Part shown: one piece after another, positions 1-64,000 of the stretch
Layout of the letters: each line of letters opens with the position of its first letter
Position numbering within the stretch: position 1 is the first letter of the stretch
NCBI GenBank assembly: GCA_963701025.1
Contig: OY969557.1
Location: forward strand, 570,042-634,041
Length of the DNA: 64,000 nt
Direction of reading: 5' to 3'
Origin: an uncultured bacterium
Lineage (GTDB): Bacteria > Patescibacteriota > Minisyncoccia > Phycocordibacterales > PALSA-1337
Notes under the pieces: generated by a model
Seen by the model: the letters and a program-made list of their open reading frames with translations, nothing else
What the model was told of the DNA's origin: nothing
Database searches by the model: none
Translations under genes and position numbers: made by a program

Positions 1-197
1 AGACGGCTATTAATAGCATCATCGACGGCCTCAAGAAAGGCGATGAAGTGTCTATCGCGGGTCTCGGCATCTTCTCCGTCAAGCAGCGCGCCGCTCGCGA
101 AGCTCGCAACCCCAGGACTGGCGAAGCCATCAAGGTCCCGGCCATGAAGGTTCCGAAGTTCCGCGCCGCAAAGGCTCTCAAGGAGGCGGTTAAATAG
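1..197 (+). CDS. hup: DNA-binding protein HU (3' part; 5' end lies outside the window)
   Basis: Frame 3 translation ...DGLKKGDEVSIAGLGIFSVKQRAAREARNPRTGEAIKVPAMKVPKFRAAKALKEAVK* matches the HU/IHF C-terminal arm motif. Stop TAG at 195-197. Not in the ORF track because it is open at the 5' end. Confidence 0.8.
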   Translation, partial: TAINSIIDGLKKGDEVSIAGLGIFSVKQRAAREARNPRTGEAIKVPAMKVPKFRAAKALKEAVK

Positions 198-227
198 ATT
201 TTCCTTCTACTTCCTCACGGAAACACA

Positions 228-252
228 GAAGCCGCCATAAAGGCGGTTTTTG
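228..252 (+). terminator. Rho-independent terminator after hup
   Basis: GC hairpin gaagccgcc-ataa-ggcggttttt: stem GCCGCC/GGCGGC followed by a T-run. Confidence 0.6.
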
Positions 253-339
253 GTTGCTCTTAATGAGACAAATCCTAGCTCTTCCCCAAAAAACCTTCTC
301 CAAAATACCTTTCTCTATGATCTCCTTTGGATTTCCTTC

Positions 340-426
340 GGCGTAAATCTCGCCCCCCAGGGCGACCATGCTATAGATCGCCCCCGCAATGATCGAGTTG
401 ACTATGAGTTGCGGGATGATGTCCAT
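340..426 (-). pseudogene. Remnant of a branched-chain amino acid ABC permease (LivH-like N-terminus, about 28 aa)
   Basis: Minus ORF 190..426 begins MDIIPQLIVNSIIAGAIYSMVALGGEIY, typical of a LivH/LivM permease N-terminal TM1. It then degenerates into non-protein-like sequence. It sits directly downstream of the Bro-N gene and the livK-like pseudogene. Confidence 0.3.
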
Positions 427-432
427 AAATAA

Positions 433-1251
433 CTACTTACCCTTCTTGTCGTTTCCGATAAAATTCCCACCCGTAACGACTGATCTGCCTATTCTCTTTT
501 CCAACTTCTTCCTAGCCACACCCGCTATATCGCCGCCGGCTTTGGCGTCTGAAGATAGTTTGGCCATGCCCTTGGAATCTTCCGTTCGATGTATCTCCGT
601 GGTCGATCGTTCGCCGAGCATGGTGAAGATCAGTTCGAAATCATTCATATGATCTCGCAGATTCTGCCGCTTCAAGCCTTTCAATTCCTTGTACTCGCTC
701 GGTGTCACGCCGAAAGTGGCTTTCGATATCTCGGCTGTCAAGATTTCATAATCTCTGTCATCTTTGGCACCGCGATTTTTCCATTCATCTGTCAATTCTT
801 CGCGGATGACGATACCGCGCATCCTCTTTTCTATCCAATCGTCGGGATATCCTTTAAGTTTATAAAGTATTCTCGTTCTCTTGGATGCCAGTTCTGGATT
901 TTCAATTTCCTGAACGCGCTCATAGCCAACTTTGGCCAGCCAGCGTTTGAAAGGCTCTGCCTTTGGAGATGGGATGGACTGTACAATACGGAAGATTCCC
1001 TCAGTATTAGCACAATCGGTCTCGCGCATTTTTCCGTCTGAAGCTTCAAGTTTCAACCGGTGACAAAGTGTCACCAGTTCACTTCCCTCTTCTTTCAATC
1101 TTTGGAAGAGTTTATTCCAATACTTTCTAGCGGATAAATCATCTGGTTGATCAGTCAATGCTTGGCATACATCCACAACCGAAAACCACCATTCATTCTC
1201 GTGAATAGTCCTACGAACCTTCTTGCCTTTGAATACGGCGATTTTGTCCAT
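433..1251 (-). CDS. Bro-N domain / DNA-damage-inducible protein D (DinD)-like protein
   Basis: 272-aa ORF. The N-terminus, FKGKKVRRTIHENEWWFSVVDVCQALT, is Bro-N-like. The C-terminal architecture resembles E. coli DinD (Bro-N plus C-terminal domain). Confidence 0.65.
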   Translation of the reverse strand: MDKIAVFKGKKVRRTIHENEWWFSVVDVCQALTDQPDDLSARKYWNKLFQRLKEEGSELVTLCHRLKLEASDGKMRETDCANTEGIFRIVQSIPSPKAEPFKRWLAKVGYERVQEIENPELASKRTRILYKLKGYPDDWIEKRMRGIVIREELTDEWKNRGAKDDRDYEILTAEISKATFGVTPSEYKELKGLKRQNLRDHMNDFELIFTMLGERSTTEIHRTEDSKGMAKLSSDAKAGGDIAGVARKKLEKRIGRSVVTGGNFIGNDKKGK

Positions 1252-1343
1252 ATGTTGGTCATGTAAGTATACTCTCCGACTCGCTAACCCGCCACCAAAA
1301 ATCGCTCCTGAAAGAGCGATTTTTGATTCGATTTTTGGAAATC

Positions 1344-2007
1344 TACATATTAACCAATTTCCCGTTTTCTATTTTTTGGAATAGGGCACCGATTCCAACC
1401 ATGTCTCCATTTTGATCAAATGAATATGTACCGACGGTACCGACATAATTATGGATCGAGTGCAGATATTGTTCGACTTTAGTAGTGTCATCACCTACCG
1501 ATGAAATCGCCTGTGTTATTAGATAGACATCATCATAATACCCAACTGTCTAGCCTGTTGAATGATTTGGACCAGATTGGGACCAGTCTGGGAGTTAACG
1601 AAGATAACATCAGGGTTAGCAGTCTTTACGGGCAAAAGAAGTGACCGGAAGTCAGTCGTACCTGTCTGATAATCTTGTGTGGCAACGAATTGTAATCCGT
1701 CCTTTTGGAGTTCAGCGAGGAATACGCCCTTTATACCTTGAGCATAATCAGTCTGCTCTGATATGGTCGCGGCGGTCTTGTAAGACGAGCTGGCAAGATA
1801 GTCAGCTAGCAAGGCACCGAATAGATTGTCATTCGGATTATTTCTCATGAAGTATTGGCTCGCACCTGACAATTTTGGTGCCGACGAAATGGCGGATATA
1901 GTAAAGACCTTGGCAGCATTAATTATAGGAATTGAGGCCTCGACATCGGCCTTAATTGTGCGGGATGCCGGAATCGAACCGGCGCATCGAACTTGGAAGG
2001 TTCGCAT
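1344..2007 (-). pseudogene. LivK-like periplasmic substrate-binding protein, frameshifted and 5'-truncated
   Basis: ORF 1519..2007 encodes the central part of a type-I periplasmic binding protein (...NPDVIFVNSQTGPNLVQIIQQARQLG...). The C-terminal part (YYDDVYLITQAISSVGDDTTKVEQYLHSIHNYVGTVGTYSFDQNGDMVGIGALFQKIENGKLVNM*) continues in another frame from about 1535 to the stop at 1344. No signal peptide is present, and the 5' end runs into tRNA-Gly. Confidence 0.55.
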
Positions 2008-2029
2008 TCTGCCACTAAACTAATCCCGC
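1958..2029 (-). tRNA. tRNA-Gly (anticodon UCC)
   Basis: Reverse complement GCGGGATTAGTTTAGTGGCAGAATGCGAACCTTCCAAGTTCGATGCGCCGGTTCGATTCCGGCATCCCGCA. It has a cloverleaf and the anticodon loop CTTCCAA. CCA is not encoded. Confidence 0.8.
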
Positions 2030-2040
2030 TATTGACTTGT

Positions 2041-2112
2041 CGGGGCGCCGGGATTCGAACCCGGAGTCACCTCTTCCCAAAAGAGGCATGTTAGCCGTTA
2101 CACCACGCCCCG
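2041..2112 (-). tRNA. tRNA-Pro (anticodon UGG)
   Basis: Reverse complement CGGGGCGTGGTGTAACGGCTAACATGCCTCTTTTGGGAAGAGGTGACTCCGGGTTCGAATCCCGGCGCCCCG. Anticodon stem CCTCT/AGAGG, loop TTTGGGA. CCA is not encoded. Confidence 0.75.
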
Positions 2113-2171
2113 TTTCGCCTGTCTGCCGACAGGCAGGTTCCGATATCCTAGCACGGAATGGCCAAGGGTGG

Positions 2172-2561
2172 CTATAAAATGACGTCTTTTATCCATTTAA
2201 CCTTCGCCAAACGCGTTTTCTCATTCATATAGACACAGAGTATATGGAAATGAAAGTCAGCGTCTTGCCCCCTGCCCTTCTCGGCTAAATATGTCTGGAT
2301 GATTTTCCGCAAGTGCCTGACCTTAAGGTCATGGACATTATCCTCCGGCTTATATGGTAAGTCTGCGGAAAAATTCCTTATGACGCTTTTGACTTCAAAG
2401 AAGTGTAATGATTTTCCTTTGCCATCGGCTACTTCAGCGACAATATCCAATTCACCCCATTTCTTCTGATAATTACGATCGACAATAGTGAATCCTTGCG
2501 CGCCTAAAAATTTAGAGGCTATATCTTCACCGATATTCCCTTTCGCTCTTTTATGCAACAT
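2172..2561 (-). CDS. yraN: YraN/UPF0102 family endonuclease
   Basis: 129 aa. Motif KGNIGEDIASKFLGAQGFTIVDRNYQKKWGELDIVA...FFEVKS fits the UPF0102 GxxGE...RN...GEID signature. Confidence 0.7.
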   Translation of the reverse strand: MLHKRAKGNIGEDIASKFLGAQGFTIVDRNYQKKWGELDIVAEVADGKGKSLHFFEVKSVIRNFSADLPYKPEDNVHDLKVRHLRKIIQTYLAEKGRGQDADFHFHILCVYMNEKTRLAKVKWIKDVIL

Positions 2562-2813
2562 TTTATTTGACTTTTAAAGAAATGGGTCTTATGAATGGCT
2601 CAACTAGGCCATAAACTTGTAAAAGGACTTACCAAACGGACCAAAACAACGAATTTTAGGCCTTATTTTTGTCTTTTATACCCTAAATCCACAGGGTTAT
2701 CCCCAGTTTTCACGTGAAACTCTATATTTAGAGCCATTATATGAGGGCACTAGCACAAAGACAAATCTAGGACAGAAACCTGCATTCCCGACACAAAATC
2801 GATCACTTCCCTG

Positions 2814-2884
2814 TGCGGGTAGGGAGAATCGAACTCCCACCTCGTCCTTGGCAAGGACGCGTCCTACCATTAAACAATACCCGC
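2814..2884 (-). tRNA. tRNA-Gly (anticodon GCC)
   Basis: Reverse complement GCGGGTATTGTTTAATGGTAGGACGCGTCCTTGCCAAGGACGAGGTGGGAGTTCGATTCTCCCTACCCGCA. Loop TTGCCAA. No encoded CCA. Confidence 0.8.
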
Positions 2885-2908
2885 AATATATTCAAAAGGA
2901 ACTGGGGT

Positions 2909-2937
2909 AGTATAACCTATTGCAGTCTAACTTTCAA
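2909..2937 (-). promoter_or_regulatory. Sigma70-like promoter for tRNA-Gly(GCC)
   Basis: On the minus strand: TTGAAA, a 17-nt spacer, TATACT, then about 25 nt to the tRNA 5' end. Confidence 0.5.
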
Positions 2938-2940
2938 AAT

Positions 2941-2972
2941 TTCTAATTTCTAATTGACCTAGATTTAGAAAT
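2941..2972. repeat. Palindromic TCTAATT-rich intergenic element, copy 1 of 3
   Basis: ttctaatttctaattgacctagatttagaaat contains the inverted repeat ATTTCTAA...TTAGAAAT. Related copies occur at 28921-28947 and 53688-53722. Confidence 0.5.
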
Positions 2973-2976
2973 CCTT

Positions 2977-3051
2977 TGGTGCCCTCGGAGGGACTCGAAC
3001 CCCCAACATCAGTTCCGAAGACTGGTGTGATATCCATTTCACCACGAGGGC
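2977..3051 (-). tRNA. tRNA-Arg (anticodon UCG), CCA encoded
   Basis: Reverse complement GCCCTCGTGGTGAAATGGATATCACACCAGTCTTCGGAACTGATGTTGGGGGTTCGAGTCCCTCCGAGGGCACCA. Anticodon loop CTTCGGA. Ends in CCA. Confidence 0.7.
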
Positions 3052-3095
3052 AATCAAACACGACCACATATGATCGTAGCGCTATAGTAGCGCAC

Positions 3096-4619
3096 ATGGC
3101 AGAAAAGCCCAAGGTGTGGTATGATTTTCTTATGAAAATGGCTCAAAATAGCCCTATTCCGGCAGAAATTACAAGCATTGTAGAAACTCTCGAGAGGGCC
3201 GGCTTTCAGGCATATCTAGTAGGCGGCTGCGTGCGAGATATTTTTCTCGGTCGACAGCCGAAAGATTGGGATATAACTACTAACGCTACTCCGGAAAAGA
3301 TCCAGAGCCTGTTCCCGAAGACAGTATATGAAAATATCTATGGTACGGTCATTGTCATAAACGAATCATCGGAGGAAGGGCCTCTGAAGAACGTCGAGGT
3401 CACCCCTTATCGCCTCGAATCTGGATATTCCGATCGGCGACACCCGGATCAAGTGAAATTCAGCGACACCATAGACGCCGACCTGAAAAGAAGGGACTTT
3501 ACGGTAAATGCTTTGGCTGTTTCACTTTCAAAAGGAGCCATAAAGGACATGGTTGATTTCTTTGGCGGCTTGAAAGATATAAAGGACAAAATCATTAGGA
3601 CAGTTGGGAAGCCCGCGGACCGTTTCAACGAGGATGCTCTGCGCATGATGCGTGCAATACGCCTAGCGGTAGACCTAGATTTCACCATTGAAAAAGAGAC
3701 TTTTGCGGCCATACAGAGCCATAATGAGCTGATTAAAGATGTGTCCATAGAAAGGATCCGTGATGAATTCGTAAAGATACTTATGTCTCCAAATCCTAAG
3801 AAGGGGATTGAGCTTCTCTACGAAGCCGGTCTATTGAAACATATCATCCCCGAATTAGAGGGTGGAATTGGAGTTAAACAACCACAAGCTCACGCTTTTG
3901 ATGTATGGGAGCATCTTTTGAGAACCGTGCAACACGCCGCGGATAAGGGCTGGGACCTAGAAACAAGGCTTATAGCCCTATTCCACGACATTGCAAAGCC
4001 AAAAACAAAGGGATTTTCACGTGAAACACAGCAAATAACGTTCTACGGCCATGAAGTGGTTGGTTCACGTGAAACACGAAAAATACTTGAAAGAATGAAG
4101 TTTTCACGTGTAACAATCGAAAAAGTGACCAAACTGATTCGCTGGCACATGTTTTTCTCTGATACGGAGAAGATAACCTTACCCGCGGTCAGGCGTATGG
4201 TAGTCAATGTTGGACGTGAAAACATATGGGATCTCATAAATGTGCGCATATGCGACCGTATAGGCACTGGCAGGCCTAAGGAAAACCCATACCGTCTACG
4301 GAAGTATCAGGCCATGATCGAAGAAGCTTTGCGCGATCCTATATCACTAGCGATGCTGAAAATCGATGGAAAAAGGATCATTGATGTTTGTAAAATCCAG
4401 CCTGGCCCAAAAATAGGGCATATTTTGCATGCTCTTTTTAACGAAGTCCTGGATGAGCCAAAATTGAATACCTCGGAATATCTTGAAAAGAGAGCTGCAG
4501 AATTGGCCGCTTTGTCCGACAAGGAACTAGTCAAAATGGGGGAAGCTGGCAGGGAAAAGAAGAACGAGGAGGACGCAAAAAAGGTAGGAGAGATAAGGAA
4601 GAAATACCACGTATCTTAG
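3096..4619 (+). CDS. cca: CCA-adding tRNA nucleotidyltransferase (poly(A) polymerase family with HD domain)
   Basis: Head-domain motif FQAYLVGGCVRDIFLGRQPKDWDITT, RDFTVNAL and a C-terminal HD region. The ORF track starts at 2976 but that stretch overlaps tRNA-Arg. 3096 is the first ATG clear of the tRNA; 3132 is an alternative start. Confidence 0.8.
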   Translation: MAEKPKVWYDFLMKMAQNSPIPAEITSIVETLERAGFQAYLVGGCVRDIFLGRQPKDWDITTNATPEKIQSLFPKTVYENIYGTVIVINESSEEGPLKNVEVTPYRLESGYSDRRHPDQVKFSDTIDADLKRRDFTVNALAVSLSKGAIKDMVDFFGGLKDIKDKIIRTVGKPADRFNEDALRMMRAIRLAVDLDFTIEKETFAAIQSHNELIKDVSIERIRDEFVKILMSPNPKKGIELLYEAGLLKHIIPELEGGIGVKQPQAHAFDVWEHLLRTVQHAADKGWDLETRLIALFHDIAKPKTKGFSRETQQITFYGHEVVGSRETRKILERMKFSRVTIEKVTKLIRWHMFFSDTEKITLPAVRRMVVNVGRENIWDLINVRICDRIGTGRPKENPYRLRKYQAMIEEALRDPISLAMLKIDGKRIIDVCKIQPGPKIGHILHALFNEVLDEPKLNTSEYLEKRAAELAALSDKELVKMGEAGREKKNEEDAKKVGEIRKKYHVS

Positions 4620-5135
4620 ACGGCTTATAAAGGACAAAGTTATCCACATTTCATGTCCTTTACGAACATCAAGATAGGACATACAATAGGACCAGATCAG
4701 TTTGTCTGTCCGAGGTTTAAGACGAACACCTGATCTTTACACAACTAAGCCTGGGTAGGCTAAGCTCCTTTTTGAAGTAAATAATTTAGTCGTCGACTCA
4801 TTGCTCGGCGAAAAAATGTGGTGCATCTTGATTCAGCACACAACTAGTTCTCCCTACGGGAGAACGCCAAACAATTTATCTAACGATGCACACTCGCATG
4901 CCGTTAGGAATGACCCCGACAATAGGTCTGTGGACCGTTAATTATTAACTTCTCTCGAAGCGCATCCTCTGCGATACTTCACTTTTTCCTCGAAGGCATC
5001 ACACGATGCGCTTACTGTTACCCGAAAATCTAATTTCACCAAAGCTATTTTCACTACATCATAGCAGAATGACCCGTTTTTCCGGGTGAAAAAATGCCAG
5101 TTTTTAGCTGAATATGGCTCCATAGAGAGCCTTAA

Positions 5136-5954
5136 TTATCCTATGAAAATATCGATTGGACAATGGTCAGAACCCATTATTTCATCAAGAATCCGGGCTT
5201 TTGTCACTAGCCCGAATATGCTCGCGGAGACGAAAAAGTAGTCTATCCTCCAGCCTACATTGCGATCTCGGGAGAATGTTTTCATATCCCAATAGCTGTA
5301 CTTTTCTTTTTCTTCGGGGTGTAATTCTCTGAAGGCATCGGCGTAGCCGGCGGCAATGACTTTGTCTATCCACGCTCGCTCGATGGGTAAGAAACCAGTG
5401 TTCTCGACATTCTCCTTTGGACGGGCCAGATCGATCTCGGTATGAGCGGTATTGACATCACCACAGAAAATGACTTCGTATCCTTTCTTTTTCTGGACAT
5501 TTATATACTTGAGGAACTGATCATAGAAGCGGAGTTTGAAATCGAGACGCTCCGGACCTCCTCCGCCATTAGGGAAGTAAATGTTTATGAAGACAAATTT
5601 ACCGAGACCGGCACTCTTGGCATTGGATTTGGAAACATCGAAGGCGCCTTCATCGAAGAAAAGCGCTAGAAATCGCCCTTCTTGGTCGTATTCTTCTATG
5701 CCGAAGCCATAATCGACTTTCGCCGGCTTAACTTTACTGAAAACTGCAACGCCGCTGTAGCCTTTGCGACCTTTGGAGTGATCAAAATAGGAAAAATAGC
5801 CGAGAGGATTGCGAACGCCCTCCTCGAGCTGGTCTGGGTGAGCTTTGGTCTCTTGGAGACAGAAAATGTCTGGGGATTCATTGATCAGCCAATCGAAACC
5901 GCCTTTTTTCACATTGGCGCGCAAGCCATTGACATTCCAGGAGATGATGCGCAT
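5136..5954 (-). CDS. xth: Exodeoxyribonuclease III
   Basis: MRIISWNVNGLRA...FCLQETK... matches the EEP-family Xth N-terminal signature. 272 aa. Confidence 0.85.
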   Translation of the reverse strand: MRIISWNVNGLRANVKKGGFDWLINESPDIFCLQETKAHPDQLEEGVRNPLGYFSYFDHSKGRKGYSGVAVFSKVKPAKVDYGFGIEEYDQEGRFLALFFDEGAFDVSKSNAKSAGLGKFVFINIYFPNGGGGPERLDFKLRFYDQFLKYINVQKKKGYEVIFCGDVNTAHTEIDLARPKENVENTGFLPIERAWIDKVIAAGYADAFRELHPEEKEKYSYWDMKTFSRDRNVGWRIDYFFVSASIFGLVTKARILDEIMGSDHCPIDIFIG

Positions 5955-5968
5955 AAAGGAAGTTTAAA

Positions 5969-5989
5969 GGTAAAAAGGTAAAAGGTAAA
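5969..5989. repeat. Tandem GGTAAAA x3 microsatellite in the xth-xerC intergenic region
   Basis: aaaGGTAAAAGGTAAAAGGTAAAAt lies 15 nt upstream of the xth start. Confidence 0.6.
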
Positions 5990-5998
5990 ATGATCTGT

Positions 5999-6925
5999 TC
6001 ATTTCTTTTTGTTGTGAAACTGTTTATGGACTCTTTTGAGCTCGCTGTCCGTTACATGCGTATAGATCTGTGTGGTGCTGATACTGGAATGTCCGAGAAG
6101 CATCTGGACTGAGCGCAGGTCGGCGCCATTCGACAGGAGGTCGGTGGCAAACGAATGACGGATGACGTGCGGAGTGACTCTCTTGGATATGCCGGCCTTG
6201 ATGGCATAATATTTGACGATGCGTTCGACAGAACGACGTGAAAGAGCGGCTTCTTTGGAACCATCGCGCTTTTCCGCATTGGTCGTCTTGACGAACAAAG
6301 CGTCTTCGACGTCGGTCCGCGCGTCGAGATATTTCTTGAGGATTTTCTTCGCCGCATCGGACAGGAAGACGACGCGCACCTTGTCGCCTTTGCCGCGGAT
6401 GGGGAATTCGTCGACGGAAAGATCGATGTCGCGCGACAGGGAACAGAGCTCGGAGACGCGCAGACCAGTCGAGAACAGGAGTTCCAGTATGGCCTTATCG
6501 CGAAGGGATTTGACGTCGGAACCGTCCGGCGCGGAGAGAAGACGCTCCAATTCCTCGCCGGATATTAGGTCTATGTGGCGCTCGCCGACCTTGGCGAGCT
6601 CTATGTACTCGGGGGAGATGGTTTTGATGCCGCGCTTGGCCAGATATTTGAGGAAGGCGCGCAAGGCTATGAGATAATAGTTCTGCGTCTTCTTCTTGAG
6701 CGTGTCGCCTGTGGCGCGATTGTTGCCGGTCGACTGGCGGTTCAACCATAGACGGAATTCACGGATAGTGTCCATCGTCAATTTCGCGGGATCGGTGACC
6801 TTGGCATAATCGAAGAAGCGAGTCAGATAATGATCGTAATTCTCGACGGTCTTCACCGACCTGCCCCGCTCTATCTCTATGTATTCCAGGAATTGCTGTT
6901 TGAGATCTTTGATATTGTGCGACAT
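5999..6925 (-). CDS. xerC: Tyrosine recombinase XerC/XerD
   Basis: MSHNIKDLKQQFLEYIEIERGRSVKTVENY... gives the core-binding domain, and the C-terminal catalytic domain reads HVIRHSFATDLL...LGHSSISTTQIYTH. The ORF track extends to a GTG at 6958 that has an AGGAA box 6 nt upstream, so that is an alternative start. Confidence 0.8.
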   Translation of the reverse strand: MSHNIKDLKQQFLEYIEIERGRSVKTVENYDHYLTRFFDYAKVTDPAKLTMDTIREFRLWLNRQSTGNNRATGDTLKKKTQNYYLIALRAFLKYLAKRGIKTISPEYIELAKVGERHIDLISGEELERLLSAPDGSDVKSLRDKAILELLFSTGLRVSELCSLSRDIDLSVDEFPIRGKGDKVRVVFLSDAAKKILKKYLDARTDVEDALFVKTTNAEKRDGSKEAALSRRSVERIVKYYAIKAGISKRVTPHVIRHSFATDLLSNGADLRSVQMLLGHSSISTTQIYTHVTDSELKRVHKQFHNKKK

Positions 6926-7004
6926 GGTTACATTGTAGCAGTAATGACAATCACCCACATTACATTCCTTGCCTCAATTACCCATTTATGCTATGATAAA
7001 GGCC

Positions 7005-7271
7005 ATGTTAAGCACGCGTCAAAAGACCAAGATCATCAAAGAAACCGGCATCCACGACAAGGATACCGGCTCTCCGGAGGTGCAGGTGGCCATTTTGACC
7101 AAGCGCATCGACGAGTTGACTTCGCATCTGCGCAAGCATAAGAAGGACAACCATTCGCGCCGAGGCCTTCTCGGCATGGTGGCCGATCGTCAGACTCATC
7201 TCGTATATTTGAAGAAGAATAATCCTCGCAGGTATTCGGCTATCGTGAAGAAGCTCGAATTGAAGAAATAA
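7005..7271 (+). CDS. rpsO: 30S ribosomal protein S15
   Basis: MLSTRQKTKIIKETG...HKKDNHSRRGLLGMVADRQTHLVYLKK matches the S15 signature. Start taken at the Met that aligns with S15 N-termini. Confidence 0.85.
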   Translation: MLSTRQKTKIIKETGIHDKDTGSPEVQVAILTKRIDELTSHLRKHKKDNHSRRGLLGMVADRQTHLVYLKKNNPRRYSAIVKKLELKK

Positions 7272-7280
7272 TTTTTATAC

Positions 7281-7805
7281 ATGTCAGTCATCAAACATAA
7301 GGAGCAACGCGTCGGCATTTTCATCGACGCGCAGAATCTCTATCATAGCGGCAAGAATCTATACCATTCGAAGGTCAATTTCGGCGCCATCGTCAAAGAG
7401 GCCCTCGACGGACGGACGAAGCTCGTCCGCGCCATCGCCTATGTCATAGCCACGGAATCCGGCGAAGAGACGGGCTTTTTCGAAGCCCTAACCAAGATGG
7501 GCATCGAGACCAAGGTCAAAGACCTGCAGATATTCAGTTCCGGCGCCAAGAAAGCCGACTGGGACGTGGGCATGGCCATAGACGCGGTCAAACTATCGCC
7601 CAAGCTCGACACCGTCATACTCATAACGGGCGACGGCGACTTCGTGCCGTTGGTCGAATACCTCAAGGTGAATGGTTGTCAAGTCGAAGTGGCTTCATTC
7701 GGCAAGTCGACTTCAGCCAAGCTCATAGAAGCGACTGATCATTTCATAGATCTCGACGAAGCGCCAAGCAAGTATCTTTTGCGCGGAAGCGGTGGGAGGA
7801 AGTAG
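7281..7805 (+). CDS. NYN-domain (LabA-like, PF01936-type) protein
   Basis: VGIFIDAQNLYHS...VRAIAYV...ITGDGDFVPLVEYLKVNGCQVEVASF is typical of NYN/LabA nuclease-like proteins. Confidence 0.65.
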   Translation: MSVIKHKEQRVGIFIDAQNLYHSGKNLYHSKVNFGAIVKEALDGRTKLVRAIAYVIATESGEETGFFEALTKMGIETKVKDLQIFSSGAKKADWDVGMAIDAVKLSPKLDTVILITGDGDFVPLVEYLKVNGCQVEVASFGKSTSAKLIEATDHFIDLDEAPSKYLLRGSGGRK

Positions 7806-7845
7806 GTGAGATATTCTTGTTATAATATTCGGACAAGGTGTAGCA

Positions 7846-8100
7846 ATGCTTTCAAGCGTCTTACACAGCTCTAAAGCTATCCACGTTAATATACAGATCA
7901 TCCGTACTTTCACGAAATTGCGCAAGATATTGGCTGATAACAAGAAGTTGGCGGAGAAAGTAGAAAAGATGGAAAGAAAATATGACAAACACATATTCAA
8001 TATATTCGAAACTATAAAACAATTGAGAGGCGAGAGGAAAAAGTTGATCCTAGAGGAGAAACCGAAAGAAAGAATGGGTTTTAGGGTGCCTGGGAAATAA
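7846..8100 (+). pseudogene. C-terminal half of an ORF6N-domain protein (phage anti-repressor-like); N-terminal domain missing
   Basis: MLSSVLHSSKAIHVNIQIIRTFTKLRKILADNKKLAEKVEKMERKYDKHIFNIFETIKQLRG matches the conserved C-terminal module of ORF6N proteins (...GVAMLSSVL..A..VNI.I.R.F..LR..L....L...). Upstream in frame, only FGQGVA remains before a stop that abuts the NYN gene. Confidence 0.5.
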
Positions 8101-8153
8101 AAAATGCGCCTATTTCGCTTTTGACGAAGAGGCGCGCAGAGTGAAACTCTGGG

Positions 8154-8612
8154 TTATTGCATAAGGATAGACAGGCACTGGCTAAGGTCTATACGATAAC
8201 CCAACCAGAGCCAATATATAATCGGCGTTTGACCCCTAATGTTCTGGATATGCGGCACATACAAACTGCCCCGGTTATCCCTGACCACCGATTGCCAAAG
8301 ATATACTTTCTTTCCGCCGAAGATCGAATGACAATATTCGTAAGCGGCGATTTGTCTGCCGGCCTGAAAATTAAGGCATTTATCAATGAGGTCATCCCCT
8401 CTCAAGATTTCCACTAGATCGGAACAGACCATGTTGCTCGGAAGATCGGGTCTTTCCGGGAATCCGGTCAACCGCCCAAGATCGATCATGATTGGACCAA
8501 TAGAGCCAAAATGTGGAAACTGCCAGCCGGTAGCCCAATTCGGCAACGGATAATGCGTACTTCGGTCTATGGGTATAAGAACCCTGGGGACGACAATCTC
8601 TTTGTTTTTCAT
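8154..8612 (-). CDS. Hypothetical protein (orphan, Trp-rich, lower-GC segment)
   Basis: The ORF track lists 8154..8717; start taken at the internal MKNKEIVV. No recognisable motifs. Local GC is about 46% against about 55% nearby. Coding status uncertain. Confidence 0.3.
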   Translation of the reverse strand: MKNKEIVVPRVLIPIDRSTHYPLPNWATGWQFPHFGSIGPIMIDLGRLTGFPERPDLPSNMVCSDLVEILRGDDLIDKCLNFQAGRQIAAYEYCHSIFGGKKVYLWQSVVRDNRGSLYVPHIQNIRGQTPIIYWLWLGYRIDLSQCLSILMQ

Positions 8613-8835
8613 AAGTGCAAGACCAAATGTGTTTATTGGATTTATACTCCAATACCGTTCGATAAGCAATGGCAAAAATATGCATGTTTGTGCTACATTA
8701 CATACGCACATTACCAACTAATCTCGCCTCCGGATAAGCAGGTTTGAAGCTCCGCGCATCGCGCGATCCATTCAAAGCTGAAATCTGTAGGCGAACGCGG
8801 CCGCATAATAAATAGGACGGCCTGCAATCAAACGT

Positions 8836-11043
8836 ATGACCAAAAAAGAATACATCCTTGAAGTCGGCGGCAAGAAGCTCGTGGCCGAATTCAACGACCT
8901 CGCTGACCAGGCCAATGGCTCGGTCCTTCTGCGTTACGGCAACACTGCCGTCATGGCAACGGCTGTTATGGGCGGCGTTCGTGACGGAGATTTCTTTCCA
9001 TTGACTGTGGACTATGAGGAACGCTTCTACGCCACGGGCAGGATACTCGGCTCGCGCTTCATGAGAAGGGAAGGGCGTCCTTCGACGGAGGCGATCCTTT
9101 CCGGCCGCATCGTCGATCGGACTATCCGCCCGCTTTTCAACCAGAAGATGCGCAACGAGGTGCAGATAGTCATTACCACTCTGGCAATCGATCAAGATGA
9201 TCCGGATGTTTCGGCAGTCATAGCTGCTTCTTTAGCTCTTGGTGTTTCGGATATCCCTTGGAATGGACCAGCTTCGGCAGTGCGTGTCTGCCTGTCTGCC
9301 GGACAGGCGGGCAAAAATGCCGAACTTCTCATCAATCCGGACTTCAAGGCACGCGAGGAAGCCGGCATCAGCCTGGACATGATAGCCTGCGGTAAAGATG
9401 GCATGATCAATATGATAGAAGTCGGAAGTAAAGAGGTGGGAGAAGAGGCCGTCAATGAGTCTTTAGTATTAGCATCGGCCGAGATCGAAAAGATCCAAGC
9501 GTGGCAGGAAAAGATCATAAAAGAGATCGGCAAGAAGAAGGCGGAAGTGGCATTGCCTGAAGCTACGCCAGGCACAAAAGAATTATTCGATAAGGCAATC
9601 AGGCCGACTCTCATTAAAAATATATTCAGCAAATCTCCAGAAGGCGGCAAGCAAAGATTTGAGGACGCCATCGACGCCTGGATGACGCTGTTCAAAGAAA
9701 AATTCCCTGAAGGAAACGCCGGCATGGCCATGGAAATAATGGAGGAGGCCGTCAACGAAGTCATTCACGATGAAGCCATAGAAAATGAGAAGCGCCCCGA
9801 CGGACGAGGGCTTGATGAGATACGGCCGCTCTATGTTAAAGCCGGGGGGCTTTCCAGCATCCTTCACGGTTCGGGCATCTTCTACCGCGGCGGCACACAC
9901 GTCCTTTCGACATTGACCCTCGGTTCGCCTGGAGATGCCCTCATCATTGAAGGCTTGACTGTGGAAGAGAACAAACGCTTCATGCACCATTACAATTTCC
10001 CGCCATTCTCGACGGGCGAAACGGGCAGGATTGGCGGCACGAATCGTCGCATGATCGGCCACGGCGCTCTGGCGGAGAAGGCTTTGCTTCCCGTTATCCC
10101 AACGAAAGATAAATTCCCATACACCATACGCCTCGTCTCCGAGGCTATGGCATCGAACGGCTCGACTTCCATGGGTTCGGTCTGCGGCTCCACGTTGGCG
10201 CTCATGGACGGCGGCGTGCCGATAAGCGCGCCGGTTGCGGGCATCGCCAGCGGATTGATGATGAGAGAGTTGAAGGGTGGAAAGGTGAAAGGTGAAAATT
10301 ATGAGTATAAACTTTTAACCGATATCCAAGGACCGGAAGATCACCACGGCGATATGGATTTTAAAGTTGCAGGAACTAGGAAAGGTATAACTGCCGTGCA
10401 AATGGACGTGAAAGTAGGAGGAATTCCGTTGAAGATACTGGGCGAGGCATTCGTCAAAGCAAAAACCGCGCGCCTGAAAATACTCGACCTCATAGAAAAG
10501 GAGATCGCCGCGCCGAGGCCGAAGATATCGCCGAACGCCCCGGAAATCATAACTTTGAAGATAAAACCAGACCAGATAGGCCTAGTCATCGGCACCGGTG
10601 GCAAGACTATCAATGAGATACGGGACGTAACGCACGTAGAAGACATCACCATAGAGGACGACGGCTCGGTCTTCATCACCGGCAAAGGCGGCACAGCCGA
10701 AAAAGCCCGCGAGCTCATAGCCAATATGACAAAAGAATACATGCCGGGAGAGAAATTCGACGGCGAAGTGACACGGCTCATGGACTTCGGCTTCTTCGTC
10801 AAGATAGGTCCGAATGCCGAGGGCATGGTCCATGTGTCCGAGATGGCGCCGTTCCGCGTCGAGCGCGTTGAAACCTATGTCAAGGAAGGGGACAAGGTGC
10901 CGGTCATGGTCAAGGAGATAGACGAGAAAGGCCGCATCAATCTGTCGGTCAAACAGGCCAAGCCAGATTTCTTCGTCAAAAAAGAGGAAACGCCGAGACC
11001 TCCAAGGCCGATGGGTGACAGAGGACCGAGAAGGAGATTTTAG
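8836..11043 (+). CDS. pnp: Polynucleotide phosphorylase
   Basis: 735 aa with two RNase PH domains, a KH domain and an S1 domain (...GIPLKILGEAF...; ...FDGEVTRLMDFGFFVKIG...). Lies downstream of rpsO, though separated from it by inserted genes. Confidence 0.9.
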   Translation: MTKKEYILEVGGKKLVAEFNDLADQANGSVLLRYGNTAVMATAVMGGVRDGDFFPLTVDYEERFYATGRILGSRFMRREGRPSTEAILSGRIVDRTIRPLFNQKMRNEVQIVITTLAIDQDDPDVSAVIAASLALGVSDIPWNGPASAVRVCLSAGQAGKNAELLINPDFKAREEAGISLDMIACGKDGMINMIEVGSKEVGEEAVNESLVLASAEIEKIQAWQEKIIKEIGKKKAEVALPEATPGTKELFDKAIRPTLIKNIFSKSPEGGKQRFEDAIDAWMTLFKEKFPEGNAGMAMEIMEEAVNEVIHDEAIENEKRPDGRGLDEIRPLYVKAGGLSSILHGSGIFYRGGTHVLSTLTLGSPGDALIIEGLTVEENKRFMHHYNFPPFSTGETGRIGGTNRRMIGHGALAEKALLPVIPTKDKFPYTIRLVSEAMASNGSTSMGSVCGSTLALMDGGVPISAPVAGIASGLMMRELKGGKVKGENYEYKLLTDIQGPEDHHGDMDFKVAGTRKGITAVQMDVKVGGIPLKILGEAFVKAKTARLKILDLIEKEIAAPRPKISPNAPEIITLKIKPDQIGLVIGTGGKTINEIRDVTHVEDITIEDDGSVFITGKGGTAEKARELIANMTKEYMPGEKFDGEVTRLMDFGFFVKIGPNAEGMVHVSEMAPFRVERVETYVKEGDKVPVMVKEIDEKGRINLSVKQAKPDFFVKKEETPRPPRPMGDRGPRRRF

Positions 11044-11085
11044 AATCTCACTATATTTTCCTTCCATTCCAGCTATAATAGACGT

Positions 11086-12582
11086 ATGGACGACGACAAT
11101 CTCCCAACTCCACCCAAAGACGCCAGTGATGAGAAAGAGACCTTGTTCTCCTTCAAAGGCCACGACATAAGGACGGGGAAAAAAGAGGCGATACCGGCAA
11201 AGATCGAACCGGCGGCGCCTTCGAACGCGCCATCGCGCATACCGCCGGCAGTGCCAGCGCCACAAGGGCAAAAATCAAATACGCCCGTAAGGCCCACAGC
11301 ACCCTTCATGGTTCCAAATCCCGTGGCGAGACCTACGACACCTGCGAACACGGCGACGAATCCACCGGCAAGACCTGCTCCAGTACCACCGAAGATACGG
11401 ACCCTAGGTACCGCCCCCGCTCCGAACGCGCCAGCATGGACCGGTGCTGACTCATCAAAAGCTTTGCGCACATATGAAGGCGACGTGGCCGAAGCGCTCG
11501 CTCACAAAGGTTCCTCCGCCGCTTCCATCGCCCTAGCGGAAAGCCGCAAGAACAGCGGTGAAGACCGTCTTGGCACCACGGAAGAATCATCTTCCGCGGC
11601 ACACGCGGGCAGGAAGATCGTCATAACCCTGGTAAGCTTGCTCCTCATCGGCGGGGGAGCAGTCGGCGCGTACTATCTCTACAGCATCAGTCCCTTGGCA
11701 CCGGCAAAACAGGCGGCTCCGCAGGCGCAAGCGGCTCCGTCGCTCGTGCCTTCCGACACGCAAGCGGTGATAGCGATCGACGGCATGGACCCTGTCGCCG
11801 TCATACGCGCGGTACGGGCCGAAATAGCCAAACCGCAAGGTATTAATACCATAAAGGAGATCACCCTCGTACAGACCACGAACGGCTTGCATTACCGAGT
11901 GACCGGGCCGGACATGGCGAATATCATGGATATCGGAGCCCCGGACATAGTCCTACGGGCGCTCTCTAACGATTGGATGCTGGGCGTCTACGCCGATTCC
12001 TCCGGAACAAAGACAGTCTTCGTGGTAGCCACGGTGGACTATTTCCAGAACGCCTTCGCCGGCATGCTCCAATGGGAGGGCCTCATGGCCGATGACCTAA
12101 AATTGTATCTCTATCCGAATACGCCAGCCGACGTCACCACGGCCGCATCACCGATCGAAACGGCGACGATCAATCCTTTGGCGAGTATTGAAAATATCCT
12201 GTCGCCAGCCGCAAGCTCGACGAAAACATATCCAACAAGCCCGGCAACGACGTCATCGACGATCAAGCGCCGCTCATTCTCGGAAACAGGCGGGCAGGCA
12301 GGCACAGTACAGGCGAGCACAAGCCCGACGACAGTATCTTCGACAAATTCAGCGGCGACTACTACGACACCTGTTCAGCCTAGCCAGCCCTATGTCGTTT
12401 TGCGCGGATCATTCGTTGATCGGATCATAGACAACAAAGATGCCCGTGAATTTATAACCAGCGACGGCACTGTTCTTTTCCTGTATTCATTCATCGACAA
12501 TACGAAGCTCGTCATAACGGGTTCGGAGGCCACTCTCTCCGCGATCCTGAACCGGCTTGAACAACAAGTGTTTGTGCGCTAG
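11086..12582 (+). CDS. Hypothetical membrane-anchored protein (Pro-rich N-terminus, one TM helix)
   Basis: 498 aa. Low-complexity P/A/T-rich N-terminus, a TM segment IVITLVSLLLIGGGAVGAYYLY, and a structured C-terminal domain. TATAAT lies at 11074-11079, 7 nt before the ATG. Confidence 0.55.
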   Translation: MDDDNLPTPPKDASDEKETLFSFKGHDIRTGKKEAIPAKIEPAAPSNAPSRIPPAVPAPQGQKSNTPVRPTAPFMVPNPVARPTTPANTATNPPARPAPVPPKIRTLGTAPAPNAPAWTGADSSKALRTYEGDVAEALAHKGSSAASIALAESRKNSGEDRLGTTEESSSAAHAGRKIVITLVSLLLIGGGAVGAYYLYSISPLAPAKQAAPQAQAAPSLVPSDTQAVIAIDGMDPVAVIRAVRAEIAKPQGINTIKEITLVQTTNGLHYRVTGPDMANIMDIGAPDIVLRALSNDWMLGVYADSSGTKTVFVVATVDYFQNAFAGMLQWEGLMADDLKLYLYPNTPADVTTAASPIETATINPLASIENILSPAASSTKTYPTSPATTSSTIKRRSFSETGGQAGTVQASTSPTTVSSTNSAATTTTPVQPSQPYVVLRGSFVDRIIDNKDAREFITSDGTVLFLYSFIDNTKLVITGSEATLSAILNRLEQQVFVR

Positions 12583-12594
12583 AATGGCGCCACC

Positions 12595-12957
12595 ATGAAT
12601 ACGCACGACACCGAACGATTCAAAAAAAGGCTCCTCGCGGAGCAGGCGCAACTCGAGGAAGGATTGGGCGGTATCGGCATAAAAAACCCGCAAACCGCCG
12701 GCGGATGGGAGGCGACTTCCGGCGGCATGGAAGTCGATTCCGCCGATGACAACGAGGTTGCCGACAAATTGGAGGAACTGGAGGAAAATACTGGCGTAGT
12801 GAACAATCTCGACAGTCAATTGAACGAAGTCAAAGCCGCCCTCGAACGCATAGAAAAGGGCACATACGGCCTCTGCGAGGTCTGCGGCAAACCGATAGAA
12901 AAAGAGCGCCTGGAAGCAAATCCGAGCGCCCGCGTTTCCATAAAGCACGGCCACTAG
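12595..12957 (+). CDS. dksA: DksA/TraR-family zinc-finger protein
   Basis: Coiled-coil N-terminus and a C-terminal GLCEVCGKPIEKERLEANPSARVSI DksA/TraR C4-type motif. Confidence 0.7.
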   Translation: MNTHDTERFKKRLLAEQAQLEEGLGGIGIKNPQTAGGWEATSGGMEVDSADDNEVADKLEELEENTGVVNNLDSQLNEVKAALERIEKGTYGLCEVCGKPIEKERLEANPSARVSIKHGH

Positions 12958-13069
12958 ACAAGGTCGTTGGGGGTACATCGGCGATTTTCATCATTCCTTT
13001 ATCGGATCTTCATCGTTTCTTGAGGACTTTTTGAGCGTTTCTTTATCGCTCTCCTGATAGTCTGTGTGC

Positions 13070-14629
13070 ATGAGCACCGCACAAGCATATAGCGCCCATC
13101 TTTCCGGACTCAAAGCAGAGACAGTTACCATAGAAGTGGACATATCCAATGGTCTGCACGCTTTTTCCATAGTCGGCTTGGGTGATCGGGCAGTGGAAGA
13201 AGCCAAGGACCGCGTATCGGCGGCCATTAAGAACACTGGTTTTGTATCCCCGAAACAGAAAAATCAGAAGGTGGTCATATCTCTCGCTCCGGCCGACGTG
13301 CGCAAGGAAGGTCCGGGGTTCGATCTGGCCATGGCGGTCGCTTATCTCGCCGCGGCGGGCGATCTCGATCTCGACTATGAAGGAAAGCTCTTCCTCGGCG
13401 AACTGTCGCTCGAGGGAACCATTCGCAATGTCCACGGGCTTCTGCCGGTCCTTGTTCAAGCCGCGGCGCAAGGTTTTACCACGGCTTTCGTGCCAATGGA
13501 TAATGCCATCGAGGCGTCGCTGGCCAAGGATATCATCATATATGGGGCGCGTTCGCTCCGCGAAGTCATAGACCACCTATCGAGAAAACGGCGGCTCGAG
13601 CAGATCGTTCCCGCTCCAGAAGCGGGGGAAGATGACGCTCCATCAGGCATAGACATGTCAGTCATCCGCGGCAATGAGACCGCCAAAAGAGGATTGGAGA
13701 TAGCCGCGGCAGGGGCGCATAACATACTCCTCTACGGTCCGCCTGGCACCGGCAAGACCATGCTGGCTCATGCTTTTACCTCCATCCTGCCGCCGCTCTC
13801 ATACGAACAGTCGGTTGAGGTCACCAGTATCCATTCCGCGGCTCGAATCCTTCCCCAAGGCCTTATCGTCCGGTCACCTTTCCGGGCGCCGCATCATACG
13901 GCCTCGGCCATATCCATCCTGGGCGGCGGCCAGAGCCCGCATCCGGGCGAGATCACTCTGGCCCATCGCGGCGTTCTTTTTCTCGATGAATTCCCGGAAT
14001 TCGACCGAAAGGTGGTTGAAGCCCTCCGTCAGCCGCTCGAAGACCGCGAGATCACGGTCGCCCGAGCCAAGGGATCCGTCACTTTTCCGGCCCAATGCAT
14101 ACTGATAGCTTCCATGAATCCTTGCAGATGCGGTACGACTACCGAAGGAGGATGCGTCTGCCCGGCCCATCTCCGTGAAGCGTATCGCAGGAGGATATCT
14201 GCGCCTGTCATGGATCGGATCGACTTGTGGGTCAACGTGAACAAGGTTGATTATGAAAAACTGGCGGCACGGGAAGCGTCCGGCGAAAGTTCAGGCGTCA
14301 TCCGCGCCAGAATCGCCGCCGCGCGGGCCCTACAGGCGGAACGGCTCCGTAAGATCGGTGCCGGAAAGAAACATGCCGGAAAAAATGAAGACGCTGTGAA
14401 ATACTTCAACAGCGAGATGTCGGCCGACGACATAGAGAATGGTTCTCATCTGAAAGATGACGCGCGGACGGCTCTGCGGCTGTCGGCGGAGAGGTTCGGA
14501 TTTTCCGGCCGGGCATTTCATCGGGCCATCAAAGTGGCGCGGACGATAGCCGACTTGGCCGGGTCGAAAGATATCCTCAAGGAACATGTCTTGGAAGCTC
14601 TGCAATACAGACGTAAGACGCCTCGTTAG
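13070..14629 (+). CDS. comM: YifB/ComM-family Mg-chelatase-like AAA+ ATPase
   Basis: Walker A LLYGPPGTGKTML, arginine finger and C-terminal Mg-chelatase domain. 521-aa ORF. GTG at 13064, ATG at 13070. Confidence 0.85.
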   Translation: MSTAQAYSAHLSGLKAETVTIEVDISNGLHAFSIVGLGDRAVEEAKDRVSAAIKNTGFVSPKQKNQKVVISLAPADVRKEGPGFDLAMAVAYLAAAGDLDLDYEGKLFLGELSLEGTIRNVHGLLPVLVQAAAQGFTTAFVPMDNAIEASLAKDIIIYGARSLREVIDHLSRKRRLEQIVPAPEAGEDDAPSGIDMSVIRGNETAKRGLEIAAAGAHNILLYGPPGTGKTMLAHAFTSILPPLSYEQSVEVTSIHSAARILPQGLIVRSPFRAPHHTASAISILGGGQSPHPGEITLAHRGVLFLDEFPEFDRKVVEALRQPLEDREITVARAKGSVTFPAQCILIASMNPCRCGTTTEGGCVCPAHLREAYRRRISAPVMDRIDLWVNVNKVDYEKLAAREASGESSGVIRARIAAARALQAERLRKIGAGKKHAGKNEDAVKYFNSEMSADDIENGSHLKDDARTALRLSAERFGFSGRAFHRAIKVARTIADLAGSKDILKEHVLEALQYRRKTPR

Positions 14630-14652
14630 GGCGCGGACAAAAAGGCGCGGTA

Positions 14653-15786
14653 CTACTGGCACAAAGCCGGGTCGACGAAGGGATTTTGGGCCCCGCGGAT
14701 CTCGAAATGCGTGTGTGGACCGGTGGTCATGCCGGTCATACCGACATAACCGATGATTTCTCCCTGTGAGACACTTTCGCCGGCGCTGACCGCGGGCTTC
14801 GACATGTGGGCGTATAGAGTTTCAACCCCGTTCGGATGAGAGATCATGACAAAGTTACCATAGCCACCGTTCCACATGCCGTTCGATTTGCTGATGATGA
14901 CGGTGCCCGCGGCCGCGGCATGGATGGGCGTGCCTCGCTCTATGGCAAGATCGACGGCGTTATGTCCGTGCAGGCCTTGGCTCAAGCGCGCGCCAGGCAG
15001 AGGACAGGTGAAGTATCCAGGATAAGACGGCCAGTTCCATACCGGATCCAAAAGCGGTTCGAACGAAGGTACCTTATACTTCTGGCGCGACAGGAATGAC
15101 GTGACTTCGCTTATCGAAGGTTTTCCGTGCGGAATGACCAGTTGCTGGCCTACCGTGATGGTTGAAGAAGCGGTCATGTCGTTGTAGATATAAATGTCGT
15201 TAACGTCGACCTTGAACGCATTCGCTATCTTTTGGAGAGAGTCTTTCGCCTGGACCGCGTAGAGGACGCCCGTCACGGGCAGTATGATGAGCGATTGGCC
15301 GGGTTTTATGGTATCACCAGAAAGATGGTTGGCCTGCTTGATCGTATCCACTGATATGTCGAACATGAGAGCGATCCCTGACAAGGTGTCGTCGCCCTGC
15401 ACGACATAGGTGCTCATAGCCGTGTTGACGGAGTCGCTGCCGCTTGCGGCACAGGCGGCCGTCAAATCCGGGACAAGAGTATTGTCATCGACCGGCGGTA
15501 CGCCCGGCAGATCGCATGGATTGGAAGGACCGGTCGGGGCCTGAAGATAATCATTGTTACTGGCAGATGAAGATGAATTGCCGGAAGATACAACATTTGC
15601 CGCTGATGCCTGGCCGGGGGAGACGAGATTGGCCACGAATGAAAAGAGACCGCTCTGCCAATTGGCTGATGCGGTCCCCGAGTACGCGATGAATATACCA
15701 GCGGCCATTACGAACATAACGACCCATGTCGCCGGGCGCTTTGAAAAAACCGTGTATTTAGATTTCCTATGGGATTCTGATTGCAT
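14653..15786 (-). CDS. M23 family metallopeptidase with two LysM domains
   Basis: LysM repeats (YVVQGDDTLSGIALMF...; YAVQAKDSLQKIANAF...). M23 catalytic motifs HNAVDLA and GMTGMTTGPHTHFE. N-terminal TM/signal. Confidence 0.8.
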   Translation of the reverse strand: MQSESHRKSKYTVFSKRPATWVVMFVMAAGIFIAYSGTASANWQSGLFSFVANLVSPGQASAANVVSSGNSSSSASNNDYLQAPTGPSNPCDLPGVPPVDDNTLVPDLTAACAASGSDSVNTAMSTYVVQGDDTLSGIALMFDISVDTIKQANHLSGDTIKPGQSLIILPVTGVLYAVQAKDSLQKIANAFKVDVNDIYIYNDMTASSTITVGQQLVIPHGKPSISEVTSFLSRQKYKVPSFEPLLDPVWNWPSYPGYFTCPLPGARLSQGLHGHNAVDLAIERGTPIHAAAAGTVIISKSNGMWNGGYGNFVMISHPNGVETLYAHMSKPAVSAGESVSQGEIIGYVGMTGMTTGPHTHFEIRGAQNPFVDPALCQ

Positions 15787-16043
15787 AACGAATATGTCCT
15801 ATCCGCAAGTCATCCGCATCTGCCCGTCAGGCGCTCCGTGTCGCATTCGGTAATAAATAAACGGCTCTGTTGAGCCACAATAATCTATTTATTCACTTGA
15901 ACGCACTATAAGCGTAGCAGGCACGCAGAGTATGTCAATGAATACTGTACACAGCAATAAAGATTGCCGTAATGTCAATAAGTGTGACTAAAAATATGAG
16001 CCTGACCTAAGAGAACCGAAGCCGCGTGCTACTATAGACTTCC

Positions 16044-18086
16044 ATGCATAATCCGAGCCACATGCAAAAACTCAACGCCGAACAAGAGCGCGCCGTGGAA
16101 ACGACGGAAGGACCCCTGCTCATCATCGCCGGCGCCGGCGCAGGCAAGACGCGCGTCATCACTCACCGCATCCTGAACCTGATCAGGAAAGGAACGGCTC
16201 CCCATTCCATCCTGGCCATCACTTTCACCAACAAAGCCGCGAAAGAGATGCGGGGGCGAGTAGAGACGCTTTTGACCGAAGATAAGACACTCAATCTGCC
16301 GATCTCAATGAACGAACGGCCTTTCGTCAGCACATTCCACGCCCTGGGCGTCCATATCATCCGCGAGAATGCCGGCCTGCTCGGTCTCTCGCGGCATTTC
16401 ACCATATACGACCGAGCCGATTCGCGACGGGCAGTCAAAGAAGCGATGCTCCGATCGTCAGTCGATCCGAAGGCCTTCGATCCGGCGACGGTCCTCAACA
16501 TGATCTCGCGGGCGAAAGGGGACGGTCTCGACCGGCAGGAATATATGGACCGTGCCGTCGAAAAAGGCGGGAAAAAGAGCGGGGGCGGATTTATCGAGGA
16601 AGTCGTAGCCAAAGTATGGGAGAAATATGAGGCGATCCTGGCCGGAGAGAAGGCCCTGGACTTCGACGACCTGCTTCTGAAGACTGTACAGCTTCTGGAA
16701 AGACATAAAGACGTGCGCGAACATTACCAAGCCGTCTGGAAATACATCCATATCGACGAATACCAGGACACGAACCGCGTGCAATACAAGATCGCCAGGC
16801 TTTTGGCGGGAAACACCAATGTGCCTGGATCAGAGCCGGGAAATGGCGGCCCCAACATCTGCGTGGTCGGCGACGCGGACCAGAATATCTACAGTTGGCG
16901 CGGCGCGACCATAGAGAACATCCTTAATTTTGAGAAAGATTATCCGGAGGCGCAGACGATAGCCTTGGAGACGAACTATCGCTCGACCAAGACCATCATC
17001 ACTGCGGCCAATGACATCATAGAGAAGAATGTCATGCGAAAAAAGAAGACTCTGCGCACAGACAATGCCGCCGGAGAGAAGATAACGCTCATGGCATCGT
17101 ATTCCGAGGACAATGAAGCGCAGGCCATCGCCGACGAGACGCGTAACCTGATCGCCGCGGGCGCTTCACCACGCGAGATCGCCGTGCTCTATCGGGCCAA
17201 CTTCCAATCGCGCGCCCTGGAAGAATCTTTCATCAAGAAGAACATACCTTACCAGCTGGTCGGGGTGCGCTTCTTCGAAAGGAAAGAGGTAAAAGACGTA
17301 CTTTCATATGTCCGCGCGGCTCTGAATCGCGACAGTCTGGGCGACATCGGTCGTATCATCAACATTCCGCCTCGGGGCATCGGCAAGGTTACCGTAGCAA
17401 AGCTATTTTCCGCGAGAGAAGACCTCATACCTCCGGCCACCCGGACGAAGATCGCCGATTTCCGCAAACTGCTCGACGATATCCGCCGCGAGCTCGTCGA
17501 AAAGAAACCGTCCGAGGCGGTGAAGTTCGTCATCAAGGAAACGGGCATGGAAAACATGCTCCGTCCGCGATCAGAAGGCGGCCAGGGAGACGGCGAGGAC
17601 GAAGAGCGACTTCTCAACATCCGCGAGCTCGTGTCCGTGGCGGCGCATTATGACCACATGAGGCCGGAAGAAGGCATCGAAGCCCTGCTCGCGAACGCGG
17701 CCTTGGCCAGCGATCAGGATGATCTGGAAAAAGACGACGATGCCGTAAAGCTGATGACCGTGCACGCCTCGAAAGGTCTCGAGTTCGAGAATGTATTCAT
17801 CGCCGGTCTCGAGCAGGATCTCTTTCCTTTCAAACATGTGGATGAAGACGGCATGAGCCAGGCCGAAGAGGAGGAAGAACGGCGTCTTTTTTACGTCGCT
17901 CTCACCCGCGCCAAGAAGAAGATATACTTGAGCTACACTATCATCCGCACCATATACGGCGCCCAGAGGATAAGCGTTCCTTCGGAATTCATCGCCGATA
18001 TAGACAAAAACCTGATAGAGGATCATGTTCCGGAAAAGCATTCGCCAGCTGTCGGAGGCGCCAAAGCGATATTCATCGATTTCTAG
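16044..18086 (+). CDS. pcrA: ATP-dependent DNA helicase PcrA/UvrD
   Basis: LNAEQERAV, AGAGAGKTRVITHRI, and DEYQDTN are all present. 680 aa. Alternative start MQKL at 16062. Confidence 0.9.
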   Translation: MHNPSHMQKLNAEQERAVETTEGPLLIIAGAGAGKTRVITHRILNLIRKGTAPHSILAITFTNKAAKEMRGRVETLLTEDKTLNLPISMNERPFVSTFHALGVHIIRENAGLLGLSRHFTIYDRADSRRAVKEAMLRSSVDPKAFDPATVLNMISRAKGDGLDRQEYMDRAVEKGGKKSGGGFIEEVVAKVWEKYEAILAGEKALDFDDLLLKTVQLLERHKDVREHYQAVWKYIHIDEYQDTNRVQYKIARLLAGNTNVPGSEPGNGGPNICVVGDADQNIYSWRGATIENILNFEKDYPEAQTIALETNYRSTKTIITAANDIIEKNVMRKKKTLRTDNAAGEKITLMASYSEDNEAQAIADETRNLIAAGASPREIAVLYRANFQSRALEESFIKKNIPYQLVGVRFFERKEVKDVLSYVRAALNRDSLGDIGRIINIPPRGIGKVTVAKLFSAREDLIPPATRTKIADFRKLLDDIRRELVEKKPSEAVKFVIKETGMENMLRPRSEGGQGDGEDEERLLNIRELVSVAAHYDHMRPEEGIEALLANAALASDQDDLEKDDDAVKLMTVHASKGLEFENVFIAGLEQDLFPFKHVDEDGMSQAEEEEERRLFYVALTRAKKKIYLSYTIIRTIYGAQRISVPSEFIADIDKNLIEDHVPEKHSPAVGGAKAIFIDF

Positions 18087-18097
18087 GTTTACAGTCC

Positions 18098-18955
18098 ATG
18101 ACCAAAGACTCAAAAATACGGCCAAAAAAATCCTTGGGACAGCATTTCCTCAATTCGTCTCATGTGCTCGAGCAGATCATATCCGCCGCGGCCATCACCA
18201 AGGACGAGACTGTTCTGGAAATAGGTCCAGGAACGGGAATATTGACGGGAGCATTGCTCAAAGCCGACGCACATGTCATCGCCATTGAGAAAGACGATAG
18301 AGCATATGAGATGTTGAAGGAAAAATTCTCAAAAGAGATCTTCGACGGCAGATTAAGACTGACCCACGGAGATATCTTGAACCAAGATATCTTTAACACG
18401 AAGAATTATGCTATCGTCGCTAATATTCCGTACTACATAACCGGAGCAATATTGGAGAAATTCCTCGAGCATGAGCCCCGGCCGAACCGTATGGTCCTGC
18501 TCGTGCAGAGAGAAGTGGCTGAACGCATCGTGGCGCGGCCGCCTGACGGAACGGGACACGGAAAAGAGAGCGTTCTGTCCATTTCCGTGAAGGCCTTCGG
18601 CGATCCCAAGATCATCGCCAGAGTCTCACGCGGAGCTTTCACTCCTGTACCGACGGTCGACTCGGCAATTCTCGCCATTGAGAATATATCGGGCTCCAGT
18701 CTTGCGGGAAAAAACGCCTCTGCTATAGGACGATTCTTTGAGATTGTCCGAGCCGGATTCGCCCACAAGCGGAAGTTATTGATCAGGAATCTAGAGACCA
18801 TGGCTGACAGAGAAAAAGTGGCGGTTATTTGGAAAAAATTCGGTTTGGATGAGAAGGTCAGAGCCGAGGATATTTCCGTGCAGGATTGGCTGCGTATCGC
18901 CGAACATATCTCCCCAAATGCACACGGTCTTTCAAGCACGCACAATCTTTCATGA
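18098..18955 (+). CDS. rsmA: 16S rRNA (adenine1518/1519-N6)-dimethyltransferase
   Basis: GQHFL...VLEIGPGTGILT...NIPY are KsgA signature motifs. Confidence 0.85.
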   Translation: MTKDSKIRPKKSLGQHFLNSSHVLEQIISAAAITKDETVLEIGPGTGILTGALLKADAHVIAIEKDDRAYEMLKEKFSKEIFDGRLRLTHGDILNQDIFNTKNYAIVANIPYYITGAILEKFLEHEPRPNRMVLLVQREVAERIVARPPDGTGHGKESVLSISVKAFGDPKIIARVSRGAFTPVPTVDSAILAIENISGSSLAGKNASAIGRFFEIVRAGFAHKRKLLIRNLETMADREKVAVIWKKFGLDEKVRAEDISVQDWLRIAEHISPNAHGLSSTHNLS

Positions 18956-18967
18956 TATGATAATCGC

Positions 18968-19948
18968 ATGAATAGGGTAGTCATCTCGATCGGCATCGTC
19001 ATACTCGTCGGACTGATCATGTTCGGCGTCTTGGCGTATTTGAATCGCTCCCCGGCGCAGACACCGTCCCCTCCGACTACGAATGGATTCCAAACCTTCG
19101 ACCGCGGTGGAGTCAGTTCTTCCGCCGCTCAAAATACTGAAAACGCCGCACCGATACCATATGCCGTGACGCCAACCTCGACTCCCGTACAACCGCCGGC
19201 GCCCGTCTACCAGGTCCCAATCGTGACGACTCAACCGGCCACATTTTCTGCGCCATTTATCCAGTATGTCCAGCCAAGTCCTGTCATAAGCCAACCGGTC
19301 ATCGTAGAGCAAACCCAACCGGAAGTTTCGCCGCCGCCTGTTCCGGAGCCACAGCCGATACAGGCACCGGTCGCGGCATCGACTTCCCCTTTGCCAAATC
19401 TCGCGGCCTACATTCCCTATAACGGACCGGCCTCGCCTCCACCCAAAACTGTAAGCTCGGGCGGAGGGGGCGGAGGGGGAAGCGACATCACTTCGATCCT
19501 GATAGACTTGGGAATAGGAGTCCTTGCGTATCTTGTGGCGGGACCGATCGGTGCCATTCTGGTCGGATCTCTGGCTGGTGGAATAACTTCGCTGTTCGGA
19601 GGTGGCGGAGGCGGGGGCGGGGGCGGCGGTTTGGGAGCATTGTTCGGTGGAAGCGGGAGCGGGGCAACGGGTAATTTTGGAGGCAAAATAACCAATGTCA
19701 CATATTGCACATGCAGCGTGTCTCTGATGCTAGACATAGACGATGTCAGGGGCCAATCTATTTCGCTCATATTCAGCCCGGGATCAAGCGACCTCTATGC
19801 CGACTACAACGTGTTCGAGTCCGGACCTGAAGTTCTGGGCACATACAGCCAAGGCGGGGGGCAATGCCAGGTATATAGCGGTGAGAGTTGCAATTCCCAA
19901 GGTTCGCCTCAAGGCACGATAAAGATGATCGGGACTTCGGAATATTAG
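18968..19948 (+). CDS. Hypothetical membrane protein (Pro-rich, poly-Gly runs)
   Basis: N-terminal TM segment, a P/Q/V-rich linker, G7-G11 runs flanking a second hydrophobic segment, and a Cys-containing C-terminal domain. Confidence 0.5.
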   Translation: MNRVVISIGIVILVGLIMFGVLAYLNRSPAQTPSPPTTNGFQTFDRGGVSSSAAQNTENAAPIPYAVTPTSTPVQPPAPVYQVPIVTTQPATFSAPFIQYVQPSPVISQPVIVEQTQPEVSPPPVPEPQPIQAPVAASTSPLPNLAAYIPYNGPASPPPKTVSSGGGGGGGSDITSILIDLGIGVLAYLVAGPIGAILVGSLAGGITSLFGGGGGGGGGGGLGALFGGSGSGATGNFGGKITNVTYCTCSVSLMLDIDDVRGQSISLIFSPGSSDLYADYNVFESGPEVLGTYSQGGGQCQVYSGESCNSQGSPQGTIKMIGTSEY

Positions 19949-20002
19949 CGCGCGTCTTGTTGATAACATAGCCGCCGAGAAAAGGCCTATAAATGCTACA
20001 AT

Positions 20003-20884
20003 ATGGCCAGCATGCCATACCCCGGTAGATCAACGGTGATCATCTTCGTAGCCTGCGCCGTGGCGGTCGGCGGGGCGGCTCTCTATGCCTATGGTGGATC
20101 AGGTAGCGGGCAATCAGCTCAGCAAAATCGTAACCAGATAGCGCTATCCGGCAATAATAATTCAATGTTGAACGCGACGGGAACCGCTGACGAGAGCTGG
20201 CGAGCCCAATTCCCGTACGCGACGACGAGCCAATACGCGGGTAAGCCTACCGCGAACGCGCCGACCGGACCGACCACCGTGACCGAAGCTCTCGGCATGG
20301 ATTTCCTGTCGCGTTTCGCCGATCTCAAACAAGCCAATCTTCTCAATAATACCGACATCGTCAACCAGACCGTCGACAACATGCTCTCGACCGATCTCAA
20401 CCCGGCCAAACCAAAGACTTACTCCGAGAGCGACCTTATCGTGGCGATGTCGACCAATACCACAAGCCTGGGAGCTTTCAGTGATGCGTTGGCGAACCTC
20501 ATTGATTCGTACGCGGCCACTACGAGCGAGGTCGAGATATTACAGGTATTCACCACGAATAATGATCCTTCGATCCTCTATGAGCTTCGGCCTATCATAG
20601 CCGAGCAGAAGAGAATTATAGCCGGAATATTGGCCATACCGGTGCCACAGACGCTTGTCAATGACGATGTCAACCTCTTGAACGGCATGAGCACGCTAGA
20701 GGCGGCGAGCGAATCACTGTATGCGGCTGACACGGATGCGGTCAGGGGCCTTGTGGGGTCCAGTCTGCACGCCGACGGGGCGCAAGCGGTGTCGGACGCC
20801 TTGTCGGCCATATATCAAGCGTTGGAATCGAGCGGCGTGCAATTCGGGCTCCATTGGGAAATACTCAATCCTTTGCTAAACTAA
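20003..20884 (+). CDS. Hypothetical membrane-anchored protein
   Basis: 293 aa with an N-terminal TM helix. Confidence 0.5.
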   Translation: MASMPYPGRSTVIIFVACAVAVGGAALYAYGGSGSGQSAQQNRNQIALSGNNNSMLNATGTADESWRAQFPYATTSQYAGKPTANAPTGPTTVTEALGMDFLSRFADLKQANLLNNTDIVNQTVDNMLSTDLNPAKPKTYSESDLIVAMSTNTTSLGAFSDALANLIDSYAATTSEVEILQVFTTNNDPSILYELRPIIAEQKRIIAGILAIPVPQTLVNDDVNLLNGMSTLEAASESLYAADTDAVRGLVGSSLHADGAQAVSDALSAIYQALESSGVQFGLHWEILNPLLN

Positions 20885-22665
20885 TGGGTAACATGGCCAC
20901 TAATCGGAAAAACTCGAGCGGAGCGGCAAACAGATGGCCGGCGATTTTGGTCGTTGCGTTTACCCTGTTGGTTGGCGCTCTATTTGGACCTTCCGTGGCT
21001 CACGCACAGCTCGGCAGTCTGACCTGTTCTTCGGCTTTGTTCGGTTCCGTCGGCAGTGCGTTAAGCAGTAATGTTCCGGTGGCGGACAGCCAGGTGCGAA
21101 GCAATACTACGGCCGTGAAGAATATCGACTGCACATGGAAAGGTATAGCCTGGCAGTTAGCTCATACCGTCTTGCACTCGCTCACAGGCAGTGTGGTCAA
21201 CTGGATCAACAGCGGCTTCCAAGGCAGTCCCGCATTCCTGACTAACCCGGAAGGATATTTCGCCAATCTCGGCGATCAGCTGACCGGGGCCTTCATATCA
21301 GACACGGGCATATTGGCCGGATTGTGCTCGCCTTTCAATATCGATATCCGTTTGGCGCTGGCCCTCGGCCAAGGAGGGCAGACCAATCCATACACCTGTA
21401 CCTTGGGCTCAATCATCAATAACGTCCAAAATTCTACTATAAACGGCATGAGTATCGGCGGATTCATGGGCGGAGACTTTTCGCAAGGCGGCTGGCCAGC
21501 ATTCATCGCCTTGGCCGAGCCGCAGAATAACGAGGCCGGCGCGTATCTCCAAGCCCACAGTGATCTTCTTGCGCGGATCGGCGCAAAGCAGGGCCAAGTC
21601 CAACAACAGCTCCTGCAGGGCAACGGATTCCTGTCATGGCAAAGTTGTAATGACATCACCTCCAGCATAGCCGGTGGCGGTTCGGTCACGCCCCAATACA
21701 TAAACCAAACGCTCGGCTTGAGCAACGCTCAATATGCCACTTTACAGAAGAACGTCGTCGGAACATATAACACCGGGAATGGAACCAGTATTCAGCAGAC
21801 CGCGGACGCAACAGGGGAACACTATTCCCAGTGCACTACGGAGACCCCGGGTTCGATCATCAACAGCTCGCTCGCCAAGACTCTGGGCGCATCGGCCGAC
21901 GAGCTCAATCTGACGAACGACATAAATCAGATCGTCTCGGCATTATTCTCCCAGCTCCTGTCTAAGACATTGCAGGGCGGATTGTTCTCGGCCAGCCACT
22001 CATCGTCGTCTGGTTCCAACCTCGGATCTTTGACCCAACAACTCATAAACGACCAACAAGCGCAGACCAATTCATCGGCTTTGCAGGGACAAGCGGCCGG
22101 TGAGGTCCAGTCCGGTGCCGCTGGAGCACAGCAGGCCGTGGCATACCGCACCCAGATATTGACGGCCATAACCGCCGAGCAGGTTTTGTACCAGACGACG
22201 CGCGCATGTATATACAATGAACTGAATGTGGCAACATCGAGTGCGGCCTCCAACGGACAAGGAGGATCTAACGGACAAGGAAGATTTTTCAACGGCTTGA
22301 CGAACCTCTTCAGCCCCCGGCTTTCAACGTCTTACCTGCAAAGCCAATTGTCTTCCATAGACACGGCCATAGCCGGCATAAACCATCAGATATCGGATGC
22401 GGCGACGAACCTGCAGACGGCGTCGAGCTCCGTTGCCTTATACCAGAGCATAGCCGATCAGATCCAGAACGCGCCGTCGCTCTCCTCGGCCACAGACTTG
22501 AGCAACCAGTATTCGGCGCAACTATCAACCGTTCCGTATAATGCCGCCGCAGACCCTGGAGCGGCCTACTCGGATCTCAATTCCACCATCGGCGGTATCG
22601 CGACTCTGGAGACCGCCCGCACGCCGTATCAGGCGACATGCAATGGCCAGCAATCAGGTAACTAG
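20884..22665 (+). CDS. Hypothetical secreted protein
   Basis: ATG overlaps the previous stop (TAATG). Signal peptide ...LLVGALFGPSVAHAQ. S/Q/N/A-rich mature protein. The track's 20854 start lies inside the previous gene. Confidence 0.5.
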   Translation: MGNMATNRKNSSGAANRWPAILVVAFTLLVGALFGPSVAHAQLGSLTCSSALFGSVGSALSSNVPVADSQVRSNTTAVKNIDCTWKGIAWQLAHTVLHSLTGSVVNWINSGFQGSPAFLTNPEGYFANLGDQLTGAFISDTGILAGLCSPFNIDIRLALALGQGGQTNPYTCTLGSIINNVQNSTINGMSIGGFMGGDFSQGGWPAFIALAEPQNNEAGAYLQAHSDLLARIGAKQGQVQQQLLQGNGFLSWQSCNDITSSIAGGGSVTPQYINQTLGLSNAQYATLQKNVVGTYNTGNGTSIQQTADATGEHYSQCTTETPGSIINSSLAKTLGASADELNLTNDINQIVSALFSQLLSKTLQGGLFSASHSSSSGSNLGSLTQQLINDQQAQTNSSALQGQAAGEVQSGAAGAQQAVAYRTQILTAITAEQVLYQTTRACIYNELNVATSSAASNGQGGSNGQGRFFNGLTNLFSPRLSTSYLQSQLSSIDTAIAGINHQISDAATNLQTASSSVALYQSIADQIQNAPSLSSATDLSNQYSAQLSTVPYNAAADPGAAYSDLNSTIGGIATLETARTPYQATCNGQQSGN

Positions 22666-22677
22666 CTATAACGAACC

Positions 22678-24552
22678 ATGCGTAAGAAATCTTACATCAT
22701 CACCGCGTGCGCCGTCCTCATCCTCATCGGCATGACATTTTCCGCGCCGACGGCGCATGCGCAGGTAATGGACGTATTGAAAGTGTTCGGTCTCAGCTTT
22801 GCGGACTTTGTCGCGGAAATCTTTGCTTCGATCGCGACTATGGCACTTTATATCATGTCATGGTGGGTTTCTATCACCGGCGCTCTGCTGAATGTCTCCA
22901 TCACATTGACTCTTCATATTAAAGATTTCGTCAACAGCACGAGTGGAGTCTACATAGTCTGGCAAACGATACGCGACATCTCCGGTTTGTTCATCATCTT
23001 CATGCTCTTGTACGCATCATTCAAGATCATTCTTGGCTTTGATACCGCAGGCGGAGTAGGGAACCTCATCAAAAATATCGTCATCGCAGGCATCCTCATC
23101 AACTTTAGCTTCTTCATCACTAGTCTCCTCATCGACGCGTCGAATATCGTTTCGCTCGCCCTATACAACGGCATTGTCGGCAGTCCGACAGCAACGACGG
23201 GTACGCAGACAGCCAATTGTCCGCAGACGACTGCGGGTGATTTGAGCACATGCGCCATCGCGGCAAATACGTTGGCAAGCAATAATACCGGCAATCTGGG
23301 AAGCATATTCATGGACAAGCTTAAGCCCCAAGACATATATAATCCGGCGAATACCCAGCTTGCGAGCCATGACCAAGGCCAAGGAACTAGTCCAGCGCCT
23401 CTGCAGATATTGATCCAAGGCGTGGTCGGATGCATCATTATGTTCACTGTGGGCATGAGCTTTCTTCTGGCATCACTCGCTTTCGTGGCTCGTCTGGCTA
23501 TACTCATAGTTTTGCTGGCTTTTTCACCCATCTGGTTCGCGGCAATGATCTTTCCCATACTTGAGGAAAAGAAAAAACATTTCACCGACCAGCTCTATGC
23601 CCAGCTGATCTTCATGCCGGTCTATCTGCTCCTCCTCTATGCCGCCATGACCGTGATCAAATACACCACCGTCTTCACCTCTCCAGGAACGGTATTTTCC
23701 GGCTCGGGAACGCCTTCTCTGATCCCGACAAATCTCATCGTTCTGGCCATTAATGATTTCTTCATCCTATTCCTGCTCAATATGCCGTTGGTTGTCGCCT
23801 TCGGCTTCGGAGGACACGCGACGGATTTCCTCGCGGGCGGAGTCAAGAAGTTCGGCGCGGCGAATGTGTGGAAGAATTTCGGTAGCCAGGCTGGGAGTCG
23901 TACGGTTGGACGTGTTGCTTATTCCCTCAATGAGAGTAATGCACTGAAGAGATTGGCCGGGGCTTCTCCCATCCTCGGCGGTCTTGCTTCCAAAGGTCTA
24001 TCGAATATAAGCTCGGCTGGCTTCGGCGTGAAGAAGGGGGGATATGAAGACCGGCTCAAAGCAAAGAAAAAGGCTCAGGACGAGTTGCACGAGAGAATTG
24101 GTGAACTTGACAGGAGTAATTATGCCACGGAAGCAGAGTTCCAGAAAGCACAGGAAAGGGCAAGGACCTACCAGGAGAAATATCGGGCAAATCTTCCTTG
24201 GAAGAGCAGTATCATGGGATTCATGTTGGATAACAGAGCAAATAAGCAGAGCCAGCGCAGTATGACTGAAGAAGCTGATGTGGAAAAGAACCAGACCAAA
24301 TTGGCTGAACTTATGAGCTCAGACGAGTATGTGAATTTGCAGAGAAGAATGAAACTGGCTCCTACTGATGAGGAAAAGGTGGCATTCGAGAAACTAAAGG
24401 GTATAGAAAATGAACTGAACGCCGTTATCAAACGTGGATCAAAAGGAAAGGGAAAGAAGGATCTAGCCGGTGTTATAAAACGCCTCGCCGAAGAAGCAAA
24501 GAAATCCGGCGGCAGTGAGGAAGGACCAAAAGAAGAACCCAAGACACCATAA
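22678..24552 (+). CDS. VirB6/TrbL-like polytopic membrane protein (T4SS-like)
   Basis: Signal peptide, then at least 6 TM helices with a large extracytoplasmic loop and a charged K/E-rich C-terminal tail. It sits with the PrgI and VirB4 homologues. Confidence 0.5.
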   Translation: MRKKSYIITACAVLILIGMTFSAPTAHAQVMDVLKVFGLSFADFVAEIFASIATMALYIMSWWVSITGALLNVSITLTLHIKDFVNSTSGVYIVWQTIRDISGLFIIFMLLYASFKIILGFDTAGGVGNLIKNIVIAGILINFSFFITSLLIDASNIVSLALYNGIVGSPTATTGTQTANCPQTTAGDLSTCAIAANTLASNNTGNLGSIFMDKLKPQDIYNPANTQLASHDQGQGTSPAPLQILIQGVVGCIIMFTVGMSFLLASLAFVARLAILIVLLAFSPIWFAAMIFPILEEKKKHFTDQLYAQLIFMPVYLLLLYAAMTVIKYTTVFTSPGTVFSGSGTPSLIPTNLIVLAINDFFILFLLNMPLVVAFGFGGHATDFLAGGVKKFGAANVWKNFGSQAGSRTVGRVAYSLNESNALKRLAGASPILGGLASKGLSNISSAGFGVKKGGYEDRLKAKKKAQDELHERIGELDRSNYATEAEFQKAQERARTYQEKYRANLPWKSSIMGFMLDNRANKQSQRSMTEEADVEKNQTKLAELMSSDEYVNLQRRMKLAPTDEEKVAFEKLKGIENELNAVIKRGSKGKGKKDLAGVIKRLAEEAKKSGGSEEGPKEEPKTP

Positions 24553-24557
24553 CGACA

Positions 24558-25277
24558 ATGAAACAATTCACCACTGAACAGCTTCAAGACCACTTCGCGA
24601 AACTGCCGAAAGACCTGCAGGAAGCGGTCTCTTCTGCCGAAGTCCGCGATTCGGTCGAGAAAATAGGCAAGAAATACGGCCTCCACATAGACCAGCTGGG
24701 AGAGATGGTGGACTTGGTCGGCCTGATCATGCTCGGACTTTCCCCTTCGAAAGATTTCGTCAGGAATTTCTCGCAGGAAGCGGGGGTGAAGACGGACATC
24801 GCCACGTCGATCGCGGAAGACATCAACAACGAGGTCTTCGGCAAGATACGATCTTCCATGCAGGCCATTGAGGCGAAAGACGAAGCCGTCGAAGCGCAAA
24901 AGACAAAAGCCGAACAGAGCATAACTGACCTGGAGCGCATCGGCGGTTTCAGCATAGAGCCGTCAACAGGTCAGGATGGGGACGGGACGGCGCCGGCTAA
25001 CTTGCCGGGAGCGGAAGAAGTCGATGAAAGCCCGGATGAATTGATAGCCGGAATCGAGAACCCGCCGCCTATAAAGACTTCAAACTCCTCATTTGTACGT
25101 CCTTCGAGTCCTGTGCCGGAAGAGAACCATACGGACATAATTGTCGATCATCTGCTCACGGGTCCTGTGGCCGCGGGCGAACAGAAAACGATACAAATAC
25201 CTGAACCAGCGAAGAGCGCGCCTATCGAGCCGAAAAAGCCCGTCGGACCTGATCCCTACAAGGAGCCGATCAATTGA
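24558..25277 (+). CDS. Hypothetical protein
   Basis: 239 aa with an acidic, Pro-rich C-terminus. Confidence 0.45.
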   Translation: MKQFTTEQLQDHFAKLPKDLQEAVSSAEVRDSVEKIGKKYGLHIDQLGEMVDLVGLIMLGLSPSKDFVRNFSQEAGVKTDIATSIAEDINNEVFGKIRSSMQAIEAKDEAVEAQKTKAEQSITDLERIGGFSIEPSTGQDGDGTAPANLPGAEEVDESPDELIAGIENPPPIKTSNSSFVRPSSPVPEENHTDIIVDHLLTGPVAAGEQKTIQIPEPAKSAPIEPKKPVGPDPYKEPIN

Positions 25278-25303
25278 AATTGAAAGTGTGTTATAGTGTC
25301 CGC

Positions 25304-25600
25304 ATGAATACTGTCGAGGAGATTGCCGTGACCGCTAAGCCCGTATTGCAAAAGTATGGCGTGAAATCTGCTGGAATTTTCGGGTCACGCGCCCGTGGCG
25401 AATCCCGACCGGACAGCGATATTGACATACTCGTTTCATTCGGTGAAAAACCTATCTCGTTGTGGGATATGGTCGCCCTCAAAGATGAATTGTCACGACT
25501 GCTTCACGGGGTCGTAGATCTTATTTCCGACAAGGCTATAGTGCCGTATTTTAAAGATTATATCTATCATGACCTCAAACCAATCTATCCTCAAGGATAA
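25304..25600 (+). CDS. mntA: MNT-type nucleotidyltransferase (antitoxin of a HepT/MNT pair)
   Basis: GIFGSRARGESRPDSDIDILVSF is the minimal nucleotidyltransferase motif. The track's start at 25274 is an alternative. Confidence 0.75.
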   Translation: MNTVEEIAVTAKPVLQKYGVKSAGIFGSRARGESRPDSDIDILVSFGEKPISLWDMVALKDELSRLLHGVVDLISDKAIVPYFKDYIYHDLKPIYPQG

Positions 25601-25919
25601 GAGCGCGTATCTTCGCCTAATGCTCGACTCATTCGGCAAAATACGTGCGTACACAGCGGGGATGTCTTACGCTAACTTTATCGATGACGGAAAGACTCAA
25701 AGCGCTGTCATCATGCAACTGCAAGTCGTTGGCGAATTGGCAAAATCAGTGCCGGATGACGTCAAAACTTCGATTGACGTGCCTTGGAAGAACATAGCCG
25801 GATTGCGGGATCTCATAGCTCATCAGTATTTCAATTTGGACCTGGCCATGGTGTGGCACACGACGCAAGAAAGCATCCTGGACGTCGAGAAGAAAATACA
25901 AGAGTATCTCAACGTATGA
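25569..25919 (+). CDS. hepT: HepT-like (DUF86) HEPN RNase toxin
   Basis: GLRDLIAHQYFNLD is the Rx4HxY HEPN motif. Overlaps the MNT gene by 32 nt, as is typical for this TA pair. Confidence 0.75.
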   Translation: MTSNQSILKDKSAYLRLMLDSFGKIRAYTAGMSYANFIDDGKTQSAVIMQLQVVGELAKSVPDDVKTSIDVPWKNIAGLRDLIAHQYFNLDLAMVWHTTQESILDVEKKIQEYLNV

Positions 25920-25950
25920 AGGATGCCCAGGTTAAGGTATAATTAACCCA

Positions 25951-26385
25951 ATGCGCTTCCAAGTTCCCCAATTCATCGAGGTTGAGGACAAGATCTTCGG
26001 GCCGCTCACCTTGAAGCAGTTCATCTACATGGCCGGTGGGGGCGGATTGGCTTTCCTCATATACGTATTCGTCAACAATCTCCTAGTATCCATCATTCCC
26101 ATACTGGTCGTATTGGCCATATCAGCCGTTCTGGCTTTTTACAAGGTCAACAATCGCCCGTTCATCAACGTCATGGAATCGGCCTTCAAGTATTTCCTCG
26201 GCGGCAAGCTCTACATGTGGAAGAAAGAGGAAAAGCCGAGGCCGAAAGACGCCGAGTCTGCTCTCAAGGACGCGAAGAATTACGCTTCTGTCATGGTGCC
26301 AAAGATCGCCGACAGCAAGCTCAAGGACCTGGCGTGGAGTCTGGATATCAAAGAGAGCATATACTCGAATAAAAATCAAAAATGA
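25951..26385 (+). CDS. PrgI-family (VirB3-like) T4SS membrane protein
   Basis: MRFQVPQFIEVEDKIFGPLTLKQFIYMAGGG is the PrgI family N-terminal signature, followed by two TM helices. Confidence 0.65.
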   Translation: MRFQVPQFIEVEDKIFGPLTLKQFIYMAGGGGLAFLIYVFVNNLLVSIIPILVVLAISAVLAFYKVNNRPFINVMESAFKYFLGGKLYMWKKEEKPRPKDAESALKDAKNYASVMVPKIADSKLKDLAWSLDIKESIYSNKNQK

Positions 26386-26408
26386 AAAAGTAAAATGTAA
26401 AATTTTCA

Positions 26409-28913
26409 ATGGCCACCAAACAATCTACAACCCAGGACTTCATCCCAATCCAGGAGATCCGCGACGGCATCGTCATCCTGAAATCCGGCGGCATGCGCTC
26501 GATCATCCTCTGCACTTCTCTCAATTTCGCCCTGAAGTCGGCAGACGAGCAGAGCTCCATCCTGATGCAGTTCCAGAACTTCCTGAACTCGCTCGATTTT
26601 TCCATACAGATATTCGCCCAGTCCAAGAAGCTGGACATCCGTCCGTACATCGCCCTCCTGGAAGACCGCTACAAGGAGCAGACAACCGAGCTCATGAAGA
26701 TACAGGTGCGCGAATACATAGAATTCATCAAATCGTTCGTGGAATCGACCAGCATCATGTCCAAGAGCTTCTTCGTGGTCGTGCCGTATGATCCGGCTAT
26801 CATGAGCGCCAGCAAGAATCCCCTGATCGAACGCCTTGCCTGGCAGGAAGAACAAGAAGGCTCTCCTGCGGCCAAGGCTTCCGCCGACCAGAGCTTCGCC
26901 GAATACCGGAGCCAGCTGGAACAGCGCGTGGCCGTGGTGGAGCAGGGACTGGTGCGTTGCGGCATCACGCGCGGCAGAGCTGGGCACGGAAGAGGTGGTC
27001 GAACTTTTCTACAAGCTCTTCAACCCGGGCGAAACGGAAAAGCCGATACAGATAACGTGAAGATAGGAGTTGGGAGCTAGAAGTTAGGAGAAAAAACATG
27101 TCATTCATCAGCAATATATTCAAGAAAAAAGAGGCTTCGCCAATAGTCTCCATCCTGCCGGAAGAGATATATCAGGCCGGCGTCCTGGAACTGAAGGATG
27201 TCATAGCTCCGTCGGCCCTCAAAGTCAGCCCGAAGGAGCTCAACTTGGGCGAGAAGGTCGGCCGTACTCTTTTCGTCATCTCCTATCCGCGCTTCCTGGA
27301 CGAGAGCTGGTTCGCGCCCATCATCAACCTGGACAAGGTCTTCAACATCTCCATATTCATCCATCCCGTGGACACGGCCAAGATTCTGCGCCATTTCCAG
27401 AAGAAAGTCGCCGAAGTCCAGAGCCAGATCTCCAGGAGGGAAGAGAAGGGCTTGGTGCGCGATCCCGCCCTGGACACGGCCTATCAGGACCTGGAACAGC
27501 TGCGCGACCAGCTGATGCAGGCCCAGGAGCACCTCTTCGACGTCGGCGTCTATATCACCATATTCGCCGACAACGAGAACGAGCTCGACAAGCTGGAGTC
27601 CGAGATCAAGTCCATCCTGGAGTCCAAGCTCGTCTATCGTGAAGCCGGCTCTGTTCCAGCAGGAGCAGGGATTCAAGAGCGTCATCCCCATCGCCGACGA
27701 CCAGCTCTACGGTCCATTCCAAGCTCAATTCCTCGCCGCTCTCCAGCGTCTTTCCATTCGTGTCCTTCGACCTCACCTCCAGACAAAGGCATCCTCTACG
27801 GCATCAATCGCCACAACTCGTCATTGGTCCTGTTCGACCGCTATTCTCTGGAGAACTACAATTCCGTGACATTCGCCACGGCCGGCGCCGGAAAATCATA
27901 TTGCACCAAGTTGGAGATATTGCGCACGCTCATGTTCGACGTCGACGTCATCGTCATCGACCCTGAAAAAGAATACGAGTACATGGCCGAAGCCACCGGC
28001 GGCAAATATTTCAATATATCCCTCAATTCCGAGCATCACATCAATCCGTTCGACCTGCCGATCGCCCGCGAAGATGAGTCGAGTGCCGACGTCCTGCGCT
28101 CGAATATCATCAACCTGGTCGGCCTGTTCCGCATCATGCTCGGCGGCCTGTCGCAGGAGGAAGACGCCATCATAGACCGCGCCATCACCGAGACCTACGC
28201 CTTGAAAGACATCACTCCCGACTCTAATTTCAAGGACGTCGAGCCGCCGCTCCTGTCAGACTTCGAGCTCGTCCTGGCCGGCATGGAGGGAGCCGATTCG
28301 CTCGTCCAACGCCTGTCGAAATACACCAAAGGCACTTGGGCCGGCTTCATCAACCGCCCGTCGAACGTCGACATCAACAAGAAATTCATCGTCTTCTCCC
28401 TGCGCGACATGGAAGACGAGCTCAAGCCGGTGGCCATGTATCATGGTCACGCACTATATCTGGAACGCCATCAGCAAGGAGCTGAAGAAGCGCCTCCTGG
28501 TCATAGACGAGGCCTGGTGGATGATGAAGTCGGAGGATACCGCCTCATTCCTGTTCGGTCTGGCCAAGCGCGGCCGCAAATACTTCCTCGGCCTGGCCAC
28601 CATCACCCAGGACGTGGACGACTTCCTCAAATCGCCCTACGGCATGCCCATCGTCACGAACTCATCCATCCAGATCCTTCTGAAGCAGTCGCCGACCATC
28701 ATCGATCATATCCAGCAGACATTCAATCTGACCGATGAGGAGAAATATCTCCTGCTCGAGTCCGACGTCGGCGAAGGCATATTCTTCGTGGGGCTCAAGC
28801 ACGTGGCCATCAAGATCGTCGCCTCGTATACCGAGGACCAGATCATCACCACCAATCCCCAGCAGGTCATCGCCATCAGGGACGCAAAGCGGCAGTTGGA
28901 GCAGGCGGGGTAG
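26409..28913 (+). pseudogene. VirB4/TrbE-like T4SS ATPase, disrupted by at least six frameshifts or stops
   Basis: CagE_TrbE_VirB-like N-terminus (DFIPIQEIRDGIVILKSGGMRSI...ADEQ). Frame change near 26965. Stop at 27060. Restart at 27098 (PRFLDESWFAPIINLD). Three successive +1 shifts between 27650 and 27790; only the composite reading gives ...ALFQQEQGFKSVIPIADDQLYG.., SFPFVSFDLTS and KGILYGINRHNSSLVLFDRYSLENYNSVTFATAGAGKSY (Walker A), and the frame-0 read there is P/R/S-rich with A/T-ending codons. One more shift near 28440 precedes the intact C-terminal region (DEAWWMM...ITQDVDDF...). Confidence 0.7.
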
Positions 28914-28920
28914 AGAGAAG

Positions 28921-28947
28921 TTCTAATTGGTCTAATTTCTAATTACC
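28921..28947. repeat. TCTAATT-rich intergenic element, copy 2 of 3
   Basis: ttctaattggtctaatttctaattacc lies immediately after the virB4 stop. Confidence 0.45.
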
Positions 28948-28956
28948 TAAACAAAA

Positions 28957-29460
28957 ATGGCTTCGAAGATCAAAAAACCGGAGTGGATCGCCTTGTTCGC
29001 CGTTACGGGCCTCATTGATCTGGTTCAGCTCTTGGGCGACCTGTTCTTGAGTGAGGCCTTTGCCGCTCCGGAGGTCATAAATGAGATCGTCGACCCGTTC
29101 ATAGGCGTATTCTTGGGCGGCTATTTTCAATTCCGCGGGGTCGAGATACTGCGTCAGCCGAAAAGAGTCTTGTCTCTCCTCGGAGTGACCGGTCTAGAAG
29201 AGCTGACCGGGGCTATGGCGCCCGGATGGGTATTCGACGTCTGGTATATATATAAGAGCGTCCGGACTGAAGAAGCTGAATCGCAGGCGCAGAAAGAGCA
29301 GGAGGAATGGAAACAGCAGGTCATGCAACAGGCTAGAGCTAGTAATTTTAACGGCAGGAGAGAAGCGTCGCTCGGACCGGAAGCCGAGCGCGTTTCATCA
29401 GCACCGTCCATAGCCAGATACTTCAAGGGCATAGGTCGTCCAAGGGGCAACGAAGCGTGA
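28957..29460 (+). CDS. Hypothetical small membrane protein
   Basis: 167 aa with two hydrophobic segments and a charged C-terminus. Confidence 0.45.
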   Translation: MASKIKKPEWIALFAVTGLIDLVQLLGDLFLSEAFAAPEVINEIVDPFIGVFLGGYFQFRGVEILRQPKRVLSLLGVTGLEELTGAMAPGWVFDVWYIYKSVRTEEAESQAQKEQEEWKQQVMQQARASNFNGRREASLGPEAERVSSAPSIARYFKGIGRPRGNEA

Positions 29461-29506
29461 ATAACTGGCATCGCAAAGGCCTATATATATTGCTAGAATA
29501 GAGCCA

Positions 29507-30559
29507 ATGAAACGCGCCTATTTTCTAATGGTTTCCGTGAGTTTCCTGCTACTTTCCGTCTGCTACTTGCTACCTGCCAATGTTTCAGCCCAAAGCCTCC
29601 CTGCCGGTATCACAAGTATCACACTGACCACGTCATCCCAGAACCCGGCCCCGGGACAGAGCGTTACCGTGACCGCGACGAGCTACAGCTTTGACATAAA
29701 TTCCGCGATGATCATCTGGACAGTCAACGGCAAACAGGTCCAGAAAGGCATCGGCGCCACGACTCTGTCAGTGACCGCGCCCGCGCTCGGCAAGACCACG
29801 ACGGTGGGCATCGAGGCTGTCACGACGGACGGCCAACGCTTTACCAATTCTCTCGCCCTCGGTTCCGGATCCGTGGATATGATCATCGAGACCGACGGTT
29901 ACGTGCCTCCGTTTTTCCTTGGCAAGACACCGCTCGTCTTTGAGAACAATGTCACTGTCATAGCCGTCCCTCACTTGGCTAACGCATCGGGCAAAGAATA
30001 TGATCCGTCGACGCTCGTATATCAATGGAAAAAAGACGATGGGACCGTCTTGCAGGATCAGTCCGGATACGACAAACAATCGATCACCCTGGCGGGAAGT
30101 ATCATTCCGAGACCGTATTATCTCATCGTCACCGCGTCATCGCGCGACGGCTCCGCTCAAGGACAGGGCATCGTACTGATCTCCCCGCAATCCCCGTCAG
30201 TGACATTCTATAAAGATGATCCACTGTACGGACCATTCTTTAACGAAGCGATTGGCAATACGCTCTTCATCGGATCACAGAAGGAGGCCAGCGCTTTTGC
30301 CTCATTGTTCGGCTTCAATTTTTCTCCGAGCAATGGCGGCGATCTGACTCTCGATTGGTCCATCAACGGCGCATCGCATCCCGAATTGGCCTCGAGCCAA
30401 TCGGTCGTCCTGCGCGCACCGGATGGAGTATCCGGCACGTCGGCTATATCTTTGAGCATCCAAGGGGTGAAGGACATCCTGCAGGGAGCGAGCGGCGCCT
30501 TCACGGCGGCCTTCAGCGCCAGCGGGCCATCCGCTTCGACGACGCCGGTAACGTTTTAA
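29507..30559 (+). CDS. Hypothetical secreted protein (beta-rich, Ig-like repeats)
   Basis: Signal peptide MKRAYFLMVSVSFLLLSVCYLLPANVSAQ. T/S/V-rich repeated beta-strand pattern. Confidence 0.5.
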   Translation: MKRAYFLMVSVSFLLLSVCYLLPANVSAQSLPAGITSITLTTSSQNPAPGQSVTVTATSYSFDINSAMIIWTVNGKQVQKGIGATTLSVTAPALGKTTTVGIEAVTTDGQRFTNSLALGSGSVDMIIETDGYVPPFFLGKTPLVFENNVTVIAVPHLANASGKEYDPSTLVYQWKKDDGTVLQDQSGYDKQSITLAGSIIPRPYYLIVTASSRDGSAQGQGIVLISPQSPSVTFYKDDPLYGPFFNEAIGNTLFIGSQKEASAFASLFGFNFSPSNGGDLTLDWSINGASHPELASSQSVVLRAPDGVSGTSAISLSIQGVKDILQGASGAFTAAFSASGPSASTTPVTF

Positions 30560-30564
30560 ATACG

Positions 30565-31848
30565 ATGAAATCAATCCTTAACAAATATAAAATTCTGGCC
30601 TTTGTTCTGATCAGTTTTGTCTTGGTCGGAATTTCTATGCCTTCCATGGCCCAGGCAGTGGATACGAAATACACGCCATTGGCTCCGTTGCCGTGCATCC
30701 CAAGTTCAGGATCGATAGATTCAAGTGGGGCTATCATTCCAAGTTCTGTGGTCACCTGCGGCCAAGGCAGTGCCGGCTCACCGCAGACGAGCGTCAATGT
30801 TCAAACCTACATCCAATACGCCGTCAATCTTCTCATTGCCTTGGCGGCCGTGGCGGCCGTCTTTATGATCACCTGGGGAGGATTCGAATATATGACGACC
30901 GATGCGGTTACAGGAAAAGAGGAAGGCAGGAAAAAGATAACGAATGCCATTTATGGGCTTCTCCTAGTACTGTGTTCATATCTCATCTTACGCACCATCA
31001 ATCCGCAGTTTGTACAGATACCAGTGGGGTTGGTGACACCACTCGGGTTGAGTTCGCAAAACACCACTGCCGATTGGCTCACGACCGTAGGAAATGAGAT
31101 GAACGCCTACAACGTCAACCAAACCGCTCTTAGACAGACCATAGCCGATGCCAATGCTGCCGCGGCCGTGCTTCAAAATCAATTGAGCGTTGCTCAAAAC
31201 GCAGAAAAGGACGCGTGTTATACGTATGGCGACACTTCCCAAGAATGCAAAGACGCTATGAATAAAACCGACTCGACCCAAAATCAACTGATTCAACTAC
31301 AGAGCAATACTGGCCTTATAACCGCAAAAGGTATCATAGATGGCAACGTGGCGGCATGTGGTACTACCGGTAGTTTAAACAGTCAGGTAACCGGATCAAG
31401 TAATGGGAATTGTTATACGAATAACCTAGCTGCTATTGATTCGATCCTGGCCAATTCGACTCTTACGAGTCGGTTACAACCAAACGATCTGCAAGCATTG
31501 AAGAATTATGCGGCTACATCAAAAACGACTCTGACTATGGATAGCTGGGTGAATTATTATAACCAATCGCTTGCAAATTATAATCAGACATACTTTGGAG
31601 CAGGCGACAATGCCGTCTACGGAGCCCTGCAAAGAGCGAACACTGCGATAGTCCCTGGAGCGCTCACAGGAAGCAATGCGGCGTATAATGCTACAGTGCT
31701 CGCTCAAACGAATGCGCTTGCAAATATTGACGCCGACCTGCAATCGGCAAAGTCAACTGTGACGGATCCAGCTGAATACCAACAACTTGTTACCCAGGCG
31801 CAAGCGCTCAAGGCTCAAATAAGCTCACAAAGTCCTAAAAAACCTTAA
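30565..31848 (+). CDS. VirB2/TrbC-like pilin N-terminal domain fused to a long Q/N/A-rich C-terminal extension
   Basis: Signal peptide, then two hydrophobic helices (LLIALAAVAAVFMITWGGFEY...; ITNAIYGLLLVLCSYLIL) as in T4SS pilins, followed by about 280 aa of low-complexity coiled-coil-like sequence. The track ORF starts at 30355; the first Met with a signal peptide is at 30565. Confidence 0.45.
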   Translation: MKSILNKYKILAFVLISFVLVGISMPSMAQAVDTKYTPLAPLPCIPSSGSIDSSGAIIPSSVVTCGQGSAGSPQTSVNVQTYIQYAVNLLIALAAVAAVFMITWGGFEYMTTDAVTGKEEGRKKITNAIYGLLLVLCSYLILRTINPQFVQIPVGLVTPLGLSSQNTTADWLTTVGNEMNAYNVNQTALRQTIADANAAAAVLQNQLSVAQNAEKDACYTYGDTSQECKDAMNKTDSTQNQLIQLQSNTGLITAKGIIDGNVAACGTTGSLNSQVTGSSNGNCYTNNLAAIDSILANSTLTSRLQPNDLQALKNYAATSKTTLTMDSWVNYYNQSLANYNQTYFGAGDNAVYGALQRANTAIVPGALTGSNAAYNATVLAQTNALANIDADLQSAKSTVTDPAEYQQLVTQAQALKAQISSQSPKKP

Positions 31849-31852
31849 GAAT

Positions 31853-33106
31853 ATGTCCCGTAAACTACTCATATCAATATCGGCGATTGCAATCGTATTG
31901 ATCCTTATTGCTTTCGCGTACTGGTACTTCCTTCTGCATCCCTCAAACCAAACCACCGGCACATCAAATTCTCCTTCAACGGGCTACTCACCTTTCGGCA
32001 GAACGCCTTCAGGATCTAACCAAGGAACTTCGACGGGGAATACCGTCACGAACAGCCCAAGCGCGCCTGTCGCGATACAAATACCGGCCCTGCGGCTCCT
32101 GTCGGCCACTCCGGTCGGGGGATACGCCGCTTCGACCACGGCTTCAACGACGGTGGTGCGCTGGATAGACCGCGGCAGAGGCAATGTATTGCAGGCGACG
32201 GAGGACTCTCTCGACATTCAGACTCTTTCGAATACTTTGCTGCCAAAGATGTATCAGAGCGTCTGGGGCAAAGGCCTCAATTCCTTGATCGGTTCGGTGC
32301 TTGCCGACGACGACGCGACGGTATCGACCTTATACGCCGCCATGGTGCCGCAGAGCACCAGCACCGCGAGCGCTCCGTATCGGCTTCAGGGTAAGAATCT
32401 GCCGGCTGACATCGTCTCGTATGCCGTTTCCCCGAAGAAGGACAGAATATTCCTCTTCGCCGTGCAGGGAGGCCAAGGCATTGGCTATGTGGCTCCGTTC
32501 AATGGCGGTACGGCCGTCCAGATATTCGCCACTCCGGTCACGCAGGTGAATGTGAGCTGGCCGGAAGAGAACACCATAGCCATCACCACCAAGGGTTCGG
32601 CAGGAGAAGCCGGTTTCCTGTACTTCGTCGACCCGAGGACGGGCGCATGGAAGAAGATCCTCGGGCCTCTGCCGGGATTGTCCGCTCTGGTAAGCCATGA
32701 CGCGCGCTATGCCATCGTCTCGATAACCGGCGGCGCGGACAATGTTCTCACTTCGATATACGCCATAGCCACATCGAGCGGCGTGGACGCTATCATACGC
32801 ACTTTGGCCGACAAATGCGTCTGGGGCAATTTCTACAAGGACATGGTCTATTGCGCCGTGCCTTTCCAGCCGGTCTCCGGAACCTATCCAGACGATTGGT
32901 ACAAAGGCACTCTCTCCACCGTCGACAAGATCTGGCAGGAGAACGCCGTGACCGGCGAGGTGCACCTGGTCTCGTCGCTCTTCGAGCAAGCGCAGACCAA
33001 TATAGACGCCTTTAATCTCGCTTTGGACGACAAAGACAACTATCTCTTCTTCATGAACAAGCTCGACCTTTCGCTCTGGTCGCTCGACTTGGTGTCGCCT
33101 AATTGA
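31853..33106 (+). CDS. Hypothetical membrane-anchored/secreted protein
   Basis: 417 aa with an N-terminal TM helix, an S/T/N-rich linker and a beta-rich domain. Confidence 0.45.
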   Translation: MSRKLLISISAIAIVLILIAFAYWYFLLHPSNQTTGTSNSPSTGYSPFGRTPSGSNQGTSTGNTVTNSPSAPVAIQIPALRLLSATPVGGYAASTTASTTVVRWIDRGRGNVLQATEDSLDIQTLSNTLLPKMYQSVWGKGLNSLIGSVLADDDATVSTLYAAMVPQSTSTASAPYRLQGKNLPADIVSYAVSPKKDRIFLFAVQGGQGIGYVAPFNGGTAVQIFATPVTQVNVSWPEENTIAITTKGSAGEAGFLYFVDPRTGAWKKILGPLPGLSALVSHDARYAIVSITGGADNVLTSIYAIATSSGVDAIIRTLADKCVWGNFYKDMVYCAVPFQPVSGTYPDDWYKGTLSTVDKIWQENAVTGEVHLVSSLFEQAQTNIDAFNLALDDKDNYLFFMNKLDLSLWSLDLVSPN

Positions 33107-33117
33107 TCGACTAACTG

Positions 33118-33864
33118 CTAATTGATGGCGTTCACGCCCTTTTTATTTAGATATCTTTTTCGGATGACGAGTTCCTGCCCGAGGGTGAATAACGAGCTGA
33201 CCGACCAGTAAATGGCGATGATGGAGGCCGCCTGCGGGAACTTGACCGGAATAATCCAGTACGTGGAGGCGAAGGCTATGATCGGCAAAAGGAATTTCAT
33301 CTGAGTGTTCATGGAATTGGCCATGTTCGGGGTCGAGCTCTTGGGCGCGGCGCGCTGCTGGCGCGAAGCCAGAGAATAATGCATCTGGAAGAATTGGATG
33401 ATCGCCGTAATAAGAGAAAGGACCAGGCTCGGCTTCAAAAGGTCAAGCCCGAGCAGGGAAGGCAAGGCCTTTGGCACGTGGATGAAGCTGTATAGAAGCG
33501 TCGGGTCTACCGCCGGAGTTATCTTGTAAAAGACGGAGATGAGGGCCAGTAGTATCGGCAATTGGATGATGAGCAGAAGGATGCCCGAGAACGGGTGGAT
33601 GCCTTTCGATTTGTAGAGCTCCATGACCTTCAAGCCTTGAGCCTGCTTGTCTTTGGCGTAATCGGCCTTGATCTTATTGGCCTCCGGCTCGACTTCTTTC
33701 ATCTTGACCTGGGTCAGAAGAGCCTGTTTCGAAAGAGGAAATATGATCAGGCGGACGATGATGGTAAAGAGGATAACGGCAATGCCGACATCGATCCACG
33801 GGAGTAGGTCCATCAGACCGACGAGACCGTTATAAAGAGGCAGGAATATGAATTGATGATACAT
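33118..33864 (-). CDS. yidC: Membrane protein insertase YidC (short Oxa1 type)
   Basis: 248 aa. Conserved ...IIVRLIIFPLSKQ...KMKEVEPE...IHPFSGILLLIIQLPIL... Sits in the rpmH-rnpA-yidC operon position. Confidence 0.85.
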   Translation of the reverse strand: MYHQFIFLPLYNGLVGLMDLLPWIDVGIAVILFTIIVRLIIFPLSKQALLTQVKMKEVEPEANKIKADYAKDKQAQGLKVMELYKSKGIHPFSGILLLIIQLPILLALISVFYKITPAVDPTLLYSFIHVPKALPSLLGLDLLKPSLVLSLITAIIQFFQMHYSLASRQQRAAPKSSTPNMANSMNTQMKFLLPIIAFASTYWIIPVKFPQAASIIAIYWSVSSLFTLGQELVIRKRYLNKKGVNAIN

Positions 33865-33893
33865 GGCGAGAAGGGGATAGTGGAACCGGTTAA

Positions 33894-34313
33894 CTATACA
33901 CCAATTCTCGCTTTTGAGAAAAGAGTTTTGAGGTCAGCGGCCATGCCTTCGAACTCGGCTGTGATCGCCGTCGTTTTGGCGAAAATGATGGCGTGCGTGC
34001 CAGGAATCATGGAACTGGCCGTGGGTTGTGCGGCTGGCGGAACGCTCGTTGAAACAATCGCCTGGACTGCCTCGTACATGCGTCGGCGTATGCGGTTCCG
34101 AAGCACGGCCGTTGGCGCGATCTTTTTTGGCGCCACGGCGGCGATCTTGATTCCTCCGCTCTCCTTGCTCCTTACTTCCTTCTCCTTACTCTCTGCTTCT
34201 TGCTTCCCGTGTTCCAGCACCCGCATGAGAAAAAGAGGGGAGTGATATATCTTTCCTTTTTCCATGACCTCCGAAAACTGCTTAGTGGAAAGCCTGCGGG
34301 ATCTTTTGATCAT
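33894..34313 (-). CDS. rnpA: RNase P protein component
   Basis: KKIAPTAVLRNRIRRRMYEAV matches the RnpA motif. Position is conserved. Confidence 0.8.
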   Translation of the reverse strand: MIKRSRRLSTKQFSEVMEKGKIYHSPLFLMRVLEHGKQEAESKEKEVRSKESGGIKIAAVAPKKIAPTAVLRNRIRRRMYEAVQAIVSTSVPPAAQPTASSMIPGTHAIIFAKTTAITAEFEGMAADLKTLFSKARIGV

Positions 34314-34340
34314 ATTGATGGCGCGCGAACGCGCTTTTTA

Positions 34341-34475
34341 TTATACGGCGATCCTGTGACGGCCTTTGGCGCGACGCGCTGAAAGGGCCTTTCGGCCGCC
34401 GGGCGTCTTCATGCGCACGCGAAACCCATGGCTCTTGGCACGCTTGCGCTTGTTCGGCTGGTAGGTGAATGACAT
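34341..34475 (-). CDS. rpmH: 50S ribosomal protein L34
   Basis: [44 protein letters not shown], 44 aa. It is the internal Met of a 69-aa track ORF. Confidence 0.85.
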
Positions 34476-34678
34476 GGCAAGACTATAGTATATAAACGTG
34501 AAAGAAGCAAGAAAATAAATCATTGACACGCCGCGAGCGCTACAATTCATTTTCTTGATTACAAATATCTTTTATATTATTTTTGCAAATTCTTATCCCC
34601 AACTTATCAACAGCTTTTAAACCGGTTGGCAAGTTTGCAAAATCGCAAACAAGTATATACTTAGACCTATTCAAAGCC

Positions 34679-36022
34679 ATGAACGACTTCACCCAAACCT
34701 GGCAGACCGCCCTACTAGAAATCAAGACCATAGTATCGCCCGCCAACTATTCCACATGGCTCACCACGACGAAAATCGTCCGTGAGGAGGAGGGGATCGT
34801 CTATTTGGGCGTGCCAAACGAGTTCACTAGAGAATGGTTGGCGAAAAAGTGCCATAATTCCATATTACGCATACTGCGCCAGATCAACGAGCATGTGCGC
34901 GCTCTTGAATACGTCATCGTAAAGGACGGAGAGCAGTCCGAAACGGCCAGAAAGAGGGTCATCGTCTCCTCGACTATGGCCATGCCGCTCCAGGACTTCT
35001 ACATCAACAAAGAAGATAATCTCAATCCGCGCTACACATTCGATAATTTCGTCGTCGGTCCGTACAACGAGCTCGCTCACGCCGCGTCCCAGACGGTCAT
35101 CAAGAATCCAGGACAGACGTATAACCCGCTTTTTATATACGGTTCGACCGGCAGGGGAAAGACGCATCTCATCCAGGCCATCGGCAACAAGATCAAACAG
35201 GCGCATCCAAATAAAAAAGTCTTCTATCTCACTTCGGAGAAGTTCGGCTCCGACCTGCTCAATTCCTTCCAAGAGAACAAGACTCAACAGTTCAAAGAGA
35301 AGTACCGCAAGTATGACGTGGTCATCATGGACGATGTCCAGTTCTTCTCCGGAAAGGAAAAGTTCCAGGAGGAGCTCTTCCATTTATTCAACACCTTCCA
35401 CGATACCGGCCGCCAACTCGTATTCTCGTCAGACCGGCATCCAAACGTCATTCCCGGTCTTGAAGATCGGATTCGCGGCAGATTCAGCGTGGGAATGATC
35501 GTGGACATACCAGCGCCTGACCAGGAGTCGAGGACGGCCATCGTCCGGACCAAGTGCAGGCTGAATAATATAAGTCTTCCCAACGAAGCCGTGGAGTTCC
35601 TGGCCTCCGAGATAGAAGACAACGTGAGGGAAATAGAGGGTATAGTTAACGTCATTGCCTGTCAGATGCAGCTCAAGAACAAGGAGTTGACCTTGAATGA
35701 GATTAAACACCTCCTGAAGAACAGCGCCAAACCAAAGAAGAACATCTCGGTCAAAGAGGTGGTCAAGATCGTATCCGATTTTTACAACATCGACGAAGCG
35801 AGCATATACAACAAGACCCGCAGAAAGGAAGTGGTGAAGCCGCGCCAGGTGGCCATGTATCTTCTCCGCGAAGACTTCAGCATATCTTTCCCGTCGATCG
35901 GCGACAAAATGGGCGGGAGAGACCACACGACCGTCATCCACTCATATGAGAAAGTGAAGGAGGATATCAAGAGCAATACGGTCTTGTCGCAAGAGATAGG
36001 ACAGTTGAGAACCATGTTATAA
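34679..36022 (+). CDS. dnaA: Chromosomal replication initiator DnaA
   Basis: Walker A GSTGRGKTHL, sensor and box VII motifs, and a C-terminal DNA-binding domain (...VAMYLLRE...). Start taken at MNDFTQTWQ. The track ORF begins earlier, at 34583, in AT-rich origin DNA. Confidence 0.85.
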   Translation: MNDFTQTWQTALLEIKTIVSPANYSTWLTTTKIVREEEGIVYLGVPNEFTREWLAKKCHNSILRILRQINEHVRALEYVIVKDGEQSETARKRVIVSSTMAMPLQDFYINKEDNLNPRYTFDNFVVGPYNELAHAASQTVIKNPGQTYNPLFIYGSTGRGKTHLIQAIGNKIKQAHPNKKVFYLTSEKFGSDLLNSFQENKTQQFKEKYRKYDVVIMDDVQFFSGKEKFQEELFHLFNTFHDTGRQLVFSSDRHPNVIPGLEDRIRGRFSVGMIVDIPAPDQESRTAIVRTKCRLNNISLPNEAVEFLASEIEDNVREIEGIVNVIACQMQLKNKELTLNEIKHLLKNSAKPKKNISVKEVVKIVSDFYNIDEASIYNKTRRKEVVKPRQVAMYLLREDFSISFPSIGDKMGGRDHTTVIHSYEKVKEDIKSNTVLSQEIGQLRTML

Positions 36023-36206
36023 CCTGTGGAGATGTCGGGGAGAAAGATCTGGGTGGATGAGTTGTTCGTCGGTGCGCCGGTGTTATCAACAGAGAGTCGG
36101 CACAAGAAAAGTTCAAAGAGCGAGTGGATAGAACGTACTATGGATTGTTCACATACCCACCACCTTAATAATAGTAATATTTTTTAAATAACAATTTATT
36201 AATACT
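36023..36206. promoter_or_regulatory. Candidate oriC DNA-unwinding element and DnaA-box region (dnaA-dnaN intergenic)
   Basis: Contains the AT-rich tract aataatagtaatattttttaaataacaatttattaatact. Imperfect DnaA boxes TTATCAACA and TGGATAG (complement CTATCCA). Confidence 0.45.
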
Positions 36207-37313
36207 ATGAAAATCGAGGTACATCTTCCGGAATTCAAAAAAATGATCGGCATAGCGGAACGGGTGGCGAAAAAGAACGCCAGCTTGCCGGTTCTATCAT
36301 GTCTCGTTTTTGAGGTCATGAAAAACACTCTTGTTATACGATCTACAAACCTCGATGTGGGAGTCGAAATGACCATGCCCGCAAAAACCGAAGCAAGCGG
36401 GACCGTCGCGGTCCCAGCCCACACCATATCGGCATTCATTTCCCAGCTTGCCGATCAGGACGGAGTCGTCAAAATAGAGCTTGTGTCCGGAAACCTCCAC
36501 ATAATCTCAATGAGGTCGAAAGTCATCATAAAGACAGTACCACACGATGATTTTCCTTCCATTCCCAAGATTTCCGATGGCAAAGAAACAAAAACACCAA
36601 CGGATATTTTTATGAAGGGCCTTAAGTCTGTCTGGTATAGCGCGTCAGTTTCCAGCATCAAGCCGGAATTGTCGAGCGTGTACGTGTACAAAAACAACGA
36701 GCATCTGATTTTCGCCGCGACGGACTCGTTCAGGCTGGCCGAAAAGAAAGTGAAAATACCGACCACGGCCGATCTCGAGGACGTGCTGATCCCATTCAAG
36801 AACATTCCCGACATAATGCGCACCCTCGAAGGCATCGGCGCGGAAGTGACTGTACGTTCCAACAAAAATCTGATATCTTTCGAGGCCGGCGGCACCCGCA
36901 TCACTTCGCGTATCGTGGACGGGACATTCCCTGACTATAGACAGATCATCCCAAAAAACTATTCTACTGAAGCGGTCGCGCTCAAACAGGATGTCATGAC
37001 CGCACTCAAAGTCTCCACGGTCTTTGCCGACAAATTCAATCAGATAAAGCTAGTCATTGATCCGAAGGGCAAGATTTTCGAAGTCCAGACCAAGAACGCC
37101 GATGTCGGAGAGAACGCCACGGCCATCGACGCGGCCCTTTCCGGGGAGAAAGTAGAGATCAATTTCAACGGGAAATACATAGCCGACTGCTTCCAGTCCA
37201 TAGACGCCGACAGCGTCTCTTTCCAGCTCGGAGGCCTCAATAAGCCCATGGTCGTCCGCCCAGCCGCGGGAGACGGCACGTTCATGTACTTGGTCATGCC
37301 GATGAACCGTTAG
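36207..37313 (+). CDS. dnaN: DNA polymerase III beta sliding clamp
   Basis: 368 aa with the three-domain clamp pattern. Follows dnaA. Confidence 0.85.
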   Translation: MKIEVHLPEFKKMIGIAERVAKKNASLPVLSCLVFEVMKNTLVIRSTNLDVGVEMTMPAKTEASGTVAVPAHTISAFISQLADQDGVVKIELVSGNLHIISMRSKVIIKTVPHDDFPSIPKISDGKETKTPTDIFMKGLKSVWYSASVSSIKPELSSVYVYKNNEHLIFAATDSFRLAEKKVKIPTTADLEDVLIPFKNIPDIMRTLEGIGAEVTVRSNKNLISFEAGGTRITSRIVDGTFPDYRQIIPKNYSTEAVALKQDVMTALKVSTVFADKFNQIKLVIDPKGKIFEVQTKNADVGENATAIDAALSGEKVEINFNGKYIADCFQSIDADSVSFQLGGLNKPMVVRPAAGDGTFMYLVMPMNR

Positions 37314-37326
37314 CCATGAACGAAGA

Positions 37327-37608
37327 TTGGTCCTAAATAGAAGATACATGTTGCGCATCAGTGAATTTTTCAAGCGTATAGGAGGGATACAGGCGCGGGA
37401 GATCGCCTTCCGCGCCGGAGTCCAGGCCGCCATCAAGGAATCGACAGGCGTTGAGATCCCAATACAGTCCATATCGTTCAGATCAGGGAAAATCTCATTA
37501 AAGAATATATCTCAAGCCGCGCGATCAGCCGTCTTCATAAAAAGATCCGCCATCATCGAGCGGACCAACGCGTTGCAGTCAGTTAGACATGTAGACGATT
37601 TTATATAG
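37327..37608 (+). CDS. dciA: DUF721/DciA-like protein (candidate ancestral helicase loader)
   Basis: 93 aa. ...GKISLKNISQAARSAVFIKRSAIIERTNAL fits the DUF721 C-terminal pattern. Its position immediately after dnaN is typical. Confidence 0.45.
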   Translation: MVLNRRYMLRISEFFKRIGGIQAREIAFRAGVQAAIKESTGVEIPIQSISFRSGKISLKNISQAARSAVFIKRSAIIERTNALQSVRHVDDFI

Positions 37609-40144
37609 TCGAGAAGTCTACGGACGTCGTGGCTTGATCGTAGACCGTGTCATGCACGACGACCGATATGGTGTCGGTCGCCTCAAGCCCACCGATGTCC
37701 GCGGGTATGAACGATATGTTCAATGGATTTTGCGTGTTAGTCAGTATGTATTTTCCGTTCAGGTACACCTCAGATTCCTTGACTGGGTATTTGCCTGTTT
37801 CCTGCAGATTGACCGAAAGAAGCTTGCTCGGGTCGATGACGGAGTCTTCTTGCGGCGTGACGATGCTCACCTGCGGCATATTCGCCGGCACATGCACGTC
37901 ATCGGTGGCTGTCGGTATGGTGAAGTCAGTGGTCTCCATGAAATCCGGATTGCTCTTGTGCCAGTTGGTGAACCACGCTCGGACGGCATATTCCCAATTC
38001 GCGTATTGAGAATCCTGGGAAGGATCTGTGGGTATAGGCCCACGCGGATCATCTTTGTTCACCCACTGCAGGATGGAGTGCACGCTGTCGAAGACGATCT
38101 CCTTCCTTGTTTCTTGGGGCGTGTATCGTGTCGCCACCTTTCCGGATATTGTGTCTATCCAGTACGAGACGCCTCCTTGCCATATGCCTGAAAGGACTGG
38201 TTTCAAGCCGTCAGGTTCCGGCTGTGGGGATTTGAAGTTTTCCGGCGGGAAATCGCCGGCGACTTCGGACATGAAAGCTCCCCAGACCGGCGTGATGATG
38301 AGGGCTGATATGGCGTCTTTCATCGGGTGGTTGTCGTTGTTGCCCGCCCAGGCTCCTACCACGAGGTTCGGGGTGTAGCCCATGGTCCAGACATCACGGT
38401 AATCATTGGTGGTTCCCGTCTTGATGGCGACTTGTCGCCCGACGCTTTGAGCTATGGGTTCGATAGACCCCATGCGATTGGCGTCGCTCGATAGCACGTC
38501 ATTTATCTCACGGGCGATCTCGGTTGGTATAGCCTGTGTCGGGCTTGTCGTAGCCTGCTCGAGGATATTGCCGCTGGCGTCGTCGACTTCCAATATGGAT
38601 CGGTATGGGTTACGGACGCCGTCATTGGCGAATACGCCGTACGCGCTCGTCATGTCGAGCAAAGAGACTTCTCCACCGCCGAGGACAAGAGTCAGGCCGT
38701 AGCGGTTCGGGTCATTGAGGCTGGTGATGCCCATGTCAGTCGCGGTCTTGATTGATTCCGGTATGCCGGCCAGATAGAGGGCTTGGACTGCCGGTATGTT
38801 GCGGGATTCCGGCAACGCCAACCGGATGGTCAGGGGTCCTTTATATAAATTATCATATTCCACAGGCGAATAACACACCTTCGTCGGATCATCACTCGGA
38901 TTCTTCGGCTTGCCGTCAGGCGTACAAAGGCTCGAGAACTGCATGGGCGTATCGTAAAGGATCGTATCCGGCGTATAGCCTTTTTCGAATAGAGTGGCAT
39001 AAACGAACGGCTTGAATGTCGAGCCAGGCTGGCGCTGTGCCGTGGCGTCGTTGTAGTTTCCGTCGATTGACGCGTCGAAATAATCCCTTGATCCGATCAT
39101 CGTCAGGATATCGCCAGTTTTCGGGTCTATCGCCACCATGGCCGTATTGCTGGCGTTGAAATTGGTGTTCAAAGACGGGCCGAAACGCGCCACCACGTTC
39201 TCGGCCTTCTGCTGCATGTCATAATCAATAGTAGTTATGACCTTAAGCCCGCCCGTATCAACGGCATCCTCGCCGTATTTCTGGATCAAATAATCCAGGA
39301 CGAACATGACGAAGTGCGGCGCGCGGATACCTTGGGAATTCTTGGCCAAGAACGTCACTTTTTCTTTGATGGCCAATTGGTAGTCGGCGTCGCTTATCAT
39401 ACCGAGACCTTTCATGCGTGAGAGGACCAGCTTTTGTCTAGCGTCCAAGTCCGCGGTATGGGTCCCATATGGCGAATAATACGTCGGTGCTTGGGGGATG
39501 GCGGCGATATATGCCGCTTCGGCCAGGCTCACGTCCTTGGCCTGCTTGCCGAAAAATTCCTGGCTGGCTTCCTCGACGCCGTATATCGTGCCGCCGTATG
39601 AAGTCTCGTTAAGGTACGCCTCGAGGATCTGGTCCTTGGTCATGATGCGCGTCAGCTTTACGGACAGTATCCATTCCTCCAGCTTCCGCGACAAAGTCTT
39701 GTCCTGCGTCAAAAGGGCGTTCTTGATGACCTGCTGGGTGATGGTAGAGGCGCCTTGGCCGAAACTGCCGGTGGCGAGGTCGGCCAGGAGCGCGCGGATG
39801 ATGGATGTCGGCTCGATGCCGATATTGTTATAAAAATTGGAATCCTCGATAGCCACGGTGGCCTTTTGTATGAAGGGTGATATGTTGGCAAGCGGCACGA
39901 CCGTACGCTTTGCGTTCGCTCCGGTGTCGTAGAGGAGGACGGTACCGGTACGGTCGTATATCTTGGTGGACTGGACTACTTGTCGCGTCTCGAAAGAATT
40001 CAAGTCAGGTATCTTCAAAGTCGCTATCCATATAGCTGCGCAACCTGCGGCGATAAGGACCGCCGAGGCGACGATCGCCGCAGCGCGCAATATGTGCCGG
40101 ACATGCTTTTTTCGCGGACGGCGGCGTCTCGTCATGAATGGCAA
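37601..40144 (-). CDS. Class A penicillin-binding protein (glycosyltransferase plus transpeptidase)
   Basis: 847 aa. GT51 motifs (EDSNFYNNIGIEPTSIIRA..., GASTITQQ), transpeptidase motifs STFKP and KTGTT, and a C-terminal extension. Confidence 0.85.
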   Translation of the reverse strand: MPFMTRRRRPRKKHVRHILRAAAIVASAVLIAAGCAAIWIATLKIPDLNSFETRQVVQSTKIYDRTGTVLLYDTGANAKRTVVPLANISPFIQKATVAIEDSNFYNNIGIEPTSIIRALLADLATGSFGQGASTITQQVIKNALLTQDKTLSRKLEEWILSVKLTRIMTKDQILEAYLNETSYGGTIYGVEEASQEFFGKQAKDVSLAEAAYIAAIPQAPTYYSPYGTHTADLDARQKLVLSRMKGLGMISDADYQLAIKEKVTFLAKNSQGIRAPHFVMFVLDYLIQKYGEDAVDTGGLKVITTIDYDMQQKAENVVARFGPSLNTNFNASNTAMVAIDPKTGDILTMIGSRDYFDASIDGNYNDATAQRQPGSTFKPFVYATLFEKGYTPDTILYDTPMQFSSLCTPDGKPKNPSDDPTKVCYSPVEYDNLYKGPLTIRLALPESRNIPAVQALYLAGIPESIKTATDMGITSLNDPNRYGLTLVLGGGEVSLLDMTSAYGVFANDGVRNPYRSILEVDDASGNILEQATTSPTQAIPTEIAREINDVLSSDANRMGSIEPIAQSVGRQVAIKTGTTNDYRDVWTMGYTPNLVVGAWAGNNDNHPMKDAISALIITPVWGAFMSEVAGDFPPENFKSPQPEPDGLKPVLSGIWQGGVSYWIDTISGKVATRYTPQETRKEIVFDSVHSILQWVNKDDPRGPIPTDPSQDSQYANWEYAVRAWFTNWHKSNPDFMETTDFTIPTATDDVHVPANMPQVSIVTPQEDSVIDPSKLLSVNLQETGKYPVKESEVYLNGKYILTNTQNPLNISFIPADIGGLEATDTISVVVHDTVYDQATTSVDFSTI

Positions 40145-40171
40145 TTATAGCACGCGTAGCCGGATGTTTTC

Positions 40172-40402
40172 CTATTGCTCCCACTTATCGCCGAACGGAT
40201 TCAGCTCTTCTTCATCTAGGGTCGGGGTCTCCTCGGACTCCTCGTCTTCCTCGGTGCCGACTACAGGAGCGTCTTCATCCGCGATCTTTTCTTCTAGATC
40301 GGGAAGGATGATCGGGGCGTCGGCCTCCTGCCTGCCGGCAGGCAGGGCGATTTTCTTTGGCTCCGCCTTCACCGGCCTCATTTTTGTCTTTGAATGCGGC
40401 AT
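40172..40402 (-). CDS. Small acidic hypothetical protein
   Basis: 77 aa from MPHSKTK... with a D/E-rich tail. The longer track ORF overlaps ruvC. Confidence 0.35.
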   Translation of the reverse strand: MPHSKTKMRPVKAEPKKIALPAGRQEADAPIILPDLEEKIADEDAPVVGTEEDEESEETPTLDEEELNPFGDKWEQ

Positions 40403-40488
40403 TATGTATGCGTGGATAATTTGTAACAAAGGGCGGTCCTTTTTGCAATGAAGGGAAACTGTGGAAAACTCGGCAATATGCCCAAAAC

Positions 40489-41016
40489 TCAAAATAACCC
40501 GGGATGCTTCGATCTGGCGCAAGCGGAGTGCGTGAGAGCAACTGCTATGGCGTCGTATTCGTCGTCCAAAGTCTTTTTTCCGCCTTTTTTGGACCCAGTA
40601 GCGGCTTCTTTCACTGGCATATCCACTAGCATGGGCATCATCTTCATCATATGGCCTTTATCACTAGTGCCATCGCCGGTCACCGCCATCTTTATCTCCA
40701 TGGGTGAGTATTCGAAGACGGGAATGCCCCTTTTAAGGCCCTCGTATATGATGATGCCCCGGGCTTCGGCCACGCGCATGGCCGTCTTTTGGTTTTTGGT
40801 GATGAAAAGGGTTTCAATGGCCAAGGCACCCGGCTTGAACTCGTCGAGGATGCGCGCGATTTCGGTACCTATATGCCGGAGACGCTCGTATATCGTCTCT
40901 TTCGGTGAAGTAGTGAAGCAGTCGGAGTATATGACGGTTTCTTTTCCCCTCGCCGGCTTCTCGATCACCGCGATGCCGAGACGGTCGTATCCGGGATCAA
41001 TTCCAAGAATTTTCAT
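40489..41016 (-). CDS. ruvC: Holliday junction resolvase RuvC
   Basis: MKILGIDPGYDRLGIAV... matches the RuvC N-terminal catalytic motif. yebC is adjacent. Confidence 0.8.
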   Translation of the reverse strand: MKILGIDPGYDRLGIAVIEKPARGKETVIYSDCFTTSPKETIYERLRHIGTEIARILDEFKPGALAIETLFITKNQKTAMRVAEARGIIIYEGLKRGIPVFEYSPMEIKMAVTGDGTSDKGHMMKMMPMLVDMPVKEAATGSKKGGKKTLDDEYDAIAVALTHSACARSKHPGLF

Positions 41017-41044
41017 CTCGTTATTTATCCTTAAGTCCTGAATC

Positions 41045-41575
41045 CTATTCCGCATTTGTGAATACTTCCTGAACCTCGTCGTTATTTTCCAATTCCTCGA
41101 CGATTTTGGACAAAGCTTCGACGTCAGCGTCCTCTAGCGGAATAGTCGAGGTCGGTGTCCATATGTTGTTCGTTTTGGCGAAAGCCCATGAAGCGCTACC
41201 TGGTGCCGCCAACTCGAAGCCGTTCGATGAGAGGATGTGTTTGATCTCCTGTGCGGCCTTGTTCCGGTTGTCGGTCAGCGCTTCTATAAGGAGGGCCACT
41301 CCGCCTGGACCGTATGTCTCGTAAATGATTGACTCCATGACCGCGCTATTGTCCGTAGCGCCTTTCTTGACCGCGCGATCAATAGTGTCGTTTGGCATAT
41401 TCTCCTTGCGTGCCTTTTCGATAGCGGCGGCAAGGCCTGGAGAGGACAGTACGCCTTTGGCTTTTTTCGCCTCGACAGTGATCAAGCGGACATATTTTCC
41501 GAAGGATTTGCTCTTCTCAGCGTCATTCTTGGCCTTGAGGTGCTTTATCTTTGAGAATTTGTTGTGGCCGGACAT
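41045..41575 (-). CDS. yebC: YebC/PmpR-family transcriptional regulator
   Basis: MSGHNKFSKIKHLKAKNDAEKSKSFGKYVRLITVEAK matches the YebC N-terminus. It lies in the conserved yebC-ruvC arrangement. Confidence 0.75.
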   Translation of the reverse strand: MSGHNKFSKIKHLKAKNDAEKSKSFGKYVRLITVEAKKAKGVLSSPGLAAAIEKARKENMPNDTIDRAVKKGATDNSAVMESIIYETYGPGGVALLIEALTDNRNKAAQEIKHILSSNGFELAAPGSASWAFAKTNNIWTPTSTIPLEDADVEALSKIVEELENNDEVQEVFTNAE

Positions 41576-41601
41576 GAGAGTAGTTTATAAGGAGGATTAA
41601 T

Positions 41602-41892
41602 ATGAGTTATTATACATGCATGAAGAAGATTTGCATCCATCCAAGGATAGTACAAGCTATGGGTTTATCTGGCGAAGAGCTCAAAGTCTTTGACATACTG
41701 TGCGGCCAACAGATGGCAAGAGAAAGCATTAAAATAGCTAGGATGGCTGGCGTGCCGAGGAGAACGGCCGTTAGAATCTTGCGAGACTTTGAGAAGAGGG
41801 GGTTGATTATTAAGAGGACTAATTTAAAGGGGACGAAAGATGCGTGGATGTATAAGAAAGGTTTAGATAGATTCGGGTATAGAGAGAACTAG
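41602..41892 (+). CDS. Winged-helix DNA-binding protein
   Basis: 96 aa. SIKIARMAGVPRRTAVRILRDFEKRGLI is an HTH motif. Confidence 0.45.
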   Translation: MSYYTCMKKICIHPRIVQAMGLSGEELKVFDILCGQQMARESIKIARMAGVPRRTAVRILRDFEKRGLIIKRTNLKGTKDAWMYKKGLDRFGYREN

Positions 41893-41915
41893 GGATATCG
41901 ATACATATGCAAAAA

Positions 41916-41981
41916 TGACACCTTACCTGACACTTTTGCCCCATTATATAGGCACCGAAGTGTCACCTAAAGTGTCGTTTT
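41916..41981. promoter_or_regulatory. Symmetric array of four TGACAC hexamers with a T-tract (bidirectional terminator or operator)
   Basis: TGACACcttaccTGACACtttt ... GTGTCAcctaaaGTGTCGtttt lies between the convergent ends of the HTH gene and ruvB. Confidence 0.4.
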
Positions 41982-42035
41982 CTCTTATAAGACAGAAGAG
42001 AGTGTTGTAAGACAGATAGGTGGTTATGAAAGAGA

Positions 42036-43043
42036 TCAGAGCGGGACCGTACCCTTCTCTCCCAGATGCGCATAAGCCTTTTCCGTGGCTATCCTGCCGC
42101 GCGGCGTTCTCTCCAACAGCCCTAGTTGTATCAAATACGGCTCATAGACTTCTTCGACCGTTGCCTGCTCCTCGGACAATGCGGCTGCGATCGTATTTAA
42201 CCCCACAGGCCCTCCGCCGAATTTGCTTATAATGACCTTCAATATCTCACGATCAGCGGCAGTGAGGCCTATGACATCTACGCCGAGCATATTCAAAGCT
42301 TTTTCCACGGTCGCCTTATCCAGGTCAGTCTTGTTGATCTGGGCGTAATCGCGGCATCTTTTCAGGTGATAGTTCGCCGTGCGAGGGGTAAAGCGCGATC
42401 TGACGGCGATCTCTTTCACCGCGTCATCGTGGATGCGCATACCCAATATCTTGGCGGAGCGCTTGACGATATCGGCTATCTCTTTATCAGAATAAAACTC
42501 GAGCTTGAAGACTCCGCCGGAGAAGCGCGACCGCAATGGCGAAGAGAGCAAGGCGATCCTGGTCGTGGCGGCGATCAAGGTGAATGGCGGCAGGTCGAGC
42601 TGAATGGTCCTTGCCGATGGTCCTTTACCTATGATAATATCCAGGGTTCCCGACTCCATGGCTGGGTAGAGGACTTCCTCTATCGCCTTGTTCAGCCGGT
42701 GTATCTCGTCGATAAAGAGTATGTCTCCGGCGGAGAGATTGGTGAGTATGGACGCGAGATCACCGACTTTGAGAATGGCCGGCCCGGAAGTGACTTTCAT
42801 CTGCGCGCCGGTCTCTTTAGCGATGAGATGGGCGAGCGTCGTCTTGCCCAAACCGGGAGGCCCATAGAAAAGGATATGCTCTGGCGGGTGTTTGCGCTCT
42901 TTGGCGGCGGTGAGCAGAATATGGAGATTGTCTTTGATGTTCTTCTGGCCTATATAGTCGTCCCAGCGCGACGGGCGCAGAGTCTGGTCGAGGAAACCGA
43001 CCTCTTTCTCGTCTGGAGCGGTATGCGGGGGAGTTCTTGACAT
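42036..43043 (-). CDS. ruvB: Holliday junction branch-migration helicase RuvB
   Basis: ILFYGPPGLGKTTLAHLIAKE, the sensor motifs and a C-terminal winged helix. 335 aa. Confidence 0.9.
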   Translation of the reverse strand: MSRTPPHTAPDEKEVGFLDQTLRPSRWDDYIGQKNIKDNLHILLTAAKERKHPPEHILFYGPPGLGKTTLAHLIAKETGAQMKVTSGPAILKVGDLASILTNLSAGDILFIDEIHRLNKAIEEVLYPAMESGTLDIIIGKGPSARTIQLDLPPFTLIAATTRIALLSSPLRSRFSGGVFKLEFYSDKEIADIVKRSAKILGMRIHDDAVKEIAVRSRFTPRTANYHLKRCRDYAQINKTDLDKATVEKALNMLGVDVIGLTAADREILKVIISKFGGGPVGLNTIAAALSEEQATVEEVYEPYLIQLGLLERTPRGRIATEKAYAHLGEKGTVPL

Positions 43044-43144
43044 TTGGATAGTTATATGCTAGGATAGCGAGGAAATTGAAACAATGGAAATATGCAAATT
43101 TATGGCCGTATTCGAGCCCATAAATCTCTAAGCAATGGCCTTCC

Positions 43145-43331
43145 CAGGTTTGGGCATAGTGCTAAGGACATGTTGGTTGCAAGGCTTCGGCCTTGCGTAC
43201 TGAAATTATCCTCGGGACTCTGCCTCGCTTTCGTCATCACGACGAGAGATATTGCTTAGGGATTTATAGGTTTGAACCTCGCCTAGCGGCGCGAACCTGC
43301 CGGTTCGTCTGTTCGTATCCTAACGCTATGC
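43145..43331. ncRNA. Candidate structured small RNA of about 190 nt (identity unknown; 6S-like by size)
   Basis: Non-coding gap. The ends are complementary (gcatagtgctaagga ... tcctaacgctatgc). There is a perfect UUCG-tetraloop hairpin caaggcTTCGgccttg and further hairpins (tcgtcATCAcgacga; cgaaccTGCCggttcg). Confidence 0.3.
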
Positions 43332-43355
43332 ACAGGGAAAAAGCAACAGATGATC

Positions 43356-43676
43356 TTACCCGAGTTTAGCGTCATGTCCGCGCAATCCTTCCTGAACGGA
43401 TCTTTGGACAGATGTCAGTTGTCCTTGCAACAGGAGCTTTTCTCGCTGAAGTTCGGTCAGCTTTGACTTTAATTTCGGAATATCCCTCTCGTCTTCATAG
43501 AGCTGGTGTTTATCCGTCTCTATATCCTTCTGGAGGCGCGGTATTTCTACTTTCATCTTGCCCGCATCGATCTCCATAGCCCTTATTTCCTCCTGCAATT
43601 TGAGCATCTCAGCCATTTCTTTCCGTATTTCTTCTTGAAGCTGCTGCACAGATTCAGTCGCGTTCATTTTTTGCAT
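43356..43676 (-). CDS. Hypothetical coiled-coil protein
   Basis: 106 aa with heptad-like E/K/L/Q-rich sequence. Confidence 0.4.
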   Translation of the reverse strand: MQKMNATESVQQLQEEIRKEMAEMLKLQEEIRAMEIDAGKMKVEIPRLQKDIETDKHQLYEDERDIPKLKSKLTELQREKLLLQGQLTSVQRSVQEGLRGHDAKLG

Positions 43677-43711
43677 ATTGATATGAAATTAATCTTCTAA
43701 TGCGCCGATCC

Positions 43712-45434
43712 TCAATCTTCCAGCGTTATCACCCTCTCCAGTTCGTCATACGACGTCACGCCGGAGAGCACCTTGAGCACGCCATCCTGCTTCATGGTCA
43801 GTATGCCCTGGCCTTTGGCGGCGGTCCAGATCTCGCGGTCGCTGGAACTAGCCTGGACGGCCGCTCTCGATCTCGCGGGTCATCAATATGGCCTCGTATA
43901 TGCCTATGCGACCTTTATAGCCGGTGTGATTGCATTTGTCGCAACCGACGGCTGACCACATTTTTGTCCGGTCGGCTGGAACAGTGGAGACATCCTCGAT
44001 ACCAGCGACGGTTAACTCGATCTCCTTTTTGATATCGCCATCCACGACGGCTTCTTTTTTGCACACCGGACAGAGGCGTCTGACCAGGCGTTGGGCCATG
44101 GAGACGCGCAGGGCAGAGGGGATGATGGTCGGATTGGCGCCGAGGTCGATGAGCCTGGGGAATGTGCCGGCGGCGTCGTTGGTGTGGAGGGTCGAAAAGA
44201 CGAGGTGTCCGGTCAGGGCGGAATTGATGGCGATGTCGGCCGTCTCATTGTCGCGAATCTCACCGATCATGATGATGTCCGGATCCTGTCGGACGGCGGC
44301 GCGCAAGCCTTCGACGAAATTATATCCTTTGTCGTTGACCTGGGTCTGGACGATGCCTGGAAGGTGATATTCAATCGGGTCCTCGATAGTGATGATCTTG
44401 ACCTCCGGATTGGAGACTTTTTTCAGGAATGAATACAATGTCGTGGTCTTGCCGGAGCCGGTCGGTCCGGTGGTGAGGAGCATGCCGTCAGGCCGGTTGA
44501 TCTCCTCGAGCAGGATCTTCAGGAGCCTTGGGTTGATGCCGAGCTCTTCCAGAGGCACGTTGATGGACTTCGGGTTGAGCAAGCGCATGACCACGGATTC
44601 GTTGTAGGCGCCTGGCAAGATGGAGGCGCGGACTTCGATGTCGCCGATGGGCAGGCGGATGCTGAAGCGTCCGTCCTGGGAATCTTTCTTTATATTGAGC
44701 TTCATGCCGGCGATGAGCTTGATCCGGGAAAGAAGCAGGGCATAGGTATCATTGTCGAAGCGTATGACCTCTTGGAGCACGCCGTCTAGGCGATAGCGCA
44801 GGAGGACGTATCCTTCCTCCGGTTCCAGATGGATATCGGAGGCCTCCACCGCCAGGGCTCCGGCCACGACGGTTTCCAATATGCGTGAGACGCGATAGCT
44901 CTTTTTCGCGGCAAGGGTATTCTGCAGTATCGAGATGATGGTGGGCAGGCTCTTGGCTTGTTCGATGATGGCTTCTATCTCTTCGCTGGATATCTCGAGC
45001 GAACCGGCACGGCTTTCCGAAGCGAACGAGAGGTCCTTGTACATTTTCCACGCCTTTTCCAGGCCTTGGGTCGAGGTGATGTAGAGTTCCGGCTCATAGC
45101 CCTTGGTCTTGAGGTCTCCCAGAAGGGCCTGGGTCTTTTCATCCTCCGGATTACGCGCGGCAACTTTCACCTTTTTGTTTATGATGGCGAAAGCGACCGC
45201 TTGCGCGGCGCGGGCCGGCTCTTCGCCGATGAGGCGCAAGGCGTCAGTGTTGACCGGCGTGCCCATGAGATTGACGTATTCAAGATTGTATTTACCGGAG
45301 AGCATTTGCACCAGGTCTTCTTCTTCTTTGTGCAAGAGCTCGTTCAGCCGACGCTTTTGCTTGTCTTCGTCGAATTGGATGGTCATATTTCCGTTAAGTA
45401 TAGCAGAAATGGCTTTCCAACCGAGGTCTTTCAA
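43712..45434 (-). CDS. pilB: GspE/PilB-family type IV pilus or T2SS assembly ATPase (single frameshift near the 3' end)
   Basis: Walker A LLTTGPTGSGKTTT, Asp/His boxes, and the tetracysteine motif CPVC...CDKC. The ORF ends at 43848, but the conserved C-terminus (...EIWTAAKGQGILTMKQDGVLKVLSGVTSYDELERVITLED*) continues in another frame down to 43712. Confidence 0.7.
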
Positions 45435-45532
45435 TGGTGCTTGACTTTAATTCTATTTGTGATATAATGCCACCAAAGCTCGCATCAGTCTCATGATGCG
45501 CCCCGGGATGAACTTGGGGGTTTGAAGAAAGT

Positions 45533-46192
45533 TTGAAAATGAAAAGAATCAAAATGTCGGTTTGCCTGGTTGCGTTGGCAGCAGTCTGTTCCGGATGTGT
45601 TACGGGCAAAAGTCATACCGCGACCCTGAATGACAGGATCAGGCCTGACGGGACCGTTTATCACCACGACACCGATTGGACCATCTCAAGCCCCCTCAAT
45701 CTTCCGGTTGAGGTTGTGGAGACTACCATCCACGTCGTCAAACAGGTGGGTGATGATGTTGTCGGTGTTTCTTGCGGAGTCGGGGAGGCCGTACTGGTCT
45801 CCGCGGTGAGTCCGCCCCAATTCTACGTGTACGACGGGTACGAGAACATCGGGTGGATCAATAACCAGATGGTTTACTCATCCGACCTTGTTACATGGAA
45901 TCCGGCGCCACCGATGGTCGTCAACCGATTCTATCTGTACTCACAGGGTACCCCAAATTGGTTCAATGAGCGTCGCTTGAATGAGCATTACAATTCGGGG
46001 GGCAACTGGAATAACGGCGGCGACCACCCGTCAAGAGGCGATTACGATCGTCAACATGGATATCCTCATTTGCCGCCGGTAGGCTTCCATAACAGAGACG
46101 GCCAGCCGGTGTTCAATCCCCCTCACCCCCATGGTAACGGAGGTGGACAGGGCAACGGCCAGAATCACGGTGGCGGTAACAGCCATCACTAA
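45533..46192 (+). CDS. Hypothetical exported/lipoprotein-like protein (G/N/H-rich C-terminus)
   Basis: Signal peptide MKMKRIKMSVCLVALAAVCSGC. C-terminal GGNWNNGGDHP...GNGGGQGNGQNHGGGNSHH low-complexity tail. Confidence 0.5.
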   Translation: MKMKRIKMSVCLVALAAVCSGCVTGKSHTATLNDRIRPDGTVYHHDTDWTISSPLNLPVEVVETTIHVVKQVGDDVVGVSCGVGEAVLVSAVSPPQFYVYDGYENIGWINNQMVYSSDLVTWNPAPPMVVNRFYLYSQGTPNWFNERRLNEHYNSGGNWNNGGDHPSRGDYDRQHGYPHLPPVGFHNRDGQPVFNPPHPHGNGGGQGNGQNHGGGNSHH

Positions 46193-46220
46193 TGTTCCCA
46201 AATGTCGTGTATTGCACAGT

Positions 46221-46256
46221 GCCGGTCTACTCTCGAAGAGTGACCGGCATTTTTGT
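46221..46256 (+). terminator. Rho-independent terminator
   Basis: gccggtctactctcgaagagtgaccggcattttt: the stem GCCGGTC/GACCGGC followed by a T-run. Confidence 0.6.
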
Positions 46257-46294
46257 TTCTTGCTTCCGGGCTTTTAATTCATTACCATGGACTG

Positions 46295-46780
46295 ATGAAA
46301 GAATTCGTCTCTCATTCGATCGCGGAAACCGAAGCCATGGCCCGGCAATGGCTCGTTGATATTTCAAAGGAATATGATGGTACCGACGAAGCTCTCATTG
46401 TCGGCCTGTCAGGGCATCTCGGGGCGGGGAAGACGGCTTTCGTCAAGGCGGTCGGCAAGGCTTTAGGTGTGAAGGATGACATAACGAGTCCGACGTTCGT
46501 GCTCATGAAAACATACGGATTCGGGTCAAATGGTGGAAATGAACCGAGTTCGCAAGACGGCGTCAAATTTCCCTGGAACTGGAAACGGCTTGTGCACATA
46601 GACGCATACCGATTGGAACAGGCTGAAGAACTGGAGGCTCTCGGCTGGGAAGATCTCGTTGCCGACCGCAACAACCTCATCATGGTCGAATGGCCGGAGA
46701 ACGCGGGGTTAAAAGATCTGCCGCTTTGTTATATACTATCCCGTACTGACCCGCATCATTTATCATTTAAAACAAAATAA
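46295..46780 (+). CDS. tsaE: tRNA t6A biosynthesis ATPase TsaE
   Basis: LSGHLGAGKTAFVKA...SPTF are the TsaE/YjeE motifs. Start at MKEF; the track ORF begins at 46253. Confidence 0.75.
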   Translation: MKEFVSHSIAETEAMARQWLVDISKEYDGTDEALIVGLSGHLGAGKTAFVKAVGKALGVKDDITSPTFVLMKTYGFGSNGGNEPSSQDGVKFPWNWKRLVHIDAYRLEQAEELEALGWEDLVADRNNLIMVEWPENAGLKDLPLCYILSRTDPHHLSFKTK

Positions 46781-46781
46781 C

Positions 46782-47111
46782 ATGGATCCAATCCAAAATA
46801 GCCCGAACGCCCAAAAGAATATCCCGATGGCAGTCCTGTGCTACATCGGCCCTCTGGTCATCGTCTCATACATCGCCGCCAAGTCCGACTCATTCGTCAA
46901 ATATCACATAAAGCAGGGCGCCATCGTCTTTGCCGTCGAGGTGGCTCTCTGGATCCTCGGCGCTCTCTGGTGGCCTCTCTGGCCCCTGTGGAATCTCGTC
47001 AGCTTGGGTACGCTCGTCCTGTCCATCATCGGCATCATCCACGCCGCCAAAGGCGAGGAGAAGCCTCTGCCGTTCGTCGGTCACTGGTCCAAGAATGTGC
47101 CGGTGTCATAG
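46782..47111 (+). CDS. DUF4870-like small membrane protein
   Basis: MAVLCYIGPLVIV... is the CYIGPL motif of DUF4870, with two TM helices. Confidence 0.55.
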   Translation: MDPIQNSPNAQKNIPMAVLCYIGPLVIVSYIAAKSDSFVKYHIKQGAIVFAVEVALWILGALWWPLWPLWNLVSLGTLVLSIIGIIHAAKGEEKPLPFVGHWSKNVPVS

Positions 47112-47114
47112 ATA

Positions 47115-47984
47115 TTAATTCTTCAGACAAAGACCTATGTTTCCACTACCTCCAGGAAAAGCGACTGCCGTTGCTATGATTTGAGCCGAGTAGCCTGTTG
47201 GACAAAACCCAATTCCTGTAGCATTACCCCATGTAGCACTAGTTCCTCCACTGGACCATCCCCCTCCTACTGAACCGCTAGAAAGAGCGGAAGAACTTCC
47301 ACCAGTGCAAAGCGGCCAAGTGGAACCGGTGAAATTAAGTGTCCCGGTATTGGTACTGGCATTCACTACATAGTAATAACCTGATGGAACAACAAATGAT
47401 ATAGCGAACCCACTGCCACCACTAGACATGAGACCGCCGTTGTTAGTTACGAGAGAGTAGCCGGAGCCGTTTTGCGAGATCGATCCCGTTATAGACATAA
47501 TGGCCCCGCTAACTGCATTTGAAACAGACTCGTATGCAGTAACCACGATATTTGAAGAAGAAGTATTTTGATAAACAGAATTGTTATTGACACTTGTTAG
47601 AGCTACACTGCACGATCCCCCCCATCCCCCTCCTCCAGCCACCCTCCACCCCACCGTTCCGTTGGAATCGATCGCTGTGAGGACTTTTCCTGATATACCA
47701 CCGGTACCTACAGTTGTATTCGTGGTAGTCGTGCCTTCGCCGGTAAGCACCTGCAAATTATTCACCACCAAATTGCTCAACCCGAGCAACCCTGTCTTGA
47801 TCTGCGGATACGTAAGCGGATCTCCTCCTCCACCGACATTGATCGGCGCCGCAACGTTATTGCCTGGGGGAGTAGCCGTGGGAGCGGTCCAGGTACCGCT
47901 CGATTGGGCCAGCGCTGACAGAGCCAAGGCTCCGATCAGGGCTCCTGCTAATATACCGGTCTTGGCGAGGAATGAGGTCTTCAT
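47115..47984 (-). CDS. Hypothetical secreted Gly/Thr/Ser-rich protein
   Basis: Signal peptide MKTSFLAKTGILAGALIGALALSALAQS. G/S/T/N low-complexity sequence with scattered Cys. Confidence 0.5.
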   Translation of the reverse strand: MKTSFLAKTGILAGALIGALALSALAQSSGTWTAPTATPPGNNVAAPINVGGGGDPLTYPQIKTGLLGLSNLVVNNLQVLTGEGTTTTNTTVGTGGISGKVLTAIDSNGTVGWRVAGGGGWGGSCSVALTSVNNNSVYQNTSSSNIVVTAYESVSNAVSGAIMSITGSISQNGSGYSLVTNNGGLMSSGGSGFAISFVVPSGYYYVVNASTNTGTLNFTGSTWPLCTGGSSSALSSGSVGGGWSSGGTSATWGNATGIGFCPTGYSAQIIATAVAFPGGSGNIGLCLKN

Positions 47985-48020
47985 GTGATGTTATGACTGT
48001 TATTAATATGAATAATGACG

Positions 48021-48353
48021 TTAGTGCTTCAATGCATTGGCCACGGCCTGCTTCTCTGCCTCCGTCGGAGCCGCAGGGGAAGCCGAGAGCTGTGACGCCA
48101 CGCTCTCGATCTCCTGCGCTGACGGCTTGACCGACGAGCTGCGCAGGATGGCGGCGACTTGGGCGCGCAGATCCGTCGGCGACAGCGACTGTTGATTCGT
48201 CGCTGATCCGCTCCACCACCACAGGGCGCCGATGATAACGGCGATTGCGACGACGATCAGGAGCAAGTTGAGCAGGCGGTGATGCTCTTCTCGCGTCATC
48301 GACGATTGCGGCAGAGGACTTGAACCGAGTGAGTATGCTTCCATTACTCTCAT
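48021..48353 (-). CDS. Hypothetical membrane-anchored protein
   Basis: 110 aa with a TM helix LLNLLLIVVAIAVIIGALWWW. Confidence 0.4.
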   Translation of the reverse strand: MRVMEAYSLGSSPLPQSSMTREEHHRLLNLLLIVVAIAVIIGALWWWSGSATNQQSLSPTDLRAQVAAILRSSSVKPSAQEIESVASQLSASPAAPTEAEKQAVANALKH

Positions 48354-48406
48354 TCTAACATAGATGTATGGAAGGCAAGGCGGGATAGATAGGGTACAAT
48401 GTTCAT

Positions 48407-50863
48407 ATGTCAGAGAAACGCCTTATCCTGCTTGACGCCCACGCTATTCTTCACCGGGCATATCACGCATTGCCCGACTTTTCCACATCGAAAGGCGAAC
48501 CGACCGGCGCCCTCTACGGTCTGTCGTCCATGCTGATCAAGATCATCGAAGACCTGAAGCCCGACTATATCGCCGCTTGCTACGACGTCAAAGGGCCGAC
48601 ATATCGCCACGAGGCATACAAAGAGTACAAGTCACAGCGCAAAAAGACCGATGATGACCTTATCACCCAGATCAACCGCTCGAGGGATATCTTCGTCGCG
48701 CTCGATATACCTATCTATGATAAGCAAGGGTTTGAGGCGGATGACATCCTCGGTACCATAGTCGAACAATTAAAAAAAAATGAGGGAATCGAGATCATCA
48801 TTGCTTCTGGAGACATGGACACGATGCAACTCATCTCGGGCGAGCGCGTCAAAGTCTACACTCTGAAGAAAGGCATCAAAGATACGATCATGTACGATGA
48901 AAAAGCCGTGAACGAGCGCTTCGGCTTCGGGCCGGAGCTCATTCCCGACTACAAGGGCCTGCGCGGCGACCCGTCGGATAATATTCCCGGCATACAAGGC
49001 ATCGGCGAGAAGACAGCGACGTCCCTCATAACCGGATTCGGCACGATTGAGGATATGTACAAGGAATTAGAAAAAGTCCCGCTCTCTGTCGGCGAAGCCA
49101 AATTCGCCAAGGCAGGCATAAGCCCCCGGATAATACAGCTGTTAAAGGATAATAAAGAAGAAGCTGAATTCAGCAAAATGCTCGCCACTATCCGTCGGGA
49201 CGCGCCCATAGCTTTCACTATGCCGGACAAGACGTTCAAAGAAGCATTGGACATGAAAAAAGTCAGCGCCCTGTGGAATGAGCTCGAATTCCGGACGCTG
49301 ACGCAGCGTCTGGAGAATGCGGTGAGCGGCAAGAACAAGAAGCCGACCATGAAAGGGGAAATGAAAGCGGAAGTCGAAAGACCTGGGCAGATGTCGTTCG
49401 CCGCGAGCATACCGAAAGCCGAATTCGAAAAAACGGCGGTGGCTTTATGGCTGGTCAACTCCACCATAACGGATCCGAAGATCGAAGACATATTGAATTT
49501 CGCCTCCGCCGGTGGACATCCGCCAGTTGGCGGAGAAGATTTCACTGAGGCGAGCACGAAGATATTCGCCGAACTTGATGCAAAAGGATTGCGAAAAGTC
49601 TACGAAGGGATCGAATTGCCCCTCATTCCCGTCATCCGTCGCATGGAAGAGCGCGGCATCAAGGTCGACCGGGCTCTTCTCAAGGATCTTTCCAAGAGAT
49701 ATGGCGCCGAATTGGCCAGTTTGGAGAAGAGGATATGGAAAGAAGCCGGAATGGAATTCAACATCGCTTCGCCGAAGCAATTGGGCGACGTGCTCTTCGA
49801 CAAGCTCGGCCTCAAAGTGAAGAACGCCAAGAAGACCGGCGGCGGAGCGCGCTCGACCAAGGAATCAGAGCTGGAAAAGATGCGCGACATGCACCCGATC
49901 GTGCCGCTTCTCTTTGAATACCGCGAATTGTCCAAACTTCTTGGCACCTATATAGATGCTATACCGCCATTGCTCGACAGCAACGACCGATTACATACGC
50001 ATTTCATCCAGTCCGGCTCGAGCACCGGACGCATGGCTTCGGAAGACCCGAATATTCAGAACATCCCGATCAAATCCGACCTCGGCAAAAAGATCCGCGA
50101 CGCTTTCGTGGCCGAAAAAGGATTCAAACTGGCGGCTTTCGACTATTCCCAGATAGAATTGCGCATCGCGGCATTTCTCTCTGGAGACCCGAAGCTCATA
50201 GACATCTTCAAGAGAGGAGACGACGTGCACACATCGGTTGCGGCATCCGTTTTCAAAGTGCCGCCCGCGGAAGTGACGCCGGAGATGCGCCGCCGTGCCA
50301 AGGTTATCAACTTCGGCATCATATACGGCATGGGCGTCTTGGCCCTGAAGCAAAATCTGGGTACCAGCAGGGAAGAAGCGCAGAATTTTCTCAATGATTA
50401 TTTCGCCACATTCTCCGTCTTGGCCGCCTATCTCGACCGGATCAAAGCCGAGACGGCACGCAAGGGTTATACGGAGACCTTCTTCGGCCGCCGGCGGCAT
50501 TTCGAAGGCATCAGATCAAAAATACCCTATATCCGCGCTTCAGCCGAGCGCATGGCGGTGAACGCGCCCATACAGGGCACCGAAGCCGACATCATCAAGC
50601 TGGCCATGATCCGCGTGGATGAATATATACGCAAGGAAAAGCTCGAGAATGATGTTTTTCCATTACTGCAGGTGCATGACGAGCTCGTCTATGAGATCAG
50701 GGAAAATTCGGCCAAGGAAAAAGTCGGTGAGAAAAAATCAGTCGAAGAGATCACGGCCGATATAGAAAAAATCATGGAATCAATCATTGATACGAAAGAT
50801 ACCAAAGGTATTACGTTGGCCGCGCACGCGTCCATAGGCGATAATTGGGGGCAGTTGAAGTAA
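48407..50863 (+). CDS. polA: DNA polymerase I
   Basis: 818 aa. 5' nuclease N-terminus (LILLDAHAILHRAYHA). Polymerase motifs A (LAAFDYSQIELRI), B (RRRAKVINFGIIYGMG) and C (LQVHDELVYE). The 3'-5' exonuclease region appears reduced. Confidence 0.9.
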   Translation: MSEKRLILLDAHAILHRAYHALPDFSTSKGEPTGALYGLSSMLIKIIEDLKPDYIAACYDVKGPTYRHEAYKEYKSQRKKTDDDLITQINRSRDIFVALDIPIYDKQGFEADDILGTIVEQLKKNEGIEIIIASGDMDTMQLISGERVKVYTLKKGIKDTIMYDEKAVNERFGFGPELIPDYKGLRGDPSDNIPGIQGIGEKTATSLITGFGTIEDMYKELEKVPLSVGEAKFAKAGISPRIIQLLKDNKEEAEFSKMLATIRRDAPIAFTMPDKTFKEALDMKKVSALWNELEFRTLTQRLENAVSGKNKKPTMKGEMKAEVERPGQMSFAASIPKAEFEKTAVALWLVNSTITDPKIEDILNFASAGGHPPVGGEDFTEASTKIFAELDAKGLRKVYEGIELPLIPVIRRMEERGIKVDRALLKDLSKRYGAELASLEKRIWKEAGMEFNIASPKQLGDVLFDKLGLKVKNAKKTGGGARSTKESELEKMRDMHPIVPLLFEYRELSKLLGTYIDAIPPLLDSNDRLHTHFIQSGSSTGRMASEDPNIQNIPIKSDLGKKIRDAFVAEKGFKLAAFDYSQIELRIAAFLSGDPKLIDIFKRGDDVHTSVAASVFKVPPAEVTPEMRRRAKVINFGIIYGMGVLALKQNLGTSREEAQNFLNDYFATFSVLAAYLDRIKAETARKGYTETFFGRRRHFEGIRSKIPYIRASAERMAVNAPIQGTEADIIKLAMIRVDEYIRKEKLENDVFPLLQVHDELVYEIRENSAKEKVGEKKSVEEITADIEKIMESIIDTKDTKGITLAAHASIGDNWGQLK

Positions 50864-50947
50864 TGCCGGTATGAAGGAGGGGCTGACCTTTGAAAATCGA
50901 GGCACTTTAGTTGACTAAAGTGGACTGATTCGAGATATACTTACCGT

Positions 50948-51583
50948 ATGCTCTACGTTTTTCACGGTTCAGACATAGCCAGATCAGCCGAAAAAGCTCG
51001 CGCTCTGATCAATTCCTTACGAGCCAAACGGCCCGATGCCGCATTCGTGGAGATCATCGCCGACCAGTGGAACCCATCGGCCATAGAGGGCCACCTCGGC
51101 GGACAAGGGCTCTTTTCCAGCAAGTACGTCGTCTACCTGAATCGCGTGACGGAAAATACCGAGGCGAAAGAAACATTACCAGATCTTATTTCGGCGATGA
51201 ATGAGTCGGCCAACATATTCATACTCCTTGAGGGCAAACTTAATGCTGAATTGAAGAGAGCCGTCGAAAAAGACGCGGAGAAGGTTGTGCTTACGGATGT
51301 GACGGAAAAAGTCGCGCCGAAAGAAGAATTCAACATCTTTGCTCTTGGCGACGCCCTGGAAAAGAGAGACGGTTTCAAGTCCTGGAAGCTCTATCGTAGC
51401 GCCATCGACGACGGCATAGCTCCCGAAAACATCGTAGGCACCCTCTTCTGGCAGGTCAAGAGGAATTATTCCAAGGAGAAGTCAAGCGCGCTCTTGAAAG
51501 AGCTAGTCGCCCTGTATCATGACGGGCATCGCGGGCTCGTCGATCTCGAGCTTGGAATCGAGCGTATCCTCGTGCTACTCTGA
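50948..51583 (+). CDS. holA: DNA polymerase III delta subunit (HolA-like, short)
   Basis: MLYVFHGSD... is a HolA-type N-terminus. 211 aa, downstream of polA. Confidence 0.55.
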   Translation: MLYVFHGSDIARSAEKARALINSLRAKRPDAAFVEIIADQWNPSAIEGHLGGQGLFSSKYVVYLNRVTENTEAKETLPDLISAMNESANIFILLEGKLNAELKRAVEKDAEKVVLTDVTEKVAPKEEFNIFALGDALEKRDGFKSWKLYRSAIDDGIAPENIVGTLFWQVKRNYSKEKSSALLKELVALYHDGHRGLVDLELGIERILVLL

Positions 51584-51696
51584 TTTGTGCGAGCTCGTTC
51601 TTTGCTTCTCGCTTGCGCCCATGTCTTCGCTACGCTCGATATAGGCGCTGCGTTCGCTCGAATAGCGAATGCAAGCATTCGCAATCGAGCTCACTT

Positions 51697-51769
51697 GCGC
51701 CCATAGCTCAGCTGGTAGAGCAACTCCCTTTTAAGGAGTGGGTCGTTGGTTCGACTCCAACTGGGCGCA
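51697..51769 (+). tRNA. tRNA-Lys (anticodon UUU)
   Basis: GCGCCCATAGCTCAGCTGGTAGAGCAACTCCCTTTTAAGGAGTGGGTCGTTGGTTCGACTCCAACTGGGCGCA. Anticodon loop CTTTTAA. Confidence 0.8.
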
Positions 51770-51790
51770 CACCATTGGATTTTTAATTTC

Positions 51791-52273
51791 TTAAACTATC
51801 CACCCCTTCAGAAAATCCTTGAGCTCGGAGCCGCAATCCTCCATGCCGATCTCACGCATGTGCAAGATGGGATAACATTCCGGAGTATACTCATAGTGGC
51901 CGCGTACCTCCCCGTCTTCAAAAAGACGGATGTGATATTGACGAGAGAAATCCTTCACCCGGCGCAGACCGAGGATCTCGCCTTTGTCCTTCCACGCGAT
52001 GAAATGGTTCCCGTACCCTTGACTGATGAGGAAAGAAGCGAACTCTTTGGCGGATCGGTCCGGAGCCAGCCTGCCCAAAAGGAAATTCTGTCGGGTATCA
52101 TGGACGATGACGCCGAGCGACGTCAGAGTATCCCGTAGAAAGGGATGACATGGCGTATAGAATCTCCAGGCGACGTATTTCAGACGGTCAAACGTCGCAG
52201 TCGGGTACACCATCTTCGAATACGGAAGATCTTTTGTCGAAACGTTCAAGCGAAAGGCGACTGCTGATCCCAT
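51791..52273 (-). CDS. Hypothetical protein
   Basis: 160 aa with no recognisable motif. Confidence 0.4.
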   Translation of the reverse strand: MGSAVAFRLNVSTKDLPYSKMVYPTATFDRLKYVAWRFYTPCHPFLRDTLTSLGVIVHDTRQNFLLGRLAPDRSAKEFASFLISQGYGNHFIAWKDKGEILGLRRVKDFSRQYHIRLFEDGEVRGHYEYTPECYPILHMREIGMEDCGSELKDFLKGWIV

Positions 52274-52282
52274 CGGAATATT

Positions 52283-52651
52283 TTATAGCGGCAGATCGAA
52301 AGCAAAGAATCCGGCGCCGGTGAAGAGGAGGGAGACGGCCATAACGAGGAGCAGGATGTAATAATTGATGCCGTCAGAGAGGAATTTGCGGTCGCGCGCC
52401 TTGAAGCCGAGCTTGATGACCAGTATGACGGCGTTCAAGAGGGCGGCGAGTTGTGTGAAGAGGCCGATGATGAGAAAGATGGCGATGAATATCTCCACCG
52501 CTCCATACAGGACGCTGTTCGAGCCGGAGCTCGTGCCACGCCTGCGGATCTTCTCATAGCCGAAATAGGCCAGGGTGATGCCGAGAACGAGGCGGATGAT
52601 GAACGGTCCGAACTGCTGGTAGGTGAGTAGCGCCGGGAATAGTGATAGCAT
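52283..52651 (-). CDS. DoxX-family membrane protein
   Basis: 122 aa. Four TM helices in a DoxX-like pattern (..FIIRLVLGITLAYFGYEKI..). Confidence 0.6.
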   Translation of the reverse strand: MLSLFPALLTYQQFGPFIIRLVLGITLAYFGYEKIRRRGTSSGSNSVLYGAVEIFIAIFLIIGLFTQLAALLNAVILVIKLGFKARDRKFLSDGINYYILLLVMAVSLLFTGAGFFAFDLPL

Positions 52652-52725
52652 GGGGCTATGATAACAAAAATGGGCCTAAAAAAGAAGCCAGAGCGGCTGG
52701 GTGTAAGGCTTCATAATACTGGCAA

Positions 52726-53667
52726 TCAGCTCCTGTGTGGCCGGCTATTGTGCAAGAGCTTCTGATGCGCGCTACAGAAATGAGCGCTCCTGCCGCCTAC
52801 CACTTTTCTCATTATGATGCCTTTACACTGTTTATCCCGGACGATGAACGAACATCTTTCCCCGGTTTTCCTATATGCTCGATGCTGTTCCTGGAATTTT
52901 CCGCGTACGCCGTGGATGTTCCGATAATCGGACATCGAGTCTCCGCCAAAGTCTATGCCTTTTTTGAGCACGATTATCACGGCCGCGTACAGCTTTTTAA
53001 GCAGTGCATCCGAATCATTTCGCGCGAAGATATTTTTCACCCGTTCCTCCGGATTGATACCTGCGCGCCAGAGGGCCTCGTCGCTGTATATATTGCCTAT
53101 GCCGGCGATGACGGACTGGTCCATGAGGACAGTTTTGACGCGGCCGCCCGGCTTCGTGTCCAAGCGCTCTTTGAAAACGGCGAAAGTAAAGCTCTTGTCC
53201 AATGGATCAGGCCCTATATTCACCAGATGTAAAGATTGTTCAAGGCCTTTTCCCGGATTGGCTTCCGAGATAAGCGTCACCTTTGCGAACTTGCGCATGT
53301 CGGAAAGCTCCAGAGTCTTGCCGTTCGAGAAAGTGAATATGAGGTGGATGAATCGGTTGAAAGGATCGGCGCGGTCGTAATCGCCGTACATGAGATGACC
53401 TGTCATCTTCATGTGGATCAAGATGACAAGATCCTTGTCATCTTTCTTTATATGCATGAGAATATTCTTGGCTTGCCTCGATGCGCTCTCGATGCGCGCC
53501 CCGACGACTTCTCTCTTGAAATACTTGAAATATGGGGGATCCTTTATGGAATCCTTGCCTTTATGGAAAGCGCTGTCGTAATCCGTCCATACGTCGGTGA
53601 TTTTCAGGCCGCGGATGGTTCTATTGAGCCCGTTGACGGTAGTTTGTACTTCGGGAAGTTCCGGCAT
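52726..53667 (-). CDS. mutM: Formamidopyrimidine-DNA glycosylase
   Basis: MPELPEVQTT N-terminus, an H2TH motif and a C-terminal zinc finger (C..C...C..C). 313 aa with internal insertions. Confidence 0.8.
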   Translation of the reverse strand: MPELPEVQTTVNGLNRTIRGLKITDVWTDYDSAFHKGKDSIKDPPYFKYFKREVVGARIESASRQAKNILMHIKKDDKDLVILIHMKMTGHLMYGDYDRADPFNRFIHLIFTFSNGKTLELSDMRKFAKVTLISEANPGKGLEQSLHLVNIGPDPLDKSFTFAVFKERLDTKPGGRVKTVLMDQSVIAGIGNIYSDEALWRAGINPEERVKNIFARNDSDALLKKLYAAVIIVLKKGIDFGGDSMSDYRNIHGVRGKFQEQHRAYRKTGERCSFIVRDKQCKGIIMRKVVGGRSAHFCSAHQKLLHNSRPHRS

Positions 53668-53687
53668 AATGATGAGTTAACCCAAAC

Positions 53688-53722
53688 TTAGAAATTAGAC
53701 TAATTAGGTCAATTAGAAATTA
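53688..53722. repeat. TCTAATT-rich intergenic element, copy 3 of 3 (inverted orientation)
   Basis: Reverse complement ggttaatttctaattgacctaattagtctaatttctaa. It lies between the murE stop and the mutM start. Confidence 0.45.
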
Positions 53723-54992
53723 ACCTCTCCAACTCTTCCCGCGCCACCTTGGCGTCGCTCCACTGCGTCTTGGTCCCGTTCGGGCCCATGATGTAAGGAT
53801 CGGTGCCTTTGCCGGTAATGATGACGGTGTCGCCAGTTCGAGCCTGTTTGAGTGCCTCGCGGATAGCCAGACGGCGGTCCATGATGATGATCGGCGGATG
53901 AGACATGCCCTTGGCTACGTCGTCCACGATGCTGCGCGGGTCCTCGTCATACGGATCTTCGTCGGTCAGGATGACTTGGTCGCAATATGTGTCGGCGAGC
54001 CGGCCCATCTCGGAGCGCTTCCATGCGTCGCGCCCGCCGCCGGTGCCGCCGAGGACGCAGATGTTCCGCGACGACGGAAAGACTTGATAGAGCTTCTCGA
54101 GGGAATCGGGCGTATGGGCGTAGTCCACGATGACGGTGAAGTCCTGCCCGGCGTCTATGCGCTCGACCCGGCCTCGGATGCCGCTGAACTTCTCCACGGC
54201 TCGGATGATAGTCTCGTCGGCGACGCCCTGGCTCTTGGCGGCCGTGGCGGCGGCGAGGATGTTGTAGATGTTGAAAAGTCCGGAGAGCGGCGAATGGACG
54301 AGGCGTCCGCCGAAGGTGAACGAAAGGCCCTCCTTTTCTACGCTATATGGATCGGCGGAACGGATGTCGTAGGTCATCCGACGGTCGGCTGGGCACACCA
54401 TGAACCGGCCGCTTTCTTTGTCATCCGCATTGACGATGAGCGCGCGGTCATTTTTGCGCGATTTTCCGAGCTGTCTAGCGATAGCCAGCTTGGCCTCGAC
54501 GTATCTCTCGTATGATCCGTGGGCTTCTATATGTTCCGGCGAGAGATTGGTGAAGACTAGAGCGTCCATGTCGATAAAGAGATGCCGATAGGTGATGGCG
54601 CCCTGCGAAGTCATCTCGACTATGGCGTAGTCGCATTTCTTGTTCACAGCCTTGCGCAGGAATCTTTGCATGAAGAACCTTCCGGGCATGCTCATCTTGT
54701 ATAGATTGTCGGATGACAGTTCGCCCACCTTGAAGCGGATAGTATTCGATAGGGCCGTCTGATAGCCGGCTTCCTCCATGATGGCGTTCAGGATCTCGAC
54801 CGTGGAGCTCTTGCCTTTGGTGCCGATGACGGCGATGACTTTGATCTTGCGCGAAGGGAAGCGGTATACGAGCGCGGCCAAGAAAGCGAGCGTCCAATGA
54901 TACGCGGGATTGAGAGCCCTGAAGATCGGGCCTGGAATGAATCGCTGGGTCTTTGAGAGGACGGAGTCGAGCATGTAGTTATCGTGTATCAT
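53709..54992 (-). CDS. murE: Mur ligase family protein (MurE-like UDP-MurNAc-tripeptide synthetase)
   Basis: VIGTKGKSST (P-loop), ...ERYVEAK..., ...DYAHTPDSL..., and a C-terminal Mur ligase domain. 427 aa. Confidence 0.7.
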   Translation of the reverse strand: MIHDNYMLDSVLSKTQRFIPGPIFRALNPAYHWTLAFLAALVYRFPSRKIKVIAVIGTKGKSSTVEILNAIMEEAGYQTALSNTIRFKVGELSSDNLYKMSMPGRFFMQRFLRKAVNKKCDYAIVEMTSQGAITYRHLFIDMDALVFTNLSPEHIEAHGSYERYVEAKLAIARQLGKSRKNDRALIVNADDKESGRFMVCPADRRMTYDIRSADPYSVEKEGLSFTFGGRLVHSPLSGLFNIYNILAAATAAKSQGVADETIIRAVEKFSGIRGRVERIDAGQDFTVIVDYAHTPDSLEKLYQVFPSSRNICVLGGTGGGRDAWKRSEMGRLADTYCDQVILTDEDPYDEDPRSIVDDVAKGMSHPPIIIMDRRLAIREALKQARTGDTVIITGKGTDPYIMGPNGTKTQWSDAKVAREELERLISN

Positions 54993-55106
54993 TTTGAAGA
55001 AGATTGCACTATTGACTTATTGTCTGATAAGTGATAGGGTCGATTTTAGGCCTTTGACAACGAAAGTTGGCGGAGACAGAGTGACTCAACAAGAGAAAGG
55101 TATTAT

Positions 55107-55364
55107 ATGAACACAATGACAAACGGGAAACCCCGTCGCAGTTTCGGAGAATGGTGGCGCGCTTTCAACGAACCAGGCGATGCTTGGTTGGATCGGAATT
55201 TTCCGAGGATCGGTAGAGTGAACAGGTTCTGCAACAGACATGAAGGGGTCATCGCGATCATCCTTCTTGCTGTGGGCGTAAGTGCCGTGTTCCTCGTGCC
55301 GATCATTGCCCCCAAACTGGCCATTTTCCTCGTGCGGTGTTTCCCCGCGCTGGCCAATCACTAA
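55107..55364 (+). CDS. Hypothetical small membrane protein
   Basis: 85 aa with one TM helix. Confidence 0.35.
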   Translation: MNTMTNGKPRRSFGEWWRAFNEPGDAWLDRNFPRIGRVNRFCNRHEGVIAIILLAVGVSAVFLVPIIAPKLAIFLVRCFPALANH

Positions 55365-55398
55365 AAACTCACAACGATCACTTCATTGAAAGGACGAT

Positions 55399-56037
55399 AT
55401 GAAAATAATAGTAAACACGCGCCGACGCCAACAGAGCGGTTGGATATTGGTAATAATAGCGATTCTTGTTGTGGTAGGTGCTGCCGGCTATGCCTATTAC
55501 AAGATAGCCAGAGTAGTGTCCCATATCCAAGTACCGCCGGCCGATACGAATGATACGGACACGTATTATTCGCCGACAAACCAGGCACCCCACAATAACA
55601 TCGTGATGTCAGCGTCGCTTCAGACGGATGCAGCTCTCCCGCAAACCGTTTCACCGCCACCATTTGCTTTGCAATATGGTGTCAAGATCATTGATACCAA
55701 TCTCAATGGTCAAGGGTGGCTCAACGCCGGCACGAACTTGGTCGGACCGGTCGATGGGACGCCGTACGCGTTCATCAACACCAGCAACGAGTATGCATTC
55801 ATGTTGACCTATGCAAATGGTCAAGTGTTCTATTATGACTATGACGCTACAACCGCCAATTTGCTGAGTTCCTGGACCAGCTCTTCGTTGAAAACGGTTG
55901 TCATCCAAATAACGACGAACATGGCTGATTGGTCCCCGATCTACACCAATACCGCGTGTCCGATGAACGAGATATTGAACTTCGTCGACACTAATCCTCC
56001 ACTGGTCGCAGGATTCTATCGGTTGGTCATATACTGA
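55399..56037 (+). CDS. Hypothetical membrane-anchored protein
   Basis: 212 aa with an N-terminal TM helix and a beta-rich domain. Confidence 0.45.
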   Translation: MKIIVNTRRRQQSGWILVIIAILVVVGAAGYAYYKIARVVSHIQVPPADTNDTDTYYSPTNQAPHNNIVMSASLQTDAALPQTVSPPPFALQYGVKIIDTNLNGQGWLNAGTNLVGPVDGTPYAFINTSNEYAFMLTYANGQVFYYDYDATTANLLSSWTSSSLKTVVIQITTNMADWSPIYTNTACPMNEILNFVDTNPPLVAGFYRLVIY

Positions 56038-56158
56038 AACCATTGCCCTTCAAGCCGCCTTAGTCATTGAGACGGGGCGGTCTTTTTATTTCGACAAACG
56101 AGGAGCATGTGATTGCTTGCAAGCACAATGTCCGGGTGCTGTCGAAAGAACGTATTCA

Positions 56159-56761
56159 TTATTTCCCTAATTCTTTCAACGCCGCTTTGACCTTGGCTCC
56201 GGTATCGGCGTCCACGCCGCCGTTCTTGACGCCATCAGCCGAGACTTTCTTCAAGGCGTCACGAGCTTCGTCGGCGTCGTAGCCGAGGGCTTTCAGCGCT
56301 TCAATGGCGTCCATATCACTCGACATGCCCGCGGACATTTCACCGCTACCTTCGCCGGAGAATCCACCTAGCTTGTCTTTCAATTCGAGAACGATCTTCT
56401 CCGCGGTCTTCTTTCCTATGCCGGAGACTTTGACCAGGTGGGCGACCGAACCGGTGCGGATGGCTCCGGAGAGCGTATCGCTCGATACCAGCGACAATAT
56501 GTTGAGCGCGCTCTTGGGGCCGATGCCGGAGACGGTGATGAGAAGCTGGAAAAAGTCGCGCTCCTTTCGGGACAGGAAACCGTAGAGGTCCTGCGCGTCT
56601 TCGCGCACGGCCATGTGAGTCCAAAAGGCCGTTTCATTGCCGACTTTCAGAGTGTGCGCGGTGTCATCGGTGATGAATATCTTGTAGCCGATGCCACGGA
56701 CTTCAACGACGGCATATTTGCCGCCCAACTCGGCCACGTTTCCCCGTATGGTCGCTATCAT
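56159..56761 (-). CDS. ruvA: Holliday junction helicase subunit RuvA
   Basis: MIATIRGNVAELGGKYAVVEVRGIGYKIFI (OB domain), an HhH pair GIGPKSALNILS and a C-terminal domain III. Confidence 0.85.
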   Translation of the reverse strand: MIATIRGNVAELGGKYAVVEVRGIGYKIFITDDTAHTLKVGNETAFWTHMAVREDAQDLYGFLSRKERDFFQLLITVSGIGPKSALNILSLVSSDTLSGAIRTGSVAHLVKVSGIGKKTAEKIVLELKDKLGGFSGEGSGEMSAGMSSDMDAIEALKALGYDADEARDALKKVSADGVKNGGVDADTGAKVKAALKELGK

Positions 56762-56828
56762 GAGGCCAGTATAGCATTTTCTTTACATTTTTTCGGCCGC
56801 GTGCTACCTTTCAATGACACTTACGCAT

Positions 56829-57095
56829 ATGGCCATCACCTCTTCAGCCAAGAAAGCTCTCCGCGCCGCCACGAAGAAGCGCGTCTTCAATCTGCGCCGC
56901 AAGGCCGAGATCGAGAAGAACATCAAAGCCTTCAGGAAGCTCGTCGTCGCCAAAGACGCAGCCGCCGCGGCCAAGCTCGTGCCGACTCTATATCAATCTC
57001 TCGACAAGGCCGTGAAGACCGGCTATATCAAGGCTAACGCCGCGTCCCGCCTCAAGTCGCGCGCCATGGCGGCCCTTAAGAAAATCGTAAATTGA
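56829..57095 (+). CDS. rpsT: 30S ribosomal protein S20
   Basis: MAITSSAKKALRAATKKRVFNLRRKAEIEKNIK... matches the S20 pattern. Confidence 0.8.
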   Translation: MAITSSAKKALRAATKKRVFNLRRKAEIEKNIKAFRKLVVAKDAAAAAKLVPTLYQSLDKAVKTGYIKANAASRLKSRAMAALKKIVN

Positions 57096-57151
57096 AAATT
57101 GCGTATTGGAAATTAATTTTCAATTTCAATCATCGATATTCAATTCATACT

Positions 57152-57226
57152 GCCCTCGTCGTTCAACGGATAGGACGCAGGATTGCGGATCCTGCAATAG
57201 AGGTTCGATTCCTCTCGGGGGCACCA
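57152..57226 (+). tRNA. tRNA-Arg (anticodon GCG by eye), CCA encoded
   Basis: GCCCTCGTCGTTCAACGGATAGGACGCAGGATTGCGGATCCTGCAATAGAGGTTCGATTCCTCTCGGGGGCACCA. Anticodon stem CAGGA/TCCTG, loop TTGCGGA. Confidence 0.65.
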
Positions 57227-57227
57227 C

Positions 57228-57256
57228 TTGACATACGGTTTCAAATATGGTATGAA
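57228..57256 (+). promoter_or_regulatory. Sigma70-like promoter upstream of cas1
   Basis: TTGACA, a 17-nt spacer, then TATGAA, about 38 nt before the cas1 ATG. Confidence 0.4.
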
Positions 57257-57294
57257 TAGGCAGTTCAGATTAGCAACTGCTAAATTCACCACAT

Positions 57295-64000: not shown

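Follow-up and report, generated by a model that had tools for sequence, protein, structure and literature searches.

The plus-strand gene cluster at positions 18968-33106 of the window (the whole 64,000-nucleotide stretch of DNA that was analysed), which codes for membrane and secreted proteins (hydropathy scan, Pfam), is very probably a chromosomal T4SS of the Patescibacteria clade that derives from MPF-FATA, follows the Paceibacteria layout and is most likely non-conjugative. Few machines are common to nearly all Patescibacteria; the T4SS is among them and is essential in the sole species tested, the Saccharibacterium Southlakia epibionticum (PMC10633639; PMC12857230). The original prediction placed the cluster in ultra-small bacteria, and homologues of its proteins are indeed named Paceibacteria, Taylorbacteria and Zambryskibacteria. 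Its description of such systems as poorly described is out of date. A 2025 study (Quinonero-Coronel et al., 2025; PMC12102498) covers the system together with its components and its location close to dnaA in Paceibacteria; the T4SS reading is thus right but not new, and the locus adds no new kind of system to those already known.

Table 1. Genes of the T4SS cluster and of its flanks, by window position.
Feature	Position	Strand	Description	Assignment
UvrD-type helicase	16044-18086	+	Upstream flank	Pfam
RsmA/KsgA	18098-18955	+	Upstream flank	Pfam
A	18968-19948	+	326-aa membrane protein	
B	20003-20884	+	293 aa, N-terminal TM and ~260-aa extracytoplasmic domain	
C	20884-22665	+	593-aa secreted protein	
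D	22678-24552	+	624-aa polytopic membrane protein, putatively VirB6/TrbL-like, K/E-rich helical cytoplasmic tail	
E	24558-25277	+	239-aa cytoplasmic protein	
MNT	25304-25600	+		PF18765/PF01909, E 1e-12
HepT	25569-25919	+		PF01934, E 9e-23
PrgI	25951-26385	+	PrgI family protein (VirB3-like), 144 aa, 2 TM	PF12666
TrsD/TraC-like	26409 to ~27058	+	Homologous to VirB4 N-terminal domain	
VirB4	27098-28913	+	VirB4-type ATPase, 603 codons in relatives	
J	28957-29460	+	167-aa small membrane protein	
K	29507-30559	+	350-aa secreted protein	
Pilin	30565-31848	+	VirB2-like T4SS pilin, ~280-aa C-terminal extension	PF18895
M	31853-33106	+	417 aa, N-terminal TM, S/T/N-rich linker, ~330-aa extracytoplasmic domain	
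yidC	33118-33864	-	Origin-side flank	Pfam
rnpA	33894-34313	-	Origin-side flank	Pfam
rpmH	34341-34550	-	Origin-side flank	Gene calls on L005
dnaA	34583-36022		Origin-side flank	Pfam
dnaN	36207-37313		Origin-side flank	Pfam

The ORF starts that had been named for A to E, PrgI, J, K and M are all present on the plus strand (Table 1). N-terminal signal-peptide-like or TM segments were found in A, B, C, D, J, K, the pilin and M by a simple hydropathy scan, and the predicted low-complexity linkers are equally evident, being P- and G-rich in A, S/T/N-rich in M and Q/S/N-rich in C and forming the K/E-rich tail of D. The cluster abuts yidC-rnpA-rpmH/dnaA-dnaN (Pfam, gene calls) and so ends, as proposed, at the yidC side of the origin. 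This flank recurs in related loci, as do the UvrD-type helicase and RsmA/KsgA genes as upstream neighbours. The order RsmA-[A][B]-C-D-E-PrgI-TrsD-VirB4-[J]-K-pilin-M-yidC-rnpA-dnaA-dnaN is kept in ~40 of 40 full-length Paceibacteria loci, which represent different GTDB species. An M23+LysM peptidase is encoded on the opposite strand 3 kb upstream of the cluster, and the window also codes for the competence-related proteins ComM and CoiA.

The genes that anchor the assignment belong to the expected families rather than to unrelated ones, with PrgI and the pilin passing the Pfam gathering thresholds and the frame-corrected ATPase being 97% identical to uninterrupted proteins that bear the name VirB4/TraC. 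The PrgI/VirB3 call is borne out by PF12666 (E 2e-11, 44.6 bits against a cutoff of 27), and PrgI is present in 83 of 83 related loci, directly upstream of the TrsD-like ORF. Likewise, the VirB2-like pilin matches PF18895 over residues 78-143 (E 2.5e-8, 34.3 bits against 26.6) and features a preceding signal peptide and two TM helices, along with a weak NCBIfam match to a Mycoplasma ICE pilin-like family. It occurs in 69 loci, where only the N-terminal third is conserved, and its real start is at ~30565 and not at the upstream TTG at 30355. The ATPase had been predicted as one VirB4-like gene; the family is correct, but the protein is divided between a TrsD-like N-domain ORF and a separate 603-codon ATPase. 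The window TrsD-like sequence has no Pfam match of its own, and intact homologues of 215 aa carry PF26593 (TraC-like). This ORF is present, in a single frame, in 83 of 83 loci, and in one relative it is fused to VirB4 to give 846 aa. For the ATPase, the match to the VirB4-type P-loop_TraG/DUF87 domain rises from 28 bits as assembled to 89 bits (E 3e-25) once the frame is corrected (Pfam). Thousands of Paceibacteria proteins named VirB4/TraC share 90-97% identity with the corrected protein; its homologues in Paceibacteria, Taylorbacteria and similar groups exceed 8,000, and many of them bear that name.

The proposed VirB6/TrbL-like identity of D is moderately supported by several lines of evidence, each of them weak. 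D has ~7 TM segments (hydropathy), and TrbL/VirB6 is the sole family that recurs among its relatives, with PF04610 matched by 5 of 46 members (best E 1.6e-4); the window protein itself has no Pfam match. The highest-probability PDB matches of its AlphaFold model (pLDDT 76) in Foldseek are to R388 TrwI/VirB6 (7o3v_G, probability 0.97, TM 0.47, E 0.27). In hhalign, the D profile aligns with TrwI (E 0.006) and with residues 139-251 of PrgH (E 0.013), both at a probability of 3-6% and both over the same conserved D segment, R...LAFSP(I/L)(W/F). Taken together, sequence and model suggest that D is VirB6-like.

The remaining partners differ widely in how well they are conserved. A and B are accessory genes. 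A is variable and was detected by tblastn in 8 of 83 related loci; it has a TM at the N-terminus, continues through Pro-rich and poly-Gly stretches to a second TM and ends in a C-terminal domain that contains Cys, with no Pfam or NCBIfam match. B is fast-evolving (30 loci, median identity 27%) and gave no match to Pfam, NCBIfam or PDB profiles and no similarity to the VirB8 prototypes TrwG and PrgL. C, E, J, K and M are conserved and lack a family assignment. C, whose start at 20884 is also that of an identical public protein (P0122), combines a conserved Cys/Trp/Gly-rich N-domain with a C-terminal helical bundle and is found in 57 loci. Its family, which has no annotation, is very large, with a profile that reaches 5,478 50%-identity clusters at E<=1e-3, and some relatives add discoidin or Ig-like domains. 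In the AlphaFold model of C (mean pLDDT 66), helices 397-586 are confident; Foldseek returned only coiled-coil-type matches, and no similarity to VirB5/TrwJ was seen. E, also in 57 loci, features a conserved helical N-domain, a disordered linker and a C-terminal D-P-Y-(R/K)-E-P-I motif that occurs once in the window, with D232, Y234 and E236 invariant in 45 sequences; it has no PDB or Pfam assignment. J is conserved in position and fast-evolving in sequence: tblastn detected it in just 16 loci, and most of 70 loci have an ORF of 110-190 aa with 2-4 TM segments between VirB4 and K. K is found in 79 loci and carries a signal peptide and three homologous tandem repeats of ~105 aa (hhalign probability 84-96%, E 1e-8 to 8e-6 between repeats), which are weakly Ig-like, with weak Ig-type PDB and Pfam matches. 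M, present in 62 loci, is similar only to TolB (E 0.08-0.3) and, in one member, to DPPIV_N (5e-4), both weakly, and its extracytoplasmic domain may possibly form a beta-propeller.

Profiles of C, M, K, E and B show no similarity to pCF10 proteins, and nothing VirB8-like or VirB1-like was recognised among the cluster genes. It is plausible, at slightly below even odds, that C, E, J, K and M are real structural subunits of a pilus-bearing monoderm T4SS and replace the missing VirB8, VirB1, VirB5 and adhesin functions. Across loci, the median identity is 81% for VirB4, 64% for TrsD, 59% for DnaA and 57% for PrgI, and only 28-32% for D, C, K and M; the ATPase module is conserved beyond DnaA, and the exposed parts diverge fast. 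If the five proteins are indeed subunits, this difference between a module at 81%, above DnaA, and surface parts at ~30% would reflect adaptation to host surfaces. A constant set of at least five unannotated proteins accompanies the known T4SS genes in Paceibacteria and provides concrete targets for structural and interaction studies.

The closest known relative is the T4SS described by Quinonero-Coronel et al. (2025; PMC12102498), whose component set comprises TrsD, PrgI, VirB6 and PF18895 pilins without a relaxase, whose genes lie close to dnaA/dnaN/rnpA/ksgA/rpmH in Paceibacteria and whose VirB4 clade falls within MPF-FATA, the machinery that monoderms use for conjugation. The window cluster shares with it VirB4, a separate TrsD-like ORF, PrgI/VirB3, a putative VirB6 and the PF18895 pilin, as well as the absence of a relaxase or nearby coupling protein and the chromosomal location beside dnaA, dnaN, rnpA, ksgA and rpmH. 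In both, VirB4 shows extreme conservation within the class, and there is no difference in kind; the window copy adds five apparent frameshifts and an MNT/HepT pair, and the T4SS component families given in the text of that paper do not include C, E, J, K and M. The T4SS of S. epibionticum (SEML1_0006-0019; Wang et al., 2023; PMC10633639) is the sole experimental anchor, being essential for epibiotic growth. It belongs to a different class from Paceibacteria. It is also Gram-positive-like, has pilin genes, lacks a recognisable relaxase or coupling protein in its cluster and, as its locus tags suggest, likewise lies near the origin. However, it features an array of six divergent pilins as opposed to the one long pilin here, and it carries peptidase and lysozyme genes downstream of virB4; in the window cluster, by contrast, no hydrolase was recognised. 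With the MPF-FATA systems of monoderms (pCF10 Prg/Pcf, pGO1/pIP501 Trs/Tra), the cluster shares the PrgI family protein, a TraG P-loop-type VirB4, a TrsD-like ORF as in pGO1 and a D profile that aligns with the VirB6-like PrgH. These systems are plasmid- or ICE-borne and encode a relaxase and a VirD4-like coupling protein, neither found in the 40 window ORFs scanned, and the PrgK hydrolase, VirB8-like PrgL and LPXTG adhesins, none found in the window cluster; unlike the latter, they have no VirB2 pilin. The minimal Gram-negative R388 VirB/Trw system shares the VirB2-like pilin domain, and VirB3/VirB4 homology, and its TrwI/VirB6 gives the best structural matches of the D model, but the window cluster lacks its outer-membrane core (VirB7, VirB9, VirB10) and VirB11.

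The cluster lacks a relaxase and a coupling protein and most likely does not conjugate: neither a relaxase nor a VirD4/T4CP was found by Pfam in 40 window ORFs of this 876-kb genome (20 of the cluster and flanks and 20 further large window ORFs). By analogy with the essential system of Saccharibacteria, a pilus or host-contact apparatus that exports proteins or exchanges macromolecules is more likely. In such an apparatus, PrgI/VirB3, the TrsD-like VirB4 N-domain protein, the VirB4 ATPase and the VirB6-like D would form a membrane energy and channel module, joined by the VirB2-like pilin with its long extension. C, J, K and M, plus the variable A and B, would provide a lineage-specific envelope set, and the cytoplasmic E a conserved C-terminal docking-type peptide, and the whole could act on a host cell through protein export or macromolecule exchange. 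An alternative possibility is that the cluster is not an exporter or adhesion pilus at all but a DNA-uptake device like Helicobacter ComB, or an importer that supplies nucleotides. A review that points to ComB as precedent has proposed that nucleotides are acquired through the T4SS (PMC11665869). The absence of a relaxase and a coupling protein, seen in the 40 ORFs and in PMC12102498, would suit such a role, and ComM and CoiA are encoded in the same window. These two proteins, however, belong to the classical ComEC/type IV pilus competence route and lie outside the cluster. Moreover, deletion of comEC in S. epibionticum ended transformation but left the cells viable (PMC12857230), and thus the essential role of the T4SS is not exerted via ComEC. 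Uptake is considered unlikely.

In the sequence as given, the machine appears damaged by five +1 insertions at ~26967, 27639, 27708, 27782 and 28443. The first garbles the last ~30 codons of the TrsD-like ORF, and the other four fall in VirB4, where Walker A (GAGKS) is in frame and Walker B (LLVIDEAW) is readable but past the last shift. Taken at face value, the T4SS could have been truly inactivated in this strain, with the TrsD-like and VirB4 genes as recent pseudogenes of a machine no longer used. The 546-aa ORF leaves Walker B out of frame, and the cluster has taken up a foreign toxin-antitoxin cassette. Moreover, the neighbours C and D are recorded as proteins and the 546-aa product is not, which fits a pseudogene annotation in the public record. 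Nevertheless, this reading seems improbable, since removal of four bases restores a 603-codon VirB4 ORF with no sign of relaxed constraint: five indels have come without any excess of amino-acid change, with 97% of amino acids and 99% of second codon positions identical to L002. None of 83 relatives is interrupted in either gene, and the remaining cluster genes are all intact. The changes are exclusively insertions, each an extra base that duplicates no neighbouring base. Each of the four VirB4 sites coincides with a polymorphic column, a degree of variability that just 37% of columns reach; at two sites (L/V at column 196, N/D at column 243) the doubled base codes exactly the two natural alleles. 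Short-read contigs from the same sample break or turn mosaic precisely over this stretch of the cluster: L001 is 100% identical to the window until it ends at 25989, and the next, L005, begins at 28499 with 12 differing sites, all in VirB4 and none over the following 7.2 kb. We are fairly confident that the five insertions are consensus artefacts rather than decay, which may have arisen as the near-identical VirB4 sequences of co-occurring Paceibacteria collapsed in assembly. The T4SS is thus probably intact in the organism. Extreme conservation of VirB4 can in this way corrupt metagenome assemblies, and apparent T4SS pseudogenes in CPR genomes should therefore be checked against reads before gene loss is inferred.

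Only 58% of third codon positions in VirB4 are identical to those of L002, and DnaA resembles it in this pattern (90% of amino acids, 53% of third positions). These sequence comparisons indicate that the cluster is vertically inherited under selection. An integrated conjugative element (ICE), or the remnant of one, beside the origin is highly improbable, for although the VirB4 clade is nested in MPF-FATA (PMC12102498) and the pilin weakly resembles the Mycoplasma ICE protein, the cluster has a fixed chromosomal place between rsmA and yidC in ~40 species, third codon positions as saturated as those of dnaA, a GC content of ~53% (53.5%) that equals that of its flanks and no adjacent integrase (Pfam, window ORFs), relaxase or coupling protein.

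The MNT and HepT genes, in turn, are an unrelated strain-specific insertion that stands outside the T4SS. They overlap by 32 nt and form a type II toxin-antitoxin pair without a counterpart in any of the 83 related loci, with a GC content of 46.7% as opposed to the 53.5% of the cluster. The pair sits between the stop codon of E and the conserved -10 box of PrgI.

The forward-strand genes between 18968 and 33106 form an uninterrupted run in the ORF listing and its translation. By hydropathy, A, B, C, D, J, K, the pilin, and M each have a signal or anchor segment at the N-terminus and D has about seven membrane segments; low-complexity linkers are visible in the translated ORFs. Listing, translation, and hydropathy agree that the same-strand cluster of membrane and secreted proteins described in the original prediction is real, and its end on the origin side lies where it had been placed, with yidC, rnpA, and rpmH on the reverse strand followed by dnaA and dnaN.

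Features of the cluster and its flanks. A to E, J, K, and M are genes without a family name; TrsD-like is a separate ORF homologous to the N-terminal domain of VirB4. Identity is the median amino-acid identity of related Paceibacteria loci to the window.
Feature	Position	Strand	Identity	Remark
UvrD-type helicase	16044-18086			5' flank; Pfam
RsmA/KsgA	18098-18955			5' flank, directly before cluster; Pfam
A	18968-19948	+
B	20003-20884	+	27%
C	20884-22665	+	32%
D	22678-24552	+	28%
E	24558-25277	+	31%
MNT/HepT	25304-25919	+		toxin-antitoxin pair
MNT nucleotidyltransferase	25304-25600	+		pair member
HepT RNase	25569-25919	+		pair member
PrgI	25951-26385	+	57%
TrsD-like	26409 to about 27058	+	64%
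TrsD-like insertion	about 26967			one extra base
VirB4	27098-28913	+	81%
VirB4 insertions	27639, 27708, 27782, 28443			four extra bases
J	28957-29460	+
K	29507-30559	+	32%
pilin	30565-31848	+
M	31853-33106	+	32%
yidC	33118-33864	-	44%	Pfam
rnpA	33894-34313	-
rpmH	34341-34550	-		gene calls on same-strain contig
dnaA	34583-36022	+	59%	Pfam
dnaN	after dnaA	+	49%	Pfam

Homology is established for four or five core type IV secretion system (T4SS) parts, and three anchor calls made from the sequence, those of a PrgI/VirB3-like protein, a VirB4-like ATPase, and a VirB2-like pilin, are borne out by profile searches. PrgI passes the Pfam threshold for PF12666 (44.6 bits vs 27); an exact-product look-up of the window's PrgI returned no record. 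The pilin ORF, which actually begins with the ATG at 30565, contains a T4SS_pilin domain (PF18895, 34 bits vs 26.6) that lies C-terminal to the signal peptide and covers two hydrophobic helices, and a weak pilin match is the sole NCBIfam signal above noise across A to M. As assembled, the ATPase matches P-loop_TraG/DUF87 weakly (28 bits), whereas its frame-corrected translation reaches 89 bits against P-loop_TraG (E 3e-25) and retrieves more than 8,000 homologues, many of which carry the source name VirB4 or TraC. The best of these are 603-605 aa long, share 90-96% identity, and come from Paceibacteria, Taylorbacteria, and 'Parcubacteria'.

The fourth anchor call, that D is VirB6/TrbL-like, is the best reading of this protein because four individually weak results converge on it, although Pfam gives no match for the window's D itself. 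TrbL/VirB6 (PF04610) is matched by five of 46 D relatives and is the sole family recurring among them. An AlphaFold model of D (65 homologues in the input, pLDDT 76) has TrwI/VirB6 chains of the R388 T4SS as its highest-probability PDB matches (0.97 and 0.96), with TM scores of 0.45-0.47 on the target. The D family profile aligns with R388 TrwI at E 0.006 and with pCF10 PrgH at E 0.013, and both alignments share one conserved D segment, R272...LAFSP(I/L)(W/F). When profiles of D, C, M, K, and E were compared by hhalign with single pCF10 proteins (PrgC-PcfA) and Tn916 orf13/14, the results were uninformative, with D-PrgH alone conspicuous. Some D homologues carry precomputed 'PF19590' tags, which were not reproduced at E <= 0.01.

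The T4SS interpretation is supported, and the cluster is an already known system, because the window matches a published description. The patescibacterial VirB4 clade sits within MPF-FATA, TrsD, homologous to the N-terminus of VirB4, frequently has an ORF of its own, and PrgI/VirB3, VirB6, and PF18895-type VirB2-like pilins are found near virB4 (Quinonero-Coronel et al., 2025; PMC12102498). In Paceibacteria these systems lie close to dnaA, dnaN, rnpA, ksgA, and rpmH (PMC12102498); the window shares with them PrgI, the TrsD ORF, VirB4, the PF18895 pilin, and the dnaA-side position. Relaxases are almost absent from patescibacterial systems and coupling proteins are mostly distant (PMC12102498), and no VirD4-type or relaxase domain was found among 40 window ORFs scanned. 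VirB8 or VirB1 homologues are likewise very few (PMC12102498), and B of the window is unlike both VirB8 prototypes compared, showing no similarity to TrwG of R388 or PrgL of pCF10. The Saccharibacteria counterpart is essential for epibiotic growth (Wang et al., 2023; PMC10633639), and reviews call its role unknown, with effector delivery or uptake considered (PMC12857230, PMC11665869).

The tblastn comparison with the window covered contigs that encode the closest VirB4 proteins, together with 80 loci of GTDB species representatives. In this synteny comparison, of the kind that had been proposed as a check, the chromosomal position of the cluster is fixed: where both flanks are complete, about 40 of 40 loci keep the order (UvrD)-RsmA-[A]-[B]-C-D-E-PrgI-TrsD-VirB4-[J]-K-pilin-M-yidC(-)-rnpA(-)-dnaA-dnaN. 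In most loci the J position is filled by a small ORF with 2-4 TM segments, even where sequence similarity is lacking. The MNT/HepT pair is found in none of 83 related loci, has a GC content of 46.7% vs 53.5% for the cluster, and is placed between the E stop codon and a conserved -10 box 5' of PrgI; it is a strain-specific insertion that does not belong to the T4SS machine. The ATPase module is under strong selection, and exposed parts evolve fast. Relative to L002, the closest related locus, VirB4 is 97% identical as a protein and 58% identical at third codon positions, and DnaA 90% and 53%, respectively. With third positions so divergent, the protein conservation reflects purifying selection in a vertically inherited chromosomal cluster rather than recent transfer, and recent horizontal spread as the source of VirB4 conservation is ruled out by the saturated third positions. 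Across Paceibacteria VirB4 exceeds DnaA in conservation despite saturation at synonymous sites. For the cluster's surface proteins, identity is only about 30%.

The region encoding VirB4 can be read only across three reading frames, and DNA alignment with two intact orthologues shows one extra base at each of five sites of the window. In the assembled sequence these garble 48 consecutive, highly conserved VirB4 residues and leave Walker B in the wrong frame; deleting the four extra VirB4 bases regains a 603-codon ORF, and the 546-aa frameshifted ORF had no record in an exact-product look-up. The five extra bases probably arose as consensus errors when near-identical haplotypes were collapsed, a reading that draws on several kinds of evidence. 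Both genes are uninterrupted in 83 of 83 relatives, and each of the five changes adds a base without repeating the one beside it. All four VirB4 sites fall on polymorphic alignment columns, a degree of variability reached by only 37% of columns. At two sites the doubled base gives codons for precisely the pair of residues that occurs in nature (CTG/GTG = L/V, AAC/GAC = N/D), a hallmark of two haplotypes merged into one consensus. Short-read contigs from the same sample (ERR11718638) break on either side of PrgI-TrsD-VirB4: L001 matches the window at 100% and ends at 25989, and L005 begins at 28499, has 12 mismatches at 28547-28820, all inside VirB4, and none over the next 7.2 kb, making it mosaic only within VirB4. 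Evidently, near-identical ATPase genes of co-occurring Paceibacteria confuse assembly in this region. The frame-corrected protein shows no relaxed constraint, and true pseudogenisation is improbable. Programmed frameshifting is rejected, since there are five shifts, all +1, without slippery or homopolymer context and conserved in none of the 83 relatives. No other broken gene was noticed in an unsystematic view of the window. The practical warning is that assembly errors can strike ultra-conserved CPR genes.

The value of the locus lies in this warning and in its conserved uncharacterised partners. Of the hypothetical proteins put forward for structure and profile searches, C gave generic helical matches and K and M borderline ones only; searches of PDB sequences with D, C, M, K, E, and B profiles gave only coiled-coil or borderline matches. 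C is identical to a public protein (P0122). Its family is very large, with 5,478 50%-identity clusters at E <= 1e-3 and 2,392 at E <= 1e-30, and has no assignment in Pfam or NCBIfam. The N-domain of C contains invariant W, G, P, D, and C residues, and in the AlphaFold model the last 190 residues are a confidently predicted helical bundle; the Foldseek result is generic because the conserved N-domain is predicted at low confidence. Some relatives carry appended discoidin or Ig-like domains, which would fit a surface-exposed C, and C shows no similarity to VirB5/TrwJ. Three mutually homologous repeats, each about 105 residues long, make up K (hhalign between repeats, E 1e-8 to 8e-6); they are weakly Ig-like, with Ig-type proteins at E 0.02-0.2 in PDB sequences. 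M is anchored at its N-terminus, and its domain shows weak similarity only to TolB (E 0.08) and DPP-IV propellers. E is a cytoplasmic protein in which a disordered linker precedes an invariant C-terminal D-P-Y-(R/K)-E-P-I peptide (window 25233-25277, occurring once) common to E and 44 aligned orthologues; the pattern looks like a docking motif.

As fixed neighbours, C, E, J, K, and M are good subunit candidates, whose roles we infer from location and topology only. In the proposed mechanism, PrgI, TrsD, and VirB4 would supply the energy for assembly, which would take place at a VirB6-like platform in the membrane. The long-extended pilin and the secreted proteins C and K would build or decorate a filament or contact structure outside the cell, anchored by M and J, and E would link cytoplasmic partners, with a host cell as the presumed target of the apparatus.

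Elsewhere in the window, an M23 peptidase with LysM repeats (14653-15786, reverse strand), 3 kb upstream of the cluster and on the opposite strand, is a possible cell-wall-opening partner with a VirB1-like role; such domains near virB4 have been noted (Quinonero-Coronel et al., 2025; PMC12102498). Competence genes outside the cluster encode a ComM-like Mg-chelatase ATPase (13064-14629) and CoiA (58998-59789, reverse), and a pilus gene a PilB/T2SSE-type ATPase (43848-45434, reverse). Promoter and terminator consensus scans of the cluster stayed at chance level. Across the window, a -10-like hexamer (TANN[AT]T) ends within 10 nt of the start codon at 22 of 61 ORF starts (background 6.5%) and a Shine-Dalgarno-like motif precedes only seven of 61; leaderless or very short-leader mRNAs seem common, and TATAAT lies 7 nt 5' of the PrgI start, as in L002. 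DnaA boxes are not enriched in the window; DnaA-box-like 9-mers with one mismatch each lie at 34593-34612, just inside the annotated dnaA 5' end, and at 36083 in the dnaA-dnaN spacer, and the dnaA TTG start at 34583 may be too far upstream. Region 57295-58658 encodes Cas1 (PF01867, E 5e-65) and possibly Cas2, the latter in a small overlapping ORF behind cas1. GC content is lower (42-47%) at both window ends (1-7000 and 60000-64000), and the left end, with a Bro-N protein, four tRNA genes, and a XerC/D-type integrase (5999-6958, reverse), may be an integrated element.
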